From NCBI GenBank assembly GCA_903908245.1, contig CAIVRE010000018.1, positions 66,876 through 130,875 of the forward strand: a stretch of 64,000 nucleotides of DNA. The letters are read 5' to 3'. This document shows positions 1-64,000 of the stretch, in pieces. How positions within the stretch are numbered: position 1 is the stretch's first letter; the number at the start of each line of letters is the position of its first letter. A program made the position numbers and the translations under genes. The notes under the pieces are model-generated. The model ran no database searches. It saw only the letters and a program-made list of their open reading frames with translations, and was not told the origin of the DNA. The DNA comes from Candidatus Omnitrophota bacterium. Lineage in GTDB: Bacteria > Omnitrophota > Gorgyraeia > Zapsychrales > Fredricksoniimonadaceae.

Positions 1-1
1 G

Positions 2-106
2 GAGATCTGTTCCGCCTGCCATCCGTTCTTTACCGGCGACAAGAAGATCATCGATACCACCGGCCGCATTGAGCGCTTCCAGAAGCGTTATGCTAAAGGA
101 AAGTAA
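2..106 (+). CDS. rpmE: 50S ribosomal protein L31, 3' partial
   Basis: Frame-2 translation ...[29 protein letters not shown] matches the L31 C-terminus; the 5' end lies outside the window. Confidence 0.6.
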
Positions 107-1166
107 TCTTCGCAAGCTCGGCGAGGCGAAGACGCGCCTTGCCGAGCTTCAGGAGAAACTGGCCGATGCGAATGTTATCGCCGACCAGGATGCCTACCAG
201 AAGCTTGCCAAAGAGTTTTCAGACATCAGCCCGGTTGTTGCAGATCATGCCGTTTATGAGAAGGTGGTGTCTCAAATGGCCGAAGCGCGCCATATCCTTG
301 ATGTCGAAAAAGATAAAGAACTGCGCGAAATGGCAGAGCATGAGCTTGCAGACCTTGATCGAAAAAGGAACGAGCTTGAATCCTCCATTAACGATCATTT
401 CAACCCTGAAAATAAAGAGAACGACCGTAATGTCATTATGGAGATCCGTGCCGGGACCGGCGGCCTGGAGGCCAGCCTGTTCGCGGGGGACCTTTTCCGG
501 ATGTACAGCCGGTATGCCGCTGTCCGTAAATGGAAGATAGAGCCCATCGATTTCAGTGAATCGGAGAACGGCGGAGTGAAGGAAGTCATTTTCAGTGTTT
601 CAGGCAAAAAGGTCTGGCAACGGTTGAAATGGGAAAGCGGGACGCACCGGGTTCAGCGCGTTCCGAGCACTGAAGCATCGGGCCGTATCCATACGTCCGC
701 GGCGACGGTAGCGGTGCTTTCAGAGCCGGAAGAGGTGGATCTTTTTATTGATCCCAGAGATCTCAAGGTCGATGTGTACCGTGCGTCAGGTCCGGGCGGA
801 CAGGGCGTTAATACGGCAGATTCCGCCATTCGCATTACTCACCTGCCAACGAATACGGTTGTTACCTGTCAGGATGAGCGTTCCCAGCTTAAGAACAAGA
901 TCAAGGGGATGCGCGTCCTGCGCGCCCGTTTGCTGGACCTTAAGCAGCAGGAAAAAGAGCAGAAGGAAGCCGCGACCCGCAAGGCGCAGGTCGGTTCCGG
1001 TGACCGCAGTGAGAAGATCCGTACATATAATTTCCCCGATCATCGGGTGACTGACCATCGTGTCGGGTTCACTTCGCATCAATTGCCGGCGGTGATGGAA
1101 GGCGACCTGGATGACCTTATTGAAGCGCTCCTAAAGGCCGAAGAAGATGCCCGGGATCAGCTGTAA
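90..1166 (+). CDS. prfA: peptide chain release factor 1
   Basis: Has the GGQ motif ([10 protein letters not shown]) and a PST tripeptide (RF1-type, not the SPF of RF2). The ORF track opens at a TTG at 69 that overlaps the rpmE end; ATG at 90 ([10 protein letters not shown]...) is the more plausible start. Confidence 0.9.
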
Positions 1167-1200
1167 ATCCTGACTTTCCGTGTCAACTCACGGGAGTATT

Positions 1201-2007
1201 ATGACCGAAGATGAACTTTTTTTGACAGCCGTCCTTAATTGCAGCCGCAGCGAGCTTTTTACTCATCCTGTTACGCTTGATCACAAACAACAAGAGCTTT
1301 TGGGCACCATGCGCAGGCGCCGGTCTGCTGGTGAACCGGTGCAGTATATTTGCGGTTTTACCGAATTTATGGGTTATCGCATTGAGGTGGGGCCTGGCGT
1401 CCTTGTCCCGCGTCCCGAGACGGAAATCCTGGTTGATGCGGTCATTGAGGAATCGCGGAGGCATCAGGGGCAGGGACTTTCTGTTCTTGATATCGCCACA
1501 GGCTCCGGGTGTATCCCGATCGCATTAGTTCGCGGGATACCGGCATGTAAGGTGGCAGGTGTGGATATTTCCGGTGAGGCGTTAAGTTTTGCCCGTCGGA
1601 ATTCGGATATCAACGGGGTATCCGGCCGGATCGACTTCATCGAGAGGGATGTTTTCTGGTTCATGGATGAAACAAAGCATCATTTTGATATTGTCACTGC
1701 GAATCCGCCATATATCCCGTCCGCCATGATCCCTGAATTGCCCGAGGATGTCCGTCGGGAACCAGCCCTGGCGCTTGACGGCGGGGCGGACGGGCTGCAT
1801 TTTTACCGTTATATTGTTCCGGGAGCTTTAAGGCTTCTCAAGAGCGGAGGCCTGTTGGCATTGGAGTTTGGCGACGGACAGCGTAAAGACTTGGAAAACC
1901 TCTTTGCCATTACGGGCGGGTGGGATAAAATACGCTTTATCAAAGATAATGCGGGCCGTGACCGTGTGGTCCTGGCGTATAAACATACCAATCAATATTT
2001 TAAATAG
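1201..2007 (+). CDS. prmC: release factor glutamine N5-methyltransferase PrmC/HemK
   Basis: Has the NPPY motif (IVTANPPYIP) and a SAM-binding motif (LDIATGSGCI); classic position after prfA. ATG at 1201; the track starts at GTG 1180. Confidence 0.85.
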   Translation: MTEDELFLTAVLNCSRSELFTHPVTLDHKQQELLGTMRRRRSAGEPVQYICGFTEFMGYRIEVGPGVLVPRPETEILVDAVIEESRRHQGQGLSVLDIATGSGCIPIALVRGIPACKVAGVDISGEALSFARRNSDINGVSGRIDFIERDVFWFMDETKHHFDIVTANPPYIPSAMIPELPEDVRREPALALDGGADGLHFYRYIVPGALRLLKSGGLLALEFGDGQRKDLENLFAITGGWDKIRFIKDNAGRDRVVLAYKHTNQYFK

Positions 2008-2016
2008 AAAATACCT

Positions 2017-3279
2017 ATGGATAAAATTATTATTGAGGGTGGAAAGCCTTTAAAAGGGGAAGTCAGTATATCGGGGTCGAAGAATGCCACGCTGCCGGTG
2101 CTGGCGGCCGCGCTCTTGACCGATGAGACGTGTATTTTTCGCAATGTCCCCAGGCTTAGCGATACCAATACCATGATCAAGCTGTTAAAGTCGTTGGGGA
2201 AAGATGTCGAGTGGGATAAAGATAAACTGATCATCATGTCGAACGGTAAAATGAATCCCGTCGCGGATTATAAACTTGTTTCGACGATGCGCGGGTCCAT
2301 TTGCGTGCTGGGGCCGCTCTTGACCAAGCTGGGGGAGGCCAAGGTTTCGCTTCCGGGCGGTTGTGTTATCGGCGTTCGTCCGGTCGACCTTCATATCAAG
2401 GGGATCGAAGCATTGGGGGCTAAAGTTGATATTGATGCCGGATATATCATCGCCAGGGCCAAACGCTTGAAGGGCACCCGTGTTTATCTGGGGGGAGCTT
2501 CCGGCCCGTCGGTCCTGGGGACCGCGAATATCATGATGGCGGCTACACTGGCTGAGGGCGAGACCACGATCGAATGCGCCGCTTGTGAACCTGAAGTCGA
2601 GGAGCTGGCCAATTTTCTTAATGAAATGGGCGCGCGTATCAGGGGGCAGGGCGGTCCGCGCATTGTCATTCAGGGCGTCAGGAAACTTCACGGCGCGGAT
2701 TATAAAATGTCAGCCGACCGCATTGAGGCCGGCACATTTGTCTTGTTGGCTGGAATGACCAAAAGCGATATTGTTATCCGTGATTTTGATTATCATCAAC
2801 TGACCGCTTTGGAGGATGTTCTGACCAAGGTGGGCGTTCAGGTTTCAGTGGACAAGAACAGTGTCCGCGTTAAGGCGCCAAAAGTTTTAAGGCCGGTGAG
2901 CGTTACCACCTATCCTTATCCGGGTTTTCCGACGGACATTCAGGCACAGTATATGGCCATGATGTCGCTTGCCAACGGGGTCAGTGTTGTGCGCGATACG
3001 GTCTTCCCGGATCGTTTTATGCATATTGCCGAACTTAATCGTATGGGCGCGCATATCCGCCGTGAGGGCGGCAGCGCGATCATTGAAGGCGTAAAAAGCC
3101 TTTGCGGCGCACCCGTGGTAGCGTCCGATCTGCGCGCGTCGGCGGCGCTGGTGATGGCCGGGCTGGTCGCCCGAGGGTGTACCGAGATTCGCCGTGTGTA
3201 TCATCTGGACCGCGGTTATGAGAATATCGACAAGAAACTGATCGCGCTGGGCGCGAGTATCAAGAGAGAAAAAGAATGA
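2017..3279 (+). CDS. murA: UDP-N-acetylglucosamine 1-carboxyvinyltransferase
   Basis: N-terminus [24 protein letters not shown] and active-site loop [13 protein letters not shown] with the Cys are typical MurA; 420 aa. Confidence 0.9.
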
Positions 3280-3848
3280 TCCTGATGATCGATAATTATG
3301 ATTCGTTCACCTATAACCTTGTCCAGTATTTTGGCGAGCTTGGAGAGCAGGTGAAAGTGTATCGTAATGACAAGATCACGCTTGACGAGATCACAGCTCT
3401 CGGGCCTGAGCGGATCGTGGTTTCTCCCGGTCCGAGCAATCCGGAAAACGCGGGAATTTCGGTCCCGTTGATCAAATATTTTGCCGGCAAGATCCCCATT
3501 CTGGGTGTTTGCCTGGGGCATCAGTCGATCGGGCATGCTTTTGGCGGACGGATTGTCGGGGCGAAGAAACTGATGCACGGCAAGGTATCGAGGATCATGC
3601 ATCACAATTCAGATGTTTTTCAAGGGATGCCCCGCCCTTTTGAGGCGACCCGTTATCATTCTCTGGTTATTGAAGAAAATTCTTTTCCGGAGTGTCTGGA
3701 GATCACCGCCCGTTCCGAGGATGACAACGAGATCATGGGGATCCGCCATAAAACATTGCCTTTGTGGGGCGTTCAGTTCCATCCCGAGTCGATCCTTACC
3801 CGCGGCGGCATTAATATCCTTAGAAATTTCCTTACCCTTCAGGGTTGA
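3276..3848 (+). CDS. trpG: anthranilate/aminodeoxychorismate synthase glutamine amidotransferase component II
   Basis: [18 protein letters not shown], the GVCLGHQ catalytic Cys and HPES are the class-I GATase signature; sits upstream of trpD. Confidence 0.85.
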
Positions 3849-3851
3849 GTT

Positions 3852-4862
3852 ATGCGTGAATTTATTGACAAGATCAGCAATCATCACAATCTCAGCCGCG
3901 GGGACATGCATGATGTGATGGTCGAGATCATGTCTGGGCGCGCGAACGAGATCGATATCCGCGATTTTCTGCTGGCCATGAATTCCAAAGGGCCGACGGT
4001 GGAGGAGATCACGGGGGCCGCACAGGTCATGCGCAAGTTCGTCCTTCCTGTCGAAAGCAACCGCAAGGTCATCCTTGACACCTGCGGCACCGGAGGCGAC
4101 GGGAAGCAGACATTCAATATTTCAACGGCCGTGGCTTTTGTCGTGGCGGGGGCCGGGGTGGGCGTGGCCAAGCATGGCAACCGGTCGGTATCGAGCCTCT
4201 GCGGGAGCGCGGATGTGCTTGAAGCGTTAGGGGTCAATATTGAAATGCCCCATGAGCAGCTTTCGGCCTGCCTTAAGAAGGTCGGCCTTGTTTTTCTTTT
4301 TGCCCAGCGTCATCATCCGGCCATGAAACATGTGGCGGCGGTCCGCAAGAGCATCGGGGGCAAGACTATTTTTAATATCCTTGGGCCTCTGACCAATCCT
4401 GCCCATGCGGACCATCAGATGATGGGTGTGTATAGCAAGCATTTAACCGAACAGCTGGTCCATGTGCTCAAGAACCTGGGGACGAAAAGAGCGCTCGTCG
4501 TCCACGGTGCAGATGGGCTTGATGAGATCACAACTACCGATAAAACATTTATCAGTGAGTTTGACGGGGTAAATATCCGTTCTTATGAAATAGTCCCCGA
4601 GGAATTCGGGCTCAAACGCGCCCCTGATGACACCCTTAAAGGGGGGGACAAGGATATGAACGCCCGCATTATCCGTGAGGTGCTGCAAGGTGCGTATGGC
4701 CCTGCGCGCACCATTGTGCAGTTGAACGCGGCCTTTGCCTTGTACGCGGCCGGAGCCGTTCCATCGCCGGAAGAGGGGATGGTCGTGGCGGCCAAGTCGC
4801 TTAACCAGGGCGATGCGTTTGAAGTGCTGGAAAACCTCATCGAGTTCACGCACCGTGCCTAA
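3852..4862 (+). CDS. trpD: anthranilate phosphoribosyltransferase
   Basis: DTCGTGGDG motif; 336 aa; typical TrpD. Confidence 0.9.
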   Translation: MREFIDKISNHHNLSRGDMHDVMVEIMSGRANEIDIRDFLLAMNSKGPTVEEITGAAQVMRKFVLPVESNRKVILDTCGTGGDGKQTFNISTAVAFVVAGAGVGVAKHGNRSVSSLCGSADVLEALGVNIEMPHEQLSACLKKVGLVFLFAQRHHPAMKHVAAVRKSIGGKTIFNILGPLTNPAHADHQMMGVYSKHLTEQLVHVLKNLGTKRALVVHGADGLDEITTTDKTFISEFDGVNIRSYEIVPEEFGLKRAPDDTLKGGDKDMNARIIREVLQGAYGPARTIVQLNAAFALYAAGAVPSPEEGMVVAAKSLNQGDAFEVLENLIEFTHRA

Positions 4863-5640
4863 CGATTTTCTTGAGAAGATCATTCAAAAAAAGACAGGGC
4901 TGATCGACCGGCGCCGGGAGTATTATGTCAGGATCAGGGAGAACCTTGAGAGGTCGAGTTATTCCAGGTATTCGGTCTTCAAGAAAGCCATTGCAAAACC
5001 CGGCGGTATCAATCTGATCGCCGAGATCAAGAAAGCGTCACCTTCCAAAGGGGTCATCCGTGAGGATTTTGATGTCGGAAGCCTGGCAACGGCGTACCAG
5101 CAGAGCGGTGCGTCGGCGTTCTCTATCCTTACCGAGGAAGACTTTTTTTTAGGAAAGACGGCGTACCTTAAGCAGGTGAGCGACGAATTTCAGATCCCGT
5201 CGCTCATGAAAGATTTCATTATTGATGAATTGCAGCTTTTTGAGGCCCGTTTGTGCGGTGCGTCGGCGGTGCTGTTGATCGTAGCTATTCTTGATGATGC
5301 GAAACTAAAGAATTTACTGGCCAAGGCGCATTCGCTTGACCTGGACTGCCTCGTTGAAGTCCATGACGAAAAAGAGCTGGATCGTGCTGTAACGGCGGGG
5401 GCGGAGATCATCGGGATCAATAACCGGGACCTGCGGACGTTTGAAGTGAGTTTAAGCGTGGCCGAAGGGCTTATTCCACGGATCCCGAAAGACCGGGTTG
5501 TAGTGGCCGAGAGTGGTATTTCGACCCATGCGCAGGTGATGCGGTTAAGGGACCTTGGCGCCAATGCGGTGTTGATCGGAGAAACTTTCATGCGGGAGCG
5601 CGATGTGGCCCGTAAAGTCAAAGCAGTGATGGGGTGGTAG
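4855..5640 (+). CDS. trpC: indole-3-glycerol phosphate synthase
   Basis: Sequence from ...NDFLEKIIQKKTGLIDRRRE onward is IGPS-like. The track ORF (4735) overlaps trpD; the likely start is GTG at 4855, which overlaps the trpD stop. Confidence 0.8.
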   Translation: MPNDFLEKIIQKKTGLIDRRREYYVRIRENLERSSYSRYSVFKKAIAKPGGINLIAEIKKASPSKGVIREDFDVGSLATAYQQSGASAFSILTEEDFFLGKTAYLKQVSDEFQIPSLMKDFIIDELQLFEARLCGASAVLLIVAILDDAKLKNLLAKAHSLDLDCLVEVHDEKELDRAVTAGAEIIGINNRDLRTFEVSLSVAEGLIPRIPKDRVVVAESGISTHAQVMRLRDLGANAVLIGETFMRERDVARKVKAVMGW

Positions 5641-5679
5641 GGCGGCCACAGGGGCCCGCCCGTGTGCAATGGAGGCAAT

Positions 5680-6297
5680 ATGGTTCGTGTAAAAATTTGT
5701 GGCATTACCCGGATGGAAGATGCGATGGCTGCCGTCAAGGCAGGGGCAGATGCGTTGGGGTTTGTTTTTTATCGTAAAAGCTCAAGGTATATCTCGGCGT
5801 CCAAGGCTCTCAAGATCCTGGAGGCATTGCCGCCGTTTGTGAGCAAGGTCGGCGTTTTCGTCAATGAGCGGACAGGCGCTATCCGGGATATTGCCGGATT
5901 TTGTTCGCTGGATGCTGTTCAGCTTCACGGGGAAGAAGATAATCATTTTTGTCATCGTCTGAAAAGGTACGGGCTCAAGATCATCAAGGGGTTTCGGGTC
6001 AAAGAGGATTTTAATATTTCGCAGGTAGGGTCGTACCGGGTGGACGGGCATTTGTTTGATGCGCATACCGAAGGGCAGTACGGTGGCAGCGGAAAGGTTT
6101 TCGCCTGGGAGATCATTAAAGACCTTCATACGCCGGTACCGCGGATCATTTCCGGAGGGCTAACGGTGGACAATGTTTCCGAGGCGATCCTTATGCTTAA
6201 ACCGTTCGCCGTGGATGTGTCGAGCGGGGTGGAATCAAGCCCGGGCGTCAAGGACCATAAAAAAATGGCCGAGTTCATCCGTCGGGCCAAAGCCTGA
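5680..6297 (+). CDS. trpF: phosphoribosylanthranilate isomerase
   Basis: MVRVKICGITRMEDAMAAVKAGADALGFVF is the PRAI N-terminus; ATG at 5680 lies inside track ORF 5662. Confidence 0.85.
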   Translation: MVRVKICGITRMEDAMAAVKAGADALGFVFYRKSSRYISASKALKILEALPPFVSKVGVFVNERTGAIRDIAGFCSLDAVQLHGEEDNHFCHRLKRYGLKIIKGFRVKEDFNISQVGSYRVDGHLFDAHTEGQYGGSGKVFAWEIIKDLHTPVPRIISGGLTVDNVSEAILMLKPFAVDVSSGVESSPGVKDHKKMAEFIRRAKA

Positions 6298-6373
6298 GGC
6301 GGTCGTTCTTTTTTTCGGGTATTTTCTTTTCTCCGTCGGAGGAAAGCGTTTTCCTGCTTTTTGACACGAGGCA

Positions 6374-6408
6374 TTGTTTTTGATCCTTCGGAGTGGTATA
6401 TTTTCAAT
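6374..6408 (+). promoter_or_regulatory. putative sigma70-type promoter (TTGTTT-N17-TATATT) driving the riboswitch leader
   Basis: Hexamers read by eye; the transcript would start at about the aptamer 5' end. Confidence 0.3.
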
Positions 6409-6411
6409 GGA

Positions 6412-6500
6412 GCCGATAAAGGTAAACCCGGCGAAAGCCGGGGGCGCAAAGCGACAGACCTAAATCGTCCCGGTGTACCCTTTGTGTGGCCCGTTTGCCT
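6412..6500 (+). ncRNA. probable c-di-GMP-I (GEMM) riboswitch aptamer
   Basis: GGUAAACC-CGGC-GAAA-GCCGG-GGGCGCAAAGCG-ACAGACCUAAAUC...GUUUGCC matches the GEMM consensus GGCAAACC-stem/GAAA/stem-GGACGCAAAGCC-...CCUAAACC, with a P1 closing helix GGUAAAC/GUUUGCC. A hairpin plus U-tract follows at 6641-6674. Confidence 0.55.
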
Positions 6501-6640
6501 TCGTGGCGTTGGGCCCGGCCCTCTTGGGCGCTTGTTTGGGGTTGTTTCTCCGGGTGACACGGTGGCTGCGTTGCCGAAGAGCGAGTAGGGGTCCCCCGTT
6601 CCCCACTTTATCGGTCCCTTGTTATAATACCTATTCATTT

Positions 6641-6674
6641 GGCCCCCTGTTGTTTCGGGGGCCGTTTTATTTTG
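6641..6674 (+). terminator. intrinsic terminator-like hairpin (GGCCCCC-N9-GGGGGCC + UUUUAUUUU), possible riboswitch expression platform
   Basis: GC stem followed by a T-run. Confidence 0.45.
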
Positions 6675-6698
6675 TGTTGTGCCGGGGGCTGAATGTTT

Positions 6699-6796
6699 CG
6701 GGCTTCAGCATTCACGCCAATGCTAGGAAGTCTCGTCCTTATCTTATAAAGTGGAAGGCCGAGCCTTCAATCGCATTGGCATGAATGCTTCCGCCC
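6699..6796 (+). repeat. ~98 nt structured intergenic repeat, copy 1 of 2
   Basis: About 90% identical to 17096-17193. A 16-bp outer stem (GCATTCACGCCAATGC / GCATTGGCATGAATGC) flanks a conserved ~50 nt core (GGAAGTCTCGTCCTTATCTTATAAAGTGGAAGGCCGAG). Confidence 0.7.
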
Positions 6797-6852
6797 TTAA
6801 TAAATGGCTTCGTTATCCTGAACCCGAAGGGTGAGGGATCGCAGAATATATT

Positions 6853-7128
6853 ATGTCAAACGATCTAATTAACTGGCTTTCTGCCAAACAGAATGAATGG
6901 GAATCCAGGTGCCGCAACTGCGGCGCGTGCTGCGGCGCTTTTGAGGATCCTTGTGTGCATCTGCATTTTGGCGAGAAGGGGAAAAGTTCTTGCCTTGTTT
7001 ATGAAACACGCCTCGGGCCGCAAAAGACTGTTTCCGGCCAGTCGTTTAATTGTGTAAATATCCGTGAAAAATTTGGTCAGTTCTGGCCTGGGGGTCAGTC
7101 CTGCGCTTATAAAATCGGGGTGCGTTAG
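6853..7128 (+). CDS. YkgJ/UPF0153-family cysteine-cluster (CxxCxxCC) protein
   Basis: CRNCGACCGAF motif; 91 aa. Confidence 0.5.
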   Translation: MSNDLINWLSAKQNEWESRCRNCGACCGAFEDPCVHLHFGEKGKSSCLVYETRLGPQKTVSGQSFNCVNIREKFGQFWPGGQSCAYKIGVR

Positions 7129-7188
7129 GTTTTTCTCACCGGTTTTCTTTTGCCACCTCAAATGCCCTTGTGTTATAATGCCCGCCTT

Positions 7189-7491
7189 ATGTCGAAACAT
7201 TTAATCCGTTTGTACCATAATCTGGAATTTGACGAGATCAAACAGCATACGCTGGAGTACGGGACCCTTTCCGGGATCTGTTCGAAATGCAAGGAGCTCA
7301 GCGTCAAGATCGACATGACCTCCTGTCCCAAATGCGGGACGCAGTTCAAGTATATCGCTATACAGAATGTAAGGGAGCACCTGCCTAAAATGATCCGTAT
7401 CATGGGAGAGCGTCAGGGGGTTTATTTTATCGATCATCAGGATTTCAAACGTATTGAAGGCGAGCAGAAAGCCCGCAGCCTTTTAGGATAG
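7189..7491 (+). CDS. hypothetical zinc-ribbon protein
   Basis: CSKC...CPKC pairs; ATG at 7189 lies inside track ORF 7150. Confidence 0.4.
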   Translation: MSKHLIRLYHNLEFDEIKQHTLEYGTLSGICSKCKELSVKIDMTSCPKCGTQFKYIAIQNVREHLPKMIRIMGERQGVYFIDHQDFKRIEGEQKARSLLG

Positions 7492-7498
7492 GAGCTTT

Positions 7499-8641
7499 AT
7501 GGTCAACAAAGATCGTCTGATCAAACTTACTCAAAAAGCATTGTCCATCGATTCACAGAATCCGCCGGGGAATGAGAAGGCCATTGGTGATTTTATTGTT
7601 AAGGATATGAAGTCGCTGGGGCTTGAGGTCAAGGTTGTTTCCTATAAGAAGGACCGTCCGAATGTTATCGCGACCATTAAAGGGTCTTTGCCCCGTTCCA
7701 AAGCGGCGGCAGAGGCTCTTCTTTTGACGCCGCATACCGATGTTGTCCCTATAGGCAAGGGATGGAAGTTCGATCCGCTGGGCAAGGATATCAAAGGCGG
7801 GAAGATCTATGGCCGGGGTGCGTCTGACGATAAGGGTAATCTGGCATGCGTGATGGAGGCCCTGCGTTCGCTGGTTGAGGGCGGATATCGTCCGCGCAAG
7901 GACATTGTTCTGGCGGCCACCGCGGATGAAGAGACCGGCAGTCATTGGGGGATCAAGCCGCTTCTGCAGAAGGGTGTTCTGCGTCCGAAGCTGGCGCTTG
8001 TCCTGGATTCGGTGGATTTTGATACGGTGATCGCCCAGAAGGGGTTGTTCCATTCGCGCATCCGTGTTTACGGCAAGAAGGCGCATGGCGCGACGAACTG
8101 GCGCGGGGTCAACGCGATCGAGCAGGCAGCGCAGATCATCAGGAGGCTCAAGAAGCATGAGTTCAAGTTCAAGAAGCATGAACTTCTTAATCATCCTACG
8201 GTGAATATTGGAACGATCAAAGGCGGCGACAAGGTGAACATGGTCGCGGATTTCTGCGAGTTCTCGGTGGACTTGCGTTATATGCCCGGCATGGACCCTA
8301 AAAAGATCATTGCCGTTGTCAAGGGCATTGCGGCTACCGTAACAAGCAATTTTGAATTGGAAACCGATGATCTTCAGTTGCCGTATGAAATTAAAGCGAA
8401 TGACAGGTATGTAAAGGCGTTCATTGCCGCTTCCAGGAAAGTCGGGGCACAGCCGCGGCTTAAAGGGTCGGACGGGGCTACGGTCATTTCGTTCTTTCAG
8501 CACTACAATATCGCGGCTTTTGCGACCGGGTTCGGCAAGAGCGGAACGCTTCATGCCGATGATGAATACGCCGAGATCAAAACCCTTTATGATGGAGCAA
8601 GGGTTTTGGAGGAGTTTGTTAAAGATTATGACAAGATTTAA
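7499..8641 (+). CDS. M20-family metallopeptidase (ArgE/DapE-like deacylase)
   Basis: HTDVVP...GRGASDDKG motif set of the M20 family; 380 aa. Confidence 0.75.
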   Translation: MVNKDRLIKLTQKALSIDSQNPPGNEKAIGDFIVKDMKSLGLEVKVVSYKKDRPNVIATIKGSLPRSKAAAEALLLTPHTDVVPIGKGWKFDPLGKDIKGGKIYGRGASDDKGNLACVMEALRSLVEGGYRPRKDIVLAATADEETGSHWGIKPLLQKGVLRPKLALVLDSVDFDTVIAQKGLFHSRIRVYGKKAHGATNWRGVNAIEQAAQIIRRLKKHEFKFKKHELLNHPTVNIGTIKGGDKVNMVADFCEFSVDLRYMPGMDPKKIIAVVKGIAATVTSNFELETDDLQLPYEIKANDRYVKAFIAASRKVGAQPRLKGSDGATVISFFQHYNIAAFATGFGKSGTLHADDEYAEIKTLYDGARVLEEFVKDYDKI

Positions 8642-9335
8642 CGCAGCTTTCTTTGTTTTAATATTGGCCATTGGCTTATGGACTGCGCCGGTCTTTGCCG
8701 GGGAGCTTCCATTTGTTCCGGGGGAGAAGATCCATTATTCTGTTAAACAGGGGATGTTCAAGGCGGGTAACGCTGTCCTGGAATTCAAAGGCGATGCTTA
8801 TCTGGAAGGGAAAAAGTATACTTTGATCACGTTCCTGGCCAAGGGGTTTAATTTCTATGATGAAGAGCGTATTTACGCTGATCCTGTCACTTTGCTCCCG
8901 CAGAAAGTTATGCGGGACCTGAATATTTTTGGGAATAAAGAAAATATTATGGAAGAGTATTCTTTTAAGGACAGCTTTATCCGGATCACTAAAGTTGCCG
9001 GTGGCAAGACGACGATCCAGGATATCAGCATTACAAATTCGAGTGCGACCGACAACATCTATACTTTTTTGTATCGCACGCGTTTGCAGGAAGAGATCAA
9101 GGTAGGGAAGGTCGTTGACCTGCAGCTTCCGACATTAACACTGAAATTCCAGGGAGTACAGCAGGTCAGTTTTAATGCCTTGGGGAAAAAATATCAGTCG
9201 GTCATGTTCAGGAGCGTGCCTGCGAAATACACGCTTTGGTTCGATCCCGGTCCGCAAAAGCTGCCGTTGCGTATTTCAGGAGCTCTCGGGATCTCCAATA
9301 CGGTGATGGTCATAACAGGGTATGAGCCCAAATGA
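8628..9335 (+). CDS. hypothetical secreted protein (DUF3108-like)
   Basis: ATG at 8628 gives a signal-peptide-like N-terminus ([24 protein letters not shown]). The track ORF extends upstream into the M20 gene. Confidence 0.45.
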
Positions 9336-10516
9336 GAATGCCTGACGTGAATGGACATTTTGGAGAGTTCGGCGGTCGTTATGTGCCCGAGACATTGATG
9401 GCTCTTCTGCTGGACCTTGAAAAAGACTTTTCCCTCTGCTGGAAAGACCCGTCGTTTAGAAAGGAATTCCGTTTTTATCTTGAGGAGTATGCCGGCCGTC
9501 CGACCAGGCTCTATTATGCCGAGCGGCTGAGCCGGCAGCTTAAAACCCTTAAGGTTTATTTGAAGCGTGAAGACCTTCTTCATACCGGAGCGCATAAAGT
9601 TAATAATACGCTGGGCCAGATCCTGGTGGCCCGCCGGATGGGCAAGAAAAGGATCATTGCCGAGACCGGTGCCGGCCAGCATGGGGTGGCGACTGCTACG
9701 GTTTGTGCGTTGTTTGGCCTGAAGTGCGTTGTTTATATGGGGTCCGAGGATGTCAAGCGTCAGGCGCTCAATGTGGTCCGCATGAAGTTGATGGGGGCTG
9801 ACGTTGTTCCTGTCGAGAGCGGCTCAAAGACGCTCAAAGATGCCATGAATGAAGCTATCCGTGATTGGGTCACCAATGTGCGTGATACGTATTATCTGAT
9901 CGGCACAGTGGCGGGCCCGCATCCATATCCTTATATGGTGCGTGAATTCCAGTCGGTCATAGGCATTGAAGCCCGCAAACAATTCTTGCAGAAAGAAAAG
10001 AAGCTTCCCGATTATCTGGTCGCTTGTGTCGGCGGAGGGTCGAACGCGATGGGGCTTTTTTATCCATTCCATCAGGATAAGAAAGTCCATATTATCGGAG
10101 TGGAGGCGGCAGGGCATGGATTGCACTCGGGCGCGCATTCGGCCGCTATCACGGCGGGTAGCCCGGGGGTTTTGCATGGATGTAAAAGCGCACTCCTGCA
10201 AGATGAGAATGGTCAGGTGTCTATTGCTCATTCGGTCGCCGCAGGCCTGGATTATCCGGGAGTCGGGCCGGAACATGCGTATTTTAATGATACTGGTATC
10301 GCGGAATATGTGGGCGTAACTGATGTTGAAGCGATCGAGGCCCTTAAGGTCCTTTCCCGGACGGAAGGGATCATTCCGGCGCTGGAATCCGCCCATGCTA
10401 TTGCGTATTTGCCTAAATTGGCGCGTAAAGTTAAGGGGAAAAAGACGGTTATTCTTTGTCTTTCCGGCCGGGGGGATAAGGATATGGGGACTATTTCAGA
10501 GGTCCTTGGGGCATGA
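9332..10516 (+). CDS. trpB: tryptophan synthase beta chain
   Basis: [10 protein letters not shown]...HTGAHKVNN plus the PLP-enzyme motifs; 394 aa. Confidence 0.9.
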
Positions 10517-11304
10517 ACAGGATCGACCGGAAATTCAGCGAACTGCGGGCGAAAAACAAGAAAGCGTTCATTGCTTTTATGACAGCCGGCGATCCGTCGT
10601 TAGCGGCTACAGAGGCGCTGGTGCCTGCACTCGAGAGGGCCGGGGCGGATATCATTGAGCTGGGCGTCCCGTTCTCTGATCCGATGGCAGATGGCCGGAC
10701 GATCCAGGACGCGTCCTTTCGTTCGCTTGCGCGTGGCACGACTCCGGTAAAGATCCTTGAACTTGTCCGCCATGTGCGTAAGGTTACGGATGTTCCCATT
10801 GCGCTGATGACCTATTACAATCCTGTCTTTCGTTTTGGCGAAGCAAGATTTATGGCGGAGGCAAAGGCGGCCGGGGTGGACGGATTGATCATTCCGGACC
10901 TGCCGGTAGTTGAAGCGGGATGCCTGCGCAGAGCGGCGGCAGAGCATGACATGTCGGTGGTATTCTTTCTGGCGCCTACGACCACTCAAGGGCGTATGGC
11001 CGGGATATTGAAGGCCGCGAGCGGGTTTGTCTATTTTGTGTCAGTGGCAGGGGTGACGGGTGCCCGTGTATCGGTACCGAACGACCTTGCCCGTCAGGTT
11101 AAAATGGCCCGTTCGATGACCAGGGTCCCTGTATGTGTGGGGTTCGGGATCTCAACGCCTTCGCAGGTCAGGGATATCTCGTTGTTCGCGGATGGCGTGA
11201 TCGTCGGAAGTGCTATTGTCAAAGAGATCGAAAAGAACGCGGGAGCCAAAGACATGACGGTGCGTGTGGCGGCGTTCGTGAAAAAATTATCTTCAGTGCT
11301 TTAG
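10513..11304 (+). CDS. trpA: tryptophan synthase alpha chain
   Basis: FMTAGDPSL...[13 protein letters not shown]; overlaps the trpB stop. Confidence 0.9.
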
Positions 11305-11309
11305 TTCCT

Positions 11310-12575
11310 ATGTATAAAAAGTCCCTCATCGCGAACGACCTTCGCGTTATTTCCAATGAACTTAAAGGCCGTGAGAGCGTGGCCATCGGCATTTGGGCCG
11401 GTGTGGGCGGGCGTTTTGAAGACGCTTCCACCAAAGGCGCTGCGCATTTTCTCGAGCATATCCTTTTTCGCGGCAGCCTTAAGTATTCGTGCAATGATAT
11501 CAAGGGGTCTATTGAAGGCGTGGGCGGTACGCTTAACGCCTTTACGGGTGAAGAGCAGACCTGTTATTATGCCAAGGTCCCTACCAAGCATTTTCAGTCG
11601 ACGCTTGATATCCTTTCCGACATGGTTTTTTTCCCTTTGATCCAGAAAAACGATCTGGAGAGGGAGCGGTCGATCATCCTTGAAGAGATCAAGATGTACA
11701 AGGACCTGCCGCAGTACTATGTGCTTGAACTCCTCGACGGGCTTGTGTGGCCGGACCATCCCCTGGGGCAGAGCCTGGCCGGGACGGTTGATACGGTCGG
11801 AACGATGACGCAGGCCGGTCTGCGCAAATTCCATCGCCAGTATTACGCGCCGGACAATGTCGTTGTTTCCATCTGCGGGAACTTTGTCCATGATGAAGCT
11901 GTTGAGTTCCTGAGTGATAAGCTGGGGAACTTTCGCGCGCTGGAGCGTCCTGAAGCGCTCGCGTTCAAGGCCGCCCAGACAAAGCCGAGGGTAAAATTCC
12001 ATCGTAAGCAGACCGAGCAGATGCATGTGGCTCTTGGGTTCCCGTCATTATGTGCCGATCATCAGGATATCTACGCGTTGGCGATCCTCAATATCATCCT
12101 GGGAGGGAATATGTCGAGCCGCCTGTTCGATGAGGTTCGCGAGAAGCGCGGGCTGGCGTATTCCATTTACAGCAGCACGAAAAGTTATGATGATACCGGC
12201 CTCTTTATGGTGAAGGCCGGGGTGGATAACAAGAAATTGATCGAGGCGGTCGAATTGGTCATCAAAGTGCTGCGCCAGCTTAAACGCGGCAGTATTAAAG
12301 AGAAGGAGTTTGTCCGGGCCCGCGAGTATTTCCTGGGGCAGTTCGTGTTGGGGCTGGAAGACACAATGGAGCATATGATGTGGATCGGCGAATCAATGAT
12401 CGAGCGCGACCGCATCCGCACCCTTGGCGAGGTTGTTTACCGGGTGAATGCGCTTACGCCCGACGATATCCAGCGGGTGGCTGGAGACATCCTTAAAGAG
12501 CGCCGTATGAATCTGGCGGTGGTCGGGGCGCTGAAAGAAGACCAGGAAGCTTTATTGAGATCTCTCGTTGAATAA
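11310..12575 (+). CDS. M16-family zinc peptidase (pitrilysin/insulinase-like)
   Basis: HFLEHILF is the inverted-zincin HxxEH motif; ATG at 11310 (MYKKSLIA...) lies inside track ORF 11133. Confidence 0.8.
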   Translation: MYKKSLIANDLRVISNELKGRESVAIGIWAGVGGRFEDASTKGAAHFLEHILFRGSLKYSCNDIKGSIEGVGGTLNAFTGEEQTCYYAKVPTKHFQSTLDILSDMVFFPLIQKNDLERERSIILEEIKMYKDLPQYYVLELLDGLVWPDHPLGQSLAGTVDTVGTMTQAGLRKFHRQYYAPDNVVVSICGNFVHDEAVEFLSDKLGNFRALERPEALAFKAAQTKPRVKFHRKQTEQMHVALGFPSLCADHQDIYALAILNIILGGNMSSRLFDEVREKRGLAYSIYSSTKSYDDTGLFMVKAGVDNKKLIEAVELVIKVLRQLKRGSIKEKEFVRAREYFLGQFVLGLEDTMEHMMWIGESMIERDRIRTLGEVVYRVNALTPDDIQRVAGDILKERRMNLAVVGALKEDQEALLRSLVE

Positions 12576-12595
12576 AACTCTCTTGAGTTTTGGGA

Positions 12596-12624
12596 TTGAC
12601 ATTGCGGGAGAACTTGGCTAAACT
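12596..12624 (+). promoter_or_regulatory. sigma70-like promoter TTGACA-N17-TAAACT
   Basis: Consensus -35 with 17 nt spacing; it follows a short hairpin after the M16 gene. Confidence 0.45.
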
Positions 12625-12666
12625 CTACATAATAATTTTCGGAGAAAAATTTTTAAGGAGGATTTT

Positions 12667-12837
12667 ATGGAAAGTCTGTCATTCTATGATGTGAAATCCA
12701 AGAAGAAGTTCGATTCCACTGATTATAGGGTCCAGGAAAAAGGCGGCCGTTTTTTTGCGGTCGTTAAGTCTCTTGTCGGTACGCATGAATGCTGGCGCGT
12801 CCTGGGCAAGGATCAGGCGGCAAAGCTTAAGAAGTAA
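12667..12837 (+). CDS. small hypothetical protein (56 aa)
   Basis: Strong SD (TAAGGAGG) 7 nt before the ATG gives MESLSFYDVKSKKKFD...AAKLKK. It is not in the track, which only lists ORFs above 60 aa. Confidence 0.4.
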   Translation: MESLSFYDVKSKKKFDSTDYRVQEKGGRFFAVVKSLVGTHECWRVLGKDQAAKLKK

Positions 12838-12942
12838 TGTTGTGGAAAGGGTGTTGTCATCCGTAAAATATTATCATCTTTAGATGTAGCGAAGAAAGCT
12901 GCCGCGTTAGCGCTTGACAAGAAAGCAGAGAATGTCGTTGTT

Positions 12943-13272
12943 TTGGATATGACGGAAGTCGCGAACTTCTGTGATTATTTTGTGATCTGTTCGGGCACGA
13001 TATCCCGCCATGTCAAAGCCATCGCCGATGGTGTTGACGATGGCCTTCACGATATTGGCATCAAGGTCAAATTCAAGCAGGGATTGGACAGTATTTCGCG
13101 TTCCAGGGGCTTTGCCCTCGGGGCTCAGCCTGTGTCCCTGGCCGACCTTACCGGTGCCTGGGTCCTTTTGGATATGGGGGATGTTGTCGTGCATATCTTC
13201 GAAGGCGAATCGCGCGAATTCTTTGCTTTGGATCACCTCTGGTGTGAGGCCAGGCAGGTTGAGTGGAAATAA
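12943..13272 (+). CDS. rsfS: ribosome silencing factor RsfS (Iojap-like)
   Basis: DYFVICSGTISRHVKAIAD...VLLDMGDVVVHIF. The upstream in-frame codons already encode RsfS-like residues (KILSSLDVAKKAAALALDKKAENVVVLD) but there is no ATG/GTG/TTG, so the true start is uncertain. Confidence 0.7.
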   Translation: MDMTEVANFCDYFVICSGTISRHVKAIADGVDDGLHDIGIKVKFKQGLDSISRSRGFALGAQPVSLADLTGAWVLLDMGDVVVHIFEGESREFFALDHLWCEARQVEWK

Positions 13273-13275
13273 AAG

Positions 13276-14955
13276 ATGCTGCCGCAGTTAAAAGCAGAAC
13301 TCCAGTCATTGATCCGCTCTTCGGCGGAATGTCTCGGCGGTGTCCCGTCAACATTTTTCGTAATGCTTGAAGCACCTGCCTTGAAAGAGCATGGGGATCT
13401 TTCGTGTAATGTTGCGCTTCTTCTTGCTAAAACCCTCCGGTGTAATCCCGTCGAACTGGCTGAAAAGATCAAGGCGGATTTGCTGTCCCGCCTGTCCGCG
13501 GCGCCTGTCGGCCGAAAAGTCCATTCTGTCGATGTCGTAAGGCCCGGATTCCTGAATTTCCGTTTAACGTCCGAAGCTTATTGCGATGCCCTGGGGGATA
13601 TCCCCAGGTCGGGGGCCGGGTACGGCCGTACCGGTTTGGGTAAGGGCAAGCGAGTGTTGGTGGAATTTGTTTCAGCAAATCCGACGGGGCCTTTAACGGT
13701 GGCGCATGCCCGCCAGGCTGCGGTGGGGGATGTCCTTGTAAATATCCTTAATGCGACAGGGCATCACGCGGAGAGTGAGTTCTATGTGAATGACGGGGGG
13801 AATCAGATCCGCACACTGGGATTGTCCGTCCAGCTTCGCACCAAAGAACTGTTCGGTGAAAAGATCGTGTACCCCGAGGATTGTTATCAGGGGGATTATA
13901 TCAGGGACATGGCCGGGTTGTTCGCCCGCGAGCGCAAGATCGTTGATGTGAACGGTGCGGCCGCCGTTCCGTTTGAAGATTATTGTGTTTTTTCAAAAGA
14001 CTATCTGATGGATGTCATTCGCGAAGACCTTCGCCTTTTCCGTGTGAAGTTCGACAACTGGTCATTCGAGTCCCGGGTGGCCAGCCCCGAGAAGATAGCG
14101 GCGACTCTTGAGGAGTTGAAGTCAAAAGGCTTTATTTATGAAAAAGATGGGGCTCTTTGGTTCGCCTCGACACGTTTTGGGGACGACAAGGACCGCGTTG
14201 TAAAGAAGTCCGACGGATTTTACACCTACCTTGCCCCGGACATTGTTTATCACAAGAATAAATACGACCGCGGGTTCGACCTTCTGGTCGATATCCTTGG
14301 GCCCGATCATCATGGTTATATTCCGCGTATTAAAGCTGCGGCGCAGGCTCTGGGAAAAGATGTTACCGCTCTTGAAGGCCTTATTATCCAGCTGGCTACG
14401 ATCTTCCGTGACGGCAAGCAGCTGAGAATGTCCACGCGCGCCGGTGAGTTCATCAGCCTGCGCGAAGTTGTAACGGAAGTGGGGACGGATGCGGGGCGTT
14501 ATTTTATGCTCATGCGCCAGGTGAGCCAGCAGCTGGAGTTCGACATGGACCTTGCCAAGAAGCAGGCGCCGGAGAATCCGGTGTTTTATATTCAATATGC
14601 CCATGCGCGGATCTGCAGTATTTTAAGAAAAGCCAGGGATGAGGCTTCGCTTTTACCTGCATCGGCCGATACCCGGTTCTTTCGCCTTAAAGAAGAGGCC
14701 GAGATAGACCTTATCAGGAAAATGATCCAGTTCCCGGATATCCTTGATCTTTGCGCCCAGCAGCTTGATCCTGCGGCATTGCCGCGGTATCTGCAGGAGC
14801 TGGCGGGTGTTTTTCACAAATTTTACGATAAATGCCGGGTGATCGATGAAGATAAAGGGCTGTCTGCCGAGCGTTTGGCCCTTGTTGATGCCGTGCGCAT
14901 TGTTCTGTCCAACGGCTTGACGGTCCTCGGGATCACCGCCCCAGAGAAAATGTAA
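13276..14955 (+). CDS. argS: arginine--tRNA ligase
   Basis: FVSANPTGPLTVAHAR is the class I HIGH-like motif; 559 aa. Confidence 0.9.
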   Translation: MLPQLKAELQSLIRSSAECLGGVPSTFFVMLEAPALKEHGDLSCNVALLLAKTLRCNPVELAEKIKADLLSRLSAAPVGRKVHSVDVVRPGFLNFRLTSEAYCDALGDIPRSGAGYGRTGLGKGKRVLVEFVSANPTGPLTVAHARQAAVGDVLVNILNATGHHAESEFYVNDGGNQIRTLGLSVQLRTKELFGEKIVYPEDCYQGDYIRDMAGLFARERKIVDVNGAAAVPFEDYCVFSKDYLMDVIREDLRLFRVKFDNWSFESRVASPEKIAATLEELKSKGFIYEKDGALWFASTRFGDDKDRVVKKSDGFYTYLAPDIVYHKNKYDRGFDLLVDILGPDHHGYIPRIKAAAQALGKDVTALEGLIIQLATIFRDGKQLRMSTRAGEFISLREVVTEVGTDAGRYFMLMRQVSQQLEFDMDLAKKQAPENPVFYIQYAHARICSILRKARDEASLLPASADTRFFRLKEEAEIDLIRKMIQFPDILDLCAQQLDPAALPRYLQELAGVFHKFYDKCRVIDEDKGLSAERLALVDAVRIVLSNGLTVLGITAPEKM

Positions 14956-16641
14956 ATGCCCAAGAAATGGCGTCTTAAAAAGCCGGACCCGGATCGCCAG
15001 GCTTTTCTTGTCAAAGAGCTCCATGTCCATCCTGTCGTTGCGCAGTTACTGATCAATCGAAATGTTATTGACCCTGTTGAAGCCAAGGCGTTTCTTTTCC
15101 CGGAGCTTGGGCAGCTTTTAGATCCTTTTTTATTAAAAGACATGGGCCTGGCGGTTGAGCGGCTGCGCCTGGCGCGCGAGAGGGGCGAGAATGTCCTGGT
15201 CTACGGTGATTATGATGTCGACGGAGTAACAGCAACCGCTGTTACTTACCGGATGCTGCGCCGTCTTGGGATCCGTTCGCGGACGTATATCCCTCATCGC
15301 ATGGAAGAGGGGTACGGGCTTAATGCGGACATTATTTCATTGGCAAAAGCGGAGGCGATCTCCCTGATCATTACGGTCGATTGCGGGATCACGGCTTTTG
15401 ATGAGGCGGATGCGCTTAGCCGTGAGGGGATCGACCTTATTATCCTTGATCATCATGAGCCGGAAGGTGGGCGTATCCCTCGTGCGGTGGCGGTTGTTGA
15501 TCCCAAACGTCCGGATTGCGGGTATCGATGCCCCCAGCTTGCCGGCGTCGGGGTGGCGGCGAAGTTCGTCCAGGCGGTCACTGGGGTATTTCCTATGGAA
15601 GACCTCGATATCATTACACTTGGAACGGTTGCGGATGTGGTGGCGCTGACGGGAGAGAACCGGATCTTTGTGCGTGCCGGATTACCTCTGTTGACCGCAA
15701 CGACCAAACCCGGGTTGCGGGCATTGATCGATGTGGCCCGTTTGACGGGAAAAGAGATGACACCGTTCTCGGTCGGTTTCGGCCTTGGCCCACGCCTGAA
15801 TGCTGCCGGGCGTATGGGGTCGGCCAATATTTCGCTGGACCTTCTGCTTTCAGATGATCCCGGGAATGCCATGGCTCTCGCGCAGTCGCTGGAATCGCTT
15901 AATCGTGAGCGCCAGAGTTTGCAGGCGGAAGTGGTCGAAGAGGCGATGGAGATCATTAATAACGATATGTCTTATGCGGATGAATCGGTCATTGTTGTTT
16001 ACAAGGAAGGCTGGCATAAGGGCGTTCTCGGGATCGCGGCGTCAAAGATAACGGACAAGTTCGGCCGGCCATCGGTGGTGATCTCGGTCCAGGACGGGCT
16101 TGGGGTCGGTTCGGCCAGATCGGTCCCGGGGTTCTTTCTGAATGACGCTTTCGCGCATTGCGCGGCCCTTCTGGAAAGTTTTGGCGGGCATCAGCGTGCG
16201 GCGGGGCTGAAACTTCGCCTGGATCGGATAGCTGATTTTCGTTTAAAAGTAAATTTGTTCGCTCGGGATGTCAGTGCGGTCAAAGATCTTACGCCGGTGC
16301 TGGATATAGACGCTGAAATGGCGCTGCCGCAGGTGACAATGGATATTGTCAGGACAGTCGAGGCATTGGCGCCATATGGGGAAGGAAATCCGGTGCCGGT
16401 TTTTGCCACCCGCCGGTTGATGGTCAAAAGCCGCCCGCAAGTGATGGGAAAAGATACGATCAAGTTTTGGGTGACCGACGGACGCGGTTCATTCTCGGTG
16501 GTCGGTTTCGGGATGGGGAGCGACTGTTCGGAATTGAGGATGGGCCATGCGGTCGATATTGCTTATACGCTGGGTATTGATGATTGGAACAAAGCCCCGC
16601 AAGTGCAGTTGATGCTCAAAGATATCCGCCCTGCCAAATAA
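14956..16641 (+). CDS. recJ: single-stranded-DNA-specific exonuclease RecJ
   Basis: DHH family motifs (VYGDYDVDGVT, ILDHHEP); 561 aa. Confidence 0.9.
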   Translation: MPKKWRLKKPDPDRQAFLVKELHVHPVVAQLLINRNVIDPVEAKAFLFPELGQLLDPFLLKDMGLAVERLRLARERGENVLVYGDYDVDGVTATAVTYRMLRRLGIRSRTYIPHRMEEGYGLNADIISLAKAEAISLIITVDCGITAFDEADALSREGIDLIILDHHEPEGGRIPRAVAVVDPKRPDCGYRCPQLAGVGVAAKFVQAVTGVFPMEDLDIITLGTVADVVALTGENRIFVRAGLPLLTATTKPGLRALIDVARLTGKEMTPFSVGFGLGPRLNAAGRMGSANISLDLLLSDDPGNAMALAQSLESLNRERQSLQAEVVEEAMEIINNDMSYADESVIVVYKEGWHKGVLGIAASKITDKFGRPSVVISVQDGLGVGSARSVPGFFLNDAFAHCAALLESFGGHQRAAGLKLRLDRIADFRLKVNLFARDVSAVKDLTPVLDIDAEMALPQVTMDIVRTVEALAPYGEGNPVPVFATRRLMVKSRPQVMGKDTIKFWVTDGRGSFSVVGFGMGSDCSELRMGHAVDIAYTLGIDDWNKAPQVQLMLKDIRPAK

Positions 16642-16642
16642 A

Positions 16643-16672
16643 AAACCCTCGACATAAGCCGAGGGTTTCTTA
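16643..16672. terminator. bidirectional intrinsic terminator (AAACCCTCG-N8-CGAGGGTTT)
   Basis: Perfect 9-bp stem flanked by A and T runs, between recJ (+) and rpmB (-). Confidence 0.6.
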
Positions 16673-16693
16673 AAAAATCGTGCAATAAAAAGA

Positions 16694-16978
16694 TTATGCT
16701 TTAGCCGCGACTTTGGCCGCAGCCGCCGCGCGATGATAAGAGGCCTTGCCTGCCTTCTTGATCTTGCCTGCCTGGATCATCCGGGTCGAGACCCAAACAC
16801 GCTTGACCGTGCCTTTTTCGTCAATGATCTTGACGCGCTGAAGGTTCGGCTTGATGACGCGCAGAGTTTTACCGACGATCTTGGAACCGGCGCCGCCTTT
16901 ACGGCGGATCATACCGCGTCTTTTATATTTACGCCCTGAAGTGGGGTGGGCTCCCGATATCACGCATACTTTTGCCAT
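16694..16978 (-). CDS. rpmB: 50S ribosomal protein L28
   Basis: MAKVCVISGAHPTSGRKYKRRG...; about 94 aa, basic. Confidence 0.8.
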   Translation of the reverse strand: MAKVCVISGAHPTSGRKYKRRGMIRRKGGAGSKIVGKTLRVIKPNLQRVKIIDEKGTVKRVWVSTRMIQAGKIKKAGKASYHRAAAAAKVAAKA

Positions 16979-17095
16979 ATTTAAAGTCCTTTATAATGTA
17001 GTTAAACCCAAAGAGTAATAGATTTTAATGGATACCGTCCGGGTGTCAAGGGGAATTTTATTGTAACGTTGCTATGTTGCAAAGCGGAATTCTTA

Positions 17096-17193
17096 CGGGC
17101 TTCAGCATTCAACCCAATGCTGGGAAGCCTCGTCCTTATCTCATAAAGTGGAAGGCCGAGTCTTCATTCGCATTGGGTTGAATGCTTCCGCCC
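17096..17193 (+). repeat. ~98 nt structured intergenic repeat, copy 2 of 2
   Basis: See copy 1. Here the outer 16-bp stem is perfect (GCATTCAACCCAATGC / GCATTGGGTTGAATGC), with base changes compensatory relative to copy 1. Confidence 0.7.
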
Positions 17194-17298
17194 TGTAAGT
17201 TCCATACTTGATAAAGGCAGAAATGAGACGGTTGAAAAAGAAATGCCGGGTGTTACAATGAACGGTATTTTAATAGCAAATGACAATGAAAGGCTTAT

Positions 17299-19026
17299 AT
17301 GGGAAAAAGCGTTTTTGATCAGTTGCCTGCTGCTTATCCGCGGCGGTTCGTTCCCGCAACGGCGGATCTGACGAATAAAGATATCGTGGTTGGATTGCTC
17401 AAAAGTCTTTTGTCGCGGGAGATCGTGTCGAAAGAAAGCTTTGAACAATGGATACTGGACAATTCTGAATTTGGCGCCGCTTTAAGCCAGGCGGGGAGTG
17501 TTTTGTATATTGCAATGACTTGTGCCACGGATGATCCTTTAAAGGCTGCTGCGTACCAGGCTTTTGTCGAGAATGTCGAGCCGGCGGTCAAGCCTTTGGG
17601 TGACGAGCTCAATAAGAAATTCCTGGTGTTGGCGGAAAAGTTCCCTCTTGATCAGAGGCGTTATGAAGTCGCTTTGCGCGCGGCCAAAGCGGATGTGGCG
17701 CTATTCGTGGATAAGAATGTTCCTCTTCAGACCGAGGTGGCATTACTTTCCCAGGAGTATCAGGCCGTTTCCGGCGCAATGATGGTTGACTTTGAAGGTA
17801 AGGAGAGGACATTACCTGAGATGGCCAAGTATTTATTGATGACCGATCGGGATTTGCGTGAGCGGGCCTGGAGGGCAACGGCCGCCCGCCGTCTGCAGGA
17901 TAAGGATAAGTTTGAAGGCATTTTTGACAAAATGCGTGTCTTGCGTCAGTCGATCGCCGCTAATGCCGGGTGTGCGAATTTTCGTGATTACATGTTCAAG
18001 GCGTACCATCGTTTTGATTATACACCGGATGATTGCAAGGCTTATCAGCATGCGGTGAAAGATGTGGTTGTTCCGCTCCGGCGGGAGATCGATCTGCACC
18101 GTCAGAAAGACATGGGGATTGATCGTTTAAAACCCTGGGACGGGGCTGTTGATCCCCTGGGGCGTGAGCCGCTGGAGCCGTTCAAAGAGGCGGGGCAGTT
18201 GATCGATGGGGTTGAGCGTGTTTTTAGCCGTCTTGACAGCGACTTTGCCGGGCTTTATCGGGATATGAAGGGGTTGGGGCTTTTGGACCTTCAGAGCCGC
18301 AAGGGTAAGGCTCCCGGCGGTTATCAAAATACGCTTAATGAGGCCCGCAAGCCGTTTATTTTTATGAACGCTGTCGGGGTTGATGATGACATCCGTACGC
18401 TTCTTCATGAGTCTGGCCATGCGTTTCATGCGTATCTTTCCGCGCATGATCCTTTGGTGGAATACCGGCATGCCCCGATGGAATTCTGTGAAGTGGCGTC
18501 CATGTCCATGGAGCTGATGGCGGATGAATTCCTGGGAGAATTCTATCCGCCCCGGGAAGCGAAACGTTCGTCTGTCGAATTGCTGGAAGGGATCGTTTCA
18601 ACGCTGGCCTGGGTGGCGACCATAGACGCGTTTCAGCACTGGATCTACGAGAATCCCGGGCATTCGCCTCAGAGCCGCCGGGAAGCCTGGGTGCGGTTCA
18701 ACACGGAATTCGGCGGCGGGGTTGTGGACTGGTCGGGCCTGGATGAAGAGAGGGCGTATTTTTGGCACCGGCAGTTGCATATCTTTGAAGTGCCGTTTTA
18801 TTATATTGAATACGGGATAGCACAGCTGGGGGCGCTGCAGATATGGTCCCTTTTCAAGGATTCCCCCGGGGATGCGGTGGCTTTTTACAAGAAGGGTTTA
18901 TCTCTGGGCGGATCGCGCCCTTTGCCCGAGCTCTTCAAGGCGGCGGGGATCAAGTTCGATTTCTCGAAAGACATGATCGCTCCATTGATCAACAAGGTAT
19001 ATCGGCAGTGGAAGGAGAGGTTATGA
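17299..19026 (+). CDS. pepF: M3-family oligoendopeptidase F
   Basis: HESGHAFH is the HExxH motif; 575 aa. Confidence 0.85.
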   Translation: MGKSVFDQLPAAYPRRFVPATADLTNKDIVVGLLKSLLSREIVSKESFEQWILDNSEFGAALSQAGSVLYIAMTCATDDPLKAAAYQAFVENVEPAVKPLGDELNKKFLVLAEKFPLDQRRYEVALRAAKADVALFVDKNVPLQTEVALLSQEYQAVSGAMMVDFEGKERTLPEMAKYLLMTDRDLRERAWRATAARRLQDKDKFEGIFDKMRVLRQSIAANAGCANFRDYMFKAYHRFDYTPDDCKAYQHAVKDVVVPLRREIDLHRQKDMGIDRLKPWDGAVDPLGREPLEPFKEAGQLIDGVERVFSRLDSDFAGLYRDMKGLGLLDLQSRKGKAPGGYQNTLNEARKPFIFMNAVGVDDDIRTLLHESGHAFHAYLSAHDPLVEYRHAPMEFCEVASMSMELMADEFLGEFYPPREAKRSSVELLEGIVSTLAWVATIDAFQHWIYENPGHSPQSRREAWVRFNTEFGGGVVDWSGLDEERAYFWHRQLHIFEVPFYYIEYGIAQLGALQIWSLFKDSPGDAVAFYKKGLSLGGSRPLPELFKAAGIKFDFSKDMIAPLINKVYRQWKERL

Positions 19027-19568
19027 AGGCCACAAGGGGCAAGAAGGGAGAGGTCATTCGTTCCGGAAAATTCCTGCGACTGGTGATCAGGGATGGCTGG
19101 GAGTATGTTGAGCGGGTCAATTGCGCGGGGGCTGTCATTATTGTTGCCAAGACGGATGATGACAAGCTTATCCTTGTTGAGCAGTTCCGTCGGCCGGTAC
19201 AGAAGTTCACGATCGGGTTCCCTGCGGGGTTGGTCGGGGATGACCGCGGCCAGCACGGCGAGAGCGTTATCAGCGCGGCCCGGCGTGAGATGATCGAGGA
19301 GACGGGGTATTGCCCGTCCAGGCTAAGGGTATTGTTCACCGGGCCGGTATCTGCCGGGATGTGTTGCGATATTGTTACTATTGTTCATGCGTCAGGGTTG
19401 AAGAAAGTCGGGGCGGGCGGCGGTATTGATGACCATGAGAATATCCAGGTCCATGAGGTCCCGCTGAAGAGCATTGATCTCTGGTTGAAGCGGAAGGCCA
19501 GGAGCGGCCGCCTGGTGGGGCCGAATATTTTTGCCGGGTTGTATTTTCTGGAGCATTGGGTCAGGTGA
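19023..19568 (+). CDS. NUDIX hydrolase (ADP-ribose pyrophosphatase-like)
   Basis: Nudix box GFPAGLVGDDRGQHGESVISAARREMIEETG; ATG at 19023 overlaps the pepF stop. Confidence 0.8.
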   Translation: MKATRGKKGEVIRSGKFLRLVIRDGWEYVERVNCAGAVIIVAKTDDDKLILVEQFRRPVQKFTIGFPAGLVGDDRGQHGESVISAARREMIEETGYCPSRLRVLFTGPVSAGMCCDIVTIVHASGLKKVGAGGGIDDHENIQVHEVPLKSIDLWLKRKARSGRLVGPNIFAGLYFLEHWVR

Positions 19569-20089
19569 TCCGTAAACTTTCTCATGAAGAGATCGTTGCC
19601 GATCAGGTGGCTAACAGCCGTGAGCCGCGGGTGCCTTTGGTCGTTGTGCTCGATAATATTCGAAGCCTTTTGAATGTCGGGGCTATTTTTCGGGCTGCGG
19701 ACGGGGTCGGGGTCGAGAAAATATTCCTGTGCGGGATCACCGGTTATCCTCCGCAGGTGGGTATTGCCAAGACGGCTTTGGGTGCCGAGGAGAGTGTTCC
19801 TTGGGAGTATCGTAAAGATGCGGTTGCGGTTGTTAAGTCGTTGAAAAGTAAAGGTTATATGATCCTGGCACTTGAGCAGGCCAGGGGAGCTGTTGCTTAT
19901 GAAAAGTTTGCAGCCAAGTCGCCTGTTTGTTTGGTAGTCGGCAATGAGGTGGAGGGGGTATCCGAAGCATTGATGGCGTGTTGTGACAGTGCCATTGAGA
20001 TCAAGATGCTTGGTATTAAGAATTCATTGAACGTCGCGGTCGCTTTTGGGGTAGCCGCCTTTGCTCTTCGTAAAACTATTCAGGTGTAA
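19556..20089 (+). CDS. SpoU/TrmH-family RNA 2'-O-methyltransferase
   Basis: LVVGNEVEGVS...AVAFGVAAF, SPOUT class. The start is TTG 19556 or GTG 19565. Confidence 0.7.
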   Translation: MGQVIRKLSHEEIVADQVANSREPRVPLVVVLDNIRSLLNVGAIFRAADGVGVEKIFLCGITGYPPQVGIAKTALGAEESVPWEYRKDAVAVVKSLKSKGYMILALEQARGAVAYEKFAAKSPVCLVVGNEVEGVSEALMACCDSAIEIKMLGIKNSLNVAVAFGVAAFALRKTIQV

Positions 20090-20127
20090 CTGCTTTTTCT
20101 TCATGTGGTTGCGGTATCATAATTTTC

Positions 20128-20156
20128 TTGACAGAATTCGGGCGGCTCGATACAAT
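20128..20156 (+). promoter_or_regulatory. sigma70-like promoter TTGACA-N17-TACAAT
   Basis: Near-consensus hexamers read directly. Confidence 0.45.
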
Positions 20157-20194
20157 ACCCCTCATTCATCAACAAAAAAAGAAAGGACTGCCCC

Positions 20195-20410
20195 GTGAAA
20201 TTAGACCGCGAGAAATTGCTTCAAGTTAAAGAGGTTGTGGAAGAGATCAACCGCCATAAGTGGCTCCAGAGCGAAATGGTCGGTTATGACGTTGGTTTTG
20301 AGAAGGCGGCCGATACCTGGTTTGAGCAGTATGCATCTGCCTGGGTGGCGTATCATTTGCCGAAGTTCGGAAAAGAGCCGGTCAAGATCTTTAATGCAAA
20401 GAAGAAGTGA
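20195..20410 (+). CDS. hypothetical protein (71 aa)
   Basis: ORF placed right after the promoter; no recognisable domain. Confidence 0.35.
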   Translation: MKLDREKLLQVKEVVEEINRHKWLQSEMVGYDVGFEKAADTWFEQYASAWVAYHLPKFGKEPVKIFNAKKK

Positions 20411-20466
20411 CTGTCCGCGTTTGAGTCGCGGTTTTTCAACCACCGATAAACTAGTGATGGTTTTTC

Positions 20467-21222
20467 ATGTCTTTATATAAAATTGTTTTTATTCGTCACG
20501 GTGAAAGCACCTGGAATAAAGAGAATCGTTTTACGGGTTGGGTGGACGTGGATCTGGCTCCCAGCGGCATTCAGGAAGCCGAGGAAGCCGGGGAGGTCCT
20601 TAAGAAAGAAGGGTATTGTTTTGATCTGGCGTACACATCTGTTTTGCGTCGTGCCAATAAAACCTTGAATGTGATCTTGGATAAAGCGGATCTTCTTTGG
20701 ATCCCTGTCAGGAAGAACTGGCGTCTTAACGAGCGTCATTACGGCGCGTTGCAGGGGTTGGATAAGGCCGACACATTGAAGAAGTATGGCGAGGAGAAGT
20801 TCAAGCAGTGGCGCCGCAGCTATGATGTTCCGCCGCCGCCGCTGACCAAAGATAATGCAATGTATCCGGGGAAAGATCCCCGGTATGCGGATGCCGCACC
20901 GGAAGACCTTCCTCTTACGGAATGCCTTAAAGATTGTGTGGCCCGTGTCCTTCCGTATTGGTCTGTTGAGATCGTGCCCCAGATACTTCTCGGGCGAAAG
21001 ATCATTGTCGCGGCTCACGGGAATTCGCTGCGCACGCTGGTCAAGCATATTAAAGGTATCAGCGATACGGATATCGCGGAGCTTAATATTCCGACGGCAA
21101 TTCCCCTGGTCATTGAGTTTGACAAGGATCTGAAATATGTGAAAGATTATTATCTCGGGGATCAGGCCAGGATCCAGGCCAAGATCGCGGGAGTCGCAAA
21201 TCAGGGAAAGCCCAAGGCGTAA
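20467..21222 (+). CDS. gpmA: 2,3-bisphosphoglycerate-dependent phosphoglycerate mutase
   Basis: [17 protein letters not shown] is the His-phosphatase signature. Confidence 0.9.
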
Positions 21223-21264
21223 GAATTTGTGATGATCCAGAAGCATGCAGGATGGATTTGAAAG

Positions 21265-21303
21265 TAAGCGCAGACCGCACGGAAGCGATTCCTTGCGGTC
21301 TGT
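21265..21303 (+). terminator. intrinsic terminator (CAGACCGCA-N14-TGCGGTCTG + TTCTTTT)
   Basis: 9-bp stem plus a T-run after gpmA. Confidence 0.6.
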
Positions 21304-21359
21304 TCTTTTGTGAGGCATAAAATTTCTCTTGGAAAAATTTTATAAAAAAAGGGGGGGAT

Positions 21360-21581
21360 ATGCCGGTTCAGGTTCTCACTAAAGGTAAGGTCAAGTGGTT
21401 TAATAATCAGAAAGGCTATGGTTTTTTGCTGCCTGAGGGAGAAGACGGACGGGATGTGTTCGTTCATTATTCCGTGATCCTGGGGGATGGTTATAAGAGG
21501 CTTGACCCGGATCAAGATGTGGAGTTTGAGATTGTGCAGGGACCCAAGGGTGATATGGCCCGGAATGTGGTGAAACGTTAA
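21360..21581 (+). CDS. cspA: cold-shock protein CspA family
   Basis: [16 protein letters not shown]...DVFVHYS, RNP motifs. Confidence 0.85.
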
Positions 21582-21627
21582 AACAAAAACGCAATTTCAG
21601 GTCGGTTTCGAGTTTTCGTTATCGCTG

Positions 21628-22446
21628 GTGATAAGGGCGCGTGTGGTCGCTTTTCTTGCGCTTGCGGGGTATGGGCTTTCTTCTCTGGTCGAGGAAGAGG
21701 GGCGAACAGTGTGTGCGTTATCATTATATGTGAGTGATAAAAGCCTGGCGGATCGTCTGGCCGCTTTGTTCGGATCTTCGCGGATCGCCGGAGCAAGGGC
21801 TTTTTGCCGTGTTCACCGCGAGAGGGATTGGGCTTCGCGCTGGAAAGAGGGCTGGAAGCCGTTTTCTTTGACGCGAAAGTTCCATGTTATCCCTCTTTGG
21901 CAGGAGAGCCGGGATTGTCCTGCGGGTAAAAGCCCGATCTTTTTGGATACGACCAATGCCTTTGGAACAGGCCTGCATGAAACAACCCGTTTTACGGCAA
22001 GGATCATTGACCGGTTGGCTGGGAGGTTCACTTCTTTCCTGGATGTAGGGACAGGGTCAGGGATATTGGCGATCGTGGCCCTTAGATGCGGGGCAACGCA
22101 ATGTGTCGGCATCGATATTGATCCGGGTGCCGTCAAGGTCGCCAGGCAGAATTTGAAGGCGAATCAGTTGACCTGCCGGCTTAAAGCCTGCGATGTGAAT
22201 GATTTCAGGCCAAGAACGCGTTTTGATCTTGTGGCGGCAAACCTGGTCTCCAGCGACCTTATTTCTTTTCGTGACCGTCTTATTTCATTCGTTCGTCCAG
22301 GAGGGCATCTGGTTGTTTCCGGGATATCTCTCGAGAATATGGACCGGGTTGAAAGGTCATTTGCCCTGGCGGGCGTCCATCCGGACAGGGTCGTAAAGGG
22401 CCGTGAATGGTCAGCGATGCTCTTTAAATCTTTATCCTTTGATTAA
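21628..22446 (+). CDS. prmA: ribosomal protein L11 methyltransferase PrmA
   Basis: LDVGTGSGILAI...IDIDPGAVKVARQN; the exact start is uncertain. Confidence 0.7.
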   Translation: MIRARVVAFLALAGYGLSSLVEEEGRTVCALSLYVSDKSLADRLAALFGSSRIAGARAFCRVHRERDWASRWKEGWKPFSLTRKFHVIPLWQESRDCPAGKSPIFLDTTNAFGTGLHETTRFTARIIDRLAGRFTSFLDVGTGSGILAIVALRCGATQCVGIDIDPGAVKVARQNLKANQLTCRLKACDVNDFRPRTRFDLVAANLVSSDLISFRDRLISFVRPGGHLVVSGISLENMDRVERSFALAGVHPDRVVKGREWSAMLFKSLSFD

Positions 22447-22479
22447 CATATCTATAAAGTTATAATCATTTCAATTATT

Positions 22480-23199
22480 ATGACCAATAATAAATTCATC
22501 CTTGGCATTTCTGTATTGAACGAAGGGGAGAAGATCCTCAAGGTCATTGAACGGTTCAATGACTATTCTGTTTACGATGTTTTGATCATGGATGATGGCA
22601 CCACCGATGGTTCGCTGGACCGTATCCCTGTTAACGAGCATATCTTTATTGTCAGGAATTCCCGTAACAGGGGGGCCGGGCACAGTGTCCGCAATTGCCT
22701 GCGGTGGGCCAAAGAGCGTGGTTATGAGGCCCTGTTCCTGGTCGCCGGCAATGACAAGGACCGTCCGGAAGATGTGACGAAGCTCGTCAAGGGCATGGAA
22801 GAAGGCTTTGATCTTGTGCAGGGTTCGCGGTATCTTCCTGGTGGAGGGTTCGGGAATATGCCGCTTTATCGGACCATTGCGACCAGGGTTATTCACCCGG
22901 TGCTTTTTTCGCTGATCAGCGGACGGCATATTTCTGATAGTACAAATGGATTTCGCGCGGTCAGGCTGTCGATCCTTGAAGATCAAAGGCTTGACCTTGA
23001 CCAGGATTGGCTCGATCGTTATGAGCTGGAGCCGTATCTTTTTTACAAAGTCATTAAACTCGGCTATAAGGTCAAAGAAGTCCCGGTCACAAAGATTTAT
23101 CCGCTTCACTCCATGGGGTATACTAAAATGAAACCGGTCACGGGATGGTGGAGTATTTTGCGCCCTCTGGTGTATCTTGGGCTTGGAATAAAAAAATGA
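22480..23199 (+). CDS. family 2 glycosyltransferase (polyprenyl-phosphate sugar transferase-like)
   Basis: GISVLNEGEKI...DDGTTDGS GT-A motifs. Confidence 0.75.
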   Translation: MTNNKFILGISVLNEGEKILKVIERFNDYSVYDVLIMDDGTTDGSLDRIPVNEHIFIVRNSRNRGAGHSVRNCLRWAKERGYEALFLVAGNDKDRPEDVTKLVKGMEEGFDLVQGSRYLPGGGFGNMPLYRTIATRVIHPVLFSLISGRHISDSTNGFRAVRLSILEDQRLDLDQDWLDRYELEPYLFYKVIKLGYKVKEVPVTKIYPLHSMGYTKMKPVTGWWSILRPLVYLGLGIKK

Positions 23200-24791
23200 A
23201 TTTCAGAAGAATGTTTTATATCGCTTGTGCCGTTGCTGTTCTTGCAGGGATCGCTCTGCGGTTCTTCCATTTGCGGGAGAGCGGTTTTTTCTTTTATGAT
23301 GAAGCGTTCTATCTGCGTCATAACCTGCCTATCCTGGAATTTATCGATAAGCATCAGCTTCAGTCCTGGTCTGACCGGTTGACCGCCCTTCAGTTCTATT
23401 TTCGTTCGGCGCTGGGCAGCGGGAAGTCTTTGTGGTTCATTGCTATGGATTCCCGTTATCTTTGGGGCGGGATCTACGACTGGATGTTCCCGAAAGTCCT
23501 GGCGGCTTTTTTTGGTGTTTTGGCCCTTCCTTTGGCTTATCTTTTTGCCAGGCGTTATTACAGGTCCCGGGATGTCGCTTTATTTTCGACGGCATTGATG
23601 GCGCTTTTGCCCGGCCTTGTCTTTTATTCCCGCATTGGATTGCAGGAAGCCATGAGCGTTTGCCTTGTTTTAGCCGGGGTTTATTTTTATTTATTCCATC
23701 GGTCGCCGGGTTGGAAGACGTTTTTCGCCGGCATCTTTCTTGCGGCGGCGTTCTTCGCGAATTATCGTTTGATCGTCCTTCCGGTTTTGGTCCTTTGTAT
23801 TGAGTTGTGGGAGGGAGTTGTTCTGAAGAAGGGGGTCAATTACCGGAAATTCGTCTGGTCGATGCTGACATTTTTTGCTTGTGTTGTGCTTATCGGCAAT
23901 TTGCTTGATGCGGCGAACACAACGGTCATCTTTGCCTGGGTTTTTCACCAGGAAGATATGGCCGGGGGGAGTTTTTCGTGGGTGAATTTGCTCTCGTATC
24001 CTTTCTATCTTTTTTTACTGGAGACGGTTTTTTTTGCCGGAGTCTTTTTTGCCGGAGCTTATTTTGCATTGAAGAGGGGCAGGGCTTATGCGTTGCCGGT
24101 TATCCTCGTCCTTGTCCAGATGGGGATATTTTCTTTACCCAGTGAGAAAGGGGCTCGCTATCTTTGTGTTATGTTGCCTTTTGCCGTTATGTCGGTGGCA
24201 CACTTCCTGATATCGGCGTATTGCTCGCTGAATAACGTGTATCGACGGTATTTGATCGGTCTTGTGATGGTCATGGTGTTGGCAATGACGGTCAAGGCGT
24301 GCGAGCTTGTGAGGGCGCATTCTGATTATGAGCCGGCTGTTAAGTTCATCGATCAGTATGTCCCTGGTGCGAAGATCCTTTCAACGCAGGATCAGGTCCA
24401 GGGGTTGTATGTGCGTCCTTTTGACAGGGTGATGGCGGTGCCGGGGCGTTTCGACAAGCTGGTCCTGTTGTATGCTAAAGGTTATCGTTATCTGATCATT
24501 GACCCTCAGGTGTATGTCGGCCTTACATCCGGGGTCCGGTTCAAGGCGGAGTTGAGGGATTATCTTTCTTTTATTGATGGCCGTATGACACCGATCAAGG
24601 TGTTCCCGCATATGAACCACGCCATGTTGGAGCGTTTTGTCTGCGAGCATAGTGAGAACCTTTTTGAGTCGATAAGATTCTTATTTTCCAGGGATGTCGG
24701 CCGTATGTCGTCGATACGGATCTATGATATGACCGGGATCGTGCCGCGGATGTCCGATATCTATTTTAAACTTTTAAAAGAGCGGAAATAG
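23196..24791 (+). CDS. polytopic membrane glycosyltransferase, GT39/ArnT-like
   Basis: Many TM segments; ATG at 23196 overlaps the GT2 stop; sits next to the GT2 gene. Confidence 0.55.
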   Translation: MNFRRMFYIACAVAVLAGIALRFFHLRESGFFFYDEAFYLRHNLPILEFIDKHQLQSWSDRLTALQFYFRSALGSGKSLWFIAMDSRYLWGGIYDWMFPKVLAAFFGVLALPLAYLFARRYYRSRDVALFSTALMALLPGLVFYSRIGLQEAMSVCLVLAGVYFYLFHRSPGWKTFFAGIFLAAAFFANYRLIVLPVLVLCIELWEGVVLKKGVNYRKFVWSMLTFFACVVLIGNLLDAANTTVIFAWVFHQEDMAGGSFSWVNLLSYPFYLFLLETVFFAGVFFAGAYFALKRGRAYALPVILVLVQMGIFSLPSEKGARYLCVMLPFAVMSVAHFLISAYCSLNNVYRRYLIGLVMVMVLAMTVKACELVRAHSDYEPAVKFIDQYVPGAKILSTQDQVQGLYVRPFDRVMAVPGRFDKLVLLYAKGYRYLIIDPQVYVGLTSGVRFKAELRDYLSFIDGRMTPIKVFPHMNHAMLERFVCEHSENLFESIRFLFSRDVGRMSSIRIYDMTGIVPRMSDIYFKLLKERK

Positions 24792-25819
24792 TGGTCAAGA
24801 CACTGCCCTTACAGCAGGCGCTTGAAAAACTCGACCTTCCGGGGGCTGCAGACAATTTGTTCTCTTCCCCGGCATGGCTGAGGGTCATTGATCGCGCGTA
24901 TAGTCCGGCTATTTTTATTAAATATATTGAACGTGACGGCAGGATCGAGTCGTATGTCTTTTATTCCGTGGTGAAGAATTTTCTGGAGTGGAAGGTTTGT
25001 GTATTGTCGTATTGTGACTATTGCGATGCCCATATTTCTTCTGTTGCGGATTGGCGGTCCATTTTTGAAGATATGCAGAAGGAGTTTTCCGGTTTTCGTA
25101 TTGTGGTCCGGAGCCTTCGGGATGAGGCGGCACGTTCCTGCGGTTGTTTTAAGGAGCTTAGCCGCGAGTATTTTCATCTCCTTGATATCCGTGGGGATAT
25201 TGATTCCGTTTGGATGGGGTTGAAGGACAAGTTCCGTAATCAGGCCCGTCAGGGGTTGAAGCGCGGGTTGGTGGTCCGCCAGTGCACGCGTAAGGAGCTT
25301 TGGGACTTTTTCTGTCTTCATGTAAAATTGCGCAAGCACAAGTACGGGATATTTGCCCAGCCCTGGAGGTTCTTTGAAGTGATCTGGGACGAGTTTATCA
25401 ATCGGGGCAATGGTTTCTTGATCGGCGCTTTTGATCCCGCAGGGAAGATGGTCGGGGGCACTCTTTTCCTGGTTTGCGGCAACACTCTTTATTACAAGAT
25501 CAATACGTCATCACAGGCCGCTTTGGAGTATCGTTCAAATAATTGTCTTTTGTGGGAGGGGATCCGTCTGGCCAAGGAGCGCGGGTTGGAATTCATTGAT
25601 CTCGGTTCGAGTGGCCTTGCTCAGGATGGGCTGGTCGCTTTTAAAGACGCGACCGGGGCGAAACGGATGGAGATCGTGCATATCGGATATCATCCTGAAG
25701 GGTATGTGTTCAGCCGCAAGCGGATATTGAAATGTTATACGAGGTTCTTTGCCGCGCCGTGGATGCCCGATCGGATAACGAATTTAGGCAGCGCCCTGAT
25801 CTATAAATTTTTGGCATGA
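24791..25819 (+). CDS. FemAB/GNAT-fold acyltransferase-like protein (putative)
   Basis: Weak similarity by eye only. Confidence 0.35.
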   Translation: MVKTLPLQQALEKLDLPGAADNLFSSPAWLRVIDRAYSPAIFIKYIERDGRIESYVFYSVVKNFLEWKVCVLSYCDYCDAHISSVADWRSIFEDMQKEFSGFRIVVRSLRDEAARSCGCFKELSREYFHLLDIRGDIDSVWMGLKDKFRNQARQGLKRGLVVRQCTRKELWDFFCLHVKLRKHKYGIFAQPWRFFEVIWDEFINRGNGFLIGAFDPAGKMVGGTLFLVCGNTLYYKINTSSQAALEYRSNNCLLWEGIRLAKERGLEFIDLGSSGLAQDGLVAFKDATGAKRMEIVHIGYHPEGYVFSRKRILKCYTRFFAAPWMPDRITNLGSALIYKFLA

Positions 25820-25823
25820 TCTT

Positions 25824-26555
25824 ATGGAATTACGCCTGGCGTTCAATGAATGGGGTCAATTTACCGGCGGGAGGTTCGCCGACCGTCAATGGCTTCTCGC
25901 AAAGTGGGAAGTCTGTGAGGGCGTGATCTGGCCACAGGAAAAGATCGATATCATGCTTGGGCTTGTATCTGAACGGCTTGGGCTTGGGCTTAATGACCGC
26001 TTTATTGACCTTGGATGCGGGGGCGGGTGGATGTTGAAGGGGCTGACCCCGGATTCAGGCTATGCCGTAGGGCTTGATTTTTCGGCGCAGATGCTTCATA
26101 ACGCGGTCAGGATCGATGCGGGAGACGCCCTTGTACAGGGCGAGATCGGCCGGTTGCCGTTCAAGGCCGGATCTTTTGACCGGATGTTGTGTTGTTTCGT
26201 TTTGATCAATATGATGGAAGACGAAGTTGTTGAGCGGTCGATCCTTGATATGTTCCGGTTGCTTAAACCAGGCGGAAAGCTTCTTATCGGCCAGTTGCCT
26301 GACAAGGCGGGGTCGCCGGATTATGATTCCGCCAAAGGGGCTTACCTGGATTTCTGCCGCAGGACATATGACCTTGGCGAGGACCTTCGCGATGTCAACC
26401 GGATGCCTCAGAAGCTTTTTGATGTGCCGGTATTGACATCTTTTCTGGAAAAGAACGGGATCGGTTTCAGGAAGTTGCCGTCATTCAATCCGTTTTACCG
26501 CCCGGGAGAGAGTCCGACAGTCGAGTGGCGGTTCGACCTTTTGCTGGAGAAATGA
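25824..26555 (+). CDS. class I SAM-dependent methyltransferase
   Basis: IDLGCGGGW motif. Confidence 0.7.
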
Positions 26556-26556
26556 T

Positions 26557-27372
26557 ATGGAACAGTATCTGGGCCTTGTGCGGCATGTGCTGGAGCATGG
26601 AGATCAGAAACAGGACCGGACGGGAACCGGGACTATTTCTGTCTTTGGCCACCAAATGCGGTTTGACCTGCGTCAGGGGTTCCCGATCGTGACCACCAAG
26701 AAGATCCTGTTTGATGCTGTTGTCTGGGAGCTTCTTTGGTTCTTGCGGGGGGCGACGAATATCAATGATGACCTGGTGCAGCATACACCTATCTGGAATG
26801 CCTGGGCGCGTGAAGGCGGGGAGCTTGGGCCTGTCTATGGCTATCAATGGCGCAAGTGGGAGAAGTTTGTTCTTGATGAAAAAACAAATTCCTATCGTAA
26901 GGAGCATGTCGATCAGGTTACGCAAGCGATCCGGATGATCAAGCAGAGCCCCGATTCTCGCCGGATCATAGTGAGTGCCTGGAATGTGGCGGATATTGAG
27001 AAAATGGCATTGCCCCCCTGTCATGCGTTTTTTCAGTTCTATGTTGTTGCCGGGCATCTTGACTGCCAGCTTTATCAGCGTTCGGCGGATATCGCGTTGG
27101 GAGTCCCTTTTAATATTTCCAGCTATGCTTTGCTCCTTTCGATGGTCGCCAAAGAATGCGGCCTTATCCCCAGATATTTTGTCCATACATTGGGGGACGC
27201 TCATATTTATTCGAACCATGTTGATGGCCTTAAGGTCCAGCTTGAGCGCAGACTGCGCGTTCTTCCCCGGCTGGAGCTTTCAGACAAGAAGGTCCTGGAT
27301 CTCAGGTTTGAGGATATCCGTCTTAACGGGTATGATCATGACGCATTCATAAAGTTCCCTATTGCGGTATAA
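26557..27372 (+). CDS. thyA: thymidylate synthase
   Basis: [15 protein letters not shown]...DRTGTGT...PPCH. Confidence 0.9.
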
Positions 27373-27376
27373 TAAG

Positions 27377-27913
27377 ATGAAGAAATTCGCTGTTATTGTG
27401 GCTGTTGATGAAAAAATGGGCATAGGAAGGTTAAATGCGTTGCCTTGGCGGTTGTCTGGGGATATGCAGCGTTTTAAGGATGTAACGATCCCCTGTTCTG
27501 CGGGAAAACAGAACGCTGTTGTTATGGGCCGCAAGACCTGGGAGTCCCTTCCGTTGAAATACCGGCCTTTGCCGGGAAGGCTGAATGTTGTTCTTTCGTC
27601 GAAACCGGTGGCGGACTTGTCGGCAGGGGTTTTACAGGCAGGATCTTTTGATGCTGCTTTGACCCTGCTTGATGGCAGGGATGATGTTGCCGATGTCTTT
27701 ATTATTGGCGGAGGCGTTGTTTTTGAACAGGCCATGCGGCATAAAGGCTGTAACAGGCTTTATTTGACCCAAATTATGGGTGATTTCTTCTGCGATGTTT
27801 TTTTTCCTTCCATTCCTCCTGATTTTCATTTGGTCCGCAGCTCCGAATCCCTTAAAGAGAACGGTGTAGTATTCCGGTTTTCTGACTTTGAGAAAGAGAT
27901 ATCGTTTTCCTGA
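27377..27913 (+). CDS. folA: dihydrofolate reductase
   Basis: MKKFAVIVAVDEKMGIGRLNALPW; ATG at 27377; thyA-folA pair. Confidence 0.85.
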   Translation: MKKFAVIVAVDEKMGIGRLNALPWRLSGDMQRFKDVTIPCSAGKQNAVVMGRKTWESLPLKYRPLPGRLNVVLSSKPVADLSAGVLQAGSFDAALTLLDGRDDVADVFIIGGGVVFEQAMRHKGCNRLYLTQIMGDFFCDVFFPSIPPDFHLVRSSESLKENGVVFRFSDFEKEISFS

Positions 27914-28124
27914 CGTATAAAAGATGCGAAACGAAGAAACAAAGAAAACGTTTTCTTTCTGTTATTAAATATGTCGTTAGTTATTGCAATTAAATTTGTT
28001 ATGTTTATATTGGTGTTTTATTTATTTCTTCTTCATTTTATCTTTCTTGGCAATGTCGTATTATTTAATGTATAATTTATTGAAGTAATAGGGTTGAGGG
28101 GTATAAATAACGGGGAAAAGTGTA
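27914..28124 (+). promoter_or_regulatory. AT-rich (~25% GC) intergenic region upstream of the REC-EAL gene
   Basis: Strongly AT-skewed compared with flanking ~50% GC sequence; contains TTGGCA...TATAAT-like hexamers. Confidence 0.3.
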
Positions 28125-29300
28125 ATGTCGTTAGCAGAAGTTAAAAAACAGATTTTAGTCGCTGATTCTGATCTGCAATACTTGAAAAGTCTTATTTTTA
28201 CCCTGGAAGAGCATGGTTTTGATACATTGACGTCTGCTTCAGCTCAAGGGACCATTCAGAAAGCTTCAACATTGGACGTTGATCTTATCATTCTAAGTGA
28301 AACCCTTCCCGATGCGGATGGCCTTGATATATGCGCAAAGCTTAAAAGTAACAGGAGCACCGAGCATATTCCGGTCGTTATCTTAAGTGTTGATTGCCAT
28401 AGTCAGCAGCGGATAAAAAGTTATCAGATCGGGGCAGACGATTGCATCGGTAAGGATTGCGAGAAAGAAGAGCTTTTGGCGCGGATCGAGGCGATCTGGC
28501 GGCGTGGCAACGGCACGTTCAAGAGCCATCGTGAAGAGCGTCAGCAAAAAGTTATTGCGGAGCTCACGCGGATCATTGAGAAGGGGTTGATCGAGCCTCA
28601 TTTTCAGCCGATCTATTTTTTAAAGCCGTTCCGTTTGTTCGGTTTTGAGGTGTTGAGCCGGCCTTCTGCAGGGGTTTTGTTGACGAATGCGGAAGAGCTT
28701 TTCAAGGCAGCGATCAAATACGACCTGTATTTTCCGCTGGAGATGCTGTGCTGGCGCAAAGCGGCAGAGATCGTTTCGAACCATACAAAGAACGAGCATG
28801 TGTTCTTTAACTGCAGCCCCTATATTGTCGAGAATTCGAAATTTTCCATGGTCAAGAGCATATTTGAGGAGAGCCGTATTCCTCTGGATAAGGTTGTACT
28901 GGAGATCACGGAGCGTTCATCGATCTCCGCGCAGGAGCTTTTTTACGAGCGCTTGAGCAATTACCGGAATCACGGGGTCAGGTTCGCCGTTGATGATGTG
29001 GGGGGCGGCTATGCCAGCCTGGAGTCCATTGTGGCTACCAAGCCGGAAATCGTGAAGATCGACGCGCAGATTGTCCGCAATCTTCATCAGGACTCCGTCA
29101 AGCGCAGTATCGTCAAGTTCATCGTCGGTTTTTGCAAGGAGAACGGTATCGTTTCCATTGTCGAAGGCGTCGAGACCAGGGAGGAAATGGATGCGGTCGT
29201 TTCTCTCGGGATAGATGCGGTGCAGGGGTATTACCTTTTTCGGCCGACACCCGACCTGAATGTGCGGCAGATGAAAGATATCTGTATTGATTTCTCTTGA
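28125..29300 (+). CDS. response-regulator receiver + EAL domain protein (c-di-GMP phosphodiesterase)
   Basis: REC domain (ILVADSD...D...DLIILS). EAL domain (EVLSRPS, DDVGGGYASLES, EIVKIDAQI). Confidence 0.8.
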   Translation: MSLAEVKKQILVADSDLQYLKSLIFTLEEHGFDTLTSASAQGTIQKASTLDVDLIILSETLPDADGLDICAKLKSNRSTEHIPVVILSVDCHSQQRIKSYQIGADDCIGKDCEKEELLARIEAIWRRGNGTFKSHREERQQKVIAELTRIIEKGLIEPHFQPIYFLKPFRLFGFEVLSRPSAGVLLTNAEELFKAAIKYDLYFPLEMLCWRKAAEIVSNHTKNEHVFFNCSPYIVENSKFSMVKSIFEESRIPLDKVVLEITERSSISAQELFYERLSNYRNHGVRFAVDDVGGGYASLESIVATKPEIVKIDAQIVRNLHQDSVKRSIVKFIVGFCKENGIVSIVEGVETREEMDAVVSLGIDAVQGYYLFRPTPDLNVRQMKDICIDFS

Positions 29301-29355
29301 ACTTTAATCCGGAATAAATCGTTTGATTTCCCTCATTTTCAATTAGAATAATTCA

Positions 29356-30855
29356 ATGATCAACACGCGTTCAAACGGTATTCTCTGTCATATTTCATCC
29401 CTGCCTTCACCCTATGGTATCGGTGATCTTGGTCCACAGGCTTATAATTTCGCGGATATTCTGATCCGGGCCGGCCAGAAATGGTGGCAGGTCCTTCCAT
29501 TGATCCCGACGGATAATGCTCTGGGGAATTCGCCTTACAGCAGTTTCTCGGCATTTGCGTTCAATACTCTTTTTATCAGCCCCGAGCAGTTGCTCAGGGA
29601 CGGGTTGTGTGTTGAGAGTGACATTGATCCTCCGGTCTTTTTTTCTTCGGGGGCGGTGGATTTTGACCGGGTTTATTCATCCAAAGCCGTTCTTGTTGAG
29701 CGTGTGTTCGGGCGGTATTTGCAAAAAGGGATCCCATGGAAGGCTTTTGAGGATTTTTGTCTCGAGCAGGCGGGATGGCTGGATGATTTTGCACTTTTTG
29801 TTGTTTTAAAGCGAATATTCAAGGGGGATTGTTGGGTCGATTGGCCGGTAGAATTCCGCGATCGTTCTTCCAGCGCACTTATGGATGTTCGTGTCAGTAA
29901 AGCGTTGGATATCAAGAAGGAGAAGTTCGCGCAGTATTTATTCTATGATCAATGGATGAAGTTGAGGGCTCATTGTTCTGCCAATGGCCTGGGCATCATT
30001 GGGGATATCCCGATCTATGTTAATTATGATAGCGTGGATGTATGGGTTCATTCGGAATTTTTCAAGTTGGACGCTGACAAAAGGCAGACGTTCGTGGCGG
30101 GTGTTCCTCCGGATTATTTCAGCAAGGAGGGCCAGCGCTGGGGAAATCCTGTTTATGATTGGGATGCGCTTCGTTCGTCAGGTTTTTCCTGGTGGGTTGA
30201 GCGTATCCGGCATAATTTGACGGTCTTTGATTCGGTACGGGTAGATCATTTTCGTGCTTTTGCCCAGTGTTGGGAGATCCCCGCGCATGAAAGAACGGCG
30301 GTCAAGGGGGAGTGGTGTGATGTCCCGGGAATGGAGTTGTTCCTTGTCCTCAAGGAGAAGTTTCAGCGGCTTCCGATCATTGCGGAGGACCTGGGGATCA
30401 TTACGCCGGATGTGGATGCGTTGAAAGATTATTTCGGGTTCCCGGGCATGCGCGTGGTGATGTTCGCTTTTCATAATGAATATAAAGAAAGCCGGAATCT
30501 GCCGGAGAATTATACCCCTGAGAGTGTTGTTTATACCGGTACGCATGATAATAATACGGTGCGTGGCTGGTTCGAAGAAGATATGACCGGTCTTGAGAAA
30601 GAAAATTTTTATGAATATTTTAAATTCCAGCCTTCGGCCGGGAGCATTCATTGGGTGATGATCCGTATGGCCATGGGGTCGGTTGCGAATATTTGTATCA
30701 TTCCGTTGCAGGATCTTTTAGGCTTGAGTTCTTCGGCCAGGATGAATCGTCCATCGACAGTTAAAGGCAACTGGAGCTGGCGTTTTGAGCAGGGCGCTCT
30801 TTCGGCCGAGACCCTGATGCGTCTGCATCAATTAACATTGATATCCGGTCGATAG
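29356..30855 (+). CDS. malQ: 4-alpha-glucanotransferase (amylomaltase, GH77)
   Basis: GILCHISSLPSPYGIGDLG N-terminus; about 500 aa. Confidence 0.85.
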   Translation: MINTRSNGILCHISSLPSPYGIGDLGPQAYNFADILIRAGQKWWQVLPLIPTDNALGNSPYSSFSAFAFNTLFISPEQLLRDGLCVESDIDPPVFFSSGAVDFDRVYSSKAVLVERVFGRYLQKGIPWKAFEDFCLEQAGWLDDFALFVVLKRIFKGDCWVDWPVEFRDRSSSALMDVRVSKALDIKKEKFAQYLFYDQWMKLRAHCSANGLGIIGDIPIYVNYDSVDVWVHSEFFKLDADKRQTFVAGVPPDYFSKEGQRWGNPVYDWDALRSSGFSWWVERIRHNLTVFDSVRVDHFRAFAQCWEIPAHERTAVKGEWCDVPGMELFLVLKEKFQRLPIIAEDLGIITPDVDALKDYFGFPGMRVVMFAFHNEYKESRNLPENYTPESVVYTGTHDNNTVRGWFEEDMTGLEKENFYEYFKFQPSAGSIHWVMIRMAMGSVANICIIPLQDLLGLSSSARMNRPSTVKGNWSWRFEQGALSAETLMRLHQLTLISGR

Positions 30856-30934
30856 ATTTCTTGACGGCCGATGAACAGCTGTAAATGATGTTAATTTAGT
30901 TGAGCGCTTGCGCAAAGAGCGTTAGAATCCAATT

Positions 30935-31477
30935 ATGTTCCCGCGAAGATATTTTCCTTTGATATTATTATGGTTGTGTTGTGGCGGGTGCCTGTGGTCT
31001 GGCCACGGGCCGGCCAGTCCGTCGGTATTGAGCGCGCCGGATGCGGTTTCGGTCGAGGTGATCCGTGACGATCTTTGGGCTGCCGGCGGGTCGGTTGTTT
31101 TTATTCCGTTCACTCCGGGGGCGAATGCAGAGGCCTGCCCGGTGGTTGATCGTCTTTCGTTGATGATCGTCAAAGGCGCAGCGGATGTTTTTACCGAAAG
31201 AGGCGGAAAATTCTCGTTTATTACGGATGGAGATGCCCAGAAGGCGCAATTTGTGATCGAAGGCCGGATCGAGGAATTTGATACCGGAAGCAGGTGGAAG
31301 GCGTTTGGTGTCGGGAAAAAAGATGTTACGCTCAAGATCAAGGGCGAGGTGCGCGAGCACAAGACCGGAGAGGTCGTAGCCCTCATATTCGGGTATAAAG
31401 CGTTCAAGAAAACAAAAGATTCCGAGCGGGTGGCGTACGAGCTTGGCCGTTCCCTTGGGGAAAAGGTGCAGCATTAA
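30935..31477 (+). CDS. hypothetical lipoprotein
   Basis: Signal peptide with LWLCCGGC lipobox-like motif. Confidence 0.4.
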   Translation: MFPRRYFPLILLWLCCGGCLWSGHGPASPSVLSAPDAVSVEVIRDDLWAAGGSVVFIPFTPGANAEACPVVDRLSLMIVKGAADVFTERGGKFSFITDGDAQKAQFVIEGRIEEFDTGSRWKAFGVGKKDVTLKIKGEVREHKTGEVVALIFGYKAFKKTKDSERVAYELGRSLGEKVQH

Positions 31478-31481
31478 GACC

Positions 31482-32456
31482 ATGGGCAAGATCGTTGTTA
31501 CCGGTGGAGCCGGTTTTATCGGCAGTTGTATGGTGGCCTGGCTTAATGCGCAAGGCTATAAAGACCTTATTGTTGTAGATCATTGGGATGGGGATGGTCT
31601 TAAGCGCCGAAATTTGACGGGGAAAGATTATATTTCTTATTATGATAAAGCGGAGTTCCTGGGGTTGGTCCTTTCAGGAAAAGCACCCAGGGATGTGGGC
31701 TGTGTTTTTCATATGGGAGCCTGTTCATCGACCACGGGTCAGGACCGCGATTATTATTTGAAGAACAATTTCGATTATTCCTGCCATATGGCTCGCTGGG
31801 CGCTGGGGGCGGGAGCCCGGTTTATCTATGCCAGTTCCGCCGCGACTTATGGTGACGGGGAGAATGGATATTCCGACAGTCTCGATTCGATCGGCCGGTG
31901 CAAGCCATTGAACTATTATGGCGAGTCGAAGCAGATGTTCGATGAGTGGGTCCTTCGGGAAAAACTTTATGATAAAGTTGTCGGGTTGAAATTCTTTAAT
32001 GTTTTCGGGCCTAACGAATATCATAAAGGTGATATGAAAAGCGTTATTGCCAAGAGCTACGACCGTGTTGTGCAAGAGGGGAAAATGGTTCTTTTCAAGT
32101 CGCATCGGCCTGATTATGCGGATGGGGAGCAGAAGCGTGATTTTGTGTATGTGAAGGATGTGGTGGATGTGATGCAGTTCTTTATGCAGGAGCCGTCGAT
32201 CAACGGGATCTATAATGTGGGGTCTGGCCGTGCGCGTTCCTGGAACGACCTTGCTTTTGCGCTTTTTGCGGCTGTCGGGAAGCCTCCGCTCATTGAGTAT
32301 GTTCCCATGCCGGAAGTGTTGCGTTCAAAATACCAGTATTTTACTCAGGCGGATATGTCCCGTCTTCTTAAATCAGGGTATGATCGTCCATTCACCGGGT
32401 TGGAAGAGGCGGTTAAGGATTACGTTGTTTATTTAAAAGACCGGGTCGCAATGTAG
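31482..32456 (+). CDS. hldD: ADP-L-glycero-D-manno-heptose 6-epimerase
   Basis: KIVVTGGAGFIGS plus the HldD-like region after the Rossmann motif; ATG at 31482. Confidence 0.75.
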   Translation: MGKIVVTGGAGFIGSCMVAWLNAQGYKDLIVVDHWDGDGLKRRNLTGKDYISYYDKAEFLGLVLSGKAPRDVGCVFHMGACSSTTGQDRDYYLKNNFDYSCHMARWALGAGARFIYASSAATYGDGENGYSDSLDSIGRCKPLNYYGESKQMFDEWVLREKLYDKVVGLKFFNVFGPNEYHKGDMKSVIAKSYDRVVQEGKMVLFKSHRPDYADGEQKRDFVYVKDVVDVMQFFMQEPSINGIYNVGSGRARSWNDLAFALFAAVGKPPLIEYVPMPEVLRSKYQYFTQADMSRLLKSGYDRPFTGLEEAVKDYVVYLKDRVAM

Positions 32457-32466
32457 GGAGGGGATT

Positions 32467-33624
32467 ATGGTGGTTTTTTATATTCTGGGAGGAATCCTTA
32501 TCGCTGTTGTTGGCGTTCTTGGATGGCTTTTTTATTCCCTTAAGAGAGCGGCTATTTCGTCGACCGGAATAAAAGTTGAACCTGTTGTTCATCTTAATGA
32601 GCTAAAGCCTTTTGTTCCGGGTGGGCTGGAAGGGAAGGATCCTGTTCCTGAAATTGCAGTGCGCGAAGTTCCAAGTGGTTTGGCGCCCCCGGTATCTCCT
32701 GAGGAGGGGAACTGGCAGGAAGAGGTCCGGCTGGCCCGGGAGAAAGCGGTGGTTCTAACCAGGGATTTTAATGACGCTATCAGTAAAATAAAAAAGGAAA
32801 ATGAAGATTTGCGCGCGGATATTGAAGGGCTTCGGCAAAGTAATGCGCGTTTAAATAATGAAGAGTTGCCGCATCTTAAAGCGGAGTGTTCTGCGTTCAA
32901 GTTGCAGATGGATGCCGGGAATATGGAGATCTCCAGGCTGGAGGCTGAAAACTCTCGGTTAAGGTCGGAGAAAACTCCGGAGCCAGAGAAGAGGGATATT
33001 GAGGGGGCTGTTCGCTCGCAATATCAGGGGCGGATCGATGAGTTGATCGTTCAGGTTAAAGAGCTTCAGCGCGATAATGAGTTGTTAAGAGCACCAAAGG
33101 CTGTTTTGCCGGAAAAGGTTCAAGGGGACCCTTTTTCCCATGCCGAGGCGGTTGATGCGCTCAGGGATGACCTAGAGGTCCTTCGTTCGGAGAAGGCCCG
33201 GATGGAGGCCAGGATCGAGGAGATGGAGGAGGTTGCACGCGGCGAGCAGGAAAAGAGCGAGCATCTTTCGTACGAGCTTACAAAGAGCAGGGCGCATGCG
33301 GTTGGCGTCGAACGCATTTGTGATAATGCCCGTCGTCAGTTTGAGGGGATCTCCAGGGAGGCGCATGATACGGAACATGACAATGCCCTGCTTAAAAGGC
33401 AGTCGAATGCCCTTGAGCAGAGCCTGATCGATTTTAAACGGCTGAATTGCGAATTGTTGAAACGTGAGAAGCTTACTCAGTTTGAGCTTGAGCATAATCG
33501 TGCCCAATTAAAAGACCTTGAGCATATTTATGAGGTTTTTCGTTCGCGTTTGCAGAGTGCCGGGGTTGGCGAGGGGGCTTCGGCTGAATTGACCGTATCC
33601 AGTGCTTCGCCAACAAAGAGTTGA
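32467..33624 (+). CDS. membrane-anchored coiled-coil protein, hypothetical
   Basis: N-terminal TM segment, then long heptad-like stretches rich in E, L, R and K. Confidence 0.4.
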   Translation: MVVFYILGGILIAVVGVLGWLFYSLKRAAISSTGIKVEPVVHLNELKPFVPGGLEGKDPVPEIAVREVPSGLAPPVSPEEGNWQEEVRLAREKAVVLTRDFNDAISKIKKENEDLRADIEGLRQSNARLNNEELPHLKAECSAFKLQMDAGNMEISRLEAENSRLRSEKTPEPEKRDIEGAVRSQYQGRIDELIVQVKELQRDNELLRAPKAVLPEKVQGDPFSHAEAVDALRDDLEVLRSEKARMEARIEEMEEVARGEQEKSEHLSYELTKSRAHAVGVERICDNARRQFEGISREAHDTEHDNALLKRQSNALEQSLIDFKRLNCELLKREKLTQFELEHNRAQLKDLEHIYEVFRSRLQSAGVGEGASAELTVSSASPTKS

Positions 33625-33655
33625 AAGCATTTCTTTTTTTGTTATAATTAAAAAT

Positions 33656-34066
33656 ATGTTTAATAGAATTAGTATTATTACTTTATTTTGTTTTTCATTA
33701 TGCGGTTGCGCCTCTGTTGTTGATGCGCCCAAGAACATTCTCGGGTTTTCAAGAAGGGCCTTGGTCGCGGCCAAGGAGAATTCTTCTTATCAGGTGTATG
33801 AGGCGAGTCTTTCAGATGTGTTCAGCGCTACCGTTGAAGTCCTCGAAAAAGCCAAATATGATATTTTTACAAAAGACGAGATCCGCGGATTTATCGCGGT
33901 TATGGGTATCCCGGGGGTTGTGAGTACAACGGAAGTTGGTGTTTTTATATCGGAAACGGGCGGGGGTGGCGTCAGGGTGGAGCTTTCATCCCGCAGTACG
34001 CCTGCCAAAAGGGCTGTGGCGGCGATTCTTTTTAGCAGGTTATCCGAGAAATTCAAGAAGATCTGA
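33656..34066 (+). CDS. hypothetical lipoprotein
   Basis: MFNRISIITLFCFSLCGC lipobox. Confidence 0.4.
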   Translation: MFNRISIITLFCFSLCGCASVVDAPKNILGFSRRALVAAKENSSYQVYEASLSDVFSATVEVLEKAKYDIFTKDEIRGFIAVMGIPGVVSTTEVGVFISETGGGGVRVELSSRSTPAKRAVAAILFSRLSEKFKKI

Positions 34067-34106
34067 GGCCGTTGTTCTATAATAAGAGGGTTTTCAGGGG
34101 GGAGTT

Positions 34107-34340
34107 ATGGACAAGACAATATCGACATTTCAAAAAAATAAATTCCAGGAGGTCCGTATCGGCATCAGGGAATTTAAGGGGAATGATCTGATCGATATTC
34201 GCACATGGACCATGACGCAGGGGTCCGAGGATATGGTCCCGACGGCAAAGGGGGTTACGATCAATATCCATCTGTTGCCGGAATTGCGCCGCGCCCTGGA
34301 GTCTGCCGAAAAGATCCTCAAAGAAAATAAAATGTTATAG
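34107..34340 (+). CDS. PC4/YdbC-like ssDNA-binding protein
   Basis: GNDLIDIRTWTMTQGSEDMVPTAKGVTINI matches the bacterial PC4-like fold motif. Confidence 0.45.
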   Translation: MDKTISTFQKNKFQEVRIGIREFKGNDLIDIRTWTMTQGSEDMVPTAKGVTINIHLLPELRRALESAEKILKENKML

Positions 34341-34341
34341 C

Positions 34342-34369
34342 TTGACAAAGTTTCTTTGTGGTGTATACT
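34342..34369 (+). promoter_or_regulatory. rRNA operon promoter P1 (TTGACA-N16-TATACT)
   Basis: Consensus hexamers about 300 nt upstream of the 16S gene. Confidence 0.5.
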
Positions 34370-34527
34370 TATCAAACTTAATTCGCTCTTTGCAGTAACA
34401 GTCACCTCGTAATGTCCGCAGCAATGAGTTCGAGGTAGAGAGGCTTTTGGGAAGCATTCAAAGGCAATTCTCGAAATTTGTCGTTTCTCCGTCGAAAAAT
34501 TAAATTATAAAAACCAGACAAAAACGC

Positions 34528-34556
34528 TTGACATATTTTATTTTGTCTGTTATCCT
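34528..34556 (+). promoter_or_regulatory. rRNA operon promoter P2 (TTGACA-N17-TATCCT)
   Basis: Second consensus -35 about 100 nt upstream of the 16S gene. Confidence 0.45.
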
Positions 34557-34642
34557 TTTGACCTTCTAAGATGCATTTTGCAGCACACGTTCTTTGACAA
34601 TTTATTACCCATCAGCCATAAGTTTATTATAGCCAAGTTCTT

Positions 34643-36184
<1,542 letters not shown>

Positions 36185-36397
36185 TATTCGCTTCTCTTCG
36201 GAGATCGGTAGAAATGCTGTTGAAATTCAGCAGTAGTTTTAAGAACAAGAAGTACCAAAAAGAACAATAAGTATCCGGATAACCTCTGGAGAGCTTGGCT
36301 ATTTTTATTTCTGATCAGTGGTCAGTGTCTTTGGTCAGTAATGCCCACAGGCATTGACCACTGTATCAATGCATTGACCTCTGGTCTAGTATCAATC

Positions 36398-36474
36398 GGG
36401 CCCGTAGCTCAGTTGGCTAGAGCACCGTGCTGATAACGCGGGGGTCAGTGGTTCGATTCCACTCGGGCCCACCA
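36398..36474 (+). tRNA. tRNA-Ile (GAT)
   Basis: GGGCCCGTAGCTCAG...CTGATAACG...GGTTCGATTCC...GGGCCCACCA; CCA is encoded; lies in the 16S-23S spacer. Confidence 0.9.
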
Positions 36475-36486
36475 GTTTTTAAAACT

Positions 36487-36561
36487 GGGGGCTGTAGCTC
36501 AGTTTGGGAGAGCGCCTGCTTTGCAAGCAGGAAGTCAGGAGTTCGATCCTCCTCAGCTCCA
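36487..36561 (+). tRNA. tRNA-Ala (TGC)
   Basis: GGGGCTGTAGCTCAG...CTTTGCAAG...; has the G3:U70 pair; no encoded CCA. Confidence 0.9.
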
Positions 36562-36683
36562 CAAAATTTCATGATGGGTAATAGATTGAAAACATTTCGC
36601 TCAGAACATCGAGCTTTGTTCTTTGACAATTATGTAATGTAAGGGTAACTACAAATTAAATAATTAGTTTCTCGTAATATTGT

Positions 36684-39640
<2,957 letters not shown>

Positions 39641-39734
39641 TTTTTTTCGAGAAATGAACGTTTAATTTGGAGTATCCCTTACATTACATAATTGTTGATA
39701 TTTTGACCGGTTATTTATGATCGGTCATACTGAT

Positions 39735-39849
39735 TTCCGATAACATTACTGGAGAGGCAACACCCGTTCCCATTCCGAATACGGCAGTTAAGCTCTTCAA
39801 GGTCGATGGTACTGTACCCTTTGGGTGTGGGAGAGTAGATAGTTATCGG
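39735..39849 (+). rRNA. rrf: 5S ribosomal RNA
   Basis: ...CCCGTTCCCATTCCGAACACGG-like core (CCGTTCCCATTCCGAATACGGCAGTTAAG). Confidence 0.85.
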
Positions 39850-39857
39850 TTTATTTG

Positions 39858-39895
39858 GACCCGTTAGGAAGAAATTTCTAGCGGGTCTTTTTTTG
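39858..39895 (+). terminator. rRNA operon terminator (ACCCG.TAG-N10-CTAGCGGGT + T7)
   Basis: Stem-loop plus a T-run. Confidence 0.6.
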
Positions 39896-39978
39896 TTTTC
39901 TCGTCGATGAATGTAAAAGTTATTTTTAATGGATTGCAAGTTTATTGCTTTCAATGTGTTACAACTTCTAATGGCAGC

Positions 39979-40007
39979 TTGAAAACGCTACCTTCATGTG
40001 TTATCTT
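39979..40007 (+). promoter_or_regulatory. promoter TTGAAA-N17-TATCTT for the riboswitch leader
   Basis: Hexamers about 12 nt upstream of the aptamer. Confidence 0.4.
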
Positions 40008-40019
40008 TCATGGTGATGA

Positions 40020-40102
40020 AGAAAGGCAAACTACTTGAAAGAGTAGGGCGCAAAGCCGTGAGCCTGAATCCCGGGGGACCCGGGAAAGGCTGTCTGGTTG
40101 CC
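40020..40102 (+). ncRNA. probable c-di-GMP-I (GEMM) riboswitch aptamer
   Basis: AGGCAAACUACUUGAAAGAGUAGGGCGCAAAGCCGUGAGCCUGAAUCCCGGGGGACCCGGG...GGUUGCC is a near-exact match to the GEMM consensus (GGCAAACC, P1 hairpin with GAAA loop, GGACGCAAAGCC, CCUAAAC). A candidate attenuator lies at 40221-40250 before the ORF at 40360. Confidence 0.6.
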
Positions 40103-40220
40103 GTCGTGAGGACGTAAAGCTCGCTAAAAGAAAGTTTATAGCGAACGAGTACAGCCTTCGACCAAGCTTTGTAGCTTGGGCCGCACCTGTGAGTGTTGCC
40201 TTTGGCTACGATTACCAGAA

Positions 40221-40250
40221 CCCTTCGAGCCTTTCGAGGGGTTTTTATTT
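40221..40250 (+). terminator. intrinsic terminator / riboswitch expression platform (CCCTTCG-N7-CGAGGGG + TTTTTATTTTTT)
   Basis: 7-bp stem plus U-tract about 110 nt upstream of the SD/ATG of the 40360 gene. Confidence 0.5.
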
Positions 40251-40359
40251 TTTGGAAGGATACTTCCAAAGAATATCCTGGGACTCCTGGCGAGCTTTGA
40301 GCGAGCCGGGGGTTTTGGGATGACGGTGATGGCGCCCTGCGACCAAAAGGAGCAGGGAT

Positions 40360-42030
40360 ATGGCAGGCAAGCGTCTTGGGCTGATCTTGATGGGGATATG
40401 TGCGATCCTTGCAGTGCAAGAAAATGCGTTTGCAAGAGAAGATATTCCGATGTTGTTGCAGGACCAGCCTTCGTTGTCGCTTCCGTTCATCAATCCTCCA
40501 ATGCGTATTATTCCGGCGAATATTCCGGGATATCCCGGTCAATTGCCGGATCAGGAAAAGGCTGTTTCTTTGGATCGGGGGCTGGTGAGCTGGATCAAGG
40601 CCAATGTGAGCCCCAAGACAGGGATGTTCCTGAGTTTTCAGGTTTTACCTGATGAGAAAAAGTCTGTCTATTCCGAGATGGGGAAGCCGGATTCTGTCCC
40701 GGGGATCATAGAGCGTGTTATTGTTGAGAACGGGGTTGTCATCTATGACGGTGCCGTGGGGCAGATCGCGCTTACGCTTTCGGGCAGCGATGAAGATATG
40801 CGGATCGCACAGAAGCCCCTGGATATTTATTGGAAGGGCTGTTTGGGGGATCTGCAAAGCATCCGGGCAGGGTATCCCAATAATAATTTTATTTATGATC
40901 CAAAGGTCCCGGAAGCGGTGTCGTCTGATGTGGCGGCGAAGGGCACCCGGGGTTTTATTTACCGGATCATTAATGCTAATGGTGATTACCTTTCAGTTGA
41001 TCCGCTCGACGGAAAAAAGAAGTTTGATGGCTTTCCGACATGGCCAGACATTCATTGGGAGGACTGGAAGCCGGTCGCGGGGGAGAATGCGTGGGTGGTG
41101 ATCGCAGCCATGCAGATCTATCACAAGAAATATTTTGATCCGCAGACAAAAATGTACGATCAGCATCTTGAATCGGTTGAATTGCGGCTGTCGGAGGAAC
41201 TGGCACGCGCGGCATTGTTGCTTCAGGCGGAAAATGGCGGAATCAGGATGGCGCCACGCGGGACTTTTCGCGAGAATGAGCCTGTGCAGCCTTCAGGACA
41301 GGGGAGTTGGTGGTATAACCAGATATCCACCGAGAATAATCTTTCATGGTACAGTGCTTTGAGGATGCTTTATGCGGTGACAGGGAAGGAAGAATATTTA
41401 GTTGCGATGGCGAAAATGGAAGGCTATTTTAAACAGGTATTTAATGGCAGCGAAAAGTATTTTTACCAGGGGATGAGTTTTAACAATGGCGAGTGGCATG
41501 TCAATGGGGCGGACTTTGCCGTTGATGTTCAGACCTGGGGGGTATTGGCGCTTGGGGTGGATACGATCGACAGCTGGTTCGGTGACGGCGCAGCGTATTA
41601 TGCCTGGCAGAAGGCCAAGGAAGCATCTGCAACGCGTGATGCATCGGGCAAGTTGCTGGGAGTCGGATATACAACAGAGACGGGCCGGGTATCGGTCGAG
41701 TGGACGGCGGGGGCTATTATGGCGACCCGGCAGATGGCCAGGTATTATGATTATAAGCATCCGGAGTGGACCGGAGCGTTAAAGCAGGAAGCTTTGGAAA
41801 TGCGTGCCGGAATGGAGCTTCTTCGCCGGGACCTCCCGGGAGGGAAGTCGGCGTATGCGTACTCATCGAAGCGTGGATGGATCCCGTTCGGGTGGAATTC
41901 GCATGACCCTCGGGTGATGAGCCTGGCATCAACGGGATGGATGCTGTTTGTTGATCAGGGGTATAATCCGTTCATTATTAATGGCGACAAGAGGAATGAT
42001 ATCTTAAGGACTGCAATGCGGGCACAGTGA
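40360..42030 (+). CDS. secreted hypothetical protein (possible six-hairpin glycoside-hydrolase-like), 556 aa
   Basis: Signal peptide MAGKRLGLILMGICAILAVQENAFA; SD AAAAGGAG 8 nt upstream; downstream of the GEMM element. The domain call is weak. Confidence 0.45.
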   Translation: MAGKRLGLILMGICAILAVQENAFAREDIPMLLQDQPSLSLPFINPPMRIIPANIPGYPGQLPDQEKAVSLDRGLVSWIKANVSPKTGMFLSFQVLPDEKKSVYSEMGKPDSVPGIIERVIVENGVVIYDGAVGQIALTLSGSDEDMRIAQKPLDIYWKGCLGDLQSIRAGYPNNNFIYDPKVPEAVSSDVAAKGTRGFIYRIINANGDYLSVDPLDGKKKFDGFPTWPDIHWEDWKPVAGENAWVVIAAMQIYHKKYFDPQTKMYDQHLESVELRLSEELARAALLLQAENGGIRMAPRGTFRENEPVQPSGQGSWWYNQISTENNLSWYSALRMLYAVTGKEEYLVAMAKMEGYFKQVFNGSEKYFYQGMSFNNGEWHVNGADFAVDVQTWGVLALGVDTIDSWFGDGAAYYAWQKAKEASATRDASGKLLGVGYTTETGRVSVEWTAGAIMATRQMARYYDYKHPEWTGALKQEALEMRAGMELLRRDLPGGKSAYAYSSKRGWIPFGWNSHDPRVMSLASTGWMLFVDQGYNPFIINGDKRNDILRTAMRAQ

Positions 42031-42077
42031 CCGGATTTCTTCCTTCAGATTGACATTCATTAAGACGGGTGATATTA

Positions 42078-43970
42078 TCAACCCGTCTTTTTTATTGTTC
42101 TGTATGACGAGATATTGATTTTTTTCGGAGTAATGGAAACCTCTATCCACCCGTCAGGCTTTAGCCTGTCGTGGTGGATAGAAGTCTCCAAAACTTCCGG
42201 AGGAAGTTTTGGAGAGGTGGCCGAGTGGTTGAAGGCGCACGCCTGGAAAGTGTGTGACTGCAGAAATGTGGTCCCAGGGTTCGAATCCCTGCTTCTCCGT
42301 ATTTGATACCAATTCGAACCCTGGTGCTCCTGATCGAGGAGCGCCAGGGTTTCGATGTTTGTATGGGCCACGCAATATGGCTTGAAATCCCTTTCCTTGT
42401 CTTCAAACAAGCGATAATAGTCCGAATCCTTAGATAGTACTGGCTCGAGGCTGACCGGCCCTAAAAGCTCTTTTAAAGACAGGGAAGAGGCTAATGTGTC
42501 CTGGGAAAGTGTCTCGCTAAGTTTGGTCAGCCGGTTCTCGATCCATTCTTTGGGTGGGGCTTTAAAGGTGTTGTTGGTTTGGAACTCAAGGGATTGGATA
42601 TCCTGTTTGAGGTTAGTATCTTTTCGTTCTGCTTCTGTCAGGGCGTCTGCTACTGATTTGGACAGATTCCCGACTTTAATGAAGTTGATATAGTTTTGGA
42701 TCTCATCCTGCAATTTTGCGATCTCGGCACGTTTCTTCTTGAGGGTTTCCGGCGTCTTGTTTAATGTCGCAGCCGCTACTTTCTCGACCTTCTCGTAGAT
42801 GTATTCCAGGTTTTCGACGGTAAGGATCTTTTCTTTTAGGTCAGCGAGGATCTGTTCTTCGATCCTCTTTCGGGGGATGATAATGGTGTTCTTGCAGGTT
42901 TTTCTGCCGGCATTGTAACAGCCATAATAGCCCGTTGACTTGCCGCTCACCAGAACAATAGCACCGTCGCAAAGGCTGCATTTCATCAGGCCTGAGAAGA
43001 GGTGGGTGGGGCTGGTGTGGACGTAGCTCTTTTGTTTGTAGAATTTCTGGCGCTTTTTGCTGACAGGCCATGAACCTTCCATATCTTTCCAGCGTTGTTG
43101 CGCTTTATCCCAGGTGTCTTTATCGATAATGATAAGATCTTCACGGAAGAAGACCATCTGGTCTTTTACAGGTCGAGGCGTCGTCTTCTTTTTGCCCGTC
43201 ATAGGATCTCTGGAGGTTTTACTCCGTCGCCAGTCCCATTTCCCGATATAACGTTCGTTCTTCAGGATCCTGGAGAGGGTGGAGACATTCCAGCCATTTT
43301 TCTTACCCTTCTTTGTCGCCAGGCCTTCTTCATTGAAGAGGCAGGCGATCTTGTGAACGCTTTTTCCGGAAATGAATTCAATGAAGATTTTTTTAATGAT
43401 CTCGGCTTCTTCGGGGTTGATGACATGGATCCGGCCTTCATATTTCGCTTGACCGCGCTTATTCATGCGTAGTTCGCCGTAAGGCTTGGTGTAATAGCCA
43501 TAGACGTTCTCTCCGGCGCTAAAACCTCTCAGTTTTTGCCCTTCCAGACCGCGCATTGTCTTTTTTCTAAGGTCATCCAGATATAGCTCGTTTATCAATC
43601 CGCGCAGTTGAATGCCGAGCTTGGAGTTTTCGTCATCCGTGACGATTCCGTCAGATACGGAGATAAGTTTTACCTGCAGGTAGTTGAATTGAAGAACAAG
43701 TGTAAGCATTTGATGGTTGCTTCTGGAGAGGCGGGAGAGGTCGTCAACGACAACGGCTTCAAACTCGTGTTGTTCCATTGCTTTTGTTAATGCTTGCAGG
43801 GCAGGGCGGTTGATCAATGCGCCTGAAATGGCCTGATCTGTAAAAATGTGGTTATCATCGATGGTAATGTCATGCGCGGCACAGTAATTCTTACAGACGC
43901 GGATCTGGTCATCTAGACTTTTCTCGCTTTGGTTCTCTGAGGAATATCTGGCATAAATAGCGGCGCGCAT
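42078..43970 (-). CDS. large serine recombinase (resolvase/invertase-type catalytic domain + recombinase domain + zinc ribbon + coiled coil)
   Basis: N-terminus MRAAIYARYSSENQS...DDQ is the Ser-recombinase catalytic motif. A C4 zinc-ribbon (CSLCDG...CYNAGRKTC) follows. The last ~74 codons (42078-42300) are antisense to tRNA-Ser and its leader, so the real C-terminus may be shorter. Confidence 0.75.
   Translation of the reverse strand: MRAAIYARYSSENQSEKSLDDQIRVCKNYCAAHDITIDDNHIFTDQAISGALINRPALQALTKAMEQHEFEAVVVDDLSRLSRSNHQMLTLVLQFNYLQVKLISVSDGIVTDDENSKLGIQLRGLINELYLDDLRKKTMRGLEGQKLRGFSAGENVYGYYTKPYGELRMNKRGQAKYEGRIHVINPEEAEIIKKIFIEFISGKSVHKIACLFNEEGLATKKGKKNGWNVSTLSRILKNERYIGKWDWRRSKTSRDPMTGKKKTTPRPVKDQMVFFREDLIIIDKDTWDKAQQRWKDMEGSWPVSKKRQKFYKQKSYVHTSPTHLFSGLMKCSLCDGAIVLVSGKSTGYYGCYNAGRKTCKNTIIIPRKRIEEQILADLKEKILTVENLEYIYEKVEKVAAATLNKTPETLKKKRAEIAKLQDEIQNYINFIKVGNLSKSVADALTEAERKDTNLKQDIQSLEFQTNNTFKAPPKEWIENRLTKLSETLSQDTLASSLSLKELLGPVSLEPVLSKDSDYYRLFEDKERDFKPYCVAHTNIETLALLDQEHQGSNWYQIRRSRDSNPGTTFLQSHTFQACAFNHSATSPKLPPEVLETSIHHDRLKPDGWIEVSITPKKINISSYRTIKKTG
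42185..42215. repeat. 31-bp near-perfect palindrome overlapping the tRNA-Ser 5' end
   Basis: TCTCCAAAACTTCCG-G-AGGAAGTTTTGGAGA; the arms differ at one position; the last 5 nt are tRNA nt 1-5. Confidence 0.5.
42211..42299 (+). tRNA. tRNA-Ser (GGA)
   Basis: GGAGAGGTGGCCGAGTGGTTGAAGGCGCACGCCTGGAAAGTGTGT, a long variable arm, GGTTCGAATCC and CTTCTCCG; 89 nt, class II. Confidence 0.85.
42314..42354. repeat. imperfect ~17-bp-stem hairpin immediately 3' of tRNA-Ser, containing an inverted copy of the tRNA T-arm segment
   Basis: TCGAACCCTGGTGCTCC...GGAGCGCCAGGGTTTCGA; TTCGAACCCTGG is the reverse complement of tRNA nt CCAGGGTTCGAA. Confidence 0.4.
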
Positions 43971-43973
43971 GGA

Positions 43974-44162
43974 TTATCCTTTTGAAGAGAACAGTTCGGG
44001 ATGTTCAATTGCTGTTTTACAGTATTCATCGGCTAGGATCATGGAAATGGCATCAAGCATGCGCTGAACAGCGGCTGAATCCTTCCAGGAGAAGGAGGCC
44101 TTTGATGCTTTATAGATTGCTGTGGGTTCAGTTGCTATGATTGCCATGTACTTTTTTAACAA
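43974..44162 (-). CDS. small hypothetical protein (62 aa) translationally coupled upstream of the recombinase
   Basis: Its stop lies 4 nt before the recombinase ATG; possible recombination accessory factor (speculative). Confidence 0.3.
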   Translation of the reverse strand: MLKKYMAIIATEPTAIYKASKASFSWKDSAAVQRMLDAISMILADEYCKTAIEHPELFSSKG

Positions 44163-44275
44163 ATCCCTTTAAGGGTATATAATAGTCAAGTATTATATAA
44201 AAAGGTTGACCGCTCTTCTATGTCTAAAATATACCACTTAATGGATAATTTGTCAAGTGACACGACGGGAGGTAT

Positions 44276-44477
44276 TATGGATCCAAAGGTATTGGGAAAG
44301 AAGATCAAGTTGGCAAGGGTGGAGCTTGATTTAACGCAAACAGATCTGGCCGATAAGATCGGGGCAAAGCAGAAGAGTGTTTCACGCTATGAGAACGGAG
44401 CTTCTACGCCGTCGCTTGAGACAATGGCTAAAATCGCTAAAGTGCTAAAGAGACCTGTGGATCATTTTGTACAATAA
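44276..44477 (+). CDS. XRE-family helix-turn-helix transcriptional regulator
   Basis: LTQTDLADKIGAKQKSVSRYENG is the HTH_3 motif; GGAGG SD before ATG 44276; divergent from the recombinase operon. Confidence 0.7.
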
Positions 44478-44501
44478 TGAATTTAAGCAGTCATTATCTA
44501 A

Positions 44502-44526
44502 AAGCCGCCTTATGGCGGCTTTTTTA
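44502..44526 (+). terminator. intrinsic terminator (AAGCCGCC-TTAT-GGCGGCTT + TTTT)
   Basis: Perfect 8-bp stem plus a T-run after the XRE gene. Confidence 0.6.
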
Positions 44527-44617
44527 CGGATACACGACAGAACGCTGTCGTATTCGTTTTGTATATTAATAATCCGCTGTTTCACCACTTCCTAAGTGGC
44601 AACAATGAACAGGGGGC

Positions 44618-44635
44618 GCGACTTCTTCTTGTCGC
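44618..44635 (+). promoter_or_regulatory. palindromic operator copy 1 (GCGACT-N6-TGTCGC), 15 nt upstream of TATAAT (44651-44656)
   Basis: Same GCGACA-N6-TGTCGC family as the five downstream copies; sits upstream of the nuclease-WYL operon. Confidence 0.5.
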
Positions 44636-44666
44636 GCGTAGATATTTGAGTATAATAAGGATCTAT

Positions 44667-46238
44667 ATGAGTGAATCGTTTGACCAGCAGCAGTCTCATC
44701 ATGATCTTATTTACGACATCCTCGTCGAGAAGAATGCCGTAAAATCTTCCGGGACTCTTACAAAATCAAAATTCTTGAACGGGCTTCAATGTCCAAAACT
44801 TTTGTGGACCTGTTGTAATTCTTCCGAAACAATACCATCTCCTTCTGTCAGGACTCAACAAGTGTTCGATGTCGGGCATCAGGTTGGCGCGCTTGCTGTT
44901 GAGAGATTTCCTGGTGGACGCCATGTTCAAGAGGATGACTTCCTAAAGAATATTGAAGAGACGCAACTGCTTTTGGCTTTGAAAGATCCGCAGCCGATCT
45001 ATGAAGCGGGGATCAAGGCGGGACGGTTGTATTCCCGCGCTGATATCCTGGTTCCGTCGAAGACAGTATCCGGGGCCTGGGACATTGTCGAGGTTAAGTG
45101 CGGGGCCGGTGTTAAAGAAATTTATCTTCAGGACATTGCCTTTCAGCGTTATTGCTACGAACAGGCCGGGGTGAAGATCGGGCGTTGTTTCCTGATGCAT
45201 ATTAATAATGAATATGTTCGATGCGGTTCTATTGATGTTGAAAAGTTTTTTCATCTTGTTGATGTTACCGGTGATATTGTTTCGTTATCCGCGGCTTTGC
45301 CGGAAATTATTGACGGCTTTCTAAAGATCATTGATTTGCCTAAATGTCCTGAAGTTTGTATTGGCCAGTTTTGTGATACGCCGTATTCTTGTCAGATGAA
45401 GTCTTTGTGCTGGGAATTTCTTAAGCCCGGGAATGTGATGGAACTTCGCGGGCGTAAGGAGACGGCATTTAAGTTTTTAGAGCAGGGGATTGAACAGATC
45501 AGGGATATAACAGATCCGGAAAAGTTATCTGACGGGCCCATGATCCAGTATCAGTGTGCTTTGAGTGGAAAGCCTTTTGTCGATCATGAGAAGATCGCGG
45601 GTTTTGTTTCGGGGTTAAAATATCCCTTATATTTTATGGATTTTGAGACATTATTTGAGGCGATCCCGCGTTTTGACGGGACACGGCCTTATCAGCAGGT
45701 GCCATTCCAGTTTTCGGTACATTTACTGACGGGTCCCGGCGTATTTGCCGAGCACTTTGAATTCTTGCATAAAGAGTCGACAGACCCCCGTCCGGCGCTC
45801 TTTAAGGCGTTGCGTGAATGTTTGGATTCTAAAGGTACCATTCTTGCGTATGTCATGAGTTTTGAAAAAGCCAGGATCAGAGAACTTGGGGAAGCTTTTC
45901 CGGAACATGCTGGATGGTGCGCCAATGTTAGTGCCCGGATCGATGACCTTATCATTCCTTTCCGCAGTTTCTTTTATTATCATCCTGCTCAGCAGGGCTC
46001 TTCCTCGTTAAAGAAAGTTTTGCCTGCTCTGGTAGGCAGGGGGTATGAAGGCATGATGATCGCTGATGGGGCTCAGGCAACATCCGAATATGCCCGGGTG
46101 ACCTATGGTAAGGGAGTTGACCCTGTTGATCACGCTAAGGTCTATGAAGACCTTGAGGCCTATTGCGGGCTGGATACCATGGCGATGGTGTACATTTTAG
46201 AGAAGTTGAAACTATTGCAGAAAGGATCATCATTATGA
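44667..46238 (+). CDS. Cas4/RecB-like PD-(D/E)xK nuclease (with Cys cluster) fused to a DEDDy-type 3'-5' exonuclease domain
   Basis: N-terminal half has D...DIVEVKCG (D/EVK), a QxxxY motif (QDIAFQRY) and a C-x3-C-x4-C-x5-C cluster. C-terminal half has FMDFET (exo I DxE), a central acidic motif and YCGLD (YxxxD exo III). ATG at 44667 lies inside track ORF 44559. Confidence 0.55.
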   Translation: MSESFDQQQSHHDLIYDILVEKNAVKSSGTLTKSKFLNGLQCPKLLWTCCNSSETIPSPSVRTQQVFDVGHQVGALAVERFPGGRHVQEDDFLKNIEETQLLLALKDPQPIYEAGIKAGRLYSRADILVPSKTVSGAWDIVEVKCGAGVKEIYLQDIAFQRYCYEQAGVKIGRCFLMHINNEYVRCGSIDVEKFFHLVDVTGDIVSLSAALPEIIDGFLKIIDLPKCPEVCIGQFCDTPYSCQMKSLCWEFLKPGNVMELRGRKETAFKFLEQGIEQIRDITDPEKLSDGPMIQYQCALSGKPFVDHEKIAGFVSGLKYPLYFMDFETLFEAIPRFDGTRPYQQVPFQFSVHLLTGPGVFAEHFEFLHKESTDPRPALFKALRECLDSKGTILAYVMSFEKARIRELGEAFPEHAGWCANVSARIDDLIIPFRSFFYYHPAQQGSSSLKKVLPALVGRGYEGMMIADGAQATSEYARVTYGKGVDPVDHAKVYEDLEAYCGLDTMAMVYILEKLKLLQKGSSL

Positions 46239-47254
46239 CGGCAAAAAAGAAGATCGTTAAGAGCGGGCGGACAGGTAACAAGAAGAAGCTCGTGACTTTT
46301 AAGAGGACGGGAAGGGGAAAGAAGGCTGAAGGTCAGAAAAAGGCTGTGGAGCGCCTTATAACGATGCTTTCGATCTTGGATAAGGGCCGCTCGATCTCAT
46401 CCAAAGAAGTTTCGGATACCCTTCATGTTACTCAACGCACAGTTCAGAGAGATCTTAAGATCCTTCATGATGCGGGTTATCCTATTCAGGATCTTGAGAA
46501 CGGACGATACCAGTTCATGGAAGGCTTTTCCTTGCGCAAGGTTTCTTTGACAGAGGAGCAGGCGTCGCTCTTGTCGTTCATGTTCGATGTTGCATCCGGG
46601 TTAGGGGAGACTTTTGAAGCATCGTTCCGTGATCTTTTTAAACGCTTACTGGCCAAAGACCTTTATACGCCTTTCTATGCAAAGGTTCCGGTTAAACAGG
46701 CTCCGTTACCGGCGACGACACAGGTTAAGTTTCTTGAGGCGTCAATTCTTGAAAGCAACCGCATTAAGATCAAATATGTTTCAGCAACTCAAATTGAGAA
46801 AGAGTATTGTCTTGAGCCGCTGAAGATCGCATTCTTTGATGGGTTCTGGTATCTGATCGCGATCAAGAAAGGTGACAAGCAGATTCAAAAATACAGGGTG
46901 GACAGGGTGCTGGATGTAGAGATCCTGGAGGAGTCGTTTGCGCCTTCTGTAAATATTGACAAGATCCTCGGTGACAGCGTTAATATCTGGTTTGACGAGG
47001 TGCGAGGTGAGCGGGTTCTGATCAGGGTGGCGCCGGATGCGGTTCAGTATTTTAAGGAGCAAAAATATCTTCCGCTTCAAAAGACGGTTGAGGAGCGTAA
47101 GGATGGATCAATTGTGATCGAGACCTTTCCGGCTAACCTGGATGAGATCAAGCACATTGTCATGCATTGGGTGCCTTGTTTAACTGTGCTTGAGCCGGCG
47201 GGTTTCAAGGCCGAGATCAAGGCGATGGTGGAGGGGTATTTGAAGGATTGTTAA
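46235..47254 (+). CDS. HTH-WYL domain transcriptional regulator (BrxR/CapW-like) with Lys-rich N-terminal extension
   Basis: wHTH (ITMLSILDKGRSISSKEVSDTLHVTQRTVQRDLKIL) followed by a WYL domain (FFDGFWYLIAIKKGD...YRVDRV); the start overlaps the nuclease stop (ATGA). Confidence 0.65.
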   Translation: MTAKKKIVKSGRTGNKKKLVTFKRTGRGKKAEGQKKAVERLITMLSILDKGRSISSKEVSDTLHVTQRTVQRDLKILHDAGYPIQDLENGRYQFMEGFSLRKVSLTEEQASLLSFMFDVASGLGETFEASFRDLFKRLLAKDLYTPFYAKVPVKQAPLPATTQVKFLEASILESNRIKIKYVSATQIEKEYCLEPLKIAFFDGFWYLIAIKKGDKQIQKYRVDRVLDVEILEESFAPSVNIDKILGDSVNIWFDEVRGERVLIRVAPDAVQYFKEQKYLPLQKTVEERKDGSIVIETFPANLDEIKHIVMHWVPCLTVLEPAGFKAEIKAMVEGYLKDC

Positions 47255-47296
47255 GGGTTTAATAATTTCATAGGTAGTGATGAAAGGGCAAATCTT

Positions 47297-48268
47297 ATGG
47301 CAGGTAAAAAAGCTGTAAAAATTGAGGTTAAGAAGAAAGATGGCCCCTTTAAGAATTTTGATGAGAAGGGTAAGCTGGCCGAAGAGGGGACTTTAAAGAA
47401 TGGTGAGTTGGAGGGACTTTATAAGGAGTACGATGTAAACGGGAAGTTGGTTGAAGAAGCCGTTTATAAAAGTGGACTTAAGGATGGTCTTTTAAAGGCA
47501 TATTATGAAAATGGGAAAGTTGAGCATGAAATAGATCACAAACGTGGTATTCCGAATGGAATGTGTAAGTTTTATGATCCGAAAGGAATATTGCGCGAAG
47601 AGGGTTTTTATAAGAATGGGTTGAAGGAGGGCGTGTATAAATTCTACGATGAAAAGGGATTGCTGAGTAGAGAGGCAATCTTTAAGAATGGCAGTGAATT
47701 GCCGTCTAAGAATTTGTTAAAACAAACGTCCAAGAAGGTTTCTTCTAAGGTGCTTACGAAGACTCAAATTAGACAGTATTTGTTAGATGATTTAGTTCTT
47801 CGTATGTGTGCGGGGCCTGAAAGATTGCAACAGGTTAAGTTTATGCCAGCAGTGTTCAATTTTCTTCGGGATTTGAAGCTTAAGCACCCATTCTTCCCGC
47901 AATCTATTGATTCTAAGGAGTTGGAGAAATTTTATATTGATCCAGGAAGCGACGCGCAGAAGACTATTGCAAGTGTTGGCAAGAAGATCGAAGGTGGCTT
48001 GAAAAAGTTTAATAAAGATCAGTATGGAGCATTTTGTGAAATCGTTTGTAAAGATCAGTCTATCATTTTAGCGTTCTTATTAATTTCTGGAGCGTATGCA
48101 AGTATGGAATATTCCGTTGCCTTACTGGCTAGTCAGTGTCTTATTCCCGGATTTTCGGATATTAATGAGAAAACGTACGAGCATGATAAGGTGAGGCTTA
48201 TGATAGATACAGAGGACATCTTGGAGAAGTTTAGTCTGCCGCTATTTCCTTCCAGGAAGGAATCGTAG
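47297..48268 (+). CDS. MORN-repeat protein (YwqK-like N-terminal repeats) with unknown C-terminal domain
   Basis: Repeated G-x-L-E/K-G-x-Y-K-x-Y-x-x-N-G-K units. Confidence 0.5.
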   Translation: MAGKKAVKIEVKKKDGPFKNFDEKGKLAEEGTLKNGELEGLYKEYDVNGKLVEEAVYKSGLKDGLLKAYYENGKVEHEIDHKRGIPNGMCKFYDPKGILREEGFYKNGLKEGVYKFYDEKGLLSREAIFKNGSELPSKNLLKQTSKKVSSKVLTKTQIRQYLLDDLVLRMCAGPERLQQVKFMPAVFNFLRDLKLKHPFFPQSIDSKELEKFYIDPGSDAQKTIASVGKKIEGGLKKFNKDQYGAFCEIVCKDQSIILAFLLISGAYASMEYSVALLASQCLIPGFSDINEKTYEHDKVRLMIDTEDILEKFSLPLFPSRKES

Positions 48269-48405
48269 ATTGTGATTGATCTGTTTAACTCATTTTCGTT
48301 TCGATGGCATGTCGGTAAAGTGACTGTTAATAAGGGCCGGGGGTTCAAAGCCGAGACTATGGCAGACACATATTTGAAGGATGGTTAAAGAGTGGTGGGA
48401 ATCTT

Positions 48406-49031
48406 ATGAACCTGACTGATTTGAGAATTGTTGTTAAAGACTTGCTAATGAAGCGGGTTTATTGTTGTGAGGCGGATTTGCAGTTTTCTTTGGCCTGGAA
48501 ATTAAAAGAAAAAGATAACGATGTTCGTTTGGAGATTCCTTTTCATGGGATTGAAGATGAGGAAGGAAGAAGGAGTACCTGGATGTTCTCTTTTTATCAT
48601 CGACGAAAGAAAAGATCGGAGTGGAGCTAAAATATAAGACATCAAATTTTCCTTATGTTGATGCTTTTGCAGGGGCGCTTACCTTGAAAGATCATGGTGC
48701 ACAGGATCTTGGTTTATATGATTTCTTATGGGATGTGTACCGTTTGGAGCAATTTTGTAAGGATTCAAAGGTAGATCGGGGGTTTGCTGTCTTTGTTACG
48801 AATGATTACAGCTATAAAAATGACGTAAAGCGTCAGAAATCGAACGCCAACCAGTTTCGGTTGCCTGAAAATAGATTGATCACAGGGAGTTTGGCCTGGG
48901 GTAATCCTGATGCCGGGTCTTTAGGAAGCCGATTGTCAGAATTTAAATTGTACGGGCAGTATTCTGTAAATTGGGTTGATATTGAAGGTACTCATTTTTC
49001 ATTCCTGATTTTTGAGGTTTTAAGGCCTTAG
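48406..49031 (+). pseudogene. hypothetical gene apparently split by a +1/-1 frameshift at an A/G-rich tract (two overlapping ORFs, 48406-48630 and 48621-49031)
   Basis: The ORFs overlap by 10 nt in different frames at CGACGAAAGAAAAGATCGGAG. This could be a genuine frameshift, a programmed slip or a sequencing error. Confidence 0.3.
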
Positions 49032-49062
49032 AAACGGGTAATTGGTTGTCCTTTTTTGAAGG

Positions 49063-49080
49063 CGACAGGATGCTGTCGCC
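49063..49080 (+). promoter_or_regulatory. palindromic operator copy 2 (GCGACA-GGATGC-TGTCGC), 10 nt upstream of TATAAT
   Basis: Read directly; precedes phosphatase A. Confidence 0.5.
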
Positions 49081-49120
49081 TTCATGCTTTATAATCCATG
49101 CAGCTAAAAAGGAGGCTGAT

Positions 49121-50092
49121 ATGGCAGTAAGAAAAGATGATTCGGATGAGGGACGCATGTTTGAGGTTGCTGATTATGGGCGTGAACTTCCAAGGGAGAT
49201 TGATCCCGGCAAGCCGTATTGGGTGTTAGGTGGTAAGGCGGCGTTGTTTGGCATGCCGCATCCGAATCGACTCGCCAGGGATGGTCAGAAGGATCTGTTC
49301 AAAAGACTTCAGAATGCCAAAGTGCAGGTAATTATCAATCTGTCTGGGAGAAGGTATGCGAATCCTGATCCGAATTGGTTTGATTACCAAGAGTTTTTTA
49401 TCACTGACGGTGGTCCGATGGATGGAGAACAGAATATTCTTTGGGCGGCCGTTGCGTATGTTGTGAAGTCATTAAAAGCCGGGAAAAGTGTTGTGATCCA
49501 TTGTGAAGGCGGAACAGGACGCACGGGTGTGACAATAGGGTGCGTGTTGTGCAAGCTTGGAAAAGGAACCGGTCAGGACATCGCGATTTGGTTAAGTGAG
49601 CTTAATAATAGACGCCCCGGGAAACGCTGGCCTGAGGCCTCTATTCAAGGGAAGATCGTTCGGGAATGCTGTCCGGATAAGAAAGGCAATGATCGTCAGG
49701 TGATTGATCCGGCAACGCGCAATATTAAGGAAGTGTCGCTTTTTTCTGATGAAGAAAGAAGCTTTATGTGTACGGTTGTAGCCGTCAATGGAGATCGGAT
49801 TACAGTGCGCCGGCATGATACGGGAGAGGTTATTGAGGTTTCCAGCAGGTTCCTGCAGAAGCAGGAGCGGCCTCGGGAAGAACAAAGGAATGTGCAGGAT
49901 ATATTTGCATCGGCCACTCCGGAAGATCTTCAGGAAAGAGCTCGTCAGTATCCCTATATCCTTTTGGATGAGGTTCAACGGACGCTGGCGCTTTTTGCTA
50001 AGAAGTTGTCTTCAGCGAAGGCTGAGAAACTAAAGAATGATCTTTTAGATATTAATGCACGGATAGAGGTCCTTAAGAAAAAGATCAATTAA
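49121..50092 (+). CDS. Cys-based protein phosphatase-fold protein A (CX5R P-loop HCEGGTGRTG) with ~150 aa C-terminal extension
   Basis: VVIHCEGGTGRTGVTIGC is the PTP/DUSP-type active site. Paralog of 51664-52248 over the N-terminal ~190 aa. ATG inside track ORF 49046; coordinate ±1. Confidence 0.55.
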   Translation: MAVRKDDSDEGRMFEVADYGRELPREIDPGKPYWVLGGKAALFGMPHPNRLARDGQKDLFKRLQNAKVQVIINLSGRRYANPDPNWFDYQEFFITDGGPMDGEQNILWAAVAYVVKSLKAGKSVVIHCEGGTGRTGVTIGCVLCKLGKGTGQDIAIWLSELNNRRPGKRWPEASIQGKIVRECCPDKKGNDRQVIDPATRNIKEVSLFSDEERSFMCTVVAVNGDRITVRRHDTGEVIEVSSRFLQKQERPREEQRNVQDIFASATPEDLQERARQYPYILLDEVQRTLALFAKKLSSAKAEKLKNDLLDINARIEVLKKKIN

Positions 50093-50116
50093 GGATTTTC
50101 TAATTTATCTCTAATA

Positions 50117-50150
50117 AGCCGGACGGCATCAAAATGCTATCCGGCTTTTT
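50117..50150 (+). terminator. intrinsic terminator (AGCCGGA-N18-TCCGGCT + TTTTT)
   Basis: Stem plus T-run after phosphatase A; a similar hairpin sequence recurs at about 52296-52318. Confidence 0.55.
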
Positions 50151-50160
50151 CATTTTATTG

Positions 50161-50178
50161 GCGACACGATGTTGTCGC
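50161..50178 (+). promoter_or_regulatory. palindromic operator copy 3 (GCGACA-CGATGT-TGTCGC), followed by TGT-TATTAT extended -10
   Basis: Read directly. Confidence 0.5.
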
Positions 50179-50229
50179 TGGCAATTGTTATTATTGCATC
50201 AGGTGAACAAATGATAACAGGAAAGGAAA

Positions 50230-50442
50230 ATGCTTATGCAGATCGCCAGCGCAGTTCAACGGGGTTCGTCAGTCTATGTTTATGATCAGAACGGCAGTCA
50301 GTTGTGCAGTTTAAGTGCCGGTAGCGGTCCCAATGATGGACTGAAAGGGTATACGGGTTGTTCCGTTAGCATTCGACGGGGTAGCACCATATATACCTAT
50401 AACGAAAAAGGAAGTCAGATCTCGGTAACATCCGCAGTTTGA
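50230..50442 (+). CDS. small protein (70 aa) with internal tandem repeat
   Basis: GSSVYVYDQNGSQLCSLSAG and GSTIYTYNEKGSQISVTSA are two ~20 aa repeats. Confidence 0.35.
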   Translation: MLMQIASAVQRGSSVYVYDQNGSQLCSLSAGSGPNDGLKGYTGCSVSIRRGSTIYTYNEKGSQISVTSAV

Positions 50443-50451
50443 GGAGAGAGT

Positions 50452-51051
50452 TTGATGCGAAGTTTTGTGATCGGCGATATTCATGGTCAGGATGAAGCTC
50501 TTGTGTCGGTTCTATCGAAATGCGGGTTTGTGTATGAAGAGGACCGTCTGATCGTCTTAGGCGACATATACGATGGATTGAAACCTGAGGCGTGCATTGA
50601 GCATCTTAAAACGATCAGGCATTTGGTGTCGATCATGGGTAATCATGATCATGCGGTCATGGATATGCAAATACGTGAGGGGCAATACGCTCCTGAGACG
50701 ATGTTCCTAAAGTCCATGCGTTCATTCTTTACGGAAGACGGGAGGTTTTTTGCTCATGGGGGCTTTGATCCATACAAGCCTCTGACGGAGCAGGACGAGT
50801 ACGATCTTGAGGGAAGTCGAAAACTTCCGTCTGAGGCCTGGAAAGCGCATATGAGGGGTGATGATTTTATGATCGATGGGTTCCGTGAGGTTTATGTGGG
50901 TCATACGCCAACCCAGATCTATGGGTTTACAACGCCGCTAAATCTTGGGAATCTTTGGATGATGGATACCGGAGCAGCGCCGAGGCTCGGTGGGTATTTA
51001 AGCGTCATGGATATTGATACCAAGGAGTTTTGGCAGGTGAAATGCTGCTAA
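50452..51051 (+). CDS. PPP-family metallophosphoesterase (Ser/Thr phosphatase / ApaH-PrpE-like)
   Basis: GDIHG, GDIYDG, GNHD and VGHTP are the calcineurin-like phosphoesterase motifs. Confidence 0.75.
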   Translation: MMRSFVIGDIHGQDEALVSVLSKCGFVYEEDRLIVLGDIYDGLKPEACIEHLKTIRHLVSIMGNHDHAVMDMQIREGQYAPETMFLKSMRSFFTEDGRFFAHGGFDPYKPLTEQDEYDLEGSRKLPSEAWKAHMRGDDFMIDGFREVYVGHTPTQIYGFTTPLNLGNLWMMDTGAAPRLGGYLSVMDIDTKEFWQVKCC

Positions 51052-51084
51052 TTCATTTCGAGTCAAGTAAGAGATTTTGAAGGG

Positions 51085-51639
51085 GTGCCTATGAAGTGGA
51101 GTGAGTTTGTTCAACGAAAAGAAGCGTATAAAAAGACCTGGGCGTTGCTTAAGGCTGAATATGCGCCCGAGAATCCGGTAAGAAAGTTCCTGGATAAGGC
51201 TTACATGAACATCTTCTTCAATGGAAAGCAAATTGATTTTAATTTAGATCCGTACACTATTGCACGTGACACTCCGGATTTCTTCGTTAAGAATAAATAT
51301 TTTAATGAATATCTTGAGTTGATTAAGACATGTAAGGCATTGGAAGATTTGTCTTATAAAGAGAAAAAGACGAAGGTTACTAACGAATTCGATCACAATG
51401 GAACTATAAGGAAGAAAGTCAGTCGATTAGATATGAAAAAGAAAGAACTTCAGCAGTTTGATGTCAATCAACTTGAAGTGGTGCCTAATCGCGCGGAAAT
51501 GATCGTCTCGACGATAGATATGGATATTATTCAGAATATCAAGGGGTCAAAGTTCTGCGATCAAGAGGCAACCTTAATGAGTCGTGCCTCAATACGGGTG
51601 ATCCTTGTTGGCGGTGATAAATTGGGATATCCATGGTAA
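51085..51639 (+). CDS. hypothetical protein X1 (paralog of 52414-52905)
   Basis: MKWSEF... and the C-terminal IDMDIIQNIKGSKFCDQEATLMSRASIRVIL align with the paralog's MTWDEF... and VDMDLIQQIKNSPYCDQEKTMMRPASINVVL. Confidence 0.4.
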   Translation: MPMKWSEFVQRKEAYKKTWALLKAEYAPENPVRKFLDKAYMNIFFNGKQIDFNLDPYTIARDTPDFFVKNKYFNEYLELIKTCKALEDLSYKEKKTKVTNEFDHNGTIRKKVSRLDMKKKELQQFDVNQLEVVPNRAEMIVSTIDMDIIQNIKGSKFCDQEATLMSRASIRVILVGGDKLGYPW

Positions 51640-51663
51640 AAGAACGATCAAGGGAGAGCAAAT

Positions 51664-52248
51664 ATGCCTGTTATGACTGAAGAACTGGATGAGCCGCGCA
51701 TCTATGAGATCGCTGATTATGGAAAACCTCTGCCGCGGGTTATGAATCCTTTGAGGGCGTATCGTGTCCTTGACGGCAACGCGTCGTTATTCGGGATGCC
51801 GCATCCGTCCATTCTTAAGGAAATAGACCGCAAGCAGTTGTTTGCTCAATTGTATGAGGACGGAGTTCGTTATCTTATTAATCTGACTAAAGAAAATTCA
51901 GGTGCTTCATATTCCGACAGGATTTTATTATCATCGTTTTGTCCTGTTACGGATCAGGGACCAAAAGGGGCTATTGAAAAGACTATGCTTTTATCGGGCG
52001 TAGATAGCGCGGTAGCGGCTTTAAAGAATGGCGAGGGGGTTGTGATCCATTGTTGGGGAGGAACCGGGCGTACGGGGACGGCCATCGGGTGTATTTTACG
52101 CAAGCTGGGTAAAGGCTCCGGTGTAGAGATTGTGAATTGGCTTGGTGAGTTGAATCAAAGGCGTGAAAGGCATTGGCCGGAGTCACCGGTACAGGCTGAA
52201 GTGGTTAGGGAGTGTCAGCCGGGGGAAGATTTCTTTGATAGGCTGTAA
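51664..52248 (+). CDS. Cys-based protein phosphatase-fold protein B (HCWGGTGRTG)
   Basis: VVIHCWGGTGRTGTAIGC; the N-terminus IADYGKPLPRVMNP...LFGMPHPS is paralogous to protein A. Confidence 0.55.
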   Translation: MPVMTEELDEPRIYEIADYGKPLPRVMNPLRAYRVLDGNASLFGMPHPSILKEIDRKQLFAQLYEDGVRYLINLTKENSGASYSDRILLSSFCPVTDQGPKGAIEKTMLLSGVDSAVAALKNGEGVVIHCWGGTGRTGTAIGCILRKLGKGSGVEIVNWLGELNQRRERHWPESPVQAEVVRECQPGEDFFDRL

Positions 52249-52330
52249 TCTTTAAGGCAGAGAATTTTGAACGCTGTTGTTATTAAGGCCGGGCGACATG
52301 AAAGTGTTATCCGGTTTTTCTTTTTACTAA

Positions 52331-52348
52331 ACGACAGGATGCTGTCGC
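52331..52348 (+). promoter_or_regulatory. palindromic operator copy 4 (ACGACA-GGATGC-TGTCGC)
   Basis: Read directly; preceded by a hairpin resembling the 50117 terminator. Confidence 0.45.
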
Positions 52349-52413
52349 GTGAGTGTTTTAAGGTTATGTACGGTGTTGATCCGGGCAGGCAGGTGAATCG
52401 GGCGGGGGGTGTT

Positions 52414-52905
52414 ATGACATGGGATGAGTTTCTGGCAGAAAAGAAGTTGTATGTTCAATCCTGGAAGAAAATGAAAGAGGGCGCTACAGAAGATATGCAG
52501 AAGTTTCTGAGCAAGTCCTGGATCGTGGTGTATTGCAAACAGCAGTTTGATATTGATGCGGATTTTATGACTGTTTTTAATGAATGTCCTTCATTCTTTC
52601 AAAATGTGCCAAGGTTCACCAGGATCAAAGCGCTCTGTGAAGAGATGAAGACGCTTGAGAAACGCATTAAGCGGGAGAAAGAAAACCATAGTGACCTGCT
52701 GGAAGATAAGAAAGATCTTCAAGAAGAAATAGCGGAGTTGTGTCCGGGGGAGCTTCCAGTTGATGATTCCTGGAGGATTGAGGTCAGGTTTCCTACTGTA
52801 GATATGGATCTGATCCAACAGATCAAGAATTCTCCGTATTGTGATCAGGAAAAGACAATGATGCGCCCTGCCTCTATTAATGTGGTGTTGAAGAACGTAC
52901 TGTAA
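52414..52905 (+). CDS. hypothetical protein X2 (paralog of 51085-51639)
   Basis: See X1. The start was chosen by paralog alignment; alternatives are ATG 52366 and the track start 52267. Confidence 0.4.
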   Translation: MTWDEFLAEKKLYVQSWKKMKEGATEDMQKFLSKSWIVVYCKQQFDIDADFMTVFNECPSFFQNVPRFTRIKALCEEMKTLEKRIKREKENHSDLLEDKKDLQEEIAELCPGELPVDDSWRIEVRFPTVDMDLIQQIKNSPYCDQEKTMMRPASINVVLKNVL

Positions 52906-52912
52906 AGACCGT

Positions 52913-53314
52913 ATGGAAGAAATCAATGGAAAATTAAAGGTCAGACTTTCGCCCGCAGTTATTAGAGGGTGGACCATCGAGTTGGATAGGATTTTTCGTT
53001 CCTGTGACAGGAATGATACAAAGATCAGAATCTTCAAGTTTTGTTATCAGCCTGTAAGTGGCGAGTTGATTTTTGACGGGTCATATTTTCATGCTGACAT
53101 GCTTAGAAAGCATGGATGCCAAAAGTTCGATGAGTATGTTCGTGGGATCTGTTTCTGGAAGAAACGGGTTATTTATCTCAGGGGGCATGCGAATGAGGAT
53201 TGGCTTAATAAGACAAAGGCAATGCTTCGTCAAAATGGTGTTGGGCGGCATATCCGGATTATTTGGGGAGAAAAGGCAGCACATGAGCTTCGTCACGATT
53301 TGATTGGCCTGTAA
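52913..53314 (+). CDS. hypothetical protein (133 aa)
   Basis: ORF in operon context; no recognisable domain. Confidence 0.35.
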   Translation: MEEINGKLKVRLSPAVIRGWTIELDRIFRSCDRNDTKIRIFKFCYQPVSGELIFDGSYFHADMLRKHGCQKFDEYVRGICFWKKRVIYLRGHANEDWLNKTKAMLRQNGVGRHIRIIWGEKAAHELRHDLIGL

Positions 53315-53319
53315 ATTTG

Positions 53320-53337
53320 GCGACAGGATGTTGTCGC
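53320..53337 (+). promoter_or_regulatory. palindromic operator copy 5 (GCGACA-GGATGT-TGTCGC), followed by TGT-TATACT extended -10
   Basis: Read directly. Confidence 0.5.
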
Positions 53338-53383
53338 GGCCAATTGTTATACTTGATCCCGGAAGACAAAAACGGGAGAGGTT

Positions 53384-54841
53384 ATGATGGATAATACTAT
53401 TGGTTGGCTGATTGCAGGTCTTTTAGTGGTCGTATTTTTGATGGCTTTGTTTTCAAAGAAGCCCGTTAAGTCAAAAGTTTTCAAAGTCAGAACGCGAGTT
53501 GTGCCGCCGGTTGATTGTGCGAAAGAAGATTTCTTTGCCCGTTTTGATGATGCGATTGAGCAGAATCTTACCAATGCGGCGTCTATGAGCTACGATCCGC
53601 CACTTCAAGAAGAAGGCCCGGAAGATGATCCGGTTTTTGAACTTCCATCCACAAGACCTCAATTTCGCATCCCGGAAGCCTCGCTGAAGATGGGCATTTC
53701 TCCAGTAAAGCCGCGCATGGCTTCAGCGAAGACCAAATTATTAGCTGCTCCAAAACGACTCGCCCTGTTCCTTGTGGCAAGCTCATTTCTGTTTGCTATT
53801 AGCGGTGAGGCGTTTGCTTTATCGGTAGACAGGCCTTTTACTGGAACCGACGAGCATACGGTTTATCAGCCATTTGATGAGGCGAATAGCGATCCGGTTT
53901 ATAAAAGCAGTGTACTACCTGGGACAACAGTAAAGTCGACGGCTCTCCAATCTTCAGATCATTTGAATGTTAGTAAGCCGGTTGCAAAAGACAGTTTTAA
54001 AGCCATTGCCGTTGAAAATTCGTCTTCGGCAAAGGATTCGAATGCCTGGGTATTCTGGGTTCTTGGCATCCTGTTGATGATCTCCGGTTTTGGTATTGCT
54101 CAAGCGTATTCATTGGAAATGGTTTTCTTTAATGATAGCGCTGACATGTGGCTTTCGATTGCTATGGCAGTAGTTGTGGCATGCCTCTGTTTTGTGCAAG
54201 ACAAAACCTGGCTCTGGAGTGGCTTTGGATTTGTTGTTATTTATCATTTTGTGGCGGCATATAAATTCAATCCGGGTATGGGTGCAATGGCATTTATTAT
54301 CGGGATATCAAGGGTGATCATCGGCGTTGTTATACCTGCAATAGCTTTATTTACATTAGTCTCCGGCCCGTCAAGGGAAAAGGACGAGAGTGCCGCCAGT
54401 TATGAAGCCAGATGCGCCATGCATATGGTCTTTAAAGCAGCATTCTTAACGGGGTTGTTCTTCTTTATGAAGTCGTTGGTGAATGGTCAGAAAGTGCGTG
54501 AGGCAAGAGGGGAGTTTGAGCATTTTGAGGAGTCATTTGAACAGAAGTCTGAGGAATCAGCCAAGGCTGAGCCACGGAGCGAAAAGGGCTCTGATGGTCA
54601 GAAGAACGGTTTTAAAGCAGCCTCAGAGCACGCTCCGTCAGATCATGAGATCTTTGGGGTTTCCCGGAATGCAACTTTTGAGGCCATACAGCGGGCATAC
54701 CGTAAAAAGATGATGAAGATCCATCCTGATCGGATGGCGGGCCTGGGGGCGAAGTATCGGCAGAAGGCCGAGGAAGAATGCAAAAAAATTAATGCGGCCT
54801 TTGATCGATTGCGGAAAGAGAGGAACCATGTCTTTGTTTGA
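53384..54841 (+). CDS. DjlA-like membrane protein with C-terminal J domain
   Basis: N-terminal TM segment plus a central cluster of TM helices. C-terminal J domain (DHEIFGVSRNATFEAIQRAYRKKMMKIHPDR...) carries the HPD motif. Confidence 0.6.
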   Translation: MMDNTIGWLIAGLLVVVFLMALFSKKPVKSKVFKVRTRVVPPVDCAKEDFFARFDDAIEQNLTNAASMSYDPPLQEEGPEDDPVFELPSTRPQFRIPEASLKMGISPVKPRMASAKTKLLAAPKRLALFLVASSFLFAISGEAFALSVDRPFTGTDEHTVYQPFDEANSDPVYKSSVLPGTTVKSTALQSSDHLNVSKPVAKDSFKAIAVENSSSAKDSNAWVFWVLGILLMISGFGIAQAYSLEMVFFNDSADMWLSIAMAVVVACLCFVQDKTWLWSGFGFVVIYHFVAAYKFNPGMGAMAFIIGISRVIIGVVIPAIALFTLVSGPSREKDESAASYEARCAMHMVFKAAFLTGLFFFMKSLVNGQKVREARGEFEHFEESFEQKSEESAKAEPRSEKGSDGQKNGFKAASEHAPSDHEIFGVSRNATFEAIQRAYRKKMMKIHPDRMAGLGAKYRQKAEEECKKINAAFDRLRKERNHVFV

Positions 54842-55157
54842 TGCCCGTATAGCGCATATTAACCGTTATTTTGCTGTCTATTTAACTGTTATTTCGGTGG
54901 TCCTTGTTTTGGTCATTTCCGGATCTCCCGTTGCTATTTCATTGTCACATTTCGATAGAGATATGCCTGTTGGTTTCGGCAAGGGGATGGCGCACGGGTT
55001 TTTGCTGTCTGTGAACCTTATCCGTTCGATCTTTGATGTTCGGACAGGTATTTACCAGATACCCAACACTGGAATGGGATACAACGCAGGGTTCTTTCTG
55101 GGCATTATTTTATGGTTCGCTATCGGGCGTATGGGGGAAGAAACGAAGGCGACATGA
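54828..55157 (+). CDS. small hypothetical membrane protein (109 aa)
   Basis: ATG 54828 inside track ORF 54792; two predicted TM helices; overlaps the J-protein 3' end. Confidence 0.35.
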   Translation: MSLFDARIAHINRYFAVYLTVISVVLVLVISGSPVAISLSHFDRDMPVGFGKGMAHGFLLSVNLIRSIFDVRTGIYQIPNTGMGYNAGFFLGIILWFAIGRMGEETKAT

Positions 55158-55166
55158 GGCTGTCGC
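55149..55166 (+). promoter_or_regulatory. palindromic operator copy 6 (GCGACA-TGAGGC-TGTCGC)
   Basis: Read directly; precedes the long downstream operon. Confidence 0.5.
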
Positions 55167-55212
55167 TGGTTAATGCTAAGCTCTTATACATAATTAATAC
55201 TCAGGTGATTGC

Positions 55213-55617
55213 ATGCAAGAGAGAATCTTGAAGAAGCGAAAAACGTATAAGCCTATCGACGCGGAAACGCTGGGGCGTAGCCTTTTTAAGATCCACACGT
55301 GTAAGAAACGAGGAAAGTATTCGCCGGCCGTTAAAGTCATTGCCGGTGATATATGGGAGATGCTTGGTGGGATGCGGGCAATGGCGCAGGAGTTTGTTAA
55401 GAATCCGACGCTTGAGGTAATGGAAGAACTCAGATTTTGGTTATTGGATAGTGATCATCATTGGAATTCATTAAAGAATATTTGCAGCAGGAGCAGAGGG
55501 CGGCGGAGTTTGGATCGCTTGGCTAAAGAATATCCGCAGTGGTTGTTGCTGCTACCTTTGGAAGATGTAGCAGAACGGTTATGGTGGCTTGAAGAAGAAG
55601 GAGATGAGGGAATATGA
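55213..55617 (+). CDS. hypothetical protein (134 aa), translationally coupled to the AAA+ ATPase
   Basis: Stop/start overlap (ATGA) with the next gene. Confidence 0.35.
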   Translation: MQERILKKRKTYKPIDAETLGRSLFKIHTCKKRGKYSPAVKVIAGDIWEMLGGMRAMAQEFVKNPTLEVMEELRFWLLDSDHHWNSLKNICSRSRGRRSLDRLAKEYPQWLLLLPLEDVAERLWWLEEEGDEGI

Positions 55618-56984
55618 AAAATGATCAGGAATACTTCGATAACTACTTTTGCATCAGTGAACTGCTGATCGAGAAAGATCTGCTTGTCGATAAGTTGTGG
55701 GAGGGCAAAAACGATACCGGATATTTGGCCAGCGCACACTATCAGGCAAGGAAGGCCATTAACACGCTTAATTCTTTGATACGCGATGAAGAAAAGCGCT
55801 TGAGTCATATTATTCGTAAGGCTGAGTCGCAAGGAACGATTTTTTCTTTTGAATCGTTCACAAGAAAGATGGAGTTGAGTGATTTTGAGAAACGACTGAT
55901 GCTTTTCTTTCTGCATCTTGATCTGTTTTGCAGTGGCAGCGTCGGTTTTCCAAGAAGAAAGCTGGCGTTGATCCTTGATTGCGAAGAAACAGCGGTATCC
56001 CGTGCGAGAACGTTGCTGGATCTGTTTCCAGGTAGTGCTTTATACAAGAAGAATATTCTGTCTGCGATCGACATCGGCGGAAGTGAGGTTCGTTTGGCTG
56101 AGAGCATGCGGGATGCTTTGAGAAAACTTGTGTCAGGTCAGGAGGCGGATCTTGTTATGACTGAGACTACCCGGGAGGAGATTGAGGCTGCCGGGGTTGT
56201 TTATGAGCCCGAATACAGCATGGAAGACGTGTCGCTTCCCGGGCAGATCAAAGAACAGGTTTTAATGCATTTGAACACGCATGGACGGCTGGCATCGTTA
56301 GGAGTCATGGATAAAGTGCGGCGCGGTCGTGGGCTTTGCATGTTGTTTTATGGTCCTCCAGGGACAGGGAAAAGCATGCTTTCTCATGCCATAGCACGTC
56401 ATTTAGGAAAAAAGGTTCTTCAGGCATCTCCGGCGCAGATCAAAGACCGCTGGGTAGGCCAGACAGACAAGAATATTGCCGCTTTATTCAAGGTGGCTAA
56501 AGAAAAGAATTATGTCTTGTGTCTGGATGAGGTCGATACGCTTTTATTTGAACGAAGCGAGGCGTCACGTTCATGGGAGATCTCGCAGACGAATACGTTT
56601 CTTGAAGAAGTAGAAAGATTTGACGGGATTTTAGTAATGACAACAAATCTGGAAGGGCGGCTTGATCCAGCGATTGAGCGCCGGGTGGCGTTGCGTGTCC
56701 GTTTTGATGCGCCTGACCATTGCGTACGGGAGACTATCTGGCAGAAACAGATCCCGTCGACTGTTAAGTGTGGGGAAGATATTAATTGGGCTCGTCTGGG
56801 AATGCAGTATTCATTTACCGGCGGTTATATCAAGAATGCCGTCATGTCCGCGTTGCGTCATATGCTTTCACGGGAAAGTCAGGTGCTTGAGATGGAGGAT
56901 CTTGTTTATGGAGCCGAGAGTGAAATGAAGGGGCTTTTACGAAGTTCCGCTAAAGCTCCAATGGGTTTTGCAACTAGAGGATAA
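55614..56984 (+). CDS. classic-clade AAA+ ATPase with ~230 aa N-terminal domain of unknown function
   Basis: Walker A LFYGPPGTGKSM, Walker B VLCLDEVD and second region of homology/Arg finger (TTNLEGRLDPAIERRV). Confidence 0.75.
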   Translation: MKNDQEYFDNYFCISELLIEKDLLVDKLWEGKNDTGYLASAHYQARKAINTLNSLIRDEEKRLSHIIRKAESQGTIFSFESFTRKMELSDFEKRLMLFFLHLDLFCSGSVGFPRRKLALILDCEETAVSRARTLLDLFPGSALYKKNILSAIDIGGSEVRLAESMRDALRKLVSGQEADLVMTETTREEIEAAGVVYEPEYSMEDVSLPGQIKEQVLMHLNTHGRLASLGVMDKVRRGRGLCMLFYGPPGTGKSMLSHAIARHLGKKVLQASPAQIKDRWVGQTDKNIAALFKVAKEKNYVLCLDEVDTLLFERSEASRSWEISQTNTFLEEVERFDGILVMTTNLEGRLDPAIERRVALRVRFDAPDHCVRETIWQKQIPSTVKCGEDINWARLGMQYSFTGGYIKNAVMSALRHMLSRESQVLEMEDLVYGAESEMKGLLRSSAKAPMGFATRG

Positions 56985-56990
56985 AAATCT

Positions 56991-57179
56991 ATGAATCTTA
57001 AGGAATGGCAGAAGATGCTTGGCAAGAAGAAGTTCCCGAGTTTGCACGGTGTTTATGATGCCATTGATATGGATGGGCGGATTGTGGGGCGGACGGTCTA
57101 CATCAAGGGCAGGAAGGTCATGACGATTGCACCAATATGGCCGGAAGAAGAAATTACGATAGACGACGAAAAGAAATAA
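56991..57179 (+). CDS. small hypothetical protein (62 aa)
   Basis: ORF between the AAA gene and murA2 in a tight operon. Confidence 0.3.
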   Translation: MNLKEWQKMLGKKKFPSLHGVYDAIDMDGRIVGRTVYIKGRKVMTIAPIWPEEEITIDDEKK

Positions 57180-57192
57180 TAGACAGGAACTT

Positions 57193-58482
57193 ATGGAAAA
57201 ACTTGTGATCAATGGCGGAGTGCCGCTTAAAGGTGAAGTATTCATTTCTGGATCGAAGAACGCTTCTTTGCCGGCCATGGCCGCGACATTGTTAACGGAT
57301 GAGCCTTGTGTTCTTAAGAATGTGCCAGTGGTTTCGGATATTAACACAATGAGTAATCTTTTAATGACTCTGGGTAAGGATGTTAAACGGGATAAGGATG
57401 CTTTGATCATCACATCAAAAGGCCGGTTGAAGCCATTGGCTGATTATCGCCTTGTATCAACGATGCGCGGGTCAGTGTGCGTGCTCGGCCCCCTTCTGGC
57501 TCGACTTGGAGAAGCGCGGGTGGCTTTGCCTGGCGGATGTGTTATTGGTGTCAGGCCGGTCGACTTGCATCTTAAAGGCTTTGAAAGTCTTGGGGCCAGG
57601 ATCGATATTGAGGGTGGATATATTATCGCCAAGTCTTCAAGGCTTAAAGGGGCACGCATGTATCTTGCAGGGGCCATGGGGCCTTCTGTTCTTGGCACAG
57701 CAAATGTGATGATGGCCGCAACCCTGGCCACAGGCGAGACAACCATTGAGGGGGCGGCCTGTGAGCCGGAGATCAAGGACCTCGCCGATCTTTTGAACCT
57801 TATGGGGGCGAAAATAAGCGGCCACGGCAGCCCTACGGTGGTCATTGAAGGTGTTAAACGACTGCACGGGGTTGAGTACAAGGTTTCAGCTGATCGCATT
57901 GAGGCCGGAACATTCATTCTATTGTCAGCCATGACACGGGGAAATGTGATCGTTCGCGGCGTTGAACATCATCGTCTTTTGTCTGTGGTGGATGCGTTGA
58001 ATGAAGCTGGTGTTGCATGTGAATGCCGCGGAGCTTCAGTGCGCGTAAAGTCACCAGCAAGATTTAAGCCAGTGAATGTAACAACCCATCCTTATCCGGG
58101 GTTTCCGACAGATCTTCAGGCTCAGTACATGGCCATGATGACGCTGGCAGATGGGGTGAGTTCTGTTAGGGATACAGTTTTTCCGGACAGATTCATGCAT
58201 CTTGCTGAACTAGCGCGCATGGGGGCCAAGGTTCGTCGTGAAGGGGGCGTGGCGGTCATTGAAGGGGTTAAGGAGCTCAAGGGTGCCCCTGTGATGGCGT
58301 CGGATTTAAGGGCGTCTGTGGCGCTGGTTATGGCCGGTGTTGTGGCTAAAGGGCAGACAGAGGTCCGCCGTATATACCATCTCGACCGTGGATATGAGGG
58401 CATTGACCGGAAATTGATCGATTTAGGGGCTAAAGTAAGACGGGAACAGGATAAAGTTGTGCCTAATGAGGAGATCGGATAA
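57193..58482 (+). CDS. murA: UDP-N-acetylglucosamine 1-carboxyvinyltransferase paralog (MurA2)
   Basis: About two-thirds identical by eye to the MurA at 2017-3279 across the full length. Retains [13 protein letters not shown] with the Cys and carries a ~10 aa C-terminal extension. Confidence 0.9.
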   Translation: MEKLVINGGVPLKGEVFISGSKNASLPAMAATLLTDEPCVLKNVPVVSDINTMSNLLMTLGKDVKRDKDALIITSKGRLKPLADYRLVSTMRGSVCVLGPLLARLGEARVALPGGCVIGVRPVDLHLKGFESLGARIDIEGGYIIAKSSRLKGARMYLAGAMGPSVLGTANVMMAATLATGETTIEGAACEPEIKDLADLLNLMGAKISGHGSPTVVIEGVKRLHGVEYKVSADRIEAGTFILLSAMTRGNVIVRGVEHHRLLSVVDALNEAGVACECRGASVRVKSPARFKPVNVTTHPYPGFPTDLQAQYMAMMTLADGVSSVRDTVFPDRFMHLAELARMGAKVRREGGVAVIEGVKELKGAPVMASDLRASVALVMAGVVAKGQTEVRRIYHLDRGYEGIDRKLIDLGAKVRREQDKVVPNEEIG

Positions 58483-59321
58483 TGGACGAACAATTCTTTA
58501 CAAAATATTCTCCGTCTGAACTGTATTCATCTGTTGGGTGCGGTGGTGAGTACATAAGCTATGAAGATCAGAATTTGGCTCACTTGGATGTCCCTTTTCT
58601 TTTTCCGTCTGAAGCGCTATTTAAACTTAAATCGTTCATCGAGATATGTCAGCGGCATCATATGGATGATAGTGCTGTAACACGGGATTATGAAGAAGTC
58701 TGGGTTGCCGGATCTTTGAAAGCGCGTGGAGGGTTCTATTCCGGTCGTCCGTGCGGTTGCTGGCGCTTCTTTAATGAGAACGGGCAATGCGCGGAAGTGG
58801 TGCATTTGGATGTCGAGGGGAATATTTACAGTGAACACGTATTGTTTTATTCAAATGGACAGAGAATGTTTTCGTTTTGTCACCAAGGGGACGTTTTGTC
58901 TGGCCCTTTGATGGAGTGGTTTTCAAACGGGCAGATTAAACGGGAAGAACGGTTTCGTGAGGGTAAGCACAATGGCATGTCTCGCAGTTGGCATGAAAAT
59001 GGCCGTCTTGAAATGGAGCGGGAGTTTGAAAATGACACGCCGGTCGGAGGGTATACACTTTGGGATCAGGATGGCCTTGTGATCATGGAAAGGATCCCGG
59101 TAGAGTACACGAAAGTCTTTCAGGAAAAAGAATACACCAGAAAAGGTCAGCTTAAACGGATACGGTCATATCTGGCGGATTATCAGATGCACGGCGAAGA
59201 AACTTCATATTATGACTACGAGCGTCAAGTTATGCGGGAGCAGCCGGAAGTGAAATATTACTTAAATAATAAGGAAGTAAACAAGGTCGAATATTTTGCG
59301 CGGACAGGGGGCGTTTTGTAA
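58482..59321 (+). CDS. MORN-repeat protein (YwqK-like)
   Basis: Repeated WFSNGQIKREERFREGKHNGMSRSWHENGRLEMEREFEND-type units; the start overlaps the murA2 stop. Confidence 0.5.
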   Translation: MDEQFFTKYSPSELYSSVGCGGEYISYEDQNLAHLDVPFLFPSEALFKLKSFIEICQRHHMDDSAVTRDYEEVWVAGSLKARGGFYSGRPCGCWRFFNENGQCAEVVHLDVEGNIYSEHVLFYSNGQRMFSFCHQGDVLSGPLMEWFSNGQIKREERFREGKHNGMSRSWHENGRLEMEREFENDTPVGGYTLWDQDGLVIMERIPVEYTKVFQEKEYTRKGQLKRIRSYLADYQMHGEETSYYDYERQVMREQPEVKYYLNNKEVNKVEYFARTGGVL

Positions 59322-60037
59322 TGGAAAATTCATCTTTCGATATGCACGAAGAAATGTTTATCCCGATGCTTTCTCAAAAGGAATTTATTCCTCTTGATCA
59401 GGAGAAGGTTGCCCATGAACGCCGGTGTTATGTCATGACACCAGCACTGTCGAGCAAGTGGTCAGCTCTTTGGGATCTTATGAAGCTATATTCTGATGCC
59501 GGGCTTTATGATGATGCTATTGCCGTCGGTCGTGAAGTGCTGTCAGATCATGTTCTTGAAGAATATCACGCGAATGCTTTGTTCAGGATGGGGCAGTTGA
59601 GTGAGCACAAGAATGATTTTGATATGGCGTTAAAGTTCTATTTAGAAAGCATTGATAAAGAAGCTGCAAATCCTGAACTTGGGTACTGGCAGCATAATAA
59701 CGCAGGATTCTGTTATTTAATGAAGCAGGAATTTGAGCGTGCAGAACACCATTGCCGCATAGCACTGGAGTTTGATGAACAGAATTGGAAGGGTTGGAAG
59801 CAGCGTTGGGGTGATCCGCATCAGTGGAATGCCTGGAAGAACATGGGTGCTGCGATGGAATATACCGGTCGTTATAGGGAGGCCGCATCTTTTTATACAG
59901 CTGCAATCAAATTCAGCCGCGGCACTGAACGGGCTGTTTTGCATCTTAGGCGTCTATTGAAACGTCATTCCGATGTGGCGGTTTACTGGAAAGAGCCGGT
60001 TCAAGATCTTTTGACATATTACAATGTAACTGTTTGA
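59321..60037 (+). CDS. hypothetical TPR-like helical repeat protein
   Basis: Composition (A/L/Y/W-rich helical repeats); overlapping start. Confidence 0.35.
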   Translation: MENSSFDMHEEMFIPMLSQKEFIPLDQEKVAHERRCYVMTPALSSKWSALWDLMKLYSDAGLYDDAIAVGREVLSDHVLEEYHANALFRMGQLSEHKNDFDMALKFYLESIDKEAANPELGYWQHNNAGFCYLMKQEFERAEHHCRIALEFDEQNWKGWKQRWGDPHQWNAWKNMGAAMEYTGRYREAASFYTAAIKFSRGTERAVLHLRRLLKRHSDVAVYWKEPVQDLLTYYNVTV

Positions 60038-60046
60038 CGGAAAGAG

Positions 60047-60895
60047 GTGTTTGTGGGTAAGAAGTCGGTATATTTTTCATCGCTATTGCCAGTGAGATTT
60101 CCTGAATTCTTCAAGAACTTGTCCGGTATTTTGGATTCCACGAAGGTCAAGTGGGGACTATTGCCTCATACCAATGATATCTGGTGCCGGGATTACATGC
60201 CCGTTCGCGTATCTCCGCGCAAGTTTGTTCAGTTTAAGTATGCGCCGTCATATTTAATGACGAAGAAATGGCGGTCAACGATCACTGATCCCGTCAAAGT
60301 GTGTGAGGCTGTCGGCATCAAGGCTGATCCCTGGGATTTTGTGATAGATGGCGGGAATGTTGTCCGGTTCGGATCTAAAGCGATCATGACCGAGCGGATT
60401 TATAGCGAGAATCCGGAGTATTACCCGGAGATATTCTCGGATGTTCTTAAGGATTTTCTGAAGGTTGATGAGCTTATTATGATTCCCGAGGAGCCGTGGG
60501 ATCCTTACGGGCATGCAGACGGATGTGTGAGGTTTCTTAATGAGAACACGGTCATCATCCATGAGCTGCATAAAAGTCATCCGGGATTTGATCGCGCTCT
60601 AAGAAACGTTTTAAAGGAGCATCGTCTGGAGTATGTTGAAATGCCGTATTTTATTGATAATGATCCAAAGCATAAGGATTCGGCAGTAGGGAACTATGTG
60701 AATTATCTTGAAGCGGGGAAAGTAATTGTAGTGCCTGCTTATATGGGTTATTCTAAACAAAATGAGCGCGCGTTGTCAGTGTTGAAGAGCGTATTCAAAG
60801 GGAAGAAGATTGTTCAGATTGAGTCAACGCCTATTGCCAAACTCGGCGGGGTGTTGAATTGTGTGAGTTGGGATCTTGGAAAGAAGGAGTGGTAA
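60047..60895 (+). CDS. agmatine deiminase / PAD_porph-family guanidino-modifying enzyme-like protein
   Basis: WCRDYMP, IDGGNVV, GHADGCVRF and C-terminal GGVLNCVSWD match the family motifs WxRDxGP, DGGN, GHxDxxxxF and GGxxHCxTQ (His to Asn before the catalytic Cys). Confidence 0.5.
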   Translation: MFVGKKSVYFSSLLPVRFPEFFKNLSGILDSTKVKWGLLPHTNDIWCRDYMPVRVSPRKFVQFKYAPSYLMTKKWRSTITDPVKVCEAVGIKADPWDFVIDGGNVVRFGSKAIMTERIYSENPEYYPEIFSDVLKDFLKVDELIMIPEEPWDPYGHADGCVRFLNENTVIIHELHKSHPGFDRALRNVLKEHRLEYVEMPYFIDNDPKHKDSAVGNYVNYLEAGKVIVVPAYMGYSKQNERALSVLKSVFKGKKIVQIESTPIAKLGGVLNCVSWDLGKKEW

Positions 60896-60898
60896 GGA

Positions 60899-61411
60899 AT
60901 GAATGTTGAAGATGCCGTATTTAATGACTTGTTCCTATATGATTCTCCTCAGAAGAAACAGGCTCAAATAGCCAAAGATCATAATGTTACTGAGGATGAC
61001 GTTAGAAGCATTCGTGAAAAATACCATTTAACTGAAGCGGTAAAAGAGATTAAGAGAATTCGGGCTTTGTGGTCCAATAAGAAGGATTTTGGATTATTTA
61101 CGAAGTTTTATAAATGGTACAGTCGGGGTATTTGTGATTATTGTGGGATATCTCAGGATGTGGTTAAGAAAATTGTCGAGAGTGGGAAGTTGACATCAAA
61201 ACGATTTCCAGCTGTTGATAAGAAATGTCAAAGAGGGCGAAGCAGGGGAATTTCATTAGAGGTTGATAAAAGGAAGCCAGGTGAGGGATATCTTCAAAAA
61301 AACTGTGCTCTGGTATGTTACTTTTGTAATAATGATAAAAGTGATGTGTTTAATGATGAGCAATATATGCTTTTTCTTGTTAATAGAAGAAAGTTTTTAG
61401 AAAATCTATGA
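60899..61411 (+). CDS. Cys-cluster protein with degenerate HNH-like core
   Basis: CDYCG ... LEVDKRKPGEG ... NCALVCYFCNNDKS follows HNH topology (CxxC ... DHxxP ... GG ... NLxxLCxxCNxxK) but has Lys in place of the catalytic His. Confidence 0.3.
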   Translation: MNVEDAVFNDLFLYDSPQKKQAQIAKDHNVTEDDVRSIREKYHLTEAVKEIKRIRALWSNKKDFGLFTKFYKWYSRGICDYCGISQDVVKKIVESGKLTSKRFPAVDKKCQRGRSRGISLEVDKRKPGEGYLQKNCALVCYFCNNDKSDVFNDEQYMLFLVNRRKFLENL

Positions 61412-62271
61412 AAAATACAATCGCTTTAGTCTACGACTTCGACGGAACACTGTCCTCTAAATCCATGCAGGAGTATACGGTTCTGCCGAATTTGGGTGTT
61501 GAAGATATGGACCGGTTTTGGGAGTCCATCAATGAGGAGGGCAAGAAGCACAACGCTGAGATGAGTCTTGTCTGGATGCGAAGGATCATCGAGCTTGCCA
61601 GGCAGGGTGAGAAGAGGATCACACGGGAATATTTTAAAAAATGCGGCCGGGATATCGAGTATTTTCCGGGTGTCGTGCAATTCTTTAAAGCTATTAACCG
61701 GCATGTGAGCAAGGCGTCCCGGGGAAGAATGAAGGTGCGGCATTATATCGTGTCCGCGGGGCTCAAGGAGATCCTTGACGGGATAAGCATTCGCAAAGAA
61801 TTTCATAACATTTTCGGATCTGAATATTTCTATGATGAGAACGGCCGGCCTCATTTCCCCAAGGTGGTCATTACGGACACGATCAAGACGCAATATCTTT
61901 TCCGCATCAACAAGGGCAAAGAGCTTTTGAGCGACAGTATCAATGAACACATGGATGAAGAAGACCGTCCGATCCCGTTCGAGAATATCATTTATGTGGG
62001 TGATGGGCTGACCGATGTTCCGGCCATGACGTTGACCCGCAAGTCAGGCGGCCATTCGATCGCGGTATATCGTCCCGGTTATAAACGGGGCTTGCAGACG
62101 TGTAAGCGTTTGCTGGCGGCCCCCAGGGTGGACTTTGCGGCGCCAGCTGATTATCGCAAGAACAGCGAACTCTTTCAGTATGTCACGAGCGTTCTGGATT
62201 TGATCGTAAAGAAATACGATTTCGGGTGTAAGAGTGAACAGAATCGTAAGAGTTTAAGAATGGGGCAGTAA
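61408..62271 (+). CDS. HAD-superfamily hydrolase
   Basis: Motif I VYDFDGTLS and motif IV YVGDGLTDVPAM. Confidence 0.65.
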   Translation: MKNTIALVYDFDGTLSSKSMQEYTVLPNLGVEDMDRFWESINEEGKKHNAEMSLVWMRRIIELARQGEKRITREYFKKCGRDIEYFPGVVQFFKAINRHVSKASRGRMKVRHYIVSAGLKEILDGISIRKEFHNIFGSEYFYDENGRPHFPKVVITDTIKTQYLFRINKGKELLSDSINEHMDEEDRPIPFENIIYVGDGLTDVPAMTLTRKSGGHSIAVYRPGYKRGLQTCKRLLAAPRVDFAAPADYRKNSELFQYVTSVLDLIVKKYDFGCKSEQNRKSLRMGQ

Positions 62272-62275
62272 TAGC

Positions 62276-62899
62276 ATGTTAAAGATAGATAAAGTATTTG
62301 GGTATGGTGAGGACGGGTTAACCTTGCGCTTCTTTACGACGCAACTGGAAGACTTCTTGAAAATTGTTGAGGATTCTTCTGCCCCGGATGATTGCAAGTT
62401 CTTTTACAGGCCTTCTTTTGGGAGAGGCGGAAGGAATTCAAAATCAACCTTTGGTGAGTTTGACGGGATTTTGTCGACTCCCCGGAAGATTTATCTTATT
62501 GAAAGTAAGTGCTGGGCGAATTCCAGAAAACCGTTCTTATTAGATAAAGCTCAGATGTTAAGGCACGAGATATTTAAGAAATACTATGAAGTGTGGGAAA
62601 AGGGTACGAAGTGGGAGGAAATTAAGCTTGAGTTCCTTGGCAAGCTTCTTCCTTCCGGGGATAGCCTGTTGGCAAAGAATTTATCGAGGATCCTGGATCA
62701 GTTGATGTCGGATACGGGAGCCAGAAAAGAGATCATGAATGTTTTGATCTTTTTTGTTCCTGAAGGGGTAACCCGCAAAGCTTCTTTTTCCGTAGCTCCG
62801 CAAGTTAAAGAAAAGTTCACAGTGCTTTTTTGTCGTGGCGCTAGTGCATCTTTTGAGCTTTTCGAGAAGCCGGATCCCTGCGACATAACGCTGTCGTAG
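62276..62899 (+). CDS. hypothetical protein with possible PD-(D/E)xK-like core
   Basis: GEFDGIL...IYLIESKCW fits a D...(D/E)xK pattern; weak. Confidence 0.3.
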   Translation: MLKIDKVFGYGEDGLTLRFFTTQLEDFLKIVEDSSAPDDCKFFYRPSFGRGGRNSKSTFGEFDGILSTPRKIYLIESKCWANSRKPFLLDKAQMLRHEIFKKYYEVWEKGTKWEEIKLEFLGKLLPSGDSLLAKNLSRILDQLMSDTGARKEIMNVLIFFVPEGVTRKASFSVAPQVKEKFTVLFCRGASASFELFEKPDPCDITLS

Positions 62900-62943
62900 C
62901 TGAATGTTATTCTTTGAATGATGAGAAAAGGCGCTAATTTAAT

Positions 62944-64000
62944 ATGAAGATCATCATTCATCGCGGTACAAAAGAGATCGGCGGGAACTGTGTAGAGATT
63001 TGCACAGAACAGACGCGCCTTATCCTCGATCTTGGCATGCCATTGGTTGATCCCCGGGACAAAACAAAAAAGTTTGAGAGTTTCTCTGTAAGCCGCATGA
63101 CACTGCTCCAAATGCTCGATGCGGGCATCCTTCCAGCAGTTAAAGGCCTTTATGAGGGCCTTGACGACGTTAAGCCGGTCGATGCGCTCCTCTTGTCTCA
63201 TCCCCATCAGGATCATTACGGCTTTTGCAAGTATATCCGTAAAGACATCCCTGTTTATCTAAGCCAGGATGCAAATTTGATGCTGGGTGCTTCTGATGTG
63301 TTTCTACCCACACGGTTTGGCATACATGACCAGCGGAGGTTCTTTCAAGATCGCACACCGGTGCAGATCGGCGATTTCAAGGTAACGCCCTATTTAATGG
63401 ACCACTCCGGCTACGGGGCGATGGCGTTTCTGGTAGAGGCGGATGGGAAAAAGATCTTTTACAGCGGTGACTTTCGCGGGCATGGGCGCAAGAGTGCGCT
63501 TTTTGATAAATTACTAAGATTGCCTCCTTCTGGTATTGATGTTCTACTCATGGAAGGCACGATGGTCGATCGCACAGGGGAAGGTGTTGATACGGAACAA
63601 CAGCTTGAGAATCGGATCGTTAAGGAAACGCGGCAATATCCGGGCATGAAGTTGATCCAGTGTTCCGCGCAGAACATCGACAGGGTTGTAACTTTCTACA
63701 GGGCGGCGAAACGGTCCGGCGCTATATTTGTGATGGATCTGTATGTGGCGAATGTTATTCATGCGCTTGAGCGCAAAAGCCTGCCAGATCCATTTAATGG
63801 GTTTAAGGATGTGCAGGTGCTTTTTACGAAGCATTTTATGAAAAGACTGGAACAGAAGAAGATCCCGGACTGGTACAAGAGGTGGCGGCCTTATGAGGTC
63901 AGATCATCGGAATTGAAGCGGGCGGGCGGCAATGTTTTTGCATTTTATCGGGAGAATTCTGAACCTGAACTTGAGCCGGCAGGCATTCCTTCGGGGTCAG
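62944..64000 (+). CDS. metallo-beta-lactamase-fold hydrolase, 3' partial (runs off the window end)
   Basis: LLSHPHQDHYG (HxHxDH) and later D/H motifs. ATG 62944 preceded by AGGCG. No stop before 64000, so it is absent from the track. Confidence 0.6.
   Translation, partial: MKIIIHRGTKEIGGNCVEICTEQTRLILDLGMPLVDPRDKTKKFESFSVSRMTLLQMLDAGILPAVKGLYEGLDDVKPVDALLLSHPHQDHYGFCKYIRKDIPVYLSQDANLMLGASDVFLPTRFGIHDQRRFFQDRTPVQIGDFKVTPYLMDHSGYGAMAFLVEADGKKIFYSGDFRGHGRKSALFDKLLRLPPSGIDVLLMEGTMVDRTGEGVDTEQQLENRIVKETRQYPGMKLIQCSAQNIDRVVTFYRAAKRSGAIFVMDLYVANVIHALERKSLPDPFNGFKDVQVLFTKHFMKRLEQKKIPDWYKRWRPYEVRSSELKRAGGNVFAFYRENSEPELEPAGIPSGS

Follow-up and report, generated by a model that had tools for sequence, protein, structure and literature searches.

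Which signal governs the gene for a secreted 556-aa protein in a Candidatus Omnitrophota bacterium, and does that signal turn the gene on or off? The initial annotation of the 64,000-nt stretch of DNA analysed here (the window) had placed a GEMM (c-di-GMP-I) riboswitch in front of this gene, in a phylum that is uncultivated and, to our knowledge, essentially unstudied in its signalling biology. Full-text literature searches returned no publication that connects Omnitrophota to c-di-GMP riboswitches. What we find is familiar in kind and new in its setting, a c-di-GMP-I riboswitch recovered by the standard Rfam model. New here are the Omnitrophota host, a regulated family without a Pfam or NCBIfam entry, a conserved promoter, terminator and GCGCCCUGC element, and an aptamer that immediately precedes the orthologous gene at 38 of 75 related Omnitrophota loci, a count that overstates independence because the related sequences are phylogenetically linked.

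A canonical c-di-GMP-I aptamer

Scanned in full with Rfam cmscan at gathering thresholds, the window gave a forward-strand match to RF01051 (c-di-GMP-I/GEMM-I) at 40015-40105, with 63.2 bits against a gathering threshold (GA) of 35 and an E value of 5e-10, spanning the full length of the model (positions 1-87 of 87). A local Rfam scan gave the identical match (E 4.5e-12), and the clade covariance model R1 scores the same aptamer at 103 bits. The initial annotation had recognised the aptamer by its likeness to the GEMM consensus and had named the RF01051 covariance model as the check; the match is significant, and its score far above GA, the canonical contact residues, the covariation described below and the conservation of the expression platform all bear the proposal out. 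This segment is a canonical, textbook-type c-di-GMP-I riboswitch aptamer.

By alignment to the Rfam consensus, the contact positions are G at 40025 (G20), A at 40052 (A47) and C at 40101 (C92), the Vc2 numbering being placed on the window through what we take to be the Vc2 sequence. Since these equivalents are G, A and C, the ligand is probably c-di-GMP and the aptamer not of the cGAMP type. With Vc2 of Vibrio cholerae, the RF01051 prototype, the window aptamer shares the two-hairpin architecture, the GAAA tetraloop of hairpin 1, the GGCAAAC and GCGCAAAGCC cores, the three contact residues and the location in a 5' leader. It differs from Vc2 and the RF01051 consensus in its host phylum, in a regulated family that is uncharacterised, in having no obvious closing helix by the pocket, where position 19 is A and position 93 is C, and in a non-consensus tetraloop receptor, which reads CCUGAAU...GAAAGG instead of CCUAAG...UAUGG; the canonical receptor is seen in some of its relatives.

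Comparison of 43 related aptamers supports the fold. In an alignment that was itself fitted to the covariance model, 91.8% of the cells are paired, 22 of the 25 pairs show compensatory changes on both sides, and the covariation score is 0.455, compared with at most 0.112 when the partners are slid; none of 500 shuffles scored as high. The contact residues are likewise retained (G20 as G in 36/43, A47 as A in 41/43, C92 as C in 41/43). It is highly improbable that the window aptamer senses another cyclic dinucleotide, such as 3',3'-cGAMP in the manner of GEMM-Ib, or belongs to the variant class c-di-GMP-I-GGC (RF03167). Such a reading draws on the leaders of relatives, where A stands in place of G20 in L013, L014 and L023, and C in place of it in L009 and L017, and where RF03167 is the best-scoring model for eight distant orthologues (L033, L037, L039, L041, L044, L050, L052 and L058), so that this variant fronts orthologues in other Omnitrophota. 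RF03167 and GEMM-Ib also share clan and fold with the window aptamer. However, the window itself has G, not A, at position 20, together with the A47 and C92 equivalents, and competition within clan CL00126 retains RF01051 over RF03167, making it neither variant.

Promoter, leader and ribosome-binding region

The coordinates of the leader features are collected in Table 1. The aptamer stands at the very 5' end of an mRNA transcribed from its own conserved sigma-70-type promoter, with transcription probably starting at about 40013-40015. In a consensus scan, this promoter matches at 9 of 12 positions and has the TG of an extended -10 at 39999-40000; the pattern alone is not above chance (3 sites found, 3.4 expected), but the alignment of 9 related loci shows no variation in the -35 hexamer, in TGnTATnTTT or in the spacing between them. 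The TTGAAA-N17-TATCTT promoter that had been proposed before the aptamer is present, with invariant elements. So is the proposed terminator hairpin, which had been put at 40221-40250 and is now delimited as a 13-pair stem at 40217-40245 with a U-run, and so is the SD, AAAGGAG, ahead of the ORF start at 40360. Promoter, terminator and SD hairpin are all conserved as well as present.

Table 1. Features of the riboswitch leader and the regulated gene (window positions)
Feature	Position	Strand	Details
Sigma-70-type promoter	39979..40007	+	-35 TTGAAA 39979-39984, 17-nt spacer, extended -10 TGtTATCTT 39999-40007
c-di-GMP-I (GEMM-I) aptamer	40015..40105	+	RF01051, clade model R1, covariation in related aptamers
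Aptamer hairpin 1	40026-27 with 40050-51; 40031-36 with 40041-46	+	GC/GC closing pairs, then stem; GAAA tetraloop 40037-40
Aptamer hairpin 2	40054-64 with 40088-99	+	Distal stem 40069-75 with 40079-85
Post-aptamer hairpin	40106..40124	+	GUGAG 40106-10 with CUCGC 40120-24; loop GACGUAAAG carries CGU(U)AA
Mid-leader element ACAGCCUUCGAC	40151..40162	+	Complementary to hairpin-2 3' strand AAGGCUGU 40087-94
Intrinsic terminator	40214..40253	+	ACCAGA flank 40214-19; stem 40217-29 with 40233-45, 13 pairs; U-run 40242-53
Window-specific insertion of about 77 nt	40247..40327	+	G-U-rich predicted hairpins at about 40247-40277 and 40275-40322; between terminator and GCGCCCUGC
Switching element GCGCCCUGC	40332..40340	+	Partner A, aptamer core GUAGGGCGC 40043-51; partner B, GCAGGG 40352-57
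Ribosome-binding region	40346..40362	+	SD AAAGGAG 40346-52; sequestor strand GCAGGG 40352-57; ATG 40360-62
Regulated ORF	40360..42030	+	556 aa; monocistronic; followed by tRNA-Ser at 42210-42300

The initial annotation had also suggested that a ACGUAAAGC...CUAAAAG stretch between aptamer and terminator might be a degenerate second aptamer. This suggestion fails: RF01051 has no second match at E<=10 in 39860-40420, and a covariance model built for the clade, used with its filters switched off, finds nothing else above 4.4 bits, including in 40106-40216. The stretch instead reads as a conserved CGU(U)AA motif, found after the aptamer in nearly all relatives, in the loop of the conserved GUGAG...CUCGC hairpin, whose pairing is kept in relatives as GUGAGU/ACUCAC (L005, L022) or GUGAG/CUUGC (L003). 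Further downstream, the mid-leader ACAGCCUUCGAC, which pairs with aptamer positions 40087-94 in the unconstrained minimum-energy fold, is a candidate anti-aptamer; its CCUUCGA(C) motif is kept in L001, L002, L003 and L013 and missing from the short leaders L004, L005 and L022. The leader as a whole is unusually structured (z -8.15).

The terminator stem, which runs into TATTTTTT, lies 111 nt 3' of the aptamer and does not overlap it. A homologous CCCUUYGA...UCRAAGGG stem with a U-run follows the aptamer in 19 of 21 leaders (20 related loci plus the window) and is conserved in sequence, not in structure alone. Between the U-run and the ATG lies a long structured gap of 107 nt. The window-specific insertion of about 77 nt is absent in L001, L002, L003 and L013, with L002 having 10 nt there; a repeat or mobile element was considered for its origin and set aside, no other copy being found within the window or the related loci.

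At the 3' end of this gap, GCGCCCUGC could pair with the aptamer core GUAGGGCGC over 9 bp, one of them G-U, and the CCCUGC within it (40335-40) can pair with the GCAGGG just ahead of the ATG. The CCCUGC/GCAGGG hairpin appears in all folds and is conserved, L002 having U-G in place of one U-A pair. GCGCCCUGC itself is kept at the same position in L001, L002, L004, L005 and L022, and as GCCCUGC in L003 and L013. More broadly, 9 of 18 loci have aptamer complements of at least 7 nt placed 12-24 nt ahead of the ATG; taken by itself, the window's 7-nt Watson-Crick complement GCGCCCU is not significant against shuffles (p about 0.25-0.3). In L062, an exact 9-nt copy of the locus's own aptamer core sits directly against the AUG, with a complement of the copy upstream, and L063 also carries a 9-nt aptamer copy. 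These elements track the clade-specific GCGC/GCAC/GCUC variation, that is, the aptamer sequence of their own clade.

A putative two-level OFF switch

On balance, we lean towards an OFF switch that acts on both transcription and translation, in which the sign of regulation and the alternative pairings are what we infer. Because aptamer and terminator do not overlap, as in the Cd1 architecture, and because GCGCCCUGC has two mutually competing partners, OFF is the suggested sign. At the level of transcription, c-di-GMP would keep the aptamer folded while the separate terminator forms alongside; without ligand, aptamer residues would pair with the terminator 5' half and its flank, favouring read-through. 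The antiterminator pairs would be the 5' flank GAAG (40018-21) with CUUC (40223-26), and UCUGGU (40093-98), in the 3' strand of hairpin 2, with its complement, the ACCAGA flank of the terminator. In read-through transcripts, GCGCCCUGC would pair with the unfolded aptamer core GUAGGGCGC and leave the SD open, and when ligand locks the aptamer, the CCCUGC/GCAGGG hairpin would form and close the SD-to-AUG region. An OFF sign is also implied by eight distant orthologues in which the ATG comes just 2 nt after the aptamer, since folding would occlude the ribosome-binding region there.

Aptamer and terminator do not overlap in the Cd1 OFF switch, whereas the pilM ON switch allows only one of the two folds at a time (PMC9262584). 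The window leader has in common with Cd1, a transcriptional OFF switch upstream of flgB in Clostridioides difficile, a separate terminator compatible with the folded aptamer, so that an antiterminator must borrow aptamer residues (PMC9262584). It departs from Cd1 in the distance of its terminator, with several conserved hairpins in between, in an OFF sign that is inferred here, and in the further 107-nt structured segment, whose SD-sequestering hairpin suggests a second, translational layer.

Folding predictions are consistent with the borrowing of aptamer residues. In 18 of 19 leaders, a fold that stops short of the terminator 3' half has the terminator 5' half paired with residues of the aptamer, and the terminator-aptamer duplex energies are better than those of composition-matched shuffles in 18 of 19, with a mean z of -1.0; the window's own duplex, at z -0.57, is not significant. 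We also considered whether thermodynamic folding decides between ON and OFF, and it is uninformative: terminator and SD hairpin both form, whether the aptamer is enforced or left free (-88.5 versus -94.1 kcal/mol up to the terminator). Therefore, any switch must be kinetic.

The pairing of the aptamer 5' flank AAAGG with CCCUU could instead act as a closing helix that ligand stabilises, and the switch would then be of the ON type. In this tentative alternative, to which we give limited credence, the same c-di-GMP-I aptamer would, on binding, either stabilise a long-range closing helix between the purine-rich 5' flank (GAAG/AAAGG) and the pyrimidine run CCCUUC in the terminator 5' half or free ACAGCCUUCGAC to compete for the terminator 3' half; in both cases c-di-GMP would keep termination from occurring and so induce the secreted enzyme. 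Secreted glycosidases often belong to matrix-polysaccharide programmes induced at high c-di-GMP, which we count in its favour. The 5'-flank-terminator pairing is predicted in the truncated folds of most relatives and topologically closes the junction as a P1 helix would. However, the complementarity reaches the G20/G21 equivalents (CCC/GGG in L004, L005 and L022; CCUU/AAGG in L062 and L021), and because these residues are needed in the ligand-bound pocket, the helix would compete with the bound state instead of extending it. As for the mid-leader relay, ACAGCCUU pairs with the aptamer 3' strand in the ligand-free minimum-energy fold, and CCUUCGA could also pair with the terminator UCGAGGG, but the relay element is missing from the short-leader loci L004, L005 and L022. 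ON-type GEMM-I riboswitches such as pilM are known, but unlike that design the terminator here is self-contained and uses no aptamer residues (PMC9262584). Moreover, an ON switch can hardly operate in those orthologues that have the ATG 2 nt past the aptamer.

Quite unlikely, in our view, is a third reading, in which transcription would mainly yield the terminated RNA (about 235 nt, made up of aptamer and terminator) as a stable riboswitch-containing small RNA or c-di-GMP sponge, with control of the ORF secondary. Riboswitch-type small RNAs have precedents in the Bdellovibrio merRNA and the Vc2-associated sRNA. In its favour are the strong promoter and strong terminator on either side of the aptamer, the unusual degree of structure in the leader (z -8.15) and the long, structured 107 nt from the U-run to the ATG. 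Against this, the aptamer accompanies a single gene family at 38 loci, where its distance to the ATG is often 85-190 nt or even 2 nt, and the SD-linked elements complementary to the aptamer are conserved. This tie to one family and the conserved complements argue for regulation of the ORF in cis.

A secreted protein with a predicted sugar-enzyme-like fold

As proposed in the initial annotation, the ORF downstream is present, and its product begins with MAGKRLGLILMGICAILAVQENAFA, which by eye resembles a signal peptide and forms a helix over residues 2-23 in the model. The protein matches no Pfam or NCBIfam family at E<=1 and no PDB sequence or profile below E 0.39. It has at least 188 homologues, every source-given name being 'hypothetical protein', and the organisms named are Omnitrophica/Omnitrophota, with one hydrothermal vent metagenome. 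The AlphaFold2 model (pLDDT 77, pTM 0.81) resembles an (alpha/alpha)6-barrel; its top Foldseek matches, at E about 5e-6 and TM 0.43-0.66, are to sugar 2-epimerases, GH88 and GH76, and the family has many invariant Trp, Asp and Glu residues. The product is thus modelled as a secreted (alpha/alpha)6-barrel protein, glycosidase- or epimerase-like, of an uncharacterised family mostly in Omnitrophota. Its predicted fold resembles the six-hairpin (alpha/alpha)6 enzymes (Foldseek E 5e-6 to 1e-3), namely AGE-family cellobiose/glucose 2-epimerases, GH88 unsaturated glucuronyl hydrolase and GH76 alpha-1,6-mannanase, whereas identity to them is just 8-14% and the query-normalised TM just 0.35-0.48.

The riboswitch flags a strongly conserved secreted protein family with a sugar-enzyme-like fold as a c-di-GMP-controlled function. 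If the OFF sign is true, the enzyme would be made at low c-di-GMP, which suggests dispersal, matrix degradation or host-surface attack and not matrix building. The window also encodes, at 28125-29300, the REC-EAL c-di-GMP phosphodiesterase that had been noted there, with Pfam matches to EAL (3e-43) and Response_reg (6e-17), which speaks in favour of the aptamer assignment.

Variation of the sensor across Omnitrophota

The orthologous leaders make up a compact set in which the expression platforms and aptamer variants of a single gene can be compared. A broader conjecture, speculative and in our judgement doubtful, is that a two-layer OFF switch, with a Cd1-like terminator and an SD sequestor of three elements, one of them a switching strand that pairs with the ligand-pocket core of the aptamer, would be the principal riboswitch-controlled c-di-GMP output across Omnitrophota, acting through the secreted (alpha/alpha)6 enzyme. 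The sensor would have been repeatedly remodelled at this locus, as canonical GEMM-I, as a GGC variant fused to the start codon, by G20A and G20C changes and by junction insertions. If true, the conserved-gene locus would be a natural series for the evolution of riboswitch specificity and expression platforms.

Tandem aptamers were considered for L035, L047 and L049 and rejected; by eye, each looks like one aptamer that has gained hairpins between GGGAC and GCAAAG. Double aptamer matches occur also in L016 and L059, and these too may be single aptamers with inserted hairpins.

Identification and distribution of the riboswitch

Scanning the whole 64-kb window with Rfam at curated thresholds, we found a c-di-GMP-I (GEMM-I, RF01051) aptamer before the 556-aa gene (40015-40105, +; 63.2 bits, gathering score 35; E 5e-10), aligned over the full model (1-87/87) and recovered at E 4.5e-12 in a permissive local scan. 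This bears out the initial annotation, which had proposed a GEMM riboswitch upstream of this gene, and its overall reading is supported except for a suggested second aptamer. The RNA type itself is already known (RF01051 class); new are the Omnitrophota context of a c-di-GMP riboswitch and its phylum-wide tie to an uncharacterised secreted protein family. A full-text literature search found no report of c-di-GMP riboswitches in Omnitrophota. As leads that fall short of established findings, the likely two-layer expression platform and the variety of sensors at orthologous leaders are of modest interest.

Contacts G20, A47, and C92 of Vc2, the structural prototype aptamer from Vibrio cholerae, correspond by alignment to G40025, A40052, and C40101. 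The GEMM-Ib (cGAMP) pattern has A at position 20; read from sequence, the three window residues are the c-di-GMP pattern. At the tetraloop-receptor positions the window has CCUGAAU...GAAAGG and the consensus CUAAG...UAUG, and because of this departure we regard a type-1 tertiary contact as plausible only. The window RNA has every testable defining feature of RF01051 apart from the receptor consensus and, when each was tested, lacked those of GEMM-Ib, RF03167 (c-di-GMP-I-GGC), and tandem arrangements.

Features of the riboswitch leader and of the second aptamer locus (window positions)
Feature	Position	Strand	Basis
Sigma-70-like promoter, TTGAAA-17-TATCTT with TG extension	39979-40007	+	Consensus scan
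Closing pairs GC/GC of aptamer	40026-27 with 40050-51	+	Rfam consensus alignment
Aptamer 6-bp stem capped by GAAA tetraloop	40031-36 with 40041-46	+	Rfam consensus alignment
Aptamer core GCGCAAAGCC		+	Rfam consensus alignment
Second hairpin of aptamer, bearing 7-bp distal stem	40054-64 with 40088-99	+	Rfam consensus alignment
Conserved hairpin GUGAG/CUCGC, loop CGU(U)AA	40106-10 with 40120-24	+	Comparison with relatives
Mid-leader element ACAGCCUUCGAC	40151-62	+	Kept in closest relatives
Intrinsic-terminator-like hairpin, then TATTTTTT	40217-40245	+	13-pair stem
GCGCCCUGC element, about 20 nt 5' of Shine-Dalgarno (SD)	40332-40	+	Conserved in relatives
SD AAAGGAG, then ATG	ATG 40360	+	Sequence
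Promoter-like site TTGACA...TATATT before second aptamer	6362-6400	+	
Terminator-like hairpin GGCCCCCUG...CGGGGGCC with U-run after second aptamer	6643-6675	+	

The 556-aa product has at least 188 homologues, all named "hypothetical protein" by their sources; the named hosts are Candidatus Omnitrophica/Omnitrophota, one being a hydrothermal vent metagenome, and the nearest nonidentical homologue among the matches listed shares 76% identity. A scan with one genome per species gave 75 loci (numbered L001 onward), nearly all from Omnitrophota MAGs. As in the window, rRNA and 5S genes lie upstream in close relatives L001, L003, and L013, and a tRNA lies downstream in L001 and L003. Of the first 20 loci, 15 have an RF01051 match at gathering score directly 5' of the homologue. 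The clade model, a covariance model built from those RF01051 matches, placed an aptamer 5' of the gene in 38/75 loci, about 7 of the loci having too little upstream sequence. Across 43 aligned sequences, pairing is kept in 91.8% of cells, 22 of 25 pairs changed on both sides, and the covariation score of 0.455 was reached by 0 of 500 shuffles, compared with at most 0.112 for slid partners. Fitting this alignment to the model biases the counts toward structure, but the Rfam matches do not depend on the alignment. A second, more divergent paralogue in several MAGs (pairs L003/L055, L033/L032, L037/L057, and L018/L066) gave no aptamer match.

Transcription unit and expression platform

The promoter initially annotated is present. 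By itself the match is not above chance (3 sites found versus 3.4 expected), but its -35 hexamer and TGnTATnTTT are invariant, with identical spacing, in nine related loci. Upstream, the rRNA operon (16S, tRNA-Ile, tRNA-Ala, 23S, 5S) stops at 39851 and has a terminator of its own (39857-39888), which makes the riboswitch transcript a separate unit. Its leader (40010-40375; -165.6 kcal/mol, z -8.15) is far more structured than shuffles.

Comparison with relatives revealed four conserved parts after the aptamer. In the first, the GUGAG...CUCGC hairpin, pairing is kept as GUGAGU/ACUCAC in L005 and L022 and as GUGAG/CUUGC in L003, and nearly all relatives have the CGU(U)AA motif downstream of the aptamer. 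The mid-leader element is complementary to AAGGCUGU (40087-94), the 3' strand of the aptamer, and the two are paired when the minimum-energy fold is computed without ligand. The proposed attenuator is likewise found, with a conserved-sequence terminator, (ACCAGA)ACCCUUCGA...UCGAAGGG plus a U-run, in 19 of 21 leaders examined, and the SD and start codon open the expected 556-aa ORF, which ends at 42030.

The stretch flagged as a degenerate second aptamer, ACGUAAAGC, is truly conserved, its CGU(U)AA motif being the loop of the GUGAG...CUCGC hairpin in the window. As an aptamer it was rejected: there is no further RF01051 match at E<=10 in 39860-40420, and with every filter disabled the clade model gave at most 4.4 bits anywhere besides the main aptamer.

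Peculiar to the window leader is an insertion of about 77 nt (40247-40327) with two further stable hairpins, one of which has many G-U pairs and is hence strand-specific; no second copy occurs in the window or related loci.

Direction of switching

When folding stops at the terminator loop, 18/19 leaders pair the terminator 5' half with the aptamer, usually with its purine-rich 5' flank including the G20/G21 equivalents; in the window, GAAG 40018-21 pairs with CUUC 40223-26 and UCUGGU 40093-98 with ACCAGA 40214-19. The ligand pocket cannot form alongside such pairing, as would suit an antiterminator acting in the absence of ligand. Against composition-matched shuffles these duplexes are the more stable in 18 of 19 leaders, but weakly so (mean z -1.0), and the window duplex itself is not significant (z -0.57). 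An ON switch, with c-di-GMP raising expression, is a less likely alternative: the ON-type pilM switch can form its aptamer or its terminator but not both (PMC9262584), whereas those of the window lie 111 nt apart with no nucleotides in common, so both can form together, as in the OFF switch Cd1 of Clostridioides difficile.

A translational layer is suggested nearer the start codon, where two alternative pairings are available to GCGCCCUGC: 9 bp with the aptamer core GUAGGGCGC (40043-51), or 6 bp joining its CCCUGC to the GCAGGG (40352-57) that separates SD and AUG. Aptamer complements of at least 7 nt are located 12-24 nt 5' of the ATG in 9/18 loci, and complements near the ATG reach p<=0.05 in 8/21 loci; the window pairing alone is not significant. 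In L062, nine nucleotides of its own aptamer, GGUAGGGCA, are exactly duplicated against the AUG, with UGCCCUACC upstream, and L063 copies its own aptamer sequence as AGGGCUCAA. Thus, the mimic tracks the clade-specific GCGC/GCAC/GCUC aptamer variation, as would be expected of a three-element sequestor/anti-sequestor design. In eight distant orthologues the aptamer ends 2 nt before the ATG; once folded, it would bury the ribosome-binding region.

Because the transcriptional, translational, and distant-orthologue lines all point there, we lean toward an OFF switch, in which c-di-GMP would terminate transcription and close the SD. The mechanism is most likely an OFF switch like Cd1, with a translational layer added. 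In thermodynamic folds, terminator and SD hairpin form both with and without the aptamer constraint, so the switching decision must be kinetic. That the leader serves mainly as an sRNA or sponge, rather than as a switch for the gene it precedes in 38 loci, is improbable.

Sensor variants at orthologous leaders

Eight distant Omnitrophota loci (L033, L037, L039, L041, L044, L050, L052, and L058) carry an RF03167 aptamer (62-73 bits, GA 59) before the orthologous gene, mostly with the ATG 2 nt after the aptamer and without a terminator, the exceptions being L044 and L039 (no start codon found). Thus, the same gene has a different sensor variant on a purely translational platform. Elsewhere, the G20 position is A in L013:1607, L014:2227, and L023:2230 and C in L009:2185 and L017:2234, and the C92 position is U in L008 and L061; these changes might alter ligand specificity, A20 being the cGAMP signature. 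L013 is covered very thinly, and a sequencing error may account for its A20.

The aptamers of L010:2219-2358, L026:2213-2343, L031:2221-2352, L035, L047, and L049 carry one or two extra hairpins at the GGGAC/GCAAAGCC junction, which would make this three-way junction four- or five-way; the clade model breaks some of them into two partial matches. More distant relatives (L009, L014, L017, L018, L023, L026, L031, L033, L037, L039, L041, L044, L050, L052, and L058) have an (A)AGCGCUCUUUU(A)GA motif between -10 box and aptamer, 10-30 nt upstream of the latter. The window's subgroup lacks this motif, which is similar to the first hairpin's 5' strand and might compete with it. In MAG MBPbin6, an RF03167 aptamer lies downstream of the homologue on the opposite strand (L054:4842-4921, -) and presumably controls another gene; riboswitches of this kind thus have additional targets in Omnitrophota.

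The regulated protein and other elements of the window

No Pfam or NCBIfam family matches the 556-aa product, and no PDB entry is related to it in sequence. Its N-terminus, MAGKRLGLILMGICAILAVQENAFA, resembles a signal peptide by eye, and invariant Trp, Asp, Glu, and Arg residues are numerous across the family. An AlphaFold2 model (16-sequence alignment; pLDDT 77, pTM 0.81) is mostly helical and in Foldseek matches (alpha/alpha)6-barrel carbohydrate enzymes of the PDB (glucose and cellobiose 2-epimerases, GH88, GH76, and GH63/GH15-like) at E 5e-6 to 1e-3, with only 8-14% identity and modest TM scores. We regard a secreted carbohydrate-active enzyme as a reasonable but tentative reading.

The REC-EAL protein noted earlier is indeed encoded at 28125-29300 (EAL 3e-43, Response_reg 6e-17). 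A GH77 4-alpha-glucanotransferase gene (29356-30855, Pfam 1e-167) directly follows it; thus, a c-di-GMP phosphodiesterase adjoins a glucan-remodelling enzyme.

Elsewhere the window holds a second c-di-GMP-I aptamer (6411-6578, +; RF01051, 62.6 bits), whose second hairpin is enlarged distally by about 80 inserted nucleotides. The 5' half (GCCCCC) of the terminator-like hairpin after it is complementary to the aptamer core GGGGGC, and no Pfam family matches the Cys-rich 91-aa product of the next ORF (6853-7128).

Just 3' of the riboswitch-controlled gene, the ORF of a large serine recombinase (42078-43970, -; Resolvase, Recombinase, and Zn_ribbon_recom domains) runs antisense through tRNA-Ser(GGA) (42210-42300, +), which suggests a mobile element integrated there. 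L001, L002, and L003 have a tRNA of matching size at the corresponding place.

Follow-up and report, generated by a model that had tools for sequence, protein, structure and literature searches.

The window analysed here is a 64,000-nucleotide stretch of a contig from Candidatus Omnitrophota bacterium, in which an intact tRNA-Ser(GGA) gene on the forward strand (42211-42299) meets a large open reading frame on the reverse strand (42078-43970). This frame encodes a 630-amino acid protein with matches to the Resolvase (PF00239, residues 3-149, E = 6.8e-29), Recombinase (PF07508, 5.5e-23) and Zn_ribbon_recom (PF13408, 2.6e-9) families. A catalytic domain with a serine nucleophile is accompanied by a recombinase and zinc-ribbon domain with an embedded coiled coil, and the motif IYARYSSENQ is invariant in the family alignment. 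Judged by these domains, the protein is a large serine recombinase (LSR), and its original identification as a serine integrase holds. Among the matches listed, at least 120 homologues are 60-99% identical to the protein. An AlphaFold2 model based on a 13-sequence alignment has a mean pLDDT of 47.8, with values below 50 at the C-terminus, and long helices at residues 367-459 appear in this low-confidence model.

The conserved body of the integrase (42294-43970, reverse strand) comprises residues 1-559 and ends in ...GSNWYQIRR, while the remaining 71 codons and the stop codon (42078-42293) lie antisense to the tRNA gene and its leader and are not conserved. Within the family, the tails diverge directly after the RR of the conserved ...NWYQWRR and range from 1 to 138 codons in length, with a median of 15. 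In one variant whose junction is not at a tRNA gene (L001), the protein ends after 18 different residues past RR. The tail in the window extends to 71 codons because no stop codon occurs in frame through the tRNA gene and its leader. The long antisense frame noticed at the outset is real, with about 73 codons overlapping the tRNA gene and leader, but it appears to be an incidental by-product of a tail swap at integration and not a feature in itself. A role for the tail as a functional extension was dropped, as neither its length nor its sequence is conserved.

Both Rfam (RF00005, 54.9 bits) and ARAGORN (42210-42300) recognise the tRNA-Ser(GGA) gene, which had been placed correctly. The gene does not encode CCA, and TAT follows directly at its 3' end. 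A promoter scan identified the site TTGACA-17-TATTAT, with TG, at 42050-42078 on the forward strand, which is probably the promoter of the tRNA gene. Identical promoter hexamers precede the tRNA gene of a related locus, L102, whose 89-nt tRNA gene is 100% identical to that of the window and is accompanied by no integrase. Promoter and tRNA are about 132 nt apart in the window compared with about 29 nt in L102, and the leader of the window folds with -50.8 kcal/mol (z = -7.5). Relative to L102, the leader contains an insertion of about 100 nt consisting of two unrelated elements without strand assignment, namely a stable inverted repeat forming a hairpin (42136-42183) and a palindrome (42185-42215).

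The palindrome had been described as a near-perfect 15-1-15 structure of 31 bp. It exists, though as a pair of 14-nt arms that match perfectly (42185-42198 and 42202-42215) and enclose a 3-nt loop, GGA, with the right arm including tRNA nucleotides 1-5. It folds with -20.8 kcal/mol (z = -5.0), none of 200 shuffled sequences is as stable, and we calculate that about 0.001 perfect 14-bp stems with a short loop would be expected in a sequence of 64 kb. The occurrence of so improbable an inverted repeat beside an integration hotspot could suggest a recombination or att-like site of this or another element. However, the palindrome lies on the host side, 82-112 bp from the crossover described below, and it is absent from L102 despite the identical tRNA gene and same promoter. 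It is likewise absent from the family tRNA leaders compared, at about 50 related junctions, and was seen only in contigs of the species represented by the window. No second copy occurs in the window or in any locus retrieved, and the palindrome sits in the leader insertion next to the unrelated hairpin. A recombination site is thus a very improbable reading, and the proposed link between the palindrome and the integration system could not be detected. Two further candidates, a member of a repeat family and a terminator, were dropped as well, given the lack of other copies in the window and retrieved loci and of a T-run after the palindrome on either strand. On these comparisons of related sequences, the palindrome is host DNA in a lineage-specific leader insertion, outside the att site.

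The junction between host and element was located by comparison with the same two loci. L001 is a variant island with the same gene order and 95-99% identity, exchanged cargo and an origin in the same sample series. It is distinct from the element in the window, being 94.9% identical over the end of the integrase, and at 42297 the two sequences diverge. Conversely, the match between L102 and the window extends as far as T42300 and breaks off there. The crossover therefore falls within CCGT (42297-42300, no strand), which consists of the last two acceptor bases, the discriminator G and the first trailer base and lies 12-15 nt 3' of the T-loop. These four nucleotides are the only sequence common to the attL of the window, the attP-like site of L001 and the attB-like site of L102. 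Serine integrases exchange only 2 bp, and the exact dinucleotide is inferred to lie within this interval. Position 42299 is the centre of symmetry of two TTCGAA cores (42280-42285 and 42313-42318) and of 13-nt motifs that mirror one another, and the G+C content, about 0.52 before 42 kb, drops to about 0.45 there.

These observations, together with the adjacency seen in the family, bear out the proposal that the window contains the integrase-proximal end of an element integrated at the 3' end of tRNA-Ser. The suggested comparison with island-free relatives succeeded in part, as the unoccupied, identical tRNA gene of L102 bounds the crossover, while no isogenic empty allele was found among the contigs of the window's species, identified by the flanking 556-aa gene, all of which are occupied where they reach the junction. 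The flanking genes of L102 differ from those of the window, indicating a homologous site in a relative at a different locus. L001 may represent attP, but could instead be a second integration site. The trailer of L102 retains CAAT in the same register as the element-supplied half-site, and the unoccupied tRNA-Ser trailers in the family loci share no common B' motif. A search allowing up to three mismatches did not find the P arm of L001 in the window, which places attR outside it. The original expectation that the far junction would carry the tRNA 3' end as a direct repeat does not apply to a serine integrase with its 2-bp exchange; instead, the far junction would read island...GCTTTCGTATGTGGTACATGGCCACG-CCG-host trailer.

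The arrangement at this junction recurs across the family. Of 60 related loci, which come from GTDB genomes and belong mostly to Omnitrophota and Chlamydiota, about 53 have a homologous integrase gene that directly adjoins a tRNA-Ser, tRNA-Asp or tmRNA gene at its 3' end, with the same register throughout. The targets include about 44 tRNA-Ser genes (anticodons TGA, CGA, GGA and GCT), 3 tRNA-Asp genes and 6 tmRNA genes, or 7 with L043, added by Rfam. In each case the 3' end of the integrase gene coincides exactly with the start of the target gene on the other strand, following the pattern ...GGTTCGAATTGGT-N8-(TGG)CGG-acceptor. Rfam detected no known RNA at the junction of L036, which is a non-tRNA or attP-like exception. 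As far as these loci represent it, adjacency of the integrase to a tRNA or tmRNA gene is a property of the family.

On the element side of the crossover lies the predicted P' half-site (42299-42324, forward strand), supported by codon constraint and the alignment of family members. It contains CCAATTCGAACC at 42309-42320, which on the integrase strand reads GGTTCGAATTGG and provides the codons for G-S-N-W. Codon use at these positions in 57 family members is almost uniform, with GGT in 54 of 55, TCG in 48 of 49 and AAT in 56 of 57 cases. The P' columns are invariant in the alignment, and nearby degenerate codons have a synonymous entropy of 0.8-2.6 bits. This pattern of codon use indicates that the motif is constrained at the level of DNA and fixed even at synonymous sites. 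The P' motif ATTCGAACCCTGG mirrors the T-arm about G42299, and the core GGTTCGAA occurs in both P' and the T-arm. The reverse complement of the T-arm, TTCGAACCCTGG, lies at 42313-42324; the hairpin originally said to contain it is present, although it had been placed one base off. Rather than a tRNA fragment, as had been supposed, this sequence is the conserved P' motif, a mirror image of the real T-arm. The P' and B motifs are nearly equidistant from the centre, at 14 and 13 bp, whereas in the candidate P arms of L001 and L036 the motif is about 19 bp from the centre. In a canonical attP, according to what is reported for Listeria integrases, both half-sites carry an outer motif about 5 bp further out, a picture that these spacings match only imperfectly.

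The P' motif overlaps a stem-loop at 42312-42356, which is followed by a T-rich tail on the forward strand (GTTTGTATG, 42312-42366) and lies antisense within the last codons of the integrase (HTNIETLALLDQEHQGSN). A terminator scan flags 42316-42352 and the tail on the forward strand. On the tRNA strand the structure thus has the composition of an intrinsic terminator, with a stable, G+C-containing stem-loop and a U-tract on the transcribed strand. The folding energy is -33.9 kcal/mol on the tRNA strand, and the median stem energy in 53 family sequences is -24.2 kcal/mol. In 48 of these 53, the stem is followed by TTTTGTATG, with 5-6 T within the next 8 nt, and the T-tract of the window itself is interrupted (TTTCGATGTTTGT). 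Covariation in the stem is 0.216 compared with 0.145 in shuffled alignments, with none of 500 shuffles reaching the observed value. Pairing reaches 87.6% on the tRNA strand, against 27-55% in slid controls. In addition, the lysine codon of the tail is AAA in 41 sequences and AAG in 4, while AAG is ahead or tied at the other tabulated lysine positions. Conservation of the stem must stem partly from protein and att constraints.

The hairpin had been proposed to be an att inverted repeat, and it might indeed act at the level of DNA, as an accessory integrase site or part of a longer attP, or in the integrase mRNA, affecting 3'-end stability or attenuating read-through. The invariant P' motif forms one of its arms, while TTCGAACC is repeated in the other, the two TTCGAA cores are 37 bp apart, near the candidate attP spacing of 38-39 bp, and the RNA of the integrase strand also folds well (-30.5 kcal/mol, z = -6.3). 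A DNA-level repeat, however, predicts no strand bias, and pairing is 13 points lower on the integrase strand (74.6%), a bias that arises because G.U pairs on the tRNA strand turn into A.C mismatches on the integrase strand. The T-tract is likewise conserved on the tRNA strand only, with 5.4 T in the 8 nt beyond the stem compared with 3.0 on the integrase strand. The distal arm also lies 47-57 bp from the crossover, beyond the usual size of an LSR site. The hairpin therefore behaves as an RNA structure of the tRNA strand, and a role confined to DNA or to the integrase mRNA is unlikely. Family alignments identify it as a strand-specific conserved structure with a T-tract, which most likely serves the tRNA transcript as a terminator brought in by the element.

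Beyond the junction, the island body (42299-64000, no strand) has a lower G+C content and variable cargo and runs off the window. The cargo includes DUF2779, a WYL regulator, PTP-like phosphatases, DnaJ, an IetA-like AAA ATPase, an EPSP-synthase-like protein, PAD and HAD. Seven CGACAG-N4-CTGTCG sites occur in the island only. Contigs sharing the last complete open reading frame of the window show that the island has not yet ended at about 73 kb in window coordinates. The element thus measures at least 31 kb, which agrees with and extends the original estimate of at least 21.7 kb with a far end outside the window. Foreign DNA bounded by a tRNA gene, an integrase at the boundary and a shift in composition, as found here, characterise a tRNA-gene island. 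The best match to the integrase in IMG/VR is only 33% identical and there is no exact match to the P arm in that collection, so the element is not a recognised virus.

Two genes next to the integrase are conserved while the cargo varies. A 62-aa open reading frame (43974-44162, reverse strand) lies directly upstream of the integrase gene in the same orientation and was found by tblastn in this position in at least 65 family loci. It has no match in Pfam, NCBIfam or PHROG and is a candidate accessory or directionality factor, the only candidate here for the separate protein on which excision by an LSR depends. An XRE-type HTH regulator (44220-44477, forward strand; Pfam HTH_3, E = 2e-16) is divergent from the operon of small frame and integrase, and has homologues in 52 family loci. 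A promoter scan places promoter-like sites back to back at 44156-44183 on the forward strand and 44256-44228 on the reverse strand.

Taken together, it is likely that the region from 42.3 to 64 kb is the left part of a mobile island of at least 31 kb, placed by an LSR at the extreme 3' end of tRNA-Ser(GGA). In this model, attL (42274-42324) would comprise a B half-site formed by the T-arm and acceptor 3' strand of the tRNA (about 42274-42298), the crossover, and a P' half-site of element DNA within the last integrase codons. Every nucleotide of the mature tRNA would be kept because the exchange takes place at the discriminator or the final bases of the acceptor, allowing a recombinase with a 2-bp exchange to use a tRNA gene without a replacement copy. 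Integration would remove the native 3' flank, and the element would supply, 13 nt beyond the tRNA, a stem-loop and T-tract whose sequence lies antisense within the integrase codons HT(K/N)I.TLALLD...GSN. We infer that this stem-loop ends transcription of the tRNA and keeps antisense read-through out of the integrase gene. Integration would also swap the last residues of the integrase, from 18 codons after ...RR in the attP-like variant to 71 unconserved codons in the integrated copy. The XRE regulator, the 62-aa frame and the integrase would travel as a conserved module with variable cargo.

Alternatively, the element could be a fixed, immobile remnant, in which the 71-codon tail reflects a decaying integrase gene and adjacency to the tRNA is historical. 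This would agree with the occupied state of all contigs of this species that reach the junction and with the failure to find a circular junction identical to the window's element. On the other hand, the integrase frame is intact with all three domains, and variable tails of 1-138 codons are normal in a family kept at 60-75% identity. L001, at 95-99% identity, combines exchanged cargo with a different junction in the same sample series. Furthermore, the contigs of L008 and L001 break 24 and 98 nt beyond the junction, as would be expected if alternative junctions coexist. An immobile remnant is thus quite improbable, and an integrated mobile island is preferred.

A broader proposal, for and against which the chances seem evenly divided, is that these enzymes, found in Omnitrophota, Chlamydiota and neighbouring phyla, form a large and well-conserved serine-integrase clade that is specialised on tRNA-Ser, tRNA-Asp and tmRNA genes, the first systematic tRNA-targeting serine integrase family. 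Its attP would be a three-way code, specifying the C-terminal codons, a T-arm-mimic half-site and a replacement terminator, with the discriminator and CCA in most members. The literature searched contains no description of this clade, which is not proof of absence. If the proposal is correct, such a code would let an enzyme with a 2-bp crossover use tRNA genes harmlessly, and the C-terminal tail of the integrase would switch between free and integrated states. Tyrosine integrases classically insert at tRNA and tmRNA genes, and the present family would represent a second, mechanistically different solution, in which the gene is spared by the position of the crossover rather than by a spare copy, and the replacement terminator is hidden in integrase codons. 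Island finders that rely on tRNA-fragment repeats or tyrosine integrases would miss such elements in poorly known phyla. Additionally, serine integrases are favoured tools for inserting large DNA, and a near-universal T-arm half-site could give unusually broad host reach. The overlapping constraints on synonymous sites would offer a clean natural example of multi-layer coding.

The integrase shares its three-domain architecture with those of phiC31, Bxb1, Listeria A118/LI, TP901-1, SPbeta SprA and SCCmec CcrB. No LSR among 50,697 phage and 72,556 plasmid records reaches 32% identity to it, and the best curated model for the integrase is CcrB, at 124 bits compared with a cut-off of 900. As in phiC31-type systems, the predicted att site is short and quasi-palindromic, the integrase gene adjoins it, and a small gene may encode a directionality factor. 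Unlike those systems, the element does not enter a protein gene or an intergenic site but targets a tRNA or tmRNA gene at its 3' end, and its putative P' lies within the integrase frame.

Islands of tyrosine integrases at tRNA and tmRNA genes also have an integrase abutting an intact gene, a targeted 3' part and accessory cargo (Williams 2002; Islander, PMC4383910). There the gene is restored by a duplicated tRNA fragment, leaving a direct repeat at the far end, whereas here the crossover would fall at the last bases with no long repeat expected, and the junction has a serine-family enzyme as its sole recombinase. Serine integrases were stated not to be known to use tRNA or tmRNA genes (PMC4383910), and the only counter-example found is the predicted DsiB of Dehalococcoides. 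In the ssrA islands of that genus, this CcrB-like protein of about 540 aa is encoded on the reverse strand beside attL at the tmRNA 3' end (PMC3146451). The two systems, compared here by their features, both combine a conserved integration module with variable cargo, and some members of the present family reside at tmRNA. Unlike DsiB islands, which have a paired small serine recombinase, DsiA, and insert within the T-loop, the window lacks a second recombinase and has its junction at the acceptor end or discriminator, with tRNA-Ser as the main target of the family; the neighbours of its integrase are the 62-aa frame without a recognised domain and the XRE HTH regulator.

Integrase genes that carry their own attP have a precedent in intP of Myxococcus phage Mx8. 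In addition, archaeal integrases of the SSV type, which are tyrosine recombinases, have attP within the integrase frame and are split in two on integration (PMC7253208). As in both of these systems, the recombination site of the present element would lie in the integrase frame and integration would alter the product. Unlike the SSV type, the integrase would remain whole, with only the last residues after ...RR exchanged.

The island boundary lies at the 3' end of a tRNA-Ser(GGA) gene (42211-42299, plus strand), which was called by both ARAGORN and Rfam and ends in ...CTTCTCC-G. This G is followed by TAT, so CCA is not encoded; among the other tRNAs of the window, CCA is encoded for tRNA-Ile and not for tRNA-Ala. 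On the minus strand, a 630-aa large serine recombinase (LSR) ORF with Resolvase, Recombinase and Zn_ribbon_recom domains runs from 43970 to 42078, with about 73 codons antisense to the tRNA and its leader. At 42 kb the G+C content drops from ~0.52 to ~0.45, and an rRNA operon, a c-di-GMP riboswitch and a 556-aa gene lie upstream of the tRNA. Two c-di-GMP-I riboswitch aptamers are found in the window (6411-6578, 62.6 bits; 40015-40105, 63.2 bits), the second directly 5' of the tRNA-flanking 556-aa ORF (40360-42030, no Pfam match). The tRNA, antisense recombinase ORF, palindrome and hairpin described in the original prediction were confirmed, with one-base and arm-length corrections. Its interpretation as an island boundary is right, and an island at the tRNA-Ser end is a real finding, while the details it attached are better explained as an attL site, in which the host tRNA is joined to the element, with a probable embedded terminator.

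A near-identical variant of the island on contig L001 shares the gene order of the window island and has a non-tRNA junction. Its integrase (P0001, 577 aa) is 99% identical to the window enzyme in an alignment that covers 89% of the query, and its C-terminus departs after ...NWYQIRR. The contig matches window 49051-54117 at 99.3% identity and 42297-47253 at 94.9%, and one segment of the cargo is exchanged. The similarity ends exactly at 42297: past ...AATACGG, L001 reads CGTGGCCATGTACCACATACGAA..., and the window reads into the antisense tRNA. Scanning JGI metagenomes with the 3' half of tRNA-Ser revealed an unoccupied locus, L102, where the 89-nt tRNA is identical and the TTGACA-17-TATTAT promoter is the same, but the neighbours differ and the integrase is lacking. 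The trailer there reads CCG|TTTAATTTTTCAATGAACCC as opposed to CCG|TATTTGATACCAATTCGAACCC in the window, and the two agree only up to T42300. Only CCGT (42297-42300) is common to all three sites (the occupied one in the window, the non-tRNA junction in L001 and the unoccupied one in L102), so the 2-bp crossover must fall inside these positions, which run from the penultimate acceptor base through the discriminator to the first base of the trailer. L001 may represent a second integration site instead of attP, and no isogenic empty site was found among contigs with the flanking 556-aa gene. In L102, an inverted near-exact copy of the last ~19 nt of the tRNA (GCAGAAGAGGATTCGAAC, 1274-1293) lies ~52 nt downstream of the unoccupied gene and could be left over from an earlier event or form a long-range terminator stem.

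A protein search listed 120 homologues of the integrase (60-99% identity), most of the source-named ones called Omnitrophota, and a scan of GTDB species genomes gave 80 loci, mainly in Omnitrophota and Chlamydiota. Some family contigs are labelled Planctomycetia, Verrucomicrobia, Elusimicrobia or others, and some taxon labels may be MAG binning errors. When 60 loci were surveyed with ARAGORN, tRNA-Ser (anticodon TGA, CGA, GGA or GCT) was present at ~44, tmRNA at 6 (7 including L043, added by Rfam) and tRNA-Asp at 3. In each of these cases the target gene is on the opposite strand and begins exactly at the integrase 3' end. All junctions follow a single register, in which ...GGTTCGAATTGGT is separated by eight variable bases from (TGG)CGG, and the acceptor strand comes next. 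The W-R codons, TGG-CGG in most members, read as discriminator-CCA in antisense; ATA-CGG takes their place in the window, L034 and L001, consistent with a tRNA without encoded CCA. Exceptions are found at contig ends (L023, L059), tRNA fragments (L037, L076), a tandem remnant (L016) and non-tRNA junctions (L036, L074). In L016 (6526-6700), ~25 nt separate the integrase end from a decayed second integrase 3' end, which has a P' motif of its own and is followed by tRNA-Ser(GGA). In L037 (7840-7900) and L076 (11654-11760) the integrase adjoins only a 3' fragment of tRNA-Ser. Such degenerate or tandem junctions suggest repeated integration and decay. At the L036 junction (11689-12100 of a 184-kb contig) the tRNA is absent, and the integrase end leads through TGGCGG|TGGTTC...GTGTTCGAATGG into a G+C-rich stretch of ~300 nt without an Rfam match. 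In six Omnitrophota loci (L025, L026, L031, L038, L040 and L041), a two-part hairpin, GAyyTCTCrCCC...GGGTTCGArrTCC, which resembles an acceptor/T-arm minihelix, lies in the leader 15-25 nt 5' of the integrase-adjoining tRNA-Ser.

The T-arm and the element each have a TTCGAA core (42280-42285 and 42313-42318, respectively), and the two cores mirror each other about G42299. In direct reading, the 13-nt motif ATTCGAACCCTGG is shared by the two half-sites, at distances of 13 and 14 bp from this centre. Across 57 members, the integrase codons for G-S-N are nearly invariant (GGT in 54/55, TCG in 48/49, AAT in 56/57), in comparison to 0.8-2.6 bits of synonymous variation at neighbouring degenerate codons, which is a constraint at the DNA level. 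These codons sit 10-22 bp from the crossover, exactly where the P' half-site (the element's part of attL) is expected, and the T-arm-like motif is thus the putative half-site of the element. The near-equal spacing of the B (host) and P' motifs, against ~19 bp in candidate P arms, does not fit textbook LSR geometry.

The hairpin 3' of the tRNA (42312-42356) contains the reverse complement of the T-arm, TTCGAACCCTGG, at 42313-42324, and its stem is conserved in 53 family sequences. Pairing is observed in 74.6% of cells on the integrase strand (slid controls 22-48%) and in 87.6% on the tRNA strand, a difference that arises because G.U pairs become A.C mismatches on the opposite strand. This bias points to a structured RNA on the tRNA strand, where eight pairs are changed on both sides and the covariation score is 0.216, compared with 0.145 in shuffles (reached by 0/500). 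On this strand the stem (median -24.2 kcal/mol) begins ~13 nt past the tRNA; TTTTGTATG comes directly after it, and 48/53 sequences have 5-6 T within 8 nt. The T-tract derives from the codons T-K-I, in which Lys is AAA in 41 members and AAG in 4, whereas at the other tabulated Lys positions AAG is the more frequent codon or as frequent as AAA. The window copy was flagged as terminator-like on the plus strand, and hairpins directly past the 3' end also occur at some unoccupied tRNA-Ser genes of family loci, such as L028 and L032. These sequence features make tRNA termination the most likely role of the hairpin. The native trailer would be lost on integration and replaced by a terminator from the element, which would also shield the integrase gene against antisense read-through.

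The integrase family shares a conserved end, ...NW(Y)(Q)(W)RR, past which the tails are unrelated except for antisense T-arm translations (RDSNPG). They extend over 1 to 138 codons (median 15), with a stop within three codons of RR in 17 members, and the 71-codon tail in the window exists only because the frame has no stop; the antisense overlap with the tRNA is thus incidental. The leader palindrome (42185-42215; two perfect 14-nt arms around GGA; -20.8 kcal/mol, z = -5.0), originally proposed as att-associated, has no detectable link to integration. It belongs to the host DNA, at 82-112 bp from the crossover, and as part of an att site it was rejected on this distance and on its lack of recurrence in family leaders. 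The promoter-to-tRNA distance is ~29 nt in L102 and ~132 nt in the window with the same promoter and tRNA, so the window leader has ~100 nt extra, holding two strong hairpins, the palindrome and 42136-42183. Neither was found again in the window, the family leaders or any fetched locus, and no T-run follows the palindrome on either strand. In the predicted fold of leader plus tRNA, the palindrome sequesters acceptor bases 1-5, making an effect on 5' processing of tRNA-Ser possible.

A 62-aa ORF (43974-44162) that matched no known family directly precedes the integrase gene and is found at at least 65 loci. In 52 loci it is divergent from an XRE HTH gene, with promoter-like sites back to back between them, and the cargo is not common to loci. 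In the window the cargo includes a WYL regulator, an IetA-like AAA ATPase, phosphatases and DnaJ, among others. The palindromic motif CGACAG-N4-CTGTCG occurs in seven copies (44535, 49063, 50162, 52332, 53321, 55150 and 62881; 13 strand-hits observed, 0.89 expected), all within the island and mostly just 5' of cargo genes, with none in 42 kb of host DNA. They resemble a set of operators for a regulator encoded on the island, either the WYL or the XRE protein. Between flanks that are 95-99% identical on both sides, window 47254-49050 (a MORN-repeat protein and a 136-aa ORF) is replaced in L001 5068-6085 by a 266-aa ORF, which indicates cassette-like cargo exchange.

The interest of the finding lies in the recurrence of the design throughout an integrase clade, for which no published description was found in a literature search. 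By domain content the enzyme classifies as an LSR, yet it is distant from characterised LSRs: identity is below 32% to anything in phage and plasmid collections, PDB matches cover the N-terminal half only, and the best curated model, CcrB, falls far under its cut-off. According to the Islander paper (PMC4383910), serine-family integrases were not known to target tRNA genes, and LSRs are carried by a minority of tycheposons. The nearest precedent is DsiB of Dehalococcoides, found at ssrA, which differs from the present integrase in its partner recombinase, its 20-bp repeat and its insertion point in the T-loop (PMC3146451).

Follow-up and report, generated by a model that had tools for sequence, protein, structure and literature searches.

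The mobile island in the window (by which we mean the whole 64-kb stretch of DNA analysed) carries in front of seven of its operons the same element, GCGACA-nRAnGy-TGTCGC, followed after exactly 10 nt by TAnnnT. The palindrome is probably the upstream half of a regulator-dependent composite promoter, which would be read by a WYL activator responsive to single-stranded DNA (ssDNA). The protein that recognises it is most likely a WYL-domain regulator akin to DriD and PafBC, two activators of DNA-damage genes.

When up to two mismatches are allowed, the palindrome GCGACA-N6-TGTCGC has 10 matches in the 64-kb window against 1.9 expected, a number reached in none of 100 shuffles of the window. Two of these matches (20994 and 62140) look like chance occurrences, being intragenic and lacking a -10 hexamer at N10. 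The eight others all lie within 44.5-62.9 kb. The first-pass annotation had reported six palindromes, all of which are present (at 44618, 49062 rather than 49063, 50161, 52331, 53320 and 55149), and had overlooked two more, at 44534 and 62880. As it stated, the 42 kb of housekeeping sequence contain no functional-looking copy. Its -10-like hexamers are correct, as are its spacings between palindrome and -10 (10 nt in seven copies, 15 nt at 44618) and its three TGn extended -10 elements (50161, 53320 and 55149), to which 62880 adds another. The ATG is found 49-83 nt past the motif start at each copy, where the motif had been placed 40-70 nt upstream of an SD/ATG.

Seven of the eight copies follow the strict grammar given above. 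Its 6-nt spacer, nRAnGy, which the first-pass annotation did not describe, is conserved, asymmetric and always oriented toward the downstream gene. The composite TGTCG[CT]-N10-TAnnnT occurs exactly seven times in 64 kb when both strands are scanned (about one occurrence per window is expected by chance, according to our own arithmetic), and all seven matches are on the plus strand, inside the island, and part of a full palindrome. No -35 consensus was found at the island promoters that follow the grammar. The proposal that each palindrome belongs to the promoter of one in a series of transcription units is supported (Table 1).

Table 1. Palindrome copies and associated genes in the window
Feature	Position	Strand	Description
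Large serine recombinase	42081..43970	-	Pfam Resolvase, Recombinase, Zn_ribbon_recom; left edge of the island
tRNA-Ser	42210-42300		Adjoins the large serine recombinase
XRE-family HTH gene	44277..44477	+	Pfam
Copy 1a ACGACAGAACGCTGTCGT	44534..44567	+	N10, -10 TATATT (44562-44567); heads DUF2779 nuclease/WYL/MORN operon
Copy 1b GCGACTTCTTCTTGTCGC	44618..44656	+	Atypical; first copy of the first-pass annotation; -10 TATAAT (44651-44656)
DUF2779 nuclease-like gene	44667..46238	+	Pfam; co-operonic with the WYL gene
wHTH-WYL-WCX regulator, 339 aa	46235..47254	+	Pfam HTH_11, WYL, WCX
Copy 2 GCGACAGGATGCTGTCGC	49062..49095	+	N10, TATAAT; heads DSP/PTP-type phosphatase A (49121-50092)
Copy 3 GCGACACGATGTTGTCGC	50161..50194	+	N10 (TGt), TATTAT
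Copy 4 ACGACAGGATGCTGTCGC	52331..52364	+	N10, TAAGGT; heads X2 (52414-52905) and a 133-aa ORF
Copy 5 GCGACAGGATGTTGTCGC	53320..53353	+	N10 (TGt), TATACT
Copy 6 GCGACATGAGGCTGTCGC	55149..55182	+	N10 (TGc), TAAGCT; unit 55213-62899
Copy 7 GCGACATAACGCTGTCGT	62880..62913	+	N10 (TGt), TATTCT; heads MBL/beta-CASP gene

The units headed by these copies are diverse in content. Copy 1a, located directly 3' of the terminator hairpin of the XRE gene (gccgccttatggcggctttttt), is the regular promoter copy of the nuclease-WYL operon, whose DUF2779-WYL pairing is conserved across related loci. Copy 3, with a terminator-like hairpin upstream of it, precedes a unit (50236-52248) made of a 68-aa ORF, a metallophosphatase, X1 and phosphatase B. 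Homologues of X2, the first gene behind copy 4, also lie behind the motif in five other loci (L052, L056, L058, L062 and L076), with one more within L080. Copy 5 is followed by a membrane J-domain protein (53384-54841) and a 121-aa ORF, and copy 6 by a long unit encoding a 134-aa protein, an AAA ATPase, a 62-aa protein, MurA, MORN, TPR and PAD proteins, a 170-aa protein, a HAD protein and a 207-aa protein. The MBL/beta-CASP (RNase J-like) gene behind copy 7 starts at 62944 and continues past the window end.

In the copy at 44618 (copy 1b), which is some 45 nt downstream of where copy 1a should start transcription, the spacer consists of pyrimidines and the conserved A3/G5 are missing. TTGTCG (44629-44634), the right half of this copy, doubles as a -35 element in a sigma-70-like promoter, TTGTCG-16-TATAAT, with a 10/12 promoter match. 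The same two-site layout is found in L064, upstream of a DUF2779 gene 65% identical to that of the island. Copy 1b is placed over a canonical -35 before the regulator's own operon and probably serves autoregulation (feedback) or basal expression.

The motif is also found beyond this island. In a motif-first search through 185,579 species genomes, taking blocks of up to 8 kb, we obtained at least 120 blocks; Elusimicrobiota and Omnitrophota account for 78 of these. In three related islands (L003-L005), TAnnnT is found at exactly N10 in nine of nine copies. Among 86 palindromes from fetched loci, unselected for a -10, it is found at N10 in 42, against 0-10 for any other offset. A gene starts within 120 nt downstream of 80% of the sites in the promoter orientation, versus 24% in the reverse orientation and 41% at randomly chosen positions. 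Four sites have an N10 -10 on both sides, which indicates that one palindrome serves divergent promoters. The -35 slot corresponds to motif positions 6-11 and reads 'A t R A y G' in the site logo, its first base never being T; canonical TTGACA-type promoters are found 300 nt off, at the XRE/recombinase genes. Elsewhere, motif-headed genes include recA, ssb, radC, uvrD-like, pif1-like, rmuC, cas3, a YhcG nuclease, a dnaQ-like exonuclease and dnaB, so that outside the island the regulon looks like a DNA-damage response.

The HTH-WYL protein, named by the first-pass annotation as the obvious candidate regulator, keeps this rank, as WYL is the commonest protein family in blocks that were selected by the motif only. 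A WYL-family ORF is present in 22-23 of the 120 motif-first blocks listed and forms the largest protein cluster there; DUF2779, present in 10 of the blocks listed, is the second real protein cluster. No transcription-factor family other than WYL is enriched around the sites. The motif usually adjoins the WYL gene, being located immediately 5' of it, before the DUF2779-WYL operon, or 16-70 nt past the WYL stop codon, and a viral contig shows the same motif/WYL arrangement. At the level of sequence, a role of the WYL protein as the regulator thus appears well supported. As genomes hold several WYL paralogues, the acting protein may be another than the one encoded on the island.

The candidate recognition helix of the island protein, T66-Q-R68-T-V-Q71-R72-D73, is in the third HTH helix; among 68 homologues, Q71, R72 and D73 never vary, while R68 is kept to at least 90%. 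In the WYL motif, G203-F-W-Y-L207, the same homologues have invariant G203-F204-W205-Y206 and an L207 conserved to at least 90%, without flanking arginines. In an AF2 model (pLDDT 80), three helices (107-123, 125-143 and 162-172) connect the wHTH to the WYL barrel. The best matches among PDB sequences are PafBC and DriD (phmmer E 1e-5 to 3e-4; remote, at 15-18% identity), with no match to BrxR/CapW at E<0.01. Foldseek, run on the AF2 model, similarly puts PafBC and DriD at the top of its ranking (E 1e-14 to 1e-10), with BrxR/CapW from rank 16 down (E 5e-9 to 5e-7).

We propose that a wHTH-WYL-WCX homodimer, either the 46235-47254 product or a closely related paralogue encoded at another genomic locus, would bind both CGAC/GTCG half-sites, with the conserved Arg68/Arg72 of the recognition helix as putative DNA contacts. 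The site would span the place of a -35 element, its proximal half-site falling at about -28 to -23, and the regulator, once bound, would assist the housekeeping RNA polymerase at promoters that have a good -10 and no -35. By analogy with every characterised family member, the WYL domain may sense ssDNA arising from DNA damage or from phage/mobile-element replication, whereupon the seven island units would be turned on together. A fixed N10 register and a spacer whose asymmetry points to the promoter are what a complex of RNA polymerase and activator would lead one to expect.

Three known WYL activators, DriD, PafBC and SiwR, help RNA polymerase at promoters without a -35, as would the island regulator. 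DriD reads the site CGxC-N7-GxCG through R37/R41, over the -35 slot and at a fixed distance to the -10, in promoters without a -35 (PMC10853764, PMC13004042). It shares with the island system a single gene with the order wHTH, helical linker, WYL and WCX, a pseudo-palindrome with CGAC/GTCG half-sites (ATACGAC-N7-GTCGTAT in the DriD consensus, with TGTCGC at the end of the native didA site), the placement of this site across the -35 slot with a constant distance to the -10 and without -35 consensus, a regulon with recA and other repair/nuclease genes, a site before the regulator's own gene, and a place among the top structural matches (Foldseek). Two arginines spaced i and i+4 also occur in the (putative) recognition helix of either protein; by helix pattern, R68/R72 may correspond to DriD R37/R41, the phmmer alignment to DriD leaving out the HTH. 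On the other hand, identity is only about 16%, and the half-sites are 7 nt apart in DriD sites but 8 nt apart in all window copies and 172 related sites, so that CGxC-N7-GxCG does not describe the latter. The DriD spacer is AT-rich, whereas that of the island contains G/C with conserved A3/G5. The ssDNA contacts of DriD are partly kept, as W206 is matched by Tyr and R207 by Arg in the alignment, while K202 and R204 are matched by Gln, with a Lys nearby. Unlike DriD, the island regulator is paired with a DUF2779 nuclease and would drive seven units of a mobile island (phosphatases, J-domain protein, AAA ATPase, MurA and others).

PafBC, the agent of 'sigma adaptation' in mycobacteria and other Actinobacteria, is the best PDB match by both sequence and fold. 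Its consensus, tGTCgg(N10)tA(N3)T, places a '-26 element' at -23 to -28 and lacks a -35 (PMC8635444). The island promoters, with TGTCGC(N10)TAnnnT, have their element at the same place and likewise no -35, although the sixth base is G in the PafBC consensus and C or T here (in seven of the eight window copies and in related loci). PafBC reads a GTC triplet with arginines i and i+4, is activated by ssDNA and controls a large DNA-damage regulon including recA, and the island system would resemble it in these respects. PafBC differs in being a heterodimer or a fusion of two paralogues (a single 339-aa gene here), in setting one HTH on a non-palindromic site (a full palindrome here), and in not binding DNA without RNA polymerase. 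Finally, the homodimeric SiwR of Mycobacterium smegmatis binds an imperfect palindrome located between the -35 and -10 positions, with an essential -26 region (PMC10693628), and is induced by genotoxic and oxidative stress. The island regulator would be similar in these points; the GGA-triplet half-site, the single adjacent operon and the restriction to Actinobacteria set SiwR apart.

The first-pass annotation had instead thought of a BrxR/CapW-type repressor. Such a protein would sit on the palindrome as long as it has no ligand, block the -35 region of otherwise active promoters and leave upon ssDNA, which would yield the same outcome as the activator, namely ssDNA induction, with the opposite sign of regulation. 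We regard this alternative as possible but rather unlikely. WYL repressors of defence systems do bind palindromes of about 20 bp in their own promoters and are released by ssDNA (PMC11662680). They resemble the island system in their wHTH-WYL-WCX architecture, in an operator of this size near their own operon, in their association with mobile/defence islands and, by analogy, in ssDNA as the presumed inducing ligand. The island does carry defence-like genes, including an IetA/IteA-like AAA ATPase (a match below threshold). Moreover, the site overlaps the RNA polymerase footprint, and its position over the -35 slot is equally compatible with repressor occlusion. A TG extended -10 is present in four of the eight window promoters and at 28% of all sites, and the spacer frequently reads TGAC, a partial -35 core; either feature could allow transcription without an activator, at least from some promoters.

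However, the signature of CapW/BrxR is RWHVR instead of WYL, with flanking arginines that contact ssDNA (PMC11662680), and this signature is absent from the island family, replaced by a GFWYL invariant up to its leucine. CapW/BrxR proteins have a two-helix domain-swapped linker where three helices are predicted here. They are missing from the sequence matches, and the activators precede them by 5-6 orders of magnitude in Foldseek E-value, so that the nearest solved relatives by sequence and fold are PafBC and DriD. Simple occlusion requires neither the rigid N10 register, which is not described for CapW/BrxR operators, nor the promoter-oriented spacer asymmetry. In addition, the promoters lack a -35 consensus, with a -35 slot whose first base is never T, and their proximal half-site coincides with the '-26' position of PafBC. 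The repressor assignment is thus not retained, and from these sequence features an ssDNA-triggered activator appears more likely.

It is very improbable that the palindrome is no operator at all, but a REP-like hairpin repeat mobilised by the adjoining IS200/Y1 transposase-like genes, a terminator stem or the target of an unlinked host factor. Y1_Tnp genes do adjoin the motif in seven blocks, a terminator scan flagged several copies as hairpins, and some genomes contain many copies. However, the sites keep a fixed N10 to the -10 and are oriented to genes, lying 5' of them and not at 3' ends; the Y1_Tnp genes are downstream of the motif, in the position of regulated genes; and most copies have no T run after the stem, while separate terminator hairpins precede copies 1a, 3 and 4. 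The exclusive enrichment of WYL among transcription-factor families near the sites also argues against this reading. A dispersed palindrome of the REP/RAYT type, which has no promoter relation and is typically found at gene 3' ends, does not agree with the fixed N10 and the orientation to a downstream gene start. Lastly, we give almost no credence to the XRE protein, the alternative regulator of the first-pass annotation, which is an HTH protein at the island edge immediately upstream of the first two copies, but has no gene in the motif-bearing loci L003, L004 and L005, has homologues in only 2 of the 120 motif-first blocks listed (22-23 for WYL), and carries in front of its gene another palindrome, TGTCA-AG-TGACA, superimposed on canonical divergent promoters, a layout that, with the recombinase, fits a local switch outside the palindrome regulon.

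Under either an activator or a repressor, the island units are likely to be induced together, and this part of the earlier claim of one co-induced system stands. The regulon is not island-specific: Elusimicrobiota and Omnitrophota use the signal throughout, so that operator sharing does not by itself point to a single functional system, and cassettes of the island recur elsewhere in other combinations, each with its own motif copy. The mobile island thereby plugs seven operons into what looks like a lineage-wide stress regulon, through a signal common to two uncultured phyla.

Scanning the 64-kb window for GCGACA-N6-TGTCGC with up to two mismatches returned ten matches, where 1.9 are expected; none of 100 dinucleotide-preserving shuffles had as many. 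Eight of them fall within 44.5-62.9 kb: the six copies reported by the first-pass annotation, all of which are present, and two further copies that it had missed (44534 and 62880). The remaining two, at 20994 and 62140, fall inside genes, lack a suitably spaced -10, and are apparently chance matches. Reading of the flanks showed exactly ten nucleotides and then a TAnnnT hexamer after all copies save the one at 44618. A TGn precedes the hexamer in three of the previously described copies and at 62880, and a Shine-Dalgarno sequence and an ATG lie downstream, so that the flank details first described agree with the sequence. When both strands of the whole window were searched for TGTCG[CT]-N10-TAnnnT, exactly seven occurrences were found, whereas simple arithmetic predicts about one; all seven are on the + strand, inside the island, and with a full palindrome. 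Two of these promoters (50161-50194 and 53320-53353) are near-identical past the motif (GCGACAsGATGTTGTCGCkGGCmAATTGTTAT), which suggests that a promoter module was duplicated or swapped between cassettes.

Coordinates of the palindrome copies and of other features of the island (window positions)
Feature	Position	Strand	Sequence or remark
Large serine recombinase	42081-43970 (also listed as 42078-43970)	-	followed by small XRE gene
tRNA-Ser	42210-42300	+	tRNA search
Sigma-70-like promoter	within 44140-44280	+	TTAACA-16-TATAAT
Sigma-70-like promoter	within 44140-44280	-	TTGACA-17-TATATT with TG
Sigma-70-like promoter	within 44140-44280	+	TTGTCA-17-TATTAT
XRE gene	44277-44477	+	
Palindrome copy 1a	44534		ACGACAGAACGCTGTCGT; directly after XRE terminator
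Palindrome copy 1b	44618		
WYL regulator	46235-47254	+	wHTH-WYL-WCX, 339 aa
Palindrome copy 2	49062		
Palindrome copy 3	50161		
X1	51085-51639	+	paralogue of X2; family without Pfam match
Palindrome copy 4	52331		
X2	52414-52905	+	paralogue of X1; family without Pfam match
Palindrome copy 5	53320		
Palindrome copy 6	55149		
AAA ATPase	55614-56984	+	IetA/IteA-like, 101 bits (family cut-off 510)
MurA	57193-58482	+	full-length, 523 bits (NCBIfam equivalog cut-off 393)
Palindrome copy 7	62880		GCGACATAACGCTGTCGT; ahead of MBL gene

The palindrome-bearing region is an integrated element, and the tRNA-Ser gene is its integration site. G+C content is about 0.50 outside the island and falls to about 0.44 within it. 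Past the recombinase and XRE genes, all genes are on the + strand. As listed, the recombinase ORF runs through the tRNA-Ser gene of the opposite strand; its C-terminal residues resemble translated tRNA, and the true end of the gene is uncertain. The + strand genes encode, in order, a DUF2779 nuclease-like protein, the wHTH-WYL-WCX regulator, a MORN protein, two small ORFs, a DSP/PTP-type phosphatase (A), a 68-aa ORF, a metallophosphatase, X1, phosphatase B, X2, a 133-aa ORF, a membrane J-domain protein, 121-aa and 134-aa ORFs, an AAA ATPase, a 62-aa ORF, a bona fide MurA, a MORN protein, a TPR protein, a PAD_porph family protein, a 170-aa ORF, a HAD protein, a 207-aa ORF and a beta-CASP metallo-beta-lactamase (MBL). 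Terminator-type hairpins occur ahead of copies 1a, 3 and 4, and the copies thus plausibly head seven separate units.

The same palindrome precedes consecutive genes in related loci (designated by L-numbers) fetched via homologues of the WYL protein with 62-77% identity: six copies in L003 and two to three in L004 and L005, all with TAnnnT at N10. Homologues of the WYL protein come mostly from Candidatus Omnitrophica/Omnitrophota; the exact protein sequence was found in short metagenomic contigs only, and the organism is placed in Omnitrophota on the strength of the nearest homologues. To avoid selection by the WYL gene, we also searched a single genome from each of 185,579 species (596 Gb in all) for GCGACANRANGNTGTCGC-N10-TANNNT, a pattern for which about 35 chance matches are expected by arithmetic, and obtained at least 120 blocks of up to 8 kb. 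Among the matches listed (120 blocks), 53 are from Elusimicrobia/Elusimicrobiota, 25 from Omnitrophota and 42 from elsewhere. Many listed blocks share a genome (about 17 come from one Elusimicrobiaceae MAG). The 42 listed blocks outside the two phyla roughly equal the number that chance would give, but several are clearly real, as a WYL gene is adjacent. Three matches in the betaproteobacteria Polaromonas/Rhodoferax (L040, L067, L081) fall inside a conserved DUF4143 gene, and are best explained as chance matches that coding conservation would have kept, rather than as regulatory sites.

The fetched loci contain 86 further palindromes, chosen without regard to the -10. TAnnnT is at N10 in 42 of them and at any other offset in 0-10, so the pattern used for searching did not create the N10 register. 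In the promoter orientation, 80% of sites have a gene start no more than 120 nt downstream, against 24% in the opposite orientation and 41% for random positions; the sites thus behave as promoters. This register and orientation lead us to reject a REP-like repeat or a terminator hairpin, and terminator-scan matches on the motif are artefacts of its palindromy. At four sites (L007 5844, L032 6144, L045 2110 and L080 1271) an N10 -10 is found on both sides, and a single palindrome apparently serves a divergent pair of promoters. A logo built from 172 sites reads GCGACA-t-R-A-y-G-Y-TGTCGC-N10-TA-t-a-(c/a)-T, with a spacer asymmetry (A3, G5) that always points toward the gene. The slot for a -35 (17 bp from the -10) corresponds to motif positions 6-11, and its first base is never T in these 172 sites. 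Canonical TTGACA-type promoters do exist in the same organism, 300 nt off, at the XRE and recombinase genes. A phage origin is rejected, as only five matches occur among 2.9 million viral contigs; one of them is another WYL locus with the same motif-WYL arrangement.

Linkage of a site to the adjacent gene of a factor is a standard comparative-genomics argument for autoregulated factors. Among the matches listed, 23 of the 120 motif-first blocks carry a WYL-family ORF (hmmsearch E<1e-10), and all-against-all clustering of ORFs from the listed blocks places the WYL family first (22 loci). The second cluster is an apparent antisense shadow of WYL (checked for one member, L069), and the next real family is DUF2779 (10 loci among the matches listed). 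The motif lies immediately upstream of the WYL gene in seven loci (L007, L029, L065, L089, L092, L098, L121), upstream of a DUF2779-WYL operon in the window, L003, L052 and L080, and 16-70 nt past the WYL stop, heading the next gene, in eight others (L005, L023, L034, L042, L046, L069, L101, L113). This adjacency supports the WYL protein as regulator, which had been the first choice from the start. The XRE protein, initially proposed as the alternative, is rejected because it is not conserved with the motif: no XRE gene is found in L003, L004 or L005, and XRE homologues occur in only 2 of 120 motif-first blocks among the matches listed. A separate palindrome, TGTCA-AG-TGACA (about 44251-44262), is probably the operator of the XRE protein itself, serving an integration/excision switch; it is overlapped by the TTGACA-17-TATATT and TTGTCA-17-TATTAT promoters. 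Near-consensus sigma-70 promoters occupy this recombinase/XRE intergenic region.

Several published activators of the WYL class use similar sites. The proximal half of the island signal, TGTCGC(N10)TAnnnT, resembles the PafBC promoter consensus tGTCgg(N10)tA(N3)T, in which a '-26 element' at -23 to -28 is present and a -35 is not (PMC8635444). DriD recognizes CGxC-N7-GxCG (ATACGAC-N7-GTCGTAT), whose guanines are read by R37 and R41 (PMC10853764); the half-sites are the same as in the island, but the spacing is N8 here, and an exact DriD box is thus rejected. In a 2026 cryo-EM study, DriD covers the -35 slot of promoters that lack a -35 consensus, its distance to the -10 being the same in every one of them, and recruits RNA polymerase via alpha-CTD and beta; in the authors' 'optimised -35' construct TTGACA is placed one base upstream of TGTCGC (PMC13004042), the same relation as we computed for the island sites. 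As the didA half-site-to--10 spacing in an oligonucleotide from that study is N9 or N10, depending on where the Caulobacter -10 is placed, we use DriD for the position of the -35 slot only, and N10 rests on the PafBC consensus. Finally, SiwR is a homodimeric WYL activator with a palindrome between -35 and -10 and an essential -26 region (PMC10693628).

The WYL protein carries R68-T-V-Q71-R72-D73 in the third HTH helix; of these residues, Q71, R72 and D73 do not vary among 68 homologues, and conservation of R68 is at least 90%. By sequence, PafBC and DriD are the closest PDB entries to the protein, and neither BrxR nor CapW was found at E<0.01. An AlphaFold2 model (mean pLDDT 80) shows, in this order, a wHTH, three helices, WYL and WCX. 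In a Foldseek search with the model, the top-ranked chains are those of PafBC and DriD (E 1e-14 to 1e-10), and BrxR and CapW follow from rank 16 (E 5e-9 to 5e-7). The CapW/BrxR repressor subfamily is defined by RWHVR in place of WYL (PMC11662680), whereas the 68 homologues have GFWYL there, with GFWY invariant and L at least 90% conserved, and no flanking arginines. Since a TG extended -10 is present at 28% of sites and TGAC is frequent in the spacer, the protein may instead be a repressor acting on self-sufficient promoters. The absence of RWHVR, the published activator sites, and the sequence and fold rankings nevertheless lead us to favour a predicted activator of the DriD/PafBC/SiwR kind over the BrxR/CapW-type repressor originally suggested, and it is from these comparisons that we infer the sign of regulation. 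Because ssDNA is sensed by both WYL subfamilies, activator and repressor (PMC13004042, PMC11662680), ssDNA induction of the island is expected under either model.

The copy at 44618 lacks the conserved A3/G5 spacer and has TATAAT at N15, its right half forming the -35 of a sigma-70-type promoter (TTGTCG-16-TATAAT, 10/12 match). The same layout precedes a 65%-identical DUF2779 gene in L064: a regular N10 copy and, 63-84 nt later, a GCGACT...CTTGTCGC-N15-TATAAT copy. In our reading this copy would give basal expression or feedback at the operon that encodes the regulator, much as DriD has a site in its own promoter. An antisense promoter is rejected, since the minus strand has no TAnnnT at N10.

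Elsewhere, genes directly behind the motif include recA (L077), ssb (L025), radC (L022), dnaB (L058), rmuC (L071), a DnaQ-like exonuclease (L068), UvrD-like (L038) and PIF1-like (L037) helicases, Schlafen-like helicases (L018 among others) and cas3 (L042), as well as, among the matches listed, AAA ATPases (8 blocks), IS200/Y1-transposase-like genes (7), DUF2779 (5) and YhcG PD-(D/E)XK nucleases (4). In Omnitrophota, small PQ-loop proteins, TPR proteins and X1/X2 homologues recur in this position. Judged by gene content, this profile is that of a putative DNA-damage or ssDNA regulon with lineage-specific accessory cassettes, like those of PafBC and DriD. The Y1-family blocks (L009, L010, L012, L108, L114, L116, L117) are mostly from Elusimicrobia; their products would be ssDNA-acting transposase-like proteins under a putative ssDNA-sensing regulator. 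In the cultured isolate Halanaerobium saccharolyticum (L042 2488-5690), a distant WYL gene is followed 16 nt on by a perfect motif heading Cas3 (HD, helicase and Cas3 C-terminal domains); the organism can be cultured and belongs to neither main phylum, and may serve as a test system.

The X1/X2 family appears to belong to the core of the Omnitrophota regulon: a homologue lies directly behind the motif in five other genomes (L052, L056, L058, L062, L076), and L080 also carries one. MurA catalyses the first step of peptidoglycan synthesis; its presence inside a putatively inducible unit, as what would be a second, stress-induced copy, is unexpected. The likeness of the AAA ATPase to anti-phage IetA/IteA is far under the family cut-off; related AAA genes lie behind the motif in L003, L014, L032, L056, L093, L101 and L103. 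PADLOC gave only generic WYL models and sub-threshold IetA-like matches (AAA ATPase), with no match for the other eight island proteins tested, and a known defence system is rejected.

The shared operator had also been taken to imply one co-induced system. A related island in an Omnitrophica MAG (L109, L033 and L047 on contig CAIUQE010000034.1, 1-24000; also L003) has at least nine motif copies. In L109, homologues of the island TPR (61%), PAD, HAD and MBL (88-93%) proteins sit beside different cassettes, and two more DUF2779-WYL pairs occur in the adjacent blocks L033 and L047; the cassettes of this related island include a YhaV-like toxin, a PQ-loop protein, two AAA ATPases and a DnaB_C protein. 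As the same genes occur beside different cassettes, the shared signal denotes common control, and not one machine of 20-odd genes. Taken as a whole, a wider reading seems to us rather unlikely: the DUF2779-nuclease/WYL pair would be the sensor of an undescribed modular ssDNA-triggered conflict system (anti-phage or host-manipulation) of Omnitrophota and Elusimicrobiota, whose interchangeable cassettes (eukaryote-like phosphatases, J-domain membrane protein, AAA ATPases, PQ-loop, X-family, MurA, PAD, beta-CASP nuclease), each with the same plug-in promoter, would be exchanged between genomes on recombinase-borne islands; the same regulator would also be the master of a DNA-damage response of these phyla that is independent of LexA and takes in recA, ssb, uvrD-like and other genes.

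The regulator class and promoter architecture are already known. What is new is that the spacing is N8, that the signal is spread over both Elusimicrobiota and Omnitrophota, that DUF2779 is a conserved partner, and that a recombinase-borne island of unusual cargo uses the promoter for at least seven units; within the searchable library, we found no paper on such a regulon, on WYL proteins in these phyla, or on a DUF2779-WYL pairing. A shared operator alone does not define a single functional system. The promoter rule (CGAC-N8-GTCG, then exactly 10 nt between the proximal half-site and TAnnnT) needs only sequence; through it the DriD/PafBC/SiwR architecture reaches two largely uncultured phyla, whose regulons would become readable directly in metagenome-assembled genomes. 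It also points to a candidate DNA-damage response independent of LexA in Elusimicrobiota and Omnitrophota, where recA, ssb, helicase and nuclease genes lie behind the motif; this is testable in cultured Elusimicrobium. Finally, as a mobile island has the same promoter ahead of seven or more units whose genes are otherwise unrelated, mobile cargo can be wired into a host stress regulon.

Follow-up and report, generated by a model that had tools for sequence, protein, structure and literature searches.

A dual-nuclease gene coupled to a WYL regulator gene probably belongs to a DriD-like, multi-operon regulon triggered by single-stranded DNA

In the genome of a Candidatus Omnitrophota bacterium, a gene for a protein with two nuclease domains (gene A) is directly followed by a gene for a WYL-domain regulator (gene B), which raises the question of what the regulator controls, which signal it answers and what the nuclease contributes. 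The pair was analysed in the window, which is the whole stretch of 64,000 nucleotides of contig CAIVRE010000018.1. The analysis indicates that the locus is probably part of a DriD-like multi-operon regulon triggered by single-stranded DNA (ssDNA). The reading that genes A and B form the core operon of a WYL-controlled regulon, with gene B encoding a DriD/PafBC-like regulator and gene A its hallmark output, is held with a little more confidence than doubt.

Gene A (44667 to 46238, + strand) encodes a DUF2779-family dual nuclease of 523 aa, as determined by gene calling, Pfam, homologue alignment and fold. Its ATG has AAGGA in front, and the same 523-aa gene is called in the ENA contigs. Gene B (46235 to 47254, + strand), which was assigned by Pfam, PDB search, homologue alignment, modelling and Foldseek, encodes a regulator of 339 aa with a wHTH-3HB-WYL-WCX layout. 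The stop codon of gene A and the start codon of gene B overlap as ATGA, in agreement with the overlap described in the initial annotation, and the two genes are translationally coupled. An upstream XRE gene ends in an intrinsic terminator read from the sequence (GCCGCC-TTAT-GGCGGC followed by T6; 44504 to 44525, + strand), which sets it apart from the nuclease operon, and the palindrome CGACA-N6-TGTCG precedes the gene pair. The observation with which the initial annotation began, namely a Cas4-like/DEDDy fusion with a coupled WYL gene and an operator, was thus confirmed. Of its interpretation, the nuclease folds, the coupled WYL gene, the operator and the larger regulon were supported, but the BrxR/CapW label and the defence module were not.

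The product of gene A joins two enzymes in one chain, a Cas4-like Fe-S PD-(D/E)xK nuclease and, after it, a DEDDy 3'-5' exonuclease. The Cas4-like domain covers approximately residues 30-255 (44754 to 45431, + strand; alignment and Foldseek), and the DEDDy (DnaQ-like) domain approximately residues 320-518 (45624 to 46220, + strand; Pfam and alignment). The protein matched Pfam DUF2779 (PF11074) with an E value of 6e-39 and 133.6 bits against a cut-off of 23.3, and the profile was covered in full (1-126); the matched region, residues 322-447, falls inside the DEDDy domain. In the alignment of 44 homologues, the PD-(D/E)xK core (D126, D139, E142-V-K144) and the DEDDy motifs (D325-F-E327-T, N-x-S-F-E400, Y499-CGL-D503) were invariant or nearly so. 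The RecB-type motifs D...ExK and QxxxY are both present; Q160 of the latter was invariant in the alignment, and Y164 is present in the window protein. The cysteines C42 and C236-x5-C242-x5-C248 were invariant in the 44 sequences, and with one N-terminal and three C-terminal cysteines they have the layout of a four-cysteine Fe-S cluster, which is accordingly a predicted feature of the protein. Exo I (DxE), Exo II (acidic) and Exo III (Yx3D) were all found, the Exo II residue being E400 with Glu replacing Asp; the C-terminal domain has an RNase H-like exonuclease fold, and a metal-dependent 3'-5' exonuclease activity is predicted for it.

The AlphaFold model of the protein (pLDDT 91.9) showed Cas4 8d3l as its top Foldseek match (E 8.5e-6). 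With this match, the DUF2779 profile and the motifs in the 44 homologues, both nuclease folds and their catalytic residues were upheld. Domain profiles supported this in part; DUF2779 was clearly matched, but the window protein gave no match to Pfam Cas_Cas4 (PF01930) at E<=1. The latter profile was matched weakly by 24 of the 44 homologues, with a best E value of 2.1e-5. A PDB search with the single nuclease sequence gave no match, and a search with a nuclease profile gave one weak match, a putative Pol I, at the NxSFE motif. PADLOC, NCBIfam and PHROGs recognised nothing useful in the nuclease. Full-length homologues numbered 2747 at E<=1e-5.

The fusion itself is not new, since it was described for DUF2779 in 2014 and 2026 (PMC3985635, PMC13621843). 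The family members reported there (RNase H-like family F.17 of Majorek et al. 2014, and MMSYN1_0389 of JCVI-syn3.0 in 2026) have the same domain order as the window protein, and the D...ExK motif, four acidic residues and a Tyr are conserved in both. The window protein retains all four Fe-S cysteines, whereas the mycoplasma DUF2779 protein has two, and it differs from known members in its operon link to a WYL regulator and an operator. It also differs from Cas4 and solo-Cas4 in its Cx5Cx5C cysteine spacing and in the fused DEDDy exonuclease. Cas4 is associated with cas1/cas2 or CRISPR, whereas no cas genes were found among the neighbours of gene A and no short-spaced direct repeats or CRISPR-like repeats anywhere in the window; the N-terminal part is therefore at most a 'solo Cas4-like' domain.

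Gene B matched the Pfam domains HTH_11, WYL and WCX. The protein starts with a Lys/Arg-rich disordered tail (residues 1-36; 46235 to 46342, + strand; alignment and model), which is followed by a winged HTH with the recognition helix QRTVQRD (46343 to 46492, + strand; Pfam and alignment) and by the WYL domain (FFDGFWYL, KYRVDR) with the WCX dimerisation domain (46733 to 47239, + strand; Pfam, alignment and Foldseek). In the model, a helical bundle separates the HTH domain from the WYL domain, and the first 30 residues are disordered. The Lys-rich tail remarked on in the initial annotation contains 15 K/R among the first 38 residues, and is kept only in the subclade whose members share 47% identity or more with the window protein, being absent from remoter relatives. 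R68 and R72, which form an RxxxR pattern in the recognition helix, are invariant in the family, as are G203, F204, W205 and Y206 (FFDGFWYLIA in the window sequence). The RxxxR pattern of PafB reads the GTC triplet (PMC8635444), and DNA binding by SiwR needs the same pattern (PMC10693628).

When the gene B protein was searched against the PDB with phmmer, only PafBC, DriD and PafC were matched, the best being PafBC 6sj9 (E 1.9e-5), and no BrxR or CapW chain appeared at E<=1. The Foldseek E values were 3.5e-15 for DriD of Caulobacter crescentus, the best structural match, 1.6e-14 for PafBC, 8.7e-10 for CapW and 1e-8 for BrxR. The resemblance to DriD/PafBC is a distant one (17% identity; E values of 1e-4 to 1e-5 in the PDB sequence search). 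In the alignment, Y181, Y206, Y220 and R221 fall at positions where DriD contacts ssDNA, namely Y168, Y192, W206 and the adjacent arginine, and R224 also aligns with a contact position; K202 and R204 of DriD are not conserved, Gln being found at the aligned positions. By sequence and predicted fold, the regulator is nearer DriD/PafBC than BrxR/CapW.

The operator sequence CGACAGAACGCTGTCG occurs in seven exact copies in the window, all between 44.5 and 62.9 kb. When up to one mismatch was allowed, 10 matches were obtained against 1.4 expected, and none of 100 shuffles reached 10. Copy 1 (44535 to 44550), the predicted WYL-dimer site, lies before the gene pair as the initial annotation had stated, and is centred at about -31.5 of promoter P1. 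The -10 box of P1, TATATT (44562 to 44567, + strand; sequence read), starts exactly 11 nt past TGTCG, and P1 has no -35 box. A secondary site, CGACTTCTTCTTGTCG, is located in the 5' leader of gene A (44619 to 44634, + strand), and its TTGTCG is also a -35-like hexamer, 16 nt from TATAAT (44651 to 44656, + strand). Tentatively, this site and the TATAAT box may form P2, a basal, self-repressed promoter; the related loci L005 and L006 have a similar secondary site 56-84 nt downstream of the main operator.

The remaining copies lie before other genes of the island, consistent with the earlier proposal that the nuclease belongs to a larger regulon with a common operator. Copy 2 (49063 to 49078), which is followed by TATAAT at a distance of 11 nt, lies before a gene for a PTP-type phosphatase, and copy 3 (50162 to 50177) lies before a 70-aa ORF, the gene for a metallophosphatase and additional genes. 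Copy 4 is found at 52332 to 52347, copy 5 (53321 to 53336) precedes the gene for a DnaJ-domain membrane protein, and copy 6 (55150 to 55165) precedes a 134-aa ORF and an AAA ATPase gene. Copy 7 (62881 to 62896) lies before an MBL-fold nuclease-like gene, which begins at 62944 and continues past the window end. Besides gene A and gene B, the operons of the window encode PTP, metallo- and HAD phosphatases, MORN and TPR proteins, the DnaJ-domain membrane protein, the AAA ATPase, MurA and a PAD-type deiminase. These are not classic repair genes, which counts against the DriD-like reading.

The promoter geometry is conserved beyond the window. Among 124 distinct operator copies, 118 (95%) have TAnnnT 10-11 nt downstream (offset 11 in 87, offset 10 in 31), and no other offset on that side occurs more than 19 times. 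TTGACA was matched at three or fewer of six positions in 146 of 149 promoters, so that 98% are without a usable -35 box, and the -10 box matched at five or more of six positions in 100 of the 149. An extended -10 (TGn) is present in 39 of 149 (26%), and these promoters could fire without an activator. Most operator copies have a T-rich terminator tail just 5'.

The palindrome follows the regulator family. It is present in 72 of 80 metagenomic loci encoding the WYL family of gene B, with 119 copies in 552 kb against a chance expectation that we estimate at about 0.5, and its usual position is about 70 nt upstream of the WYL gene itself. Of 82 DUF2779 loci, only the eight that also encode a WYL orthologue contain it, and none was found in the other 74 (about 725 kb). 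DUF2779 is the most frequent neighbour of the WYL family, occurring in 25 of the 80 loci and in 14 of the 37 that are at least 5 kb long; the fusion was thus found beside WYL genes in other genomes. The two genes are co-directional or diverge around one palindrome, as in L084 and L089, where a -10 box lies on each side. Most DUF2779 genes are without a WYL neighbour, and no conserved neighbourhood was found across the wider family. The literature searched contains no report of a link between DUF2779 and a WYL regulator with an operator, and this regulatory link appears to be new. The XRE protein was considered as owner of the operator but rejected, because related loci retain the operator and lack the upstream XRE gene.

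DriD is a WYL homodimer that activates an SOS-independent response to DNA damage in Caulobacter crescentus, and it shares the wHTH-3HB-WYL-WCX layout with gene B. The DriD site, ATACGAC(N7)GTCGTAT, lies over the -35 position at a fixed distance to the -10 box, and its promoters have no -35 box (PMC13004042). Similarly, the window operator is palindromic, has CGAC/GTCG half-sites and overlaps the -35 position; however, its half-site spacing is N8 instead of N7, the gene B motif is canonical WYL instead of NYL, and the Lys-rich tail is extra. The DriD regulon comprises the nucleases recJ and bapE and replication genes (PMC9186387, PMC13004042), with dispersed target promoters, whereas the targets here are clustered in one island. 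The PafBC motif, tGTCgg(N10)tA(N3)T, with TGTC 12 nt from TAnnnT (PMC8635444), has the same proximal motif and spacing as TGTCGC(N10)TAnnnT in the window. PafBC, which acts by 'sigma adaptation' at mycobacterial -26 element promoters, has in common with the window system the lack of a -35 box and the RxxxR recognition helix. Whereas gene B encodes a single 339-aa chain and goes with a full palindrome, PafBC, a heterodimer or fusion, has a non-palindromic site at which only one of its HTH domains touches DNA, and it does not bind DNA without RNA polymerase. In architecture, RxxxR helix, TGTCG half-site, fixed distance to the -10 box and absence of a -35 box, the system resembles DriD and PafBC, and the operator-promoter half-site and geometry, compared as sequences, match those of these ssDNA-activated regulators.

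On this basis, the following mechanism is proposed. A homodimer-type gene B factor would bind GCGACA-N6-TGTCGC, a palindrome that occupies the -35 place with the proximal TGTCG 11 nt upstream of a strong -10 box. As these promoters are devoid of a -35 box, RNA polymerase should depend on the bound factor to initiate, and the factor would act by recruitment as in the DriD model or by 'sigma adaptation' as in the PafBC model. If it behaves like its counterparts in DriD, PafBC and CapW, the WYL domain would sense ssDNA arising from DNA damage or from invading or replicating foreign DNA, and gene B would then activate its own operon together with six or more others in the island. As the hallmark output of the regulon, gene A would process damaged or foreign DNA. 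The Cas4-like Fe-S nuclease is expected to act on 5' single-stranded ends and the DEDDy part in the 3'-5' direction; therefore, the protein should trim or destroy ssDNA from both ends, and removal of the inducing ssDNA would provide negative feedback.

A broader form of this model is entertained only tentatively, taking all of its parts jointly: a portable, ssDNA-sensing WYL promoter cassette with DUF2779 as the signature effector. Activation without a -35 box would then not be confined to Alphaproteobacteria and Actinobacteria but would belong to an old, portable promoter-plus-operator unit, through which one WYL dimer drives islands of at least seven operons in Omnitrophota and some other uncultured lineages. 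DUF2779 would be a dual-polarity ssDNA exonuclease that executes the response, whether by repair or by destroying foreign DNA, and also removes the inducer.

Repressors, too, classically bind over the -35 region, and a repressor that is released by ssDNA, as CapW is, would follow the same induction logic as an activator. It is possible, but unlikely, that gene B encodes a BrxR/CapW-type repressor silencing a nuclease-based anti-phage module or a whole defence island, in which case infection or damage would free the repressor and the DUF2779 nuclease would degrade phage DNA. BrxR and CapW, the WYL repressors of BREX and CBASS, resemble gene B in their wHTH-WYL-WCX architecture and in having a palindromic operator close to the gene that encodes them. 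WYL regulators are often found beside defence systems (PMC9122601), and CapW is released by ssDNA (PMC11662680). The overlap of the operator with the core promoter is compatible with occlusion, the extended -10 box in 26% of promoters is in line with repression, and the overlap of the secondary site at 44619 with a -35-like hexamer fits self-repression. The island is low in GC, lies beside a recombinase and has variable cargo, and its phosphatase domains match Pfam polymorphic-toxin and 'Swiss Army Knife' conflict-system models. However, the conserved RWHVR that replaces WYL in CapW/BrxR repressors (PMC11662680) is absent from gene B, which has FWYLI, and the Foldseek matches to BrxR/CapW are 5-7 orders of magnitude below those to DriD/PafBC, with no sequence match. 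BrxR boxes lie downstream of the -10 box in a different layout (PMC9122601). Moreover, 98% of the promoters have no usable -35 box, and their -10 spacing is constant with a drifting spacer sequence, as is typical of promoters that depend on an activator. The 'BrxR/CapW-like' label was therefore not supported. A PADLOC scan of the nuclease and five neighbouring proteins (two regulators and three others, 47297-50092) gave only generic WYL/HTH models, with no known defence system such as BREX or CBASS recognised beside the pair; with the lack of a conserved DUF2779 neighbourhood, the proposed defence module received no direct support, though the pair may still serve in defence.

Rather improbable is the view that the array serves an integrative mobile element or a degraded prophage as its core for regulation and DNA processing, with the WYL protein as a damage-sensing induction switch and DUF2779 as a recombination or replication exonuclease. 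A serine recombinase and a tRNA gene adjoin the island, which may therefore be mobile cargo; the large serine recombinase gene and the XRE repressor-like gene lie by tRNA-Ser at the island edge, where GC falls from about 0.50 to 0.44, but no att-type repeat of the tRNA was found within the window, and neither gene is kept beside the pair elsewhere. Related arrays contain DnaB-like helicases and ParB-methyltransferases, in L089 a Rep_1 gene and a partial phage-integrase gene follow the WYL gene at a distance of about 8-10 kb, and one MAG has three DUF2779-WYL pairs. The WYL protein matches phrog_13105 (E 1.4e-20) and L084 is a contig from IMG/VR, but genes for a capsid, portal or terminase were found neither in the 22 kb of in-window island nor in related loci. 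DUF2779 relatives occur on only five IMG/VR contigs, and the operator with the -10 pattern gave 37 mostly single matches in all of IMG/VR, judged no more than chance, so that a phage origin had little support. That the palindromes are RNA hairpins, terminators or processing sites between operons is hardly credible: every copy is intergenic and two were flagged as terminator-like (44534-44551 and 49057-49084), but the stem sequence is constant across genomes, the palindrome goes together with a single regulator family (present in 72 of 80 loci that have it and in 0 of 74 that lack it), a real terminator with a T-run lies upstream of each copy, the -10 box follows at a fixed 10-11 nt, and no Rfam family except tRNA was matched over 42-50.5 kb.

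In summary, the reading of the locus as a probable DriD-like, ssDNA-triggered regulon gives the DUF2779 family its first regulatory context, a WYL operon whose site is found in at least seven island promoters. DUF2779 proteins are spread across Bacteria and DPANN-type Archaea, and one of them is quasi-essential in the minimal cell JCVI-syn3.0. To our knowledge, WYL regulators of the DriD/PafBC type read out ssDNA wherever tested, and the sharply defined operator-promoter cassette together with this type of regulator opens the way to concrete experiments. The reading would also carry the DriD/PafBC promoter grammar into new phyla and into a regulon that is clustered in an island. If the portable-cassette form of the model is true, it would provide the first function for this widespread nuclease family.

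The open reading frames of the nuclease-regulator pair were correctly placed in the initial annotation. Gene A, which encodes the nuclease of 523 amino acids, extended from 44667 to 46238 (+) with AAGGA preceding its ATG, and gene B, which encodes the WYL regulator of 339 amino acids, extended from 46235 to 47254 (+) with an ATGA overlap between the two. A longer ORF for gene A, beginning with TTG at 44559, was considered unlikely because its start would precede the predicted promoter and because independent ENA contigs carried the 523-aa call. A terminator consisting of a hairpin and a T-run (44504-44525) was located between the upstream XRE gene and the pair.

Pfam analysis of the gene A protein gave DUF2779 as the sole assignment (residues 322-447, E 6e-39). 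In an alignment of 44 homologues (44-69% identity), C42, D126, D139, E142-V-K144, Q160, C236-x5-C242-x5-C248, D325-F-E327-T, N-x-S-F-E400, and Y499-CGL-D503 were invariant or nearly so, and Y164, which completes the QxxxY motif with Q160, was present in the window protein. The AlphaFold model was confident (pLDDT 91.9, pTM 0.86) and its best Foldseek match was Cas4 (E 8.5e-6); the Pfam family Cas_Cas4 was also touched by 24 of the 44 homologues. Thus, the presence of two nuclease folds with both catalytic sets, as read earlier from the sequence, was borne out. The Cas4-like/DEDDy fusion is already known and is not a discovery: DUF2779 was classified as the RNase H-like exonuclease family F.17, co-occurring with DUF83/PD-(D/E)xK (Majorek et al. 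2014, PMC3985635), and the same two domains were dissected in the quasi-essential MMSYN1_0389 of JCVI-syn3.0 (2026, PMC13621843). The DUF2779 family was large (2747 matches at E<=1e-5) and ranged over many bacterial phyla and DPANN archaea, and no conserved neighbourhood was found across the family overall.

The gene B protein comprised HTH_11, WYL, and WCX domains (Pfam). Among PDB sequences, it matched PafBC (1.9e-5), DriD (approximately 2e-4), and PafC and nothing else, with no BrxR or CapW chain at E<=1. Foldseek analysis of its model (pLDDT 74; residues 1-30 disordered) ranked DriD (3.5e-15) and PafBC (1.6e-14) far ahead of CapW (8.7e-10) and BrxR (1e-8). The recognition helix carried an RxxxR pattern (R68, R72), invariant in the family alignment, which reads the GTC triplet in PafB (PMC8635444) and is required for DNA binding by SiwR (PMC10693628). 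The family has the canonical FFDGFWYL motif instead of the RWHVR described for CapW/BrxR repressors (PMC11662680). The initial annotation had labelled the regulator BrxR/CapW-like, but these comparisons favour DriD/PafBC, and judged by sequence and model the protein is a novel and remote member of the DriD/PafBC type. The Lys-rich tail pointed out earlier was real (15 K/R in 38 residues), but only members of the subclade sharing 47% or more identity with the window protein carried it.

The candidate target of the WYL protein is a predicted operator site of 18 bp, GCGACAGAACGCTGTCGT. Its palindrome, CGACA-N6-TGTCG, occurred in seven exact copies in the window, all intergenic and all between 44535 and 62896. 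Ownership of the site was assessed in two sets of loci. Among 82 genome loci selected solely for encoding a DUF2779 relative, a WYL orthologue was found in 8 and the palindrome in exactly those 8, and it was absent from the approximately 725 kb searched in the remaining loci without the orthologue. Among 80 metagenome loci selected solely for encoding a WYL relative (34-83% identity), the palindrome was present in 72, with 119 copies in 552 kb against an estimated 0.5 or so expected by chance, and one copy was usually located approximately 70 nt in front of the WYL gene. The adjoining XRE gene was not conserved in related loci. Since the palindrome tracks the WYL family in both sets, its link to that family is strong, and the predicted operator probably belongs to the WYL protein. 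The central N6 (positions 6-11; e.g. 44540-44545) was asymmetric, with the consensus y-A-A-y-G-c when copies were oriented by the -10 box (A in 81% at position 8, G in 75% at position 10), a bias that may reflect contacts made in one orientation only, either with RNA polymerase or with one dimer subunit.

Every operator copy was preceded by a T-rich terminator tail and followed by a -10 box. Among 124 distinct copies, TAnnnT followed TGTCG at 11 nt in 87 and at 10 nt in 31, every other offset on that side being found in at most 19, and the sequence of the spacer was not conserved. Any match to TTGACA (16-18 nt spacer) was limited to three of six positions in 146 of 149 promoters; the -10 box matched at five or more of six positions in 100, and an extended -10 was found in only 39. 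The PafBC motif, tGTCgg(N10)tA(N3)T, likewise lacks a -35 box (PMC8635444) and has the same TGTC-12 nt-TAnnnT spacing as these promoters. The DriD site, ATACGAC(N7)GTCGTAT, covers the -35 position, with a constant spacing to the -10, in promoters without a -35 box (PMC13004042), and shares the half-sites CGAC/GTCG with the window operator, although they are separated by N7 in DriD and by N8 in the window. By this analogy, the predicted operator-promoter grammar is that of the ssDNA-activated WYL activators PafBC and DriD. Because of this match in spacing, half-sites, and -35-less promoters, activation is somewhat favoured within the proposed model over CapW-style repression with ssDNA-triggered release, which would yield the same physiological logic. 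A weaker site, CGACT-N6-TGTCG, at 44619 within the nuclease operon's 5' leader overlapped a hexamer resembling a -35 box, with 16 nt between it and TATAAT, and similar sites were present in two related loci (L005 and L006); tentatively, it may serve basal, self-limited expression.

DUF2779 was the commonest neighbour of this WYL family (25 of 80 loci; 14 of the 37 that were 5 kb or longer). The window and L005-L007 had the WYL gene immediately after the nuclease gene in the same orientation; in L003, L004, and L029, the genes were separated by a greater distance or belonged to consecutive operons of one array; and in L084, L089, and approximately 10 metagenome loci, they diverged around a single palindrome with a -10 box 10-11 nt to each side. 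The DUF2779-WYL link thus survives rearrangement. Homologues of the nuclease-like MBL-fold gene (Lactamase_B_2) that directly follows operator copy 7 and runs beyond the window end (62944-64000) were, with an RMMBL domain, the second commonest neighbour (13 loci), and DnaB-like ATPases (10 loci), MORN proteins (8), ParB-methyltransferases (8), and AAA ATPases (7) also recurred.

PADLOC, applied to the nuclease and five neighbouring proteins, recognised no known defence system adjoining the pair, and the cargo of the low-GC, operator-marked island in the window (phosphatases, MORN and TPR proteins, a DnaJ-domain membrane protein, an AAA ATPase, MurA, and a PAD-type deiminase) corresponds neither to a typical repair repertoire nor to any known defence repertoire; the defence module proposed earlier had no direct support. 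GC content fell from approximately 0.50 to 0.44 at the island edge (42078-44477), which comprised tRNA-Ser(GGA) at the island start (42210-42300, +), a large serine recombinase ORF of 630 aa (42078-43970, -) whose 3' end runs antisense through the tRNA, a 62-aa ORF, and the XRE repressor-like gene (44220-44477). A mobile origin is therefore likely. No att-type repeat of tRNA-Ser was found within the window, phage hallmarks were absent from the 22 kb of the island that the window covers and from related loci, and the operator cassette was apparently no commoner in IMG/VR than expected by chance. A few kb upstream, tRNA-Ile(GAT) and tRNA-Ala(TGC) lay side by side (36398-36562), an arrangement usual in the rRNA operon spacer. 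The names of the organisms from which the closest protein homologues derive indicate Candidatus Omnitrophota as the source.

Within the island, a full-length MurA gene (57193-58482; EPSP_synthase family, E 6e-100) lay with an AAA ATPase gene on one side and MORN, TPR, PAD-type deiminase, EndoVII/HNH-like, and HAD genes on the other; several of these genes also neighbour the WYL gene elsewhere, in other genomes. A segmental duplication (49031-50092 and 51085-52905; approximately 70% identical DNA, operator included, repeats D1, D4, and D5) comprised PTP/DSP-type phosphatase genes (49046-50092, 51664-52248) and paralogous small genes of a family without assigned function (51085-51639, 52339-52905), which recurs beside DUF2779 in L005, L006, and L029. 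Two ORFs that overlap, 48406-48630 and 48621-49031, seem to be parts of a single small gene interrupted by a frameshift; their D...ELKYK pattern might be a PD-(D/E)xK motif, for which database searches gave no match.

One Omnitrophica MAG carried three DUF2779-WYL pairs. Two (L003 and L007) lay within approximately 26 kb of CAIUQE010000034.1 (4330-30037), each within an array whose operons all lie on one strand and are headed by the operator, and the third was L006. Because a common operator consensus seems to serve the paralogous regulators, cross-talk among them is likely.

In the literature searched, no report connected DUF2779 with a WYL regulator and the operator described here, and none described clustered multi-operon arrays under one WYL operator. 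In the mechanism we propose, a WYL dimer would occupy the palindrome at approximately -31.5 of promoters without a -35 box, and ssDNA bound by the WYL domains would lead to recruitment or adaptation of RNA polymerase. We infer that ssDNA is the ligand and that control is positive, and likewise the nuclease substrates. The bound factor would induce its own operon together with six or more further operons, and the nuclease, with its Cas4-like domain for 5' ends and its DEDDy domain for 3' ends, would trim or destroy ssDNA and DNA ends and so remove the inducer.
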